20,000 bases of DNA from Sanchytrium tribonematis (Eukaryota), in the NCBI GenBank assembly GCA_018985235.1, contig JADGIG010000004.1, positions 52,348 through 72,347 of the forward strand, in the 5' to 3' direction. The position numbers were made by a program, and so were the translations under genes. The notes beneath the pieces were generated by a model, which did no database searches, was not told where the DNA came from, and worked only from the letters and a program-made list of their open reading frames with translations. Shown here one piece after another: positions 1 through 20,000 of this stretch (positions are counted from its first letter, which is position 1; each line of letters opens with the position of its first letter).

Positions 1-223
1 TGAAAAGCTCAATCTTTTAAGGAGGTCTATTGTGCCCGAGACGAAAGAGCTAGACCTAGAAGACGATCTCTACAACATCCCGCTGGCTGGAAGCAAAAGA
101 AAGACTTCAGACTTTAAAGATGAGGGGAAAAGATTTAAAAATCTGGAAACATATGCTTTTAATTCGGTAAATGAGCAACATACGAAATCTGTTATGAAAA
201 TACTTCTGAAGCTTAGAAATTAA
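1..223 (+). CDS. 3' end of an unidentified protein gene (5' part outside the window)
   Basis: The frame is open from position 2 to TAA at 221-223 (EKLNLLRRSIVPETKELD...KILLKLRN). No family recognised. Confidence 0.55.
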   Translation, partial: EKLNLLRRSIVPETKELDLEDDLYNIPLAGSKRKTSDFKDEGKRFKNLETYAFNSVNEQHTKSVMKILLKLRN

Positions 224-694
224 TCAAAGTTTACTTTTAAAAATGAATTTGGTGTGCCTTCCCGTTGCAACTAATGTTTTGCCTTCATCTTTATAAATAT
301 CTACTTGAGTAAAAGCAATATTTTTGCCTTTTTTCAAAAGCTTTGCTTCGCAATATAGGTCCTCCCCTTTTTTGGCAGAAGATACATAGGAAATGTTAAT
401 GTCTGTTGAAACTTCCCTTATTAATTTGCCGCTATTTTGCAAATGCTTGGCTTGTTCTTCGTAGTTGTTTAAAGATATCACCACACCACCAAGCAAGTCA
501 ACTATACCTGAAAACACACCACCATGAATACTATCGTATACGTTAACAAATTTGCTGGTGTCCGGACGAAATCTACATTTAAATATGGGTTCTAACTCAA
601 GAATTTCCATCTTGTCGAGTAACATTTTATCGTAACCGTCAACCGAATTGATCAGCTCAAATAAAGCTTCAATGTGCGGGTCATTTAATTTCAT
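224..694 (-). CDS. PaaI/hotdog-fold acyl-CoA thioesterase (ACOT13/THEM2-like), 156 aa
   Basis: Motifs NVYDSIHGGVFSGIVD, VSTDINISYVSSAKKG and KLLKKGKNIAFTQVDI...LVATGRHTKF. The first in-frame ATG is at 694. Confidence 0.85.
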   Translation of the reverse strand: MKLNDPHIEALFELINSVDGYDKMLLDKMEILELEPIFKCRFRPDTSKFVNVYDSIHGGVFSGIVDLLGGVVISLNNYEEQAKHLQNSGKLIREVSTDINISYVSSAKKGEDLYCEAKLLKKGKNIAFTQVDIYKDEGKTLVATGRHTKFIFKSKL

Positions 695-840
695 ATATTC
701 AGAAAAACCCAAATTCAGGTTTCAAAAAATCTAAGTCTCATTTCGTTAATTTTTACAGCTTACGCCAAAATACTAATTGTGCATGAAATAGCATCCGGAT
801 TTGTATATAAGATTTTAAAACGATACTTTTCTGCATTGAT

Positions 841-1155
841 TTATTCCTCGTCACAAATTTCTTCGTCACGCCAGAGAGTTCCAAGCCTACACCCACAAAG
901 TCCAGCTTGAGTCAAATGCCCAAGCAATCCTATATGAGGTTTTCTTGTTTGTAAAAAGTAGATCAAACTTACTGCTAGAGCCGTGGAATTTCCCGATTTT
1001 TCGTCCAGTTGAATGTTGTAAGCACTTACTATTGAGCCGAAGCAGAAGACTGATTTCTGTATCGTGGTCAAAGGCGATCTTCCAAACCAAATAAATGTAG
1101 AAGCAAGGAGACAAGACACCTGTTCCATCGACTTGTTCAAATCTGTTCCATTCAT
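841..1155 (-). CDS. Small hydrophobic protein, possibly Aim19-like mitochondrial membrane protein, 104 aa
   Basis: ATG-started ORF with AATAAA overlapping the stop. AYNIQLDEKSGNSTALAVSLIYFL loosely resembles the fungal Aim19 'D-x-E-x-G-x-G...AWS' region (recalled, weak). Confidence 0.45.
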   Translation of the reverse strand: MNGTDLNKSMEQVSCLLASTFIWFGRSPLTTIQKSVFCFGSIVSAYNIQLDEKSGNSTALAVSLIYFLQTRKPHIGLLGHLTQAGLCGCRLGTLWRDEEICDEE

Positions 1156-1175
1156 AACACATAAATATTTACTAC

Positions 1176-1838
1176 CTAATCACTTTCTACTTCACCGCCC
1201 TTAAATTCTTCGTCAGCGCTTTCTTCGTTGTCATCATCCTCCGCGTCGCTGCCATCTTCCATTAATGTATGTAACACTCTCTTTTGGTGGTATCCATGTT
1301 TTGGGATTGAAAAACTCTTATTAGTCTGCTGACAATAAGCTCTCACAATATCTACTTTCTCATTTGGAAAGTAGCTGACAGGCTTCCCATCTACCTCCAA
1401 AGTACAATTGTGGGAAGTCATATCTCCAATCTCAATTTTCTTCAGATTTTCCAGCTTGATAGCGAATGATTGTTTTGCATAGTAAAGAGCTACACCCTGA
1501 TCGCAAAGGTATAGATGACCACTGTGCATCAATGCAATACGTTCAATTACAGTCCAAGGCGTTGCGTTCTCTTCCAAACTTGACTCGCATGTGAACATGT
1601 GCTGGGTTTTCCCAGTAGTGAATAAAATCTTTCTCTTTTTTGAAGTCTCAAACTTGAAAAGGTCTTTTGGCAGCTTTCCAAATTTCTCTTTTGTGATAAC
1701 ACAGGTAAATGATTTAGCCAACTTTCTTTGCAATGGCTCAAAGTGTTCAACAACAGCTTGAAATACCTTTTTACTCTCTGGATAAGATTTGATAACAGCG
1801 TCGATCTGCGACTTTAATTCCTTGGGTAAACTGTCCAT
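1176..1838 (-). CDS. RTT106: Histone chaperone Rtt106-like protein (shortened), about 220 aa
   Basis: The N-terminus MDSLPKELKSQIDAVIKSYPESKKVFQAV resembles the yeast Rtt106 dimerisation region (FLDELPESLSRKI...LPSSLEIFEEL). There is a PH-like segment GHLYLCDQGVALYYAKQSFAIKLENLKKIEI and an acidic C-tail. An upstream in-frame ATG (1880) is an alternative start. Confidence 0.65.
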   Translation of the reverse strand: MDSLPKELKSQIDAVIKSYPESKKVFQAVVEHFEPLQRKLAKSFTCVITKEKFGKLPKDLFKFETSKKRKILFTTGKTQHMFTCESSLEENATPWTVIERIALMHSGHLYLCDQGVALYYAKQSFAIKLENLKKIEIGDMTSHNCTLEVDGKPVSYFPNEKVDIVRAYCQQTNKSFSIPKHGYHQKRVLHTLMEDGSDAEDDDNEESADEEFKGGEVESD

Positions 1839-1929
1839 AAATGTTTCAGGGAATCTTGTGTCATTTCCACGTATTTGCATGAACGTCCGCCACGTCCTCA
1901 AAAATAGCAACAATCAATTTATTTTATAA

Positions 1930-2922
1930 TTAAGAAATTTCAGCTATGACTTCTGAGGTTGACTTTAAAAAGCCAATATCCTTACCATTCTTTATTACTT
2001 TCATTCCTTTCGGCACATAAGCATCAGTAAATGTTGTACAAGGAATAGCCAATGGATACCACTCTGATTTGGAGCTGAAATCTTTGCTATGGCTTAAGTA
2101 AAAGGAATACTCAATTTTGCCATCTTTTACCTCTCCAATTTGATATAAATCTTGAAAATGACTCAAGTACCCAAATGATTCTGGAAGAGCTTGCGGTTTA
2201 AATGGAACATTATTTTGCATGTATATAGCAAGGCAATTATAAAAAAAGGCTTCAGGCGGCCGATTTTCGTATACAATTGGGAATTCAATGCCGTTTTTTG
2301 CGTCATAGAGATAAACAGTATTTCGGTTTGTATCAAAATCTGAACACTCTTGTTCAAAGCGGTAAAACAAAGATCGAATCTTGTTGTACAATAGTTTAGC
2401 AGTTTTGCTTCTGTCCCATTCTTGCAAATCATTGGAAAAAGATTGTAATAAAAATTCTCCATCATATCCAATCAGTAACTCTACGCCATAATCTTGACCA
2501 TTGGTAATGAACACGATTTTCAATTTGAGATACAATTGATTTTCAATCAAATGTTGCTTAGTGATCTCCAGCTCTTCTGTGTTCATTATGAACTCGACCT
2601 TTTCTTCATTCAAATCTAAAGGATACAATTTCACAGTACCTTCATCAACATTATCTTCTTCCATATCAATATCACTGTCATCCTCTTCATCCTCTTCATC
2701 ACTCATATCTTCTTCATTCTCATCCACCTCCATATCACCTCCAGTAAGCATATTTCCTAGAGCTGTTGTGATTCCTTGAGTGAGTTCGTTGACAACATTG
2801 GAGAGTTGTTCAGTAGTCAAAAAGAACTCAATAAGATTCTGTTCAAATTCGTTTCTTTCATTTGCAGAAAGATCATCAATTTTAGATGGGTTTGCTAGCA
2901 ATTGAAGGGAAGCGGCATCCAT
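1930..2922 (-). CDS. Hypothetical protein with acidic low-complexity segment, 330 aa
   Basis: Long ATG-started ORF with a D/E-rich tract at about aa 63-95 and AATAAA just after the stop. No family recognised. Confidence 0.75.
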   Translation of the reverse strand: MDAASLQLLANPSKIDDLSANERNEFEQNLIEFFLTTEQLSNVVNELTQGITTALGNMLTGGDMEVDENEEDMSDEEDEEDDSDIDMEEDNVDEGTVKLYPLDLNEEKVEFIMNTEELEITKQHLIENQLYLKLKIVFITNGQDYGVELLIGYDGEFLLQSFSNDLQEWDRSKTAKLLYNKIRSLFYRFEQECSDFDTNRNTVYLYDAKNGIEFPIVYENRPPEAFFYNCLAIYMQNNVPFKPQALPESFGYLSHFQDLYQIGEVKDGKIEYSFYLSHSKDFSSKSEWYPLAIPCTTFTDAYVPKGMKVIKNGKDIGFLKSTSEVIAEIS

Positions 2923-2978
2923 TTCAAGGGAAAGTTTTAAAATATAACCTCGACCAAAACTATCGCAAAAAAGATGAT

Positions 2979-5900
2979 TTATTCTGAATCTATAAGCTGC
3001 AATTTCTCTATCGTATCACCAATGGCAAATATTTCAGATTTGAAAACCTCGATTTTTTCCTTATTTTGAGTACGTACTTCTTCTGGCACTTTGGACTCAT
3101 AGTCTGCCATATTTACCAATTTTTGAGTGGATTTTAGCCCTGACTCAGCTTTCATAACCTTCTTAGAAAGCTTAGATATCTCTTTTTTGATATCTATTTG
3201 ACCTTTCACTAACAAATAAATTGCAACCGAAGGCGATACAGTCTGAATCATGCAGCCCTGTGGAACTTCATCTCCTTTACCCAAAACACTCAAGACGTCC
3301 AGACCCTTGACGAGACTTTGAACCAATGATGCCTCTGTAGAATAAATATTGAATTCTGATTCGGATTTAACATGGAGATAGACTAATTTAGAGAATATTA
3401 CCAGTAGCTTTAGAATTTATGTTGTATTGGGCCATTATGGAACGAATGTTACCAATTACCTTGACAACGTCGTCAAAAGAGTTCATAGAAGCTTCATCAT
3501 AAAACTTCTCTTCGAATTGGGGATATGATGATATCGTTATAGATTCCTTGTCTTGCTTTTTTCTTGGAAGCCGTTGCCAAAGTTCCTCTGTTACAAAAGG
3601 CATAAATGGATGCATCATTCGCAACGCTGAATCTAATGCGAAATATAAAGTATTTCTCACAGAATTTTGCTTTTGTGTATCTGTTTCTAAGTCGAGTAAT
3701 ACTTTAGTAGCCTCAATATATACATCACACAGCTCGTTTAAGAAATATTTATAAACTGATGACGTTGCTTGCATAAAGTTATAAGTTTCGAAGTGTGCTT
3801 CTACATCTCTTGCTGCCAAAACCAATTTAGCCAGTATCCATTTTTCTGCCAAAGAGATTGGTACAAAAGTTTCCTCAGGCTTAAAATCTTCCCCTAATTT
3901 CATCATTCCAAATTTGATAGCATTCCACATTTTGTTACAAAATTTTCGATAGCCTTCAACTCGTAATATATCAAGATTAATAGACTGTCCATCATTTGTG
4001 TAGGAGCAAAGTGCGAATCTCAAGGCATCGGTTCCACATTGTGGAATACCATTTGGATAAGATTGCTTTTGTCCCTGTTTGGCTGTGTTGACTTCTTTTT
4101 CATCCAAATTGCTTTCATTTAGCTTATTGTGTAAATACTCCAGCGTTATCCCTTCAATCACATCTACAGGATTGACAACATTTCCAAGTGATTTTGACAT
4201 TTTACGTCCCTGAGCGTCCCTAACCATTGCATGGCAAAACACTCTTTTGAAAGGCACCTGGTCAGTCAACAACAATCCCATCATCACCATTCTTGCGACC
4301 CAAAAAAACAAGATATCTTTTCCTGTCTCTAGTAAAGCATTGGGGTAAAACTTGCCTAGATCTAAAGTGTCGTCAGGCCAACCCAATGTTACAAAAGGCC
4401 ATAAAGCGGAAGAAAACCAAGTATCTAATACATCAGGATCTTGCTTGATTGTGACCTGTCCAAGTTTTTCAAAGCGAGATTTTGCTTTTTCTAATGCAGA
4501 TTTTTCATCATCAGAGACAATCCAATTTGAGTCGTCATTTTCATTCAACGGATTACCATCAATGTGGACCAAATATGCAGGTACCGTATGACCCCACCAT
4601 AATTGTCGCGAGAGACACCAATCTTGGATATTCTCGAGCCATCGATACCACTCCTTTTCGCTTAATTCCGGTTGAATCTTAAGTTCACCATTTTTCACTG
4701 CATCGACTGAACGTTTTGCTATTTCTTTACAATTCATCCACCATTGTGGTTTAAGTCGAGGTTCAATAATGTCACCAGATCTAGAGCAGATTGGAATCTG
4801 CATTGTATGATTCTTGACTCCAACAAATAATTTTCGATCCTCTAAAAATTTCATTATTTCTTCGCGAGCATCAAATCTCATCAGGCCTTTAAATCTCCCT
4901 GCATTATCGTTTAAACTTCCATCATCGTTGAGAATGTCAATAAATTGTAAATTATGTCTCTTACCAATATCGTAATCATTTGGATCATGGGCAGGTGTGA
5001 TCTTGACAACACCTGTTCCGAATTCGATGTCAACATACGAGTCCTTTATGACTGGTAGAAGTCTATCATGAATCGGATGTTTAACAAAAAGACCGTGGTA
5101 TTTTTTGTACCTTTCATCATCAGGGTTAACTGCAACTGCGGTGTCCCCTAGCATGGTTTCTAATCTAGTTGTTGCGATAACCAACTTTTCACCAGTTTTT
5201 ACTCCGTCTTTATTGCAAACTTCGTACTCAAATTCAACTAATACTCCAAACATGTATTTTTTCTTTGGGTTATGTCCAGGGACATTCAACATGGTTTTTC
5301 CTTTTAATTCTTTCTGATCTACCTCTAAATTTGACAAGGCCGTATTAAGTTTTGAGCACCAATTAACAAGTTTGGTGTCTCGATAAATCAATCCTTTTTC
5401 ATGTCCGATAATAAAAGCTCGATTGACAGCCTTGACAACTTTTGAATCCATCGTAAACACTACTCGATCCCAGTCAAAGCTTCCACCCAACCTACTCATT
5501 TGATCATAAATTCTGTGCCCATAATCATCTTTCCACTCCCAAACTTTCTTTAAAAATAAATCGCGACCTAAATCGTGTCTTGTCTTTTTTTCTTTTTTAT
5601 ATATTTGCTTCTCCACTACACTTTGGGTTGCTATTCCTGCATGGTCACAACCTGGAACATATAATGCAGCATCACCTTTCATTCTGTGATAACGAATCAA
5701 AGAATCCTGTACAGCTGTAGTCAACGCGTGCCCAATGTGCAAATAACCCGTCACATTTGGAGGAGGAAAAGTTATCACGTATGGTTTTCCATTTGGATTA
5801 ATTTCAGGTTTGAAAAATCCTTTGGTTTGCCACCAATCCTGCCAAGCAGCCTCAACCGCTTCCGGATCGTATTTCGCTTGGAATTCGCCTAATACTTTCT

Positions 5901-6090
5901 TTTCGCCTTTCGGCGTAACATTTACATACTTCTCGGCCTGTTCGTAATCTACAGTTTTACGAGTGGCAATAGCGTCTTCTGATTTCGAAGGCTTCAAATT
6001 CGAATTGTTTTTTTGCTTGGCGGCGAACTTCGCTAATTTTTCTAGCTTCTTCAGTTGCTTTGCGCTTAAAGGTTTGGCGCTTTTTTCCAT
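2979..6090 (-). CDS. VAS1: Valyl-tRNA synthetase, 1030 aa; exons 6090-3402 and 3382-2979
   Basis: PPPNVTGYLHIGH (HIGH), GCDHAGIATQ, DWCLSRQLWWGH, KMSKSLGN and a C-terminal coiled coil. Removing intron 3383-3401 joins the two ORFs in frame (...SKATVYLHVKSE...LVQSLVKG). Confidence 0.97.
3383..3401 (-). other. 19-nt spliceosomal intron in ValRS (GTAATATTCTCTAAATTAG)
   Basis: GT-AG ends, contains an in-frame TAA, and removal restores the frame to the C-terminal domain. Confidence 0.85.
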
Positions 6091-6131
6091 TAATTTTAAA
6101 GTTGTACGAAACGTCGGAGTGATAGAGACAG

Positions 6132-6449
6132 ATGCAACTTGTAAGATTTGTCCAGAAACTTAAGAATGAAACCGTTAGTATTGAACTCAAAGACAATACC
6201 GTAATAGAAGGTACAATCCAGTCTGTCGATATTTCTATGAATATACATTTGAAGATGGTGAAGAAGACATATAAAGGAGAGTCATTTAGTTTAGACTCTT
6301 TAGCAGTCCGAGGATCCACAATCCGGATAATAATTCTACCAGACTCATTGCCTTTAGACAATCTGCTTGTAGATGACACCCAATACACAAAAACAGGTAA
6401 AAAGAAGGAAGCTAATGTAAAATTGCGAAAAAATCATCCAATAAAATAA
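6132..6449 (+). CDS. SMD1: Spliceosomal core protein SmD1, 105 aa
   Basis: [20 protein letters not shown]...[15 protein letters not shown]...[23 protein letters not shown] matches the SmD1 Sm1/Sm2 motifs. Confidence 0.93.
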
Positions 6450-6467
6450 TTTGGCAAATTCTGTAAC

Positions 6468-7624
6468 ATGCAATTTTCTAAAATTATCCAGAGAGAATTT
6501 TCAACAAAAATATTGAAGAATAAAGCGCCACCCGCTGAGGGATTTATGGCAGGTTTGGACACTTCTCAATTTATTTTAAACAACGAGGACTTGGCCAAAA
6601 AATATTTCCCAAATTCAGATACATTCGTCAAATTAAATATGTGCCAAGCTATAAACGACGCACTGAGTATAACACTCGAAAAAGATGAGAAAGCCGTGGT
6701 ATTTGGAGAGGATGTTGCTTTCGGTGGTGTCTTCAGGTGCACCTTGAATCTAGCCCAGCGATTTGGTAAAGAAAGAGTTTTCAATACTCCATTGACAGAA
6801 CAGGGTATCGCTGCATTTGGAATAGGTATGGCATCCGTTGGTGCTACACCAATAGCTGAAATTCAATTTGCTGATTATGTTTTCCCAGCCTTTGATCAAC
6901 TTGTAAATGAAGCCGCCAAATATCGATATAGATCCGGAAATCAATTTAATGTTGGGGGGCTTACCGTCCGAATGCCATGTTCAGCTGTAGGACATGGCGG
7001 GCATTATCATTCCCAATCCGTAGAAGCCTACTTCATGCATTGCGCCGGATTAAAAATTGTAACCCCGAGGTCTCCCAGCCAAGCGAAAGGACTTCTTCTT
7101 GCCTCCATTAGAGATAAAAATCCAGTTTTATTTCTTGAACCAAAAATTTTATATAGGGCGGCAGTAGAACATGTACCAGATAAAGATTTTGAAATTGAGA
7201 TTGGGAAAGCTGAAATTATTAAAACAGGAAAAGATATAACTATGGTTGCATGGGGTTCTCAACTTTATGTTTGCGAGCAGGCCATTAAGATGGCAGAAAA
7301 AGCATTACCAGGAGTAAGTATAGAATTAATAGACCTAAAAACTCTTTCACCATGGGATGCTAAAACACTTGAAGAAGTTTATCCATTTTAATGTAGTCAG
7401 TTACAAAAACCGGGAGGTGTATAATAGCTCATGAAGCTCCTTTGACTGTAGGAGCTGGAGCTGAAATCGCAGCGAGACTTCAAGAAAAATGCTTTTTGCA
7501 TCTCGAAGCCCCAATACAAAGAGTGACTGGTTGGGATACCCCATTTCCTCTGGTATTTGAGAAATATTATGTTCCAAGTGCTGTCCGCTGCTTCGATGCC
7601 ATCAAAAGAGTAATGTCGTTTTAA
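6468..7624 (+). CDS. BCKDHB: 2-oxoisovalerate dehydrogenase E1 beta subunit, mitochondrial, 378 aa; exons 6468-7376 and 7397-7624
   Basis: [53 protein letters not shown] and [10 protein letters not shown]. Splicing restores the conserved [15 protein letters not shown] segment. Confidence 0.95.
7377..7396 (+). other. 20-nt spliceosomal intron in BCKDHB (GTTTATCCATTTTAATGTAG)
   Basis: GT-AG ends and an in-frame TAA inside. Removal gives ...KTLEE|SVTKTGR..., the conserved sequence. Confidence 0.92.
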
Positions 7625-7827
7625 AATTCGAATAAATTAGATATCTGAAACTAATGAAAAAGCCCGATTCTGTAATTTTATTGCAATTGTATGCAGCTCT
7701 ATGTGTAGAAAAAAGAACTAAAAAGAATTTGACTCATGAAATTCTAGACTGGACAGACATCCAGGATCCATTTCACTTTGAGTAAAAAGCTCGAAAATGT
7801 AAAATAAAATTGTGTGATATTTATTGA

Positions 7828-9200
<1,373 letters not shown>

Positions 9201-9627
9201 ATGTTTGAAAAAACATTTGATAATAACTGGGTCTATTGCAAATTTTATTTCTTGGAATAATGATATTATGTATTTATTTAAATCCTTACCAAACGAAAGC
9301 CTTCATGAAGGGCATAGAGAAATATCTACAAGAAAATATTCATTTTGAACTTGGCTTGTACACGGACCTGCCACTTGGAAAAGAAGAGTCAACTAGTATT
9401 AAATGGCGCTTGAAACGATGCTATAAGAACCATTGCGATACTAATAGCCTAACAGGCGCCACTAACATTTTCTTCGATTTGACTTTGACATTGAAACACA
9501 CTGTGATAAAAAGACAAATTTGCCGTCGGATTTTCATTTAAATTTTCGACAGATACATGGTTGGCATGAGTTTCCAGAAGCGCCTTGTCCTCGAAATTAT
9601 TTAAATGTTCCATTTCTCCGTCTAAAG

Positions 9628-10770
9628 ATGCTTCGCACTGCAACAACTCACAAAACAGACGTTGATTATTTTAAGCAATTTTCGAATTTGTATTTTTGCA
9701 GACTACAGCAAATTAAGCAGGATCTATTGAAGGTATTAAGAAGCAAAAACTTAGAACCGCTGGAAAAAGTTAGTGACATCGCAGACTTTGAAAATGACAA
9801 GTGTATAGTTATTGGGATAGTATTTCAAGATAAAAAAGTACAAGACTACTCTAAAATTGGAAAACTGGACTATTTAAATTCATTTTATTTAGAGGATGAG
9901 TATTCTCGCATTCCGCTTGACAGAAACGGACAAATACTTTTGAGCGGTAGCGTCGTTGCGGTGGAAGGGCTAATTAGTACAGATAAGATTGTAATTCAAA
10001 ATATTCATTACCCATACAATTTCACAGAAGTTCCTCGAAATATTGTTATGGAGCAAAAATGGATATGTTTATTGAGTGGAATGGAAATGGGTGGAGAAAA
10101 CAATACAGAATCGCTCAGTTTATTACATCATCTTTTAAGTGGACAAGCAATGGGTATTCCACTGGATATTTTGGAAAATCTCAATGCAATTGTGATTATT
10201 GGAGATTCATTCCATTGCCTTAGCCAGAAAACAATTGAGAATATGAATGCATTCGTGGGAAATTTATCCCAGTATCACAATATAGTGTTGGTGCCTTCAG
10301 CAAGCGACCCCACTACCGTAGCATTACCAAACAGCCCCATTCCTCTCCATCTGATACCTAAAGCATTGCAAACTGTTTCCTCGGTTGAAAATCCTGCTAT
10401 CTTTCAGTCAGAAGATGGACATGTTATATTCTCTTCTGGCGATGCGATCAACAATATCACGAAGGTGCTCAAGTCTAGTGGTATGGAAATGAGTTCCATC
10501 GATATTGCCAGAACCTTGGTCAAGTGCAAGCATTTAGCCCCATGTTGCCCAGATACTCTGCCTTGTATACCGAGCTATTCTGTGGACCCTCTTTATCTTA
10601 AAGAAACTCCTGATTATCTATTTATTGGTAATATGAATGATGTTAAAGACGCAATAGTGGGAAAATGCAGAATTATTTTGGTGCCAAATTTTACAGCAAC
10701 TGGCAAAGTCGTGTTTTATAATTTTGAGCAGAACATTTACAAGATTGTATCCATAAGTAAAGATTGTTGA
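9628..10770 (+). CDS. POL31: DNA polymerase delta small subunit (Pol31/POLD2), about 380 aa
   Basis: QFSNLYFCRL, YLEDEYSRIPL, GSVVAVEG, PSASDPTTVALPNSPI and HLAPCCPDTLPCIP...DP match POLD2 motifs. The first ATG is at 9628. Confidence 0.88.
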   Translation: MLRTATTHKTDVDYFKQFSNLYFCRLQQIKQDLLKVLRSKNLEPLEKVSDIADFENDKCIVIGIVFQDKKVQDYSKIGKLDYLNSFYLEDEYSRIPLDRNGQILLSGSVVAVEGLISTDKIVIQNIHYPYNFTEVPRNIVMEQKWICLLSGMEMGGENNTESLSLLHHLLSGQAMGIPLDILENLNAIVIIGDSFHCLSQKTIENMNAFVGNLSQYHNIVLVPSASDPTTVALPNSPIPLHLIPKALQTVSSVENPAIFQSEDGHVIFSSGDAINNITKVLKSSGMEMSSIDIARTLVKCKHLAPCCPDTLPCIPSYSVDPLYLKETPDYLFIGNMNDVKDAIVGKCRIILVPNFTATGKVVFYNFEQNIYKIVSISKDC

Positions 10771-11097
10771 TTATTTCGTGGACAATTTGACATATGCGTT
10801 TGTCAATAAAGATTTGTACACTAAACCTTGGGTATTTCTAAATGCATGATACTCGTTAATGTTGCGAGCCGTGCTCTTCGTGTTTAGCAGAATAGGGATA
10901 TATTTTGATCCTTTCATTTGCTTCAAGCTTGATGAGATTTGCTGCGAATCCATTGGAGTATGAAATACCTTTTTGATAGCGTTTACTGCTTCTTCGTTAA
11001 ATTCTTTATCTGTATCTATTTTCTGCACAATTTCATTCTCCCATTTTTCAATTAGCAAGGAAATATCCAAGTTCATTGTTATGGGGGAATCTGACAT
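10771..11097 (-). CDS. Hypothetical protein, about 108 aa
   Basis: ATG-started ORF (MSDSPITMNLD...) that fills the gap between POL31 and OST2. No family recognised. Confidence 0.55.
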   Translation of the reverse strand: MSDSPITMNLDISLLIEKWENEIVQKIDTDKEFNEEAVNAIKKVFHTPMDSQQISSSLKQMKGSKYIPILLNTKSTARNINEYHAFRNTQGLVYKSLLTNAYVKLSTK

Positions 11098-11196
11098 AAT
11101 TTTTCCATTCGAAAAAAATGCAGATTTTAAGAATCTCAAAGAAAAACAAACCAATCAAAGGCCCACCATAACTTGCACGTTGATCAATTTATTCGA

Positions 11197-11541
11197 TTAG
11201 CCCAAATAGTTGCTTACAAATGCATTTAATACGACTGCGCAGGCAACAAACTCTGCAAATTCGACAGGTTTCTCGGCATTTCTTAAATTTGCCACCAATA
11301 CGAAGCAGCCTACGGAATATATAAATGATGCCAAAAAAGCATTAAAAGGAAATGATCCTGATAAAGCGCAATATGCAAAGATTAAAATACCTGTAAACAT
11401 ACAAAAAACCAAATAGGTATCTAAGAACTGGGTCAATGAATCTGTAGTTTTGTAGTATGAAGTTTCTTTAACAGGACTTGTAGGTGAAGCGTCACTAAAT
11501 TCTGCCGAATTATTTTTCGATTTGGACTTGGACTTTGCCAT
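11197..11541 (-). CDS. OST2: Oligosaccharyltransferase subunit Ost2/DAD1, 114 aa
   Basis: FLDTYLVFCMFTGILIFAYCALSGSFPFNAFLASF...FVLVANLR...FAEFV...NYLG is the DAD1 family signature. Confidence 0.92.
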   Translation of the reverse strand: MAKSKSKSKNNSAEFSDASPTSPVKETSYYKTTDSLTQFLDTYLVFCMFTGILIFAYCALSGSFPFNAFLASFIYSVGCFVLVANLRNAEKPVEFAEFVACAVVLNAFVSNYLG

Positions 11542-11581
11542 TTAATGTTTCAAAAATTTAGAAATTCAATTTATTTTCAAA

Positions 11582-13857
11582 TCAAATCAAGGCGTGCTGC
11601 ATATAAAGCATTTTTCTAACCATGAAATATTCACGGCTAATCACACCCTCTATTTGTAAGGCTCCGTCTTTTGACTTTTGAAGTACAATTTTGTCTTCAA
11701 TTACCAAACAACCTTGCCTAAACGATGATTTCATACCTATATCCTCTAAGCACTGTCGAAAATCGGACAATCGAAAATCCTTAGATAAAAACATGTTTGG
11801 GTAGGAATGATCCGCATTTCTACTTGGAGTAGTATCCAAAATTACATCGTCATTGGTCATTTCCACCTTCCCATATATAAAACTTAAATCATAAGGGTCC
11901 AACCGTTGGAATTTTAATTTGCTCATGAGGGCATCAGTCAGTTTGGCCTAAATAAACAACGAATTACATTAATCACGTTACCAGCACTTGAAATTTCAAT
12001 CCATTCATTATTGATAGATGGTATCACTTCCGCGTTTGCAATATCAGTGGAAATCTCCTCAATAAATTTTGATAGGCCCCTAGTTAAAATTAGTTTCTTC
12101 GGTTCTAGTTGGGAGAATATGGTTAGCATTGAGGGTCCGTCACTTAATCCCTGCATGTCAACAAAGAGAAAGAAAAACTTTGCTTTTGAATTAAATTCTC
12201 TCTGTTCCACTTTACTTGGTACATAATCAACTCCTTGAGGTATTTCCTCTTCGTCGTCTTCTATGACAGTAGGTAAAATGCCTTTAGACTCATATTTTGA
12301 GGTGTCAATGATTAGTCCATACTCGTCCCATTTTCTTTTGCCTAATAAAGAATCTTTGGAACTTATCGTGGGTATACCTATTGGATATTCGGTGTATGGA
12401 AACATGCGGTTGACATCCGAGTCATAAACAAACAAGTCATGAGTTTTTGAGAAATGATCAAGCTGAATATCAGTAATGTGTTGTTTGTGGACAGCAGCTT
12501 CATTGTCGTCTCCCATTTCTGACAGTTCAGTGATTGAAGATTCGTCATCTAATTCTAAATTTTCATCAACATCCATGTCAGTATTTGGCTTTTTCTTCTT
12601 CTTTTTCAACGATTCTGCTTCCTGCTGCTTTAAAATTTCCAATTCTCTTAGTTTTTGCTCCTCTTGATAATATTTTTGCAACTCTTCACCTTCTAAAGGC
12701 ACATTTACATTATATTCATGACTTAGTTCACCATTGACTAGTCTTAAAGGTAGTTGCTCCATGTCGCTGTTCTCTGCTTTCCAAATCTGCAATAATTTGT
12801 CAGATAAAGAGCCAGGAGTTGGCCTACTGGTTAAAATGATAGCAGAATCGCTTGCAACATACTTCAGTGTCAACTCTCGACCAAAAGTATCTTCTAAGTC
12901 TTTGTCAATCGTGACTACTACATACGGACCCCTTGGAAGCTTTTCGATCTCTTCTATCACGTTAAAAAACCGAAATTCAAATGGATGCTTACGTGTGGTG
13001 GCAAATTCCGAGCTCAGGGCATCCGAAAAACTTTCAAGCATTCCCTTCCCGTACTGAATCCATTTTTTTGCATTTTTTGCCAGAAAAAAAATCGGATGTT
13101 TGCAATAATTTTTCTTTTTTGTATCGTAATCGTGGCACCATGCGTTATCCAATATATACAAAATCTCAAAGAGACGAGCTGTTGCATCAACTGGAACTAG
13201 AACATTTGCTCTCTTTTTTAATGCATGAATAATGGAATTTACAAACTTGGCTTCCCGATCACGACTGGTCCCTGAATCAAGTTCAAAAACGTCAATGTTT
13301 GTAATTAAACATGTAGGCTTAGTAAATATCTCGGAAACAGACCCACCCGAGAATAAGTCGCTTGGGTTTAATGCCTTTTCTCTTTTATGGTTTATGTTGA
13401 GACAATAAAGAAAATCACTTGCCATGTAACTTATTTTATAAAATGATCCACCTGGTGAATGTGCCGAATTATAGGCTATTAGCTCGACTTCTCCAACTTT
13501 GAATGGTTGCATATAAGTTACATTGATGGCATTCTGAAATGAATTCTCAATTTCCTTAATCAACTCATTCCCATCAAAGTATTGGAGCAATGCCATTCTA
13601 GAAAAGTATAGCGTTGGCAAAGTGGCATATATTGGGCCGGTATATCCTTTTTTAGATAATTTGGGCAAATCTTTGACACATTCCAAGCTCGAATGTGACA
13701 ATAACACAGCGTCTATATTACAATCAAAATCATCAGGAATATATCCCACGTCAAGAAGGATCTTTTTTCTGTCAATCTCAAGCAGATAAGACACTTGATA
13801 ATCTTTCACTTTCTCTTCTTCGATTCCGCCTCGAATCGCACAAAATCTCACACTCAT
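11582..13857 (-). CDS. CFT2: Cleavage and polyadenylation specificity factor subunit 2 (CPSF100/Cft2), about 751 aa; exons 13857-11968 and 11947-11582
   Basis: Inactive metallo-beta-lactamase/beta-CASP pattern (KILLDVG, IDAVLLSHS, VLVPVDATARLFEIL, MFPY, WDEYG, VDMQGLSDGPSM). The C-terminal domain reads RLSDFRQCL...LQIEGVISREYFMVRKMLYMQHALI. Confidence 0.9.
11948..11967 (-). other. 20-nt spliceosomal intron in CPSF100 (GTAATTCGTTGTTTATTTAG)
   Basis: Removal gives NVIN|AKLTDALMSKLKF, joining the two ORFs in frame. Confidence 0.85.
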
Positions 13858-14019
13858 TTGTGATAAGGAGAAAATCTTCAGGTCAGCAGTTAATGGTGGA
13901 AATTGACGCAAAACATAGCTAAAGAATGTCAACATATAGCCTCAATTATCCTAGAAATTTGTTATTTTCAACATTTAAAAATTGGGGAATGTCCCTTTAA
14001 ACAAAAATTAAATTTTTAA

Positions 14020-14107
14020 GTAAGTAGTGCATGTGATGAGCTTCAGAATCGTACGGGCGGTCTTACTTCTGACGACAAGAGATTCGCTGACGCAATTTTT
14101 AATTTAG
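14020..14107 (+). other. Putative 88-nt snoRNA-hosting intron in a non-coding transcript
   Basis: GTAAGT donor at 14020 and TTAATTTAG acceptor ending at 14107, identical to the 3' end of RPT1 intron 1. It brackets the snoRNA, and AATAAA follows at 14131-14136. Confidence 0.7.
14028..14094 (+). ncRNA. Box C/D snoRNA, U43/SNORD43/snR70-like, with a second candidate guide
   Basis: C box GTGATGA 14033-14039; guide ACGGGCGGT 14053-14061, complementary to universal SSU rRNA ACCGCCCGU; D' CTTA 14062-14065; C'-like TGACGA 14070-14075; D box CTGA 14087-14090; terminal TGC/GCA stem. Confidence 0.88.
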
Positions 14108-14189
14108 AACCAATCCTTTCAATCTGATTTAATAAATACTGTTTTGTTTTCACTTTTAAAGTTTGAACATTTGGAGTCCCTTTAGAAAC

Positions 14190-14945
14190 ATGAGTGCCGT
14201 CAATTTGTCGAGATTGATCCGGAAATATAAGCTTGGTAAGCAGATAACAATGGTGACAGCGTGGGATTCTATGACCGCTCAATTTATAGAAAAAAGTAGA
14301 GTAGACTGTTTATTGGTTGGCGATTCTTTAGCAATGACAGCCCTTGGTCATGAATCTACCGTACCTCTTGGACTAGATGAAATGATACATCACACAAAAG
14401 CAGTGGCGCGAGCAGCAAAGCGGCCATTTATTATATCAGATATTCCATTTTCTTCCATGAATAATATTATCGACTCGGCTATTCAGCTAATGAAATGTGG
14501 CGCGAATTCTGTGAAGCTTGAAGGTGTTCATGAAAATATTAAAAAAATGGTCAGTTTAGGAATTCCTTGTTTGGGACACATAGGCTTAAATCCGCAACAT
14601 GTAAATCAACTTGGTGGATATAAAGTGTATCGCAATGAAGATATTATTGAGCAAGCAAAATTATTACAATCTTTTGGATGTTGGGGTATTGTATTGGAGG
14701 CTGTACCGTCAAGTATTGCCAAGAAAGTGCAATCTAGTGTTGATATTCCATTAGTTGGAATAGGCGCTGGCAAATTGGACGGGCAAGTACTGGTGTTTCC
14801 TGATCTTCTAGGGCTAAGTACCAGTGTACCTAAATTTTGTAGGGTAATGGCAAAAGCAGGTGAAGAAATTGATACTGGGCTTGAAAATTTTTGCGAATCG
14901 GTAGAGTCCCTCAACTTTCCTGCAGAAGAAGAAGAGTATAAGTAA
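14190..14945 (+). CDS. ECM31: 3-methyl-2-oxobutanoate hydroxymethyltransferase (PanB/Ecm31), 251 aa
   Basis: ITMVTAWD, LLVGDSLAM, DEMIHHTKAVAR, VKLEG, GHIGLNPQ and GIGAG..DGQVLVFPDLLG. Confidence 0.95.
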   Translation: MSAVNLSRLIRKYKLGKQITMVTAWDSMTAQFIEKSRVDCLLVGDSLAMTALGHESTVPLGLDEMIHHTKAVARAAKRPFIISDIPFSSMNNIIDSAIQLMKCGANSVKLEGVHENIKKMVSLGIPCLGHIGLNPQHVNQLGGYKVYRNEDIIEQAKLLQSFGCWGIVLEAVPSSIAKKVQSSVDIPLVGIGAGKLDGQVLVFPDLLGLSTSVPKFCRVMAKAGEEIDTGLENFCESVESLNFPAEEEEYK

Positions 14946-15019
14946 GTCATATTTTGATCAATATAATTTAAATAAAGATCTCATAATGAATATTTTGTCG
15001 CAATAATTCTCCTTCAGAC

Positions 15020-15217
15020 ATGTTTTCTATTGTTAGAAGAGCAAAGCCATCAGATGTCATTTTTAACATTGTCAAAGACGAACTTTCAAAATTTAAGCCG
15101 ATAGTTGTCAAACCAAAAGATCCTCTTCTTATTAATGATATATCTGCACCTAAAGCCCCTGAGGCTGTTCAATTTAAGCCTGTGACTGCAGAAGAGTTGC
15201 AAAAATACGATTCTTAA
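15020..15217 (+). CDS. ATP14: Probable mitochondrial ATP synthase subunit h (Atp14-like), 65 aa
   Basis: Presequence-like MFSIVRRAK. DVIFNIVKDELSKFKP...D...SAPKAPE resembles the fungal subunit h pattern D-x-(V/I)-Q-D-L-Y-L-x-E-L-K-x-Y-K-P...F-S-x-P-K-x-P. AATAAA overlaps the stop. Confidence 0.6.
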   Translation: MFSIVRRAKPSDVIFNIVKDELSKFKPIVVKPKDPLLINDISAPKAPEAVQFKPVTAEELQKYDS

Positions 15218-15301
15218 ATAAAGTTTAATCTTATCGCCAAATTTGTTCTCTTTCACTTTATTTTTAAAAAAATCTTCCAAATATTTTCAAGAAGTTGAAA
15301 C

Positions 15302-18300
15302 ATGATTATTTTTGCCGCAACATTTTATACGATTATTACAGTATCCCTAATAACTCCGTTGCAAGTAAGCTATTTGCAGGAATACATTGTATTTTTGTCC
15401 ATATTTTATCCTAAATCAAGCCATCAAAGATATATACAAAACTACGATGAACTAGATGCAGATGTCAAAAAATATCTTAATTTTAATCATCATGCGAATT
15501 GGGTTCACGGTTCTATGAATGACAAAGCTTGGCCCAGACTGGATCTTGGAACAAGTGGTTCTGTCAAATTGATCGATTTAGATGTTCTTGATAATATGCA
15601 ATGGAAGGAAGTTTTCGAGCTGGTAGCCAATTATCGTCTGAAAATCAAGTTTGTATATAACAAAAATCTTCCTTTTGTTTATTTAGGTGGCTACGGTGTA
15701 GAATTAGTGTTGAAATCGACTGAATATTCTGTATCTGATGATCGCCATATTGAAAACTCATTTACTTTGGAACACAATAAAGATGATGCTCTGGACTTGC
15801 CAGTTAGTTCCAAAAAAATAGAAGATAACGAAATTAAAGAAAAAGCATTCTCGTATATATATTCCCTTGATGAAGATGACAAATCAAGGTTTGATGCTTT
15901 ACGCGTATTATCTCAAAATTTCATTATGTATCAAGAATTCATTTCAAATCAAAAAGTGAACAAAAAGTTGATCAAAAACATTATGTATAATTCCAAAAGA
16001 AAAGATTACCATGGAATGTTTTTAAATGGATTAAACATTCACCAAGATTTAACAAATGCCATTGGACTTGATGGCTTGATTCGAGATGAAAAAATTGCAA
16101 TGAATTATGTTTCCGATAAAAATGCTTTTTTTAAATCAAAATCATCCTCAAAAATCACTTACCAAATTGCTGTCCCCACTTGGCTCAACCAAATCGAGGG
16201 TAATTCTAAATTTAAGTCATATCCGGCAACTTTACAGGAAGCATTTCAAATGTGGCAATTTTACCGTCAAATGATGCCAGTGATGCCTATTCAAAAGCAC
16301 ATCATCAACGTAGTTATAATTTCTAATTTACCTAATATTAAGTATGTAGAATCAATTCTGACTGCTGATATTGCAATACATCTTGGAATCGTACCAATAC
16401 CTTACAGCGATGAGGATCCGGGGCTTTCATACGCGCTGCATTTTATTGCAAAGAAAAATATTAGAAAAGTGCGGGACTTTCTTCGTGAATACATCGAATC
16501 GGATAAGCCATACATCGAGAGAATCAAATCGTCTTGCGAGTCAGTTATAAAATGTGACAAATTAAGGTCAAGCTATTTGCAAGAACTGCCTCAGTTGAAG
16601 AAGTTTGCTGATCGTTTACAACTTACAAGTAAGACCAATTTATACTGGTTAAATGGAGAAATCTATAAATTGGAAGAAGATTTTGAACAAATGATTATTC
16701 AGCACTCTCGGGAGCAATACGCGGCATTGTTTGACCTGCTCGAGACTGGTCAGGTTGATGACAGCACCAATTTTTTCAATTTTTTCAACAAAGGATTTGC
16801 AAGCCGCCATGAAATTCTCGATAATGTGAACGATTACAAACAGTTGAGTTTGTTGGGTGGGGAGGACATTTTAGGAGAAATTGAGTATTTGAGTAGTATA
16901 TCTGAATCGAAAAGTATAGTCATACTTTTTTGCCAAATCGCCTCTATAATATGCAAGGAAACGCAAGAATCTTTAAAAGCCTTTCATGTGAATACAGAAA
17001 ATTGGACTTCTGAATCTTTGAATATACAAAGTATCCCCTTAATATTAGCTTTTGCCAAAACAGCCGGTGAAAGCGCAATTTTAATTAATGGGAGACTCTA
17101 TCAATTCAATAATACCTTATCTCGTTCTGTTTTGGACCAATTAGCTAATAGAGAAGAAATTGTGGTGGACTGTGAAGATACAAAAATTTGCCACTTAAAT
17201 TTGTTTGGAATTAATTATTCAAACTCTGCGATTGAGAAGAGAAATAGTCTTTATTATTCTTCGATATCACGTAAAACAATGACATCGAAGTTGAAAAGGT
17301 AAACATTTTTAACGAAGACCATTGGAAATTCACAATGTTAATTGCAAAGTCAATATTACAGCCGTCTTTGATCCATTTACAGACAGCGGGCAAAAGCTTA
17401 TATCCGTTTTAGAGAATATTGACGGCTGTGTAACTTTTCATCCCATCATTGAAGAGGGTATTTCTAAACGATTTTATCGCTATCTAAATCCAAGTGAATC
17501 TACACTAAAAACAGTTACATTTAAGACGCTCCCAAAACAAATTTTGGTAACCAGTGGTATCGATGCTCACCCAAGCTGGGTAGTTGCTGCAAAAAGAGCA
17601 GCACATGATCTAGACAATATACGCATTTCAGGTTCTGATGTTTTTGCTGAGTATGAATTAAAAAATCTTGTAATAGTAGGACATTGCTTTGATGTCAATG
17701 GTTCTCCTGCAGCTGGACTACAGCTTGAGCTTTACTCTAAAAATTATAGTGATGACACAATTGTGATGAGTAATTTAGGATACTTTCAACTCAAGGCTCA
17801 TTCAGGTATTTATAAATTTAGAATAAGATCTGGTAAAAGTAAAGAAATTTACAAAATACAAGAAGTTAAAGACAGTATCGGAAACTCTATTGAAGAGTCT
17901 GAAGGAGAATATACAATACTATTGGATAGCTTTGAAGGAAAAGTTCTGTTGCCCAAAGTCAAAAAACAAGCTGGTAAAGAGGCTATTGATCTGGTCGGCG
18001 ATGACCTTAATCCTGCTGACTCAGTCTGGGATTTTGTCAAGAAAGCAATGAAAACTGAGAAGATAATCAATATATTTACCGTAGCAAGTGGTCACTTATA
18101 TGAAAGATTTTTATCAATTATGGTCAAAAGTGTCTTGATGCACACCAAGTCTCGGGTTAAATTATGGTTAATTGAAGACTTTCTCTCGCCAAACTACAAA
18201 ACTTTTGTTGGAAAATTCGCAGAGAAGTACGATTTTGATTATGAATTTGTCACCTATAAATGGCCCAGCTGGTTGCGTTATCAAAAAGAAAAACAAAGAT

Positions 18301-18917
18301 TAATTTGGGCATACAAGATACTCTTTCTTGATGTTCTCTTTCCATTAAATCTGGAACGAATTATTTTTGTTGATAGCGATCAGATTGTTAGGACAGATCT
18401 CCAAGCCTTGATGGATCTCGATCTTAACGGGAAACCATATGCATACACTCCATTTTGCTATAGCAAAAGAGAGGATACCAAATCATTCAGATTTTGGGAG
18501 TCCGGATACTGGAAGTCTCATTTAGGTGATTTGCCATATCACATCTCTGCCCTATATGTAGTAGATTTGAAAAGATTTAGACAGATGGCAGCAGGAGATA
18601 TTTTGAGAGGCCAATATCAGCAATTGACAATAGACCCAAATTCTTTAGCCAACTTAGATCAAGACTTGCCAAATAATATGCAACATAAAGTACCAATATA
18701 CTCTTTAGACGAATCCTGGTTATATTGCGAAACTTGGTGTTCCGATGAAGTATTTGCAAAAGCAAAGACCATTGATTTATGCAATAATCCTTTAACCAAG
18801 GAACCCAAATTGGTTAGAGCAAAAAGACAAATAAAGGAATGGGTTGAATATGATGATGAAATCGCAGAATTTGCAAGCACATTGAAAGCAAATAGAGAAG
18901 AAAAAGAAGAGCTTTAG
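15302..18917 (+). CDS. UDP-glucose:glycoprotein glucosyltransferase (UGGT), 1198 aa; exons 15302-17298 and 17318-18917
   Basis: Hydrophobic N-terminus, GYGVELVLKSTEY, DTIVMSNLGYFQLKA, INIFTVASGHLYERF, YKILFLDVLFPL, IFVDSDQIVR, NSLANLDQDLPN, WLYCETWC and a C-terminal KEEL ER-retention signal. Confidence 0.95.
17299..17317 (+). other. 19-nt spliceosomal intron in UGGT (GTAAACATTTTTAACGAAG)
   Basis: GT-AG ends and an in-frame TAA inside. Removal joins the two ORFs in frame (KLKR|PLEIH). Confidence 0.82.
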
Positions 18918-18934
18918 GAATAAAATCAATTTAA

Positions 18935-19381
18935 TCACACAATCATGTTATTCTTTTCAGAAATTTGCAGCTTTGGTATGTCTTCATCTAAGGTAATATA
19001 AAATCTTTTAAGATAAGCTAAAGTGGTAGATGCAAAAGCCACAACACAAATGAGAACTACAGATGTGGTCCAAATCAAAAATCTTCTTGCGTCAGCGATA
19101 TCATCTCTTGGTGCTTTCAGTTTTGATAGTTGCTGATCTTCACTGATTACAGAGATCAGGATGATCGTGAAAAATGTTAAAATTGAAAAGAGATACACCA
19201 ATCCAGCACTAACAAGTCTTTGCTTCTTACTGACTGCATGTAATCCGAAGGCCCCTGATAATATAAACAATGGCCCGTTTAAAATGTCACCCATGGTAAC
19301 CAAGAAAGTCCCAAATATTGCTTGCGAAGCAAAAGATACCAACAAAGTGTTGGAAATTGAGTTAGACGCCATTGTTTCCAT
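18935..19381 (-). CDS. Hypothetical multi-pass membrane protein, about 148 aa
   Basis: ORF with about 4 hydrophobic segments. The start is at 19381 or 19372 (19447 is also possible). Confidence 0.65.
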   Translation of the reverse strand: METMASNSISNTLLVSFASQAIFGTFLVTMGDILNGPLFILSGAFGLHAVSKKQRLVSAGLVYLFSILTFFTIILISVISEDQQLSKLKAPRDDIADARRFLIWTTSVVLICVVAFASTTLAYLKRFYITLDEDIPKLQISEKNNMIV

Positions 19382-19413
19382 CACGTCTCCTTGATTTGCC
19401 ACAATTAAATGAT

Positions 19414-19650
19414 TTATTCTACAGACTGCACTGTGACCTGAACGCATTTAAATCCTCTATTAGTAGACTTTAATTTTTTAATTTGTACATCAATGTTGCT
19501 GGGAATGTCCTTTGGAAGATCAAATCCGTAAAGTCCTGATTCAACTTTTCTAACTATTTTCATCATTTCTGGAGAGCAAGTCTTTTGTTGGGGAACACTT
19601 AATAGCTGAAAATCACTTACAAAATAAATCCCTTTAAATATTTCGTGCAT
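19414..19650 (-). CDS. Hypothetical small protein, 78 aa
   Basis: TATATAAAA and GTCCCT lie upstream of the ATG. The stop sits in GAATAAATCA, the same context as the ValRS stop. Confidence 0.45.
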   Translation of the reverse strand: MHEIFKGIYFVSDFQLLSVPQQKTCSPEMMKIVRKVESGLYGFDLPKDIPSNIDVQIKKLKSTNRGFKCVQVTVQSVE

Positions 19651-19770
19651 AGGTTAGGGACGGCTATTACTTTTATATACGAGGCTGAGAACTCTAAAAC
19701 AATGAACTAAATTTAGATATCTTGACCCCACAAAGAAAAAGGAAAACAATTTACTTCAAAGAATTACACC

Positions 19771-20000
19771 TCAGTTAGATTGATCTGAAGTAACAGAAAA
19801 CTGGTCTACAGATGGTGAAATTTTCGCTGAATTTGACTTTCTACTTTCCTGACTCTCAGAATTTGAATGTTCTACTTCGGGTGAAGCTGGGCTTAATGAT
19901 TGACTTCTCGAGCCAGAGTTTGGGCTTAATTCGTGCTTGTGAATGGAACTAGCATGTATTATCGGAGAAACAGCTTTGGGCCCCATATTGAGAAAACTGC
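19771..20000 (-). CDS. 3' end of a gene with a Ser/Pro-rich, disordered-looking C-terminus (partial)
   Basis: The frame is open from the window end to TGA at 19771-19773. Confidence 0.55.
   Translation of the reverse strand, partial: SFLNMGPKAVSPIIHASSIHKHELSPNSGSRSQSLSPASPEVEHSNSESQESRKSNSAKISPSVDQFSVTSDQSN

What the first reader, a model, noticed from the sequence alone, without database searches (positions are those of the whole stretch)
3383..17317. Ultra-short 19-20 nt spliceosomal introns in a fungus-like nuclear genome
Seen: six frame breaks in conserved genes (ValRS 3383-3401, BCKDHB 7377-7396, RPT1 8162-8180 and 8483-8501, CPSF100 11948-11967, UGGT 17299-17317) are each repaired by removing a GT-AG segment of 19, 20, 19, 19, 20 or 19 nt. 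Three of these restore highly conserved motifs (GKT, NRPD, SVTKTGR). Established: introns this small are known from heterotrich ciliates (15-16 nt) and chlorarachniophyte nucleomorphs (about 18-21 nt); microsporidian introns are usually in the low 20s or longer, and typical fungal introns are much longer. Inference: this lineage, which keeps aerobic mitochondrial genes, has independently evolved a near-fixed minimal intron length, implying a remodelled spliceosome. Standard gene callers would split these genes.
Basis: partly seen in the sequence, partly recalled or inferred. Interest (0 to 1): 0.9.

Follow-up and report, generated by a model that had tools for sequence, protein, structure and literature searches.

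The report
Nineteen-base introns in a parasitic fungus
Five housekeeping genes of a fungus that groups with the alga-parasitic sanchytrids are broken by six 19-20-base segments with intron ends and an adenine at a fixed place; these are likely true spliceosomal introns, likely the shortest yet noted in fungi, and public protein lists for this group cut the genes off at them.

Summary
Observation confirmed. All six GT-AG segments (19, 20, 19, 19, 20, 19 nt) lie at the stated coordinates; removing them gives five complete, stop-free proteins. Two gene trees place the window with Amoeboradix gromovi (Sanchytriomycota, support 100). Intron-blind public proteins of relatives break at the same junctions (8 of 8 tails examined); two tails decode to introns of exactly 19 and 20 nt, so this is no assembly artefact. 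Three positions are shared with non-sanchytrid eukaryotes (37 and 77 nt there): old introns that shrank. 'Remodelled spliceosome' is not shown: A. gromovi's published annotation lists most core factors; Slu7 and Prp18 are unlisted, weak but fitting. No RNA evidence and no genome-wide count were possible. I found no paper describing sanchytrid introns; the genome paper predicted ORFs without splicing. Earlier scan notes cover longer introns in Rozella and Neolecta, not this lineage. New member of a known kind.

The parts
3383..3401 (-). 19-nt phase-1 intron in ValRS (gene 6090-2979); likely branch A at intron position 14 (-6)
   Evidence: same break in A. gromovi P0003 and ENA P0002 with the stop at intron nt 12-14; GTAAG donor at the same place and phase in a non-sanchytrid contig L076
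7377..7396 (+). 20-nt phase-0 intron in BCKDHB (gene 6468-7624); likely branch A at position 15 (-6)
   Evidence: A. gromovi tail decodes to 19 nt; ENA P0402 stop at nt 13-15; 77 nt decoded in non-sanchytrid P0437
8162..8180 (-). 19-nt phase-2 intron (second) in RPT1 (gene 9200-7828); TACTAAT before the acceptor
   Evidence: same break in P0122, P0243, P0244; P0243 tail decodes to 20 nt; 37-nt intron at the same place in L086
8483..8501 (-). 19-nt phase-0 intron (first) in RPT1, inside the Walker A motif (GK|T); absent from the three relatives
   Evidence: P0122, P0243, P0244 read through the motif without a break
11948..11967 (-). 20-nt phase-0 intron in CPSF100 (gene 13857-11582); T at -7 instead of A
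   Evidence: A. gromovi P0252 breaks at the same place, stop at nt 13-15
17299..17317 (+). 19-nt phase-2 intron in UGGT (gene 15302-18917); AAG acceptor; boundaries least certain
   Evidence: thioredoxin-like domains upstream, GT24 domain downstream; no homologue test at the junction
6132..6449 (+). Sm/LSm-fold protein (SmD1-like by recalled resemblance): a spliceosomal core component encoded in the window, intronless
   Evidence: Pfam LSM, E 6e-16

Best explanation
The six 19-20-nt GT-AG segments, each with T at -8 and A at -6, are likely ordinary major-type (U2) spliceosomal introns of a sanchytrid fungus, likely shrunk from longer ancestral introns and predicted to be removed as a 14-15-nt lariat with a 5-nt tail. 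Shown by sequence: ends, lengths, ORF repair, fixed 3' signal (consensus Y-T-A-A-Y-K-T-A-G), AT-rich interior (83% v 63% in gene spans), shared positions with relatives and with distant eukaryotes. Inferred: the A at -6 is the branch nucleotide paired by U2; the donor is little more than GTA (5 of 6); the intron is recognised as one unit whose length is part of the signal (look-alike segments of 16 and 34 nt in UGGT coding sequence score as high but cannot be removed without breaking the protein); with only 5 nt from branch to 3' end the acceptor would dock without Slu7/Prp18, as in yeast for distances under 7 nt, so these factors may be lost while the core spliceosome stays conventional. Deletion bias in a compact parasite genome down to a steric floor is the likely cause.
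For: ORF repair, best of alternatives; T-8/A-6 in 6 of 6, A-7 5 of 6, Y-9 6 of 6; 37 of 200,000 shuffles; each outranks 114 of 114 decoys; AT content; clade with A. gromovi, SH-aLRT 100 for ValRS, 100/100 for BCKDHB; 8 of 8 relative tails break at the junction; only L=19 for A. gromovi BCKDHB, score 108 v at most 11, and 83 v 12 with an Allomyces reference; only L=20 possible for the ENA RPT1 tail; both decoded tails put N = AAY so that A falls at -6; positions shared with non-sanchytrids; Stentor branch A at 10 of 15 and 11 of 16, 5-nt tail; spliceosome and debranching enzyme listed for A. gromovi; Slu7, Prp18 not listed; 68, 69 (Slu7/Prp18 not needed at short branch-acceptor distance); 83 (16- and 34-nt decoys).
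Against: No RNA shows the junctions or a lariat. Only six introns from one 20-kb window and two decoded lengths; longer or in-frame introns elsewhere in the genome are not excluded. Four of the eight relative tails only place a stop codon at the expected TAA position, which is compatible with 19/20 nt but does not measure it; two tails are uninformative. CPSF100 lacks the A at -7 and ValRS has A at -5. The absence of Slu7, Prp18, U1C and Smu1 rests on name and KEGG-number searches of an intron-blind annotation covering 3,755 rows of about 7,220 proteins of a relative, not of this organism. Short microsporidian introns are spliced at under 20%, so efficiency here is unknown.
Confidence: 0.9

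Rival explanations
1. Real spliceosomal introns, but only the short tail of a broader length distribution; nothing fixed about 19-20 nt and no special geometry genome-wide.
For: Only six introns seen directly; frame-breaking short introns are the easiest to see; four unannotated ORFs in the window could hide others.
Against: 6 of 6 introns in the window and 2 of 2 decoded in two other taxa are 19-20 nt; no longer intron was needed to complete any of the 16 gene models, and no high-scoring 18- or 21-nt sense segment was found.
Confidence: 0.2
2. Assembly or whole-genome-amplification artefacts, or frameshifted pseudogenes.
For: The only run that holds the DNA may be its source, and the contigs served covered only 19196-20000, so no junction was checked on reads.
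Against: Independent assemblies (A. gromovi, two ENA metagenome taxa) break at the same codons; exons on both sides are intact and conserved in essential single genes; GT-AG ends and a fixed T/A signal in 6 of 6.
Confidence: 0.02
3. Non-spliceosomal removal, by a structure-guided endonuclease and ligase (Ire1/HAC1-like or tRNA-type; recalled, not from a call) or by ribosomal bypassing.
For: Similar length to the 20-nt unconventional HAC1 introns of filamentous fungi (recalled).
Against: No shared or unusual fold across the six junctions (z from -1.5 to +2.0); canonical GT-AG ends, branch-like motif, positions homologous to spliceosomal introns of other eukaryotes; spliceosome and Dbr1 listed in the relative.
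Confidence: 0.02
4. Minor (U12-type) introns, whose branch point also lies close to the acceptor.
For: Short branch-to-acceptor distance; T-T-A-A-Y resembles part of the U12 branch box (recalled).
Against: None of the six carries the long conserved U12 donor (recalled consensus); positions +4 to +8 are variable.
Confidence: 0.01

Closest known systems
Tiny introns of Stentor coeruleus and other heterotrich ciliates (PMC9505925; passages read)
   Same: GT-AG ends, GTA donor, AU-rich, two adjacent lengths, branch A at a fixed place leaving a 5-nt tail, largely conventional spliceosome.
   Different: 15-16 nt (lariat 10-11) versus 19-20 nt (lariat 14-15); free-living, intron-rich ciliate versus compact parasitic fungus; here a clearer T-A-A-Y box.
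Chlorarachniophyte nucleomorph introns, Bigelowiella natans (PMC2483917 passages; PMC10245619 section 7)
   Same: Same length class (18-21 nt, median 19), donor largely GT(A).
   Different: Relic endosymbiont nucleus, intron-rich; reported to show no branch-point signature, whereas these six have a fixed one.
Mikrocytid introns, Mikrocytos mackini (PMC10245619; section 7 read)
   Same: Parasite, narrow two-length range, introns in essential genes.
   Different: 16-17 nt, highly conserved sequence, spliceosome cut to 17-19 proteins, none in metabolic genes; here a metabolic gene (BCKDHB) has one and the relative lists many splicing factors.
Microsporidian short introns, Encephalitozoon cuniculi (PMC3629993 passage; PMC6349667 passages; PMC2483917)
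   Same: Closest precedent among fungi and kin: GT-AG, TAAYTT branch box, reduced parasite genome.
   Different: 22-76 nt, mostly right after the start codon of ribosomal-protein genes, spliced under 20%; these are 19-20 nt and lie 700-2700 nt into non-ribosomal genes of an aerobic fungus.
Myxobolid myxozoan and dicyemid introns (PMC13644364; parts 1-2 of 3 read)
   Same: Opisthokont parasites with ancestral intron positions shrunk, GTa donor, U2AF kept.
   Different: Median 22-27 nt with a spread of lengths, and the A residues move away from the AG as length grows; here the A stays at -6.

Membership tests
U2-type spliceosomal introns | GT...AG ends whose removal restores the reading frame and homology | tested here: met
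   6 of 6 ends; 5 of 5 ORFs complete; best of alternatives in 5 of 5 with a profile
U2-type spliceosomal introns | Branch-point A in a TRAY-like box upstream of the acceptor | tested here: met
   T-8 and A-6 in 6 of 6, 37 of 200,000 shuffles; use as branch point is inferred
U2-type spliceosomal introns | Removed from mRNA as a lariat in vivo | not testable with these tools
   No RNA holder listed
U2-type spliceosomal introns | Spliceosome encoded by the organism | tested here: inconclusive
   Sm-fold gene in the window; core factors listed for the relative A. gromovi; no genome held for this organism; no snRNA in the window
U2-type spliceosomal introns | Positions homologous to spliceosomal introns of other eukaryotes | tested here: met
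   3 of 6 positions (ValRS, BCKDHB, RPT1 second); the other three had no informative outside record
Ultra-short fixed-length intron systems (heterotrich, mikrocytid, nucleomorph type) | Nearly all introns of the genome within a 2-4-nt range under about 22 nt | tested here: inconclusive
   6 of 6 in the window, 2 of 2 decoded in relatives; no genome-wide data
Ultra-short fixed-length intron systems (heterotrich, mikrocytid, nucleomorph type) | Strongly reduced or altered spliceosome (mikrocytid type) | tested here: inconclusive
   Many factors listed for A. gromovi; Slu7, Prp18, U1C, Smu1 not listed in an intron-blind, half-annotated set
U12-type (minor) introns | Long conserved donor sequence (consensus recalled) | tested here: not met
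   Positions +4 to +8 variable
Structure-guided non-spliceosomal introns (Ire1/tRNA type) | Conserved stem-loops at both junctions (recalled) | tested here: not met
   No common fold, z -1.5 to +2.0
Sanchytriomycota (organism) | Groups with Amoeboradix gromovi on a long branch among zoosporic fungi | tested here: met
   ValRS quick tree SH-aLRT 100, BCKDHB 100/100, 27 rows each; four orthologues on one A. gromovi contig; placement of the clade within Fungi unresolved in these single-gene trees

The most novel reading that the evidence does not exclude
The whole phylum Sanchytriomycota splices only 19-20-nt introns, the shortest intron system in fungi and in opisthokonts, by a ruler mechanism (branch A fixed at -6, length itself part of the signal) that converged on the Stentor geometry and let it discard Slu7 and Prp18; it still gains or loses such introns (first RPT1 intron), and published sanchytrid proteomes and gene-loss inferences are systematically truncated by them.
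Probability: 0.5. Interest if true: 0.85.

Novelty: new member of a known kind. Interest (0 to 1): 0.72.

Why it matters
It adds an independent origin of near-minimal spliceosomal introns, the first I could find in an aerobic fungus and shorter than the 22-nt minimum quoted for E. cuniculi and the 22-nt median record for animals. The same 5-nt branch-to-end tail in a fungus and in Stentor points to a structural floor of the spliceosome, testable in yeast with fungal parts. Practically, 5 of 16 gene models in this window are split, and the sanchytrid genome paper predicted ORFs from contigs with TransDecoder, so protein sets, phylogenomic matrices and gene-loss lists for this phylum likely need re-annotation with a 19-20-nt intron model.

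Tried and rejected
Whole genome: none held, so no genome-wide histogram or spliceosome search. Sequencing runs: no RNA holder listed; one DNA run that may be the source; its served contigs cover only 19196-20000 and test no junction. Metagenome scan with ValRS gave 80 loci, none sanchytrid (best 55% identity). A junction-spanning RPT1 pattern found 0 viral stretches and 8 in prokaryote genomes, of which 1 (L086) is a non-sanchytrid eukaryotic RPT1 and 7 have no RPT1. Rfam: 0 matches in the window. PDB gave no UGGT match upstream of the UGGT junction. A loose rule (GT..AG, T-8, A-6) matches dozens of coding segments and does not define introns by itself. In-frame 15-nt GT..AG look-alikes in the Sm gene and near the UGGT start were judged coding by eye from recalled homologue motifs, not tested. 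Origin of the first RPT1 intron by local duplication: its first 9 nt match 8 of 9 at 33 nt upstream (P about 0.02), but the ancestral ValRS intron shows an equal match (P about 0.015) among six tests, so I do not rely on it. The 118 RPT1 homologues with the Walker A motif are mostly spliced models and say nothing on that intron's age. The ValRS careful tree did not finish; the quick tree is reported. Earlier scan notes: none for this genome, none naming sanchytrids, only archaeal AAA hits by sequence.
Full report
Observation. Pfam identifies the flanking pieces as halves of ValRS, BCKDHB, RPT1 (three pieces), CPSF100 and UGGT. Removing the segments gives five complete ORFs without internal stops (1030, 378, 444, 751, 1198 aa; UGGT ends KEEL) and the junctions align without a gap in the window row to full-length homologues for ValRS (10 full-length rows), BCKDHB (9), RPT1 (8; one database model lacks 10 residues after the second junction) and CPSF100 (9 non-sanchytrid rows). 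Among all GT..AG excisions of 4-199 nt that join the frames without a stop (28, 12, 18, 19, 6, 14 for ValRS, BCKDHB, RPT1 first, RPT1 second, CPSF100, UGGT) the claimed cut is the shortest in 6 of 6 and the best by profile score in 5 of 5 tested. UGGT could not be tested by homology; a 28-nt alternative exists.

Anatomy. Aligned on the 3' end, all six have a pyrimidine at -9, T at -8 and A at -6; five have A at -7 and T at -3; five begin GTA; positions +4 to +8 vary. A common T.A at any one distance arose in 37 of 200,000 shuffles of the interiors (a common A alone in 2,011). Interiors are 83% AT against 63% in gene spans, and leave-one-out weight matrices rank each intron above all 114 other 19-20-nt GT..AG sense segments. 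Over lengths 15-60 on both strands (4,806 segments) the only sense segments that score like the real ones without sharing their acceptors are in UGGT coding sequence (34 nt at 15653-15686; 16 nt at 17806-17821 and a 52-nt version with the same acceptor); removing them would break a conserved protein, so length is likely part of the signal. No 18- or 21-nt in-frame candidate stood out. Density is about 0.34 introns per kb of gene span, against 1.30 published for Allomyces (PMC8476143 passages). The junction regions share no fold.

Organism. The nearest ValRS, RPT1, BCKDHB and CPSF100 relatives are Amoeboradix gromovi proteins from one contig (70, 91, 80, 69% identity) and unnamed ENA metagenome proteins. 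Trees of 27 rows each give window + ENA + A. gromovi support 100 (ValRS, quick tree) and 100/100 (BCKDHB) on a long stem; the position within Fungi is unresolved in these single genes. The window is therefore a sanchytrid other than the A. gromovi record; the published phylum is sister to Blastocladiomycota, aerobic, parasitic on algae, with 10-11-Mb genomes of about 35% GC (PMC8371127, section 5 part 1).

Independent support from relatives. Their public proteins were predicted without splicing, so they run into their introns. Eight relative tails were examined and 8 of 8 leave homology at the window's junction: ValRS 2, BCKDHB 2, CPSF100 1, second RPT1 site 3. Two read through the intron into the next exon in a shifted frame and can be decoded: only L=19 restores the next exon for A. 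gromovi BCKDHB (score 108 against at most 11; 83 against 12 with an Allomyces reference) and only L=20 is possible for the ENA RPT1 tail; in both an Asn codon puts an A at -6. Four tails stop at intron nt 12-14 (ValRS, two taxa) or 13-15 (ENA BCKDHB, A. gromovi CPSF100), where the TAA of the branch box lies in a 19- or 20-nt intron; this is compatible, not a measurement. Two stop too early to tell. The first RPT1 intron (GK|T) is absent from 3 of 3 relatives: one gain in the window's lineage or one loss in the others. UGGT was not examined in relatives.

Age of the positions. An unnamed non-sanchytrid BCKDHB (P0437) breaks at the same codon and decodes to 77 nt (138 against 29), and a partial Chytriomyces model ends there. 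A eukaryotic contig (L086) has a 37-nt intron at the second RPT1 site, same phase, and Serendipita, soybean and Logan models end or diverge there. A fungus-like contig (L076) has a GTAAG donor at the ValRS site, same phase, at its end. So 3 of 6 are old spliceosomal positions that shrank; for the other three I had no informative outside record.

Mechanism. Shown: sequence features and conservation. Inferred: U2-type splicing by intron definition, branch at -6, lariat of 14-15 nt plus 5-nt tail. Stentor has its branch A at 10 of 15 and 11 of 16 nt with the same 5-nt tail (PMC9505925 passages). The supplementary eggNOG table of PMC8371127 (searched, 3,755 A. gromovi rows; the second species' sheet is cut at 171 rows) lists Prp8, cactin, U1-70K, SF3B1, both U2AF subunits, BBP, Brr2, Prp22-like helicases, Dbr1, Isy1, Luc7-like, Cwc25, Prp17 and CCDC94/Yju2. 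It returned nothing for Slu7, Prp18, U1C or Smu1 by the names and recalled KEGG numbers I used. Slu7 and Prp18 are dispensable in yeast when branch and acceptor are under 7 nt (PMC3392075 passages) or at most 9 nt apart (PMC10158995 passages), so their loss would fit, but an intron-blind, half-annotated list cannot show absence. A heavily remodelled spliceosome is not supported.

Comparison and novelty. Ultra-short introns are a known kind: heterotrichs 15-16, mikrocytids 16-17, nucleomorph 18-21 nt (PMC10245619 section 7), E. cuniculi 22-76 nt (PMC3629993 passage), myxobolids median 22-27 nt (PMC13644364 parts 1-2), Rozella about 30 nt (PMC6349667 passage), medians 29-197 nt in a set of early-diverging fungi (PMC8042348 passages), Hamiltosporidium mean 28 nt (PMC10542269 passages). 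B. natans introns match in length but are reported without a branch signature (PMC2483917 passages). For sanchytrids, searches 'sanchytrid + intron' (2 papers), 'Amoeboradix + introns' and 'sanchytri + intron' were run; I read passages of two (PMC8371127: 'intron' once, in a reference title, 'splic' never, ORFs by TransDecoder on contigs; PMC10459994: once, in a reference) and saw the other seven only as listings with unrelated titles. General searches listed no fungal 19-20-nt system. Subscription papers and the genome paper's large Supplementary Information PDF were not searchable, so 'not in print' is limited to that.

Verdict. Real, well beyond chance, shared across at least three sanchytrid taxa, and apparently unreported: a new, independent member of the ultra-short intron class with a fixed branch geometry, probably the shortest in fungi. 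RNA proof, a genome-wide count and an intron-aware spliceosome inventory remain open. Interest 0.72.

Noticed in passing
window 224-19381: Very dense gene packing: 15 intergenic gaps of 0-427 nt, median 56, among 16 gene models.
   Followed up: no
window 2979-13857 versus A. gromovi contig NODE_35: ValRS, BCKDHB, RPT1 and CPSF100 orthologues lie on one A. gromovi contig, and ENA contigs of equal length carry ValRS with BCKDHB: conserved microsynteny among sanchytrids.
   Followed up: partly
P0002/P0121/P0243/P0402/P0521 and P0244: Two further, unnamed sanchytrid-like taxa in ENA metagenome assemblies, with the same intron positions.
   Followed up: partly
window 8483-8501 (-): First RPT1 intron splits the Walker A motif and is absent from three relatives: recent gain or loss of a 19-nt intron; weak 8-of-9 match to sequence 33 nt upstream.
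   Followed up: partly
PMC8371127 supplement, A. gromovi NODE_116 p11/p12: Branchpoint-bridging protein is listed as two adjacent ORFs, possibly split by such an intron.
   Followed up: no
window 19196-19310: Run X1 holds a second 115-nt variant with five differences at about a third of the depth (36 v 103): allele or paralogue of the unannotated membrane-like ORF 18935-19381.
   Followed up: no
window 15302-18917: Spliced UGGT is 1198 aa against 1494 aa for the solved fungal protein, so part of the N-terminal region is shortened or lost.
   Followed up: no
window 14190-14945: PanB (ketopantoate hydroxymethyltransferase) is kept in this reduced parasite.
   Followed up: no
L086:2031-3452: A eukaryotic RPT1 gene with introns sits in a contig filed under a Verrucomicrobiaceae genome bin: likely contamination.
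   Followed up: partly
window 841-1155, 1930-2922, 9260-9541, 10771-11097, 18935-19381: ORFs without a Pfam family at the curated cut-off; 15020-15217 weakly matches ATP synthase subunit h.
   Followed up: no
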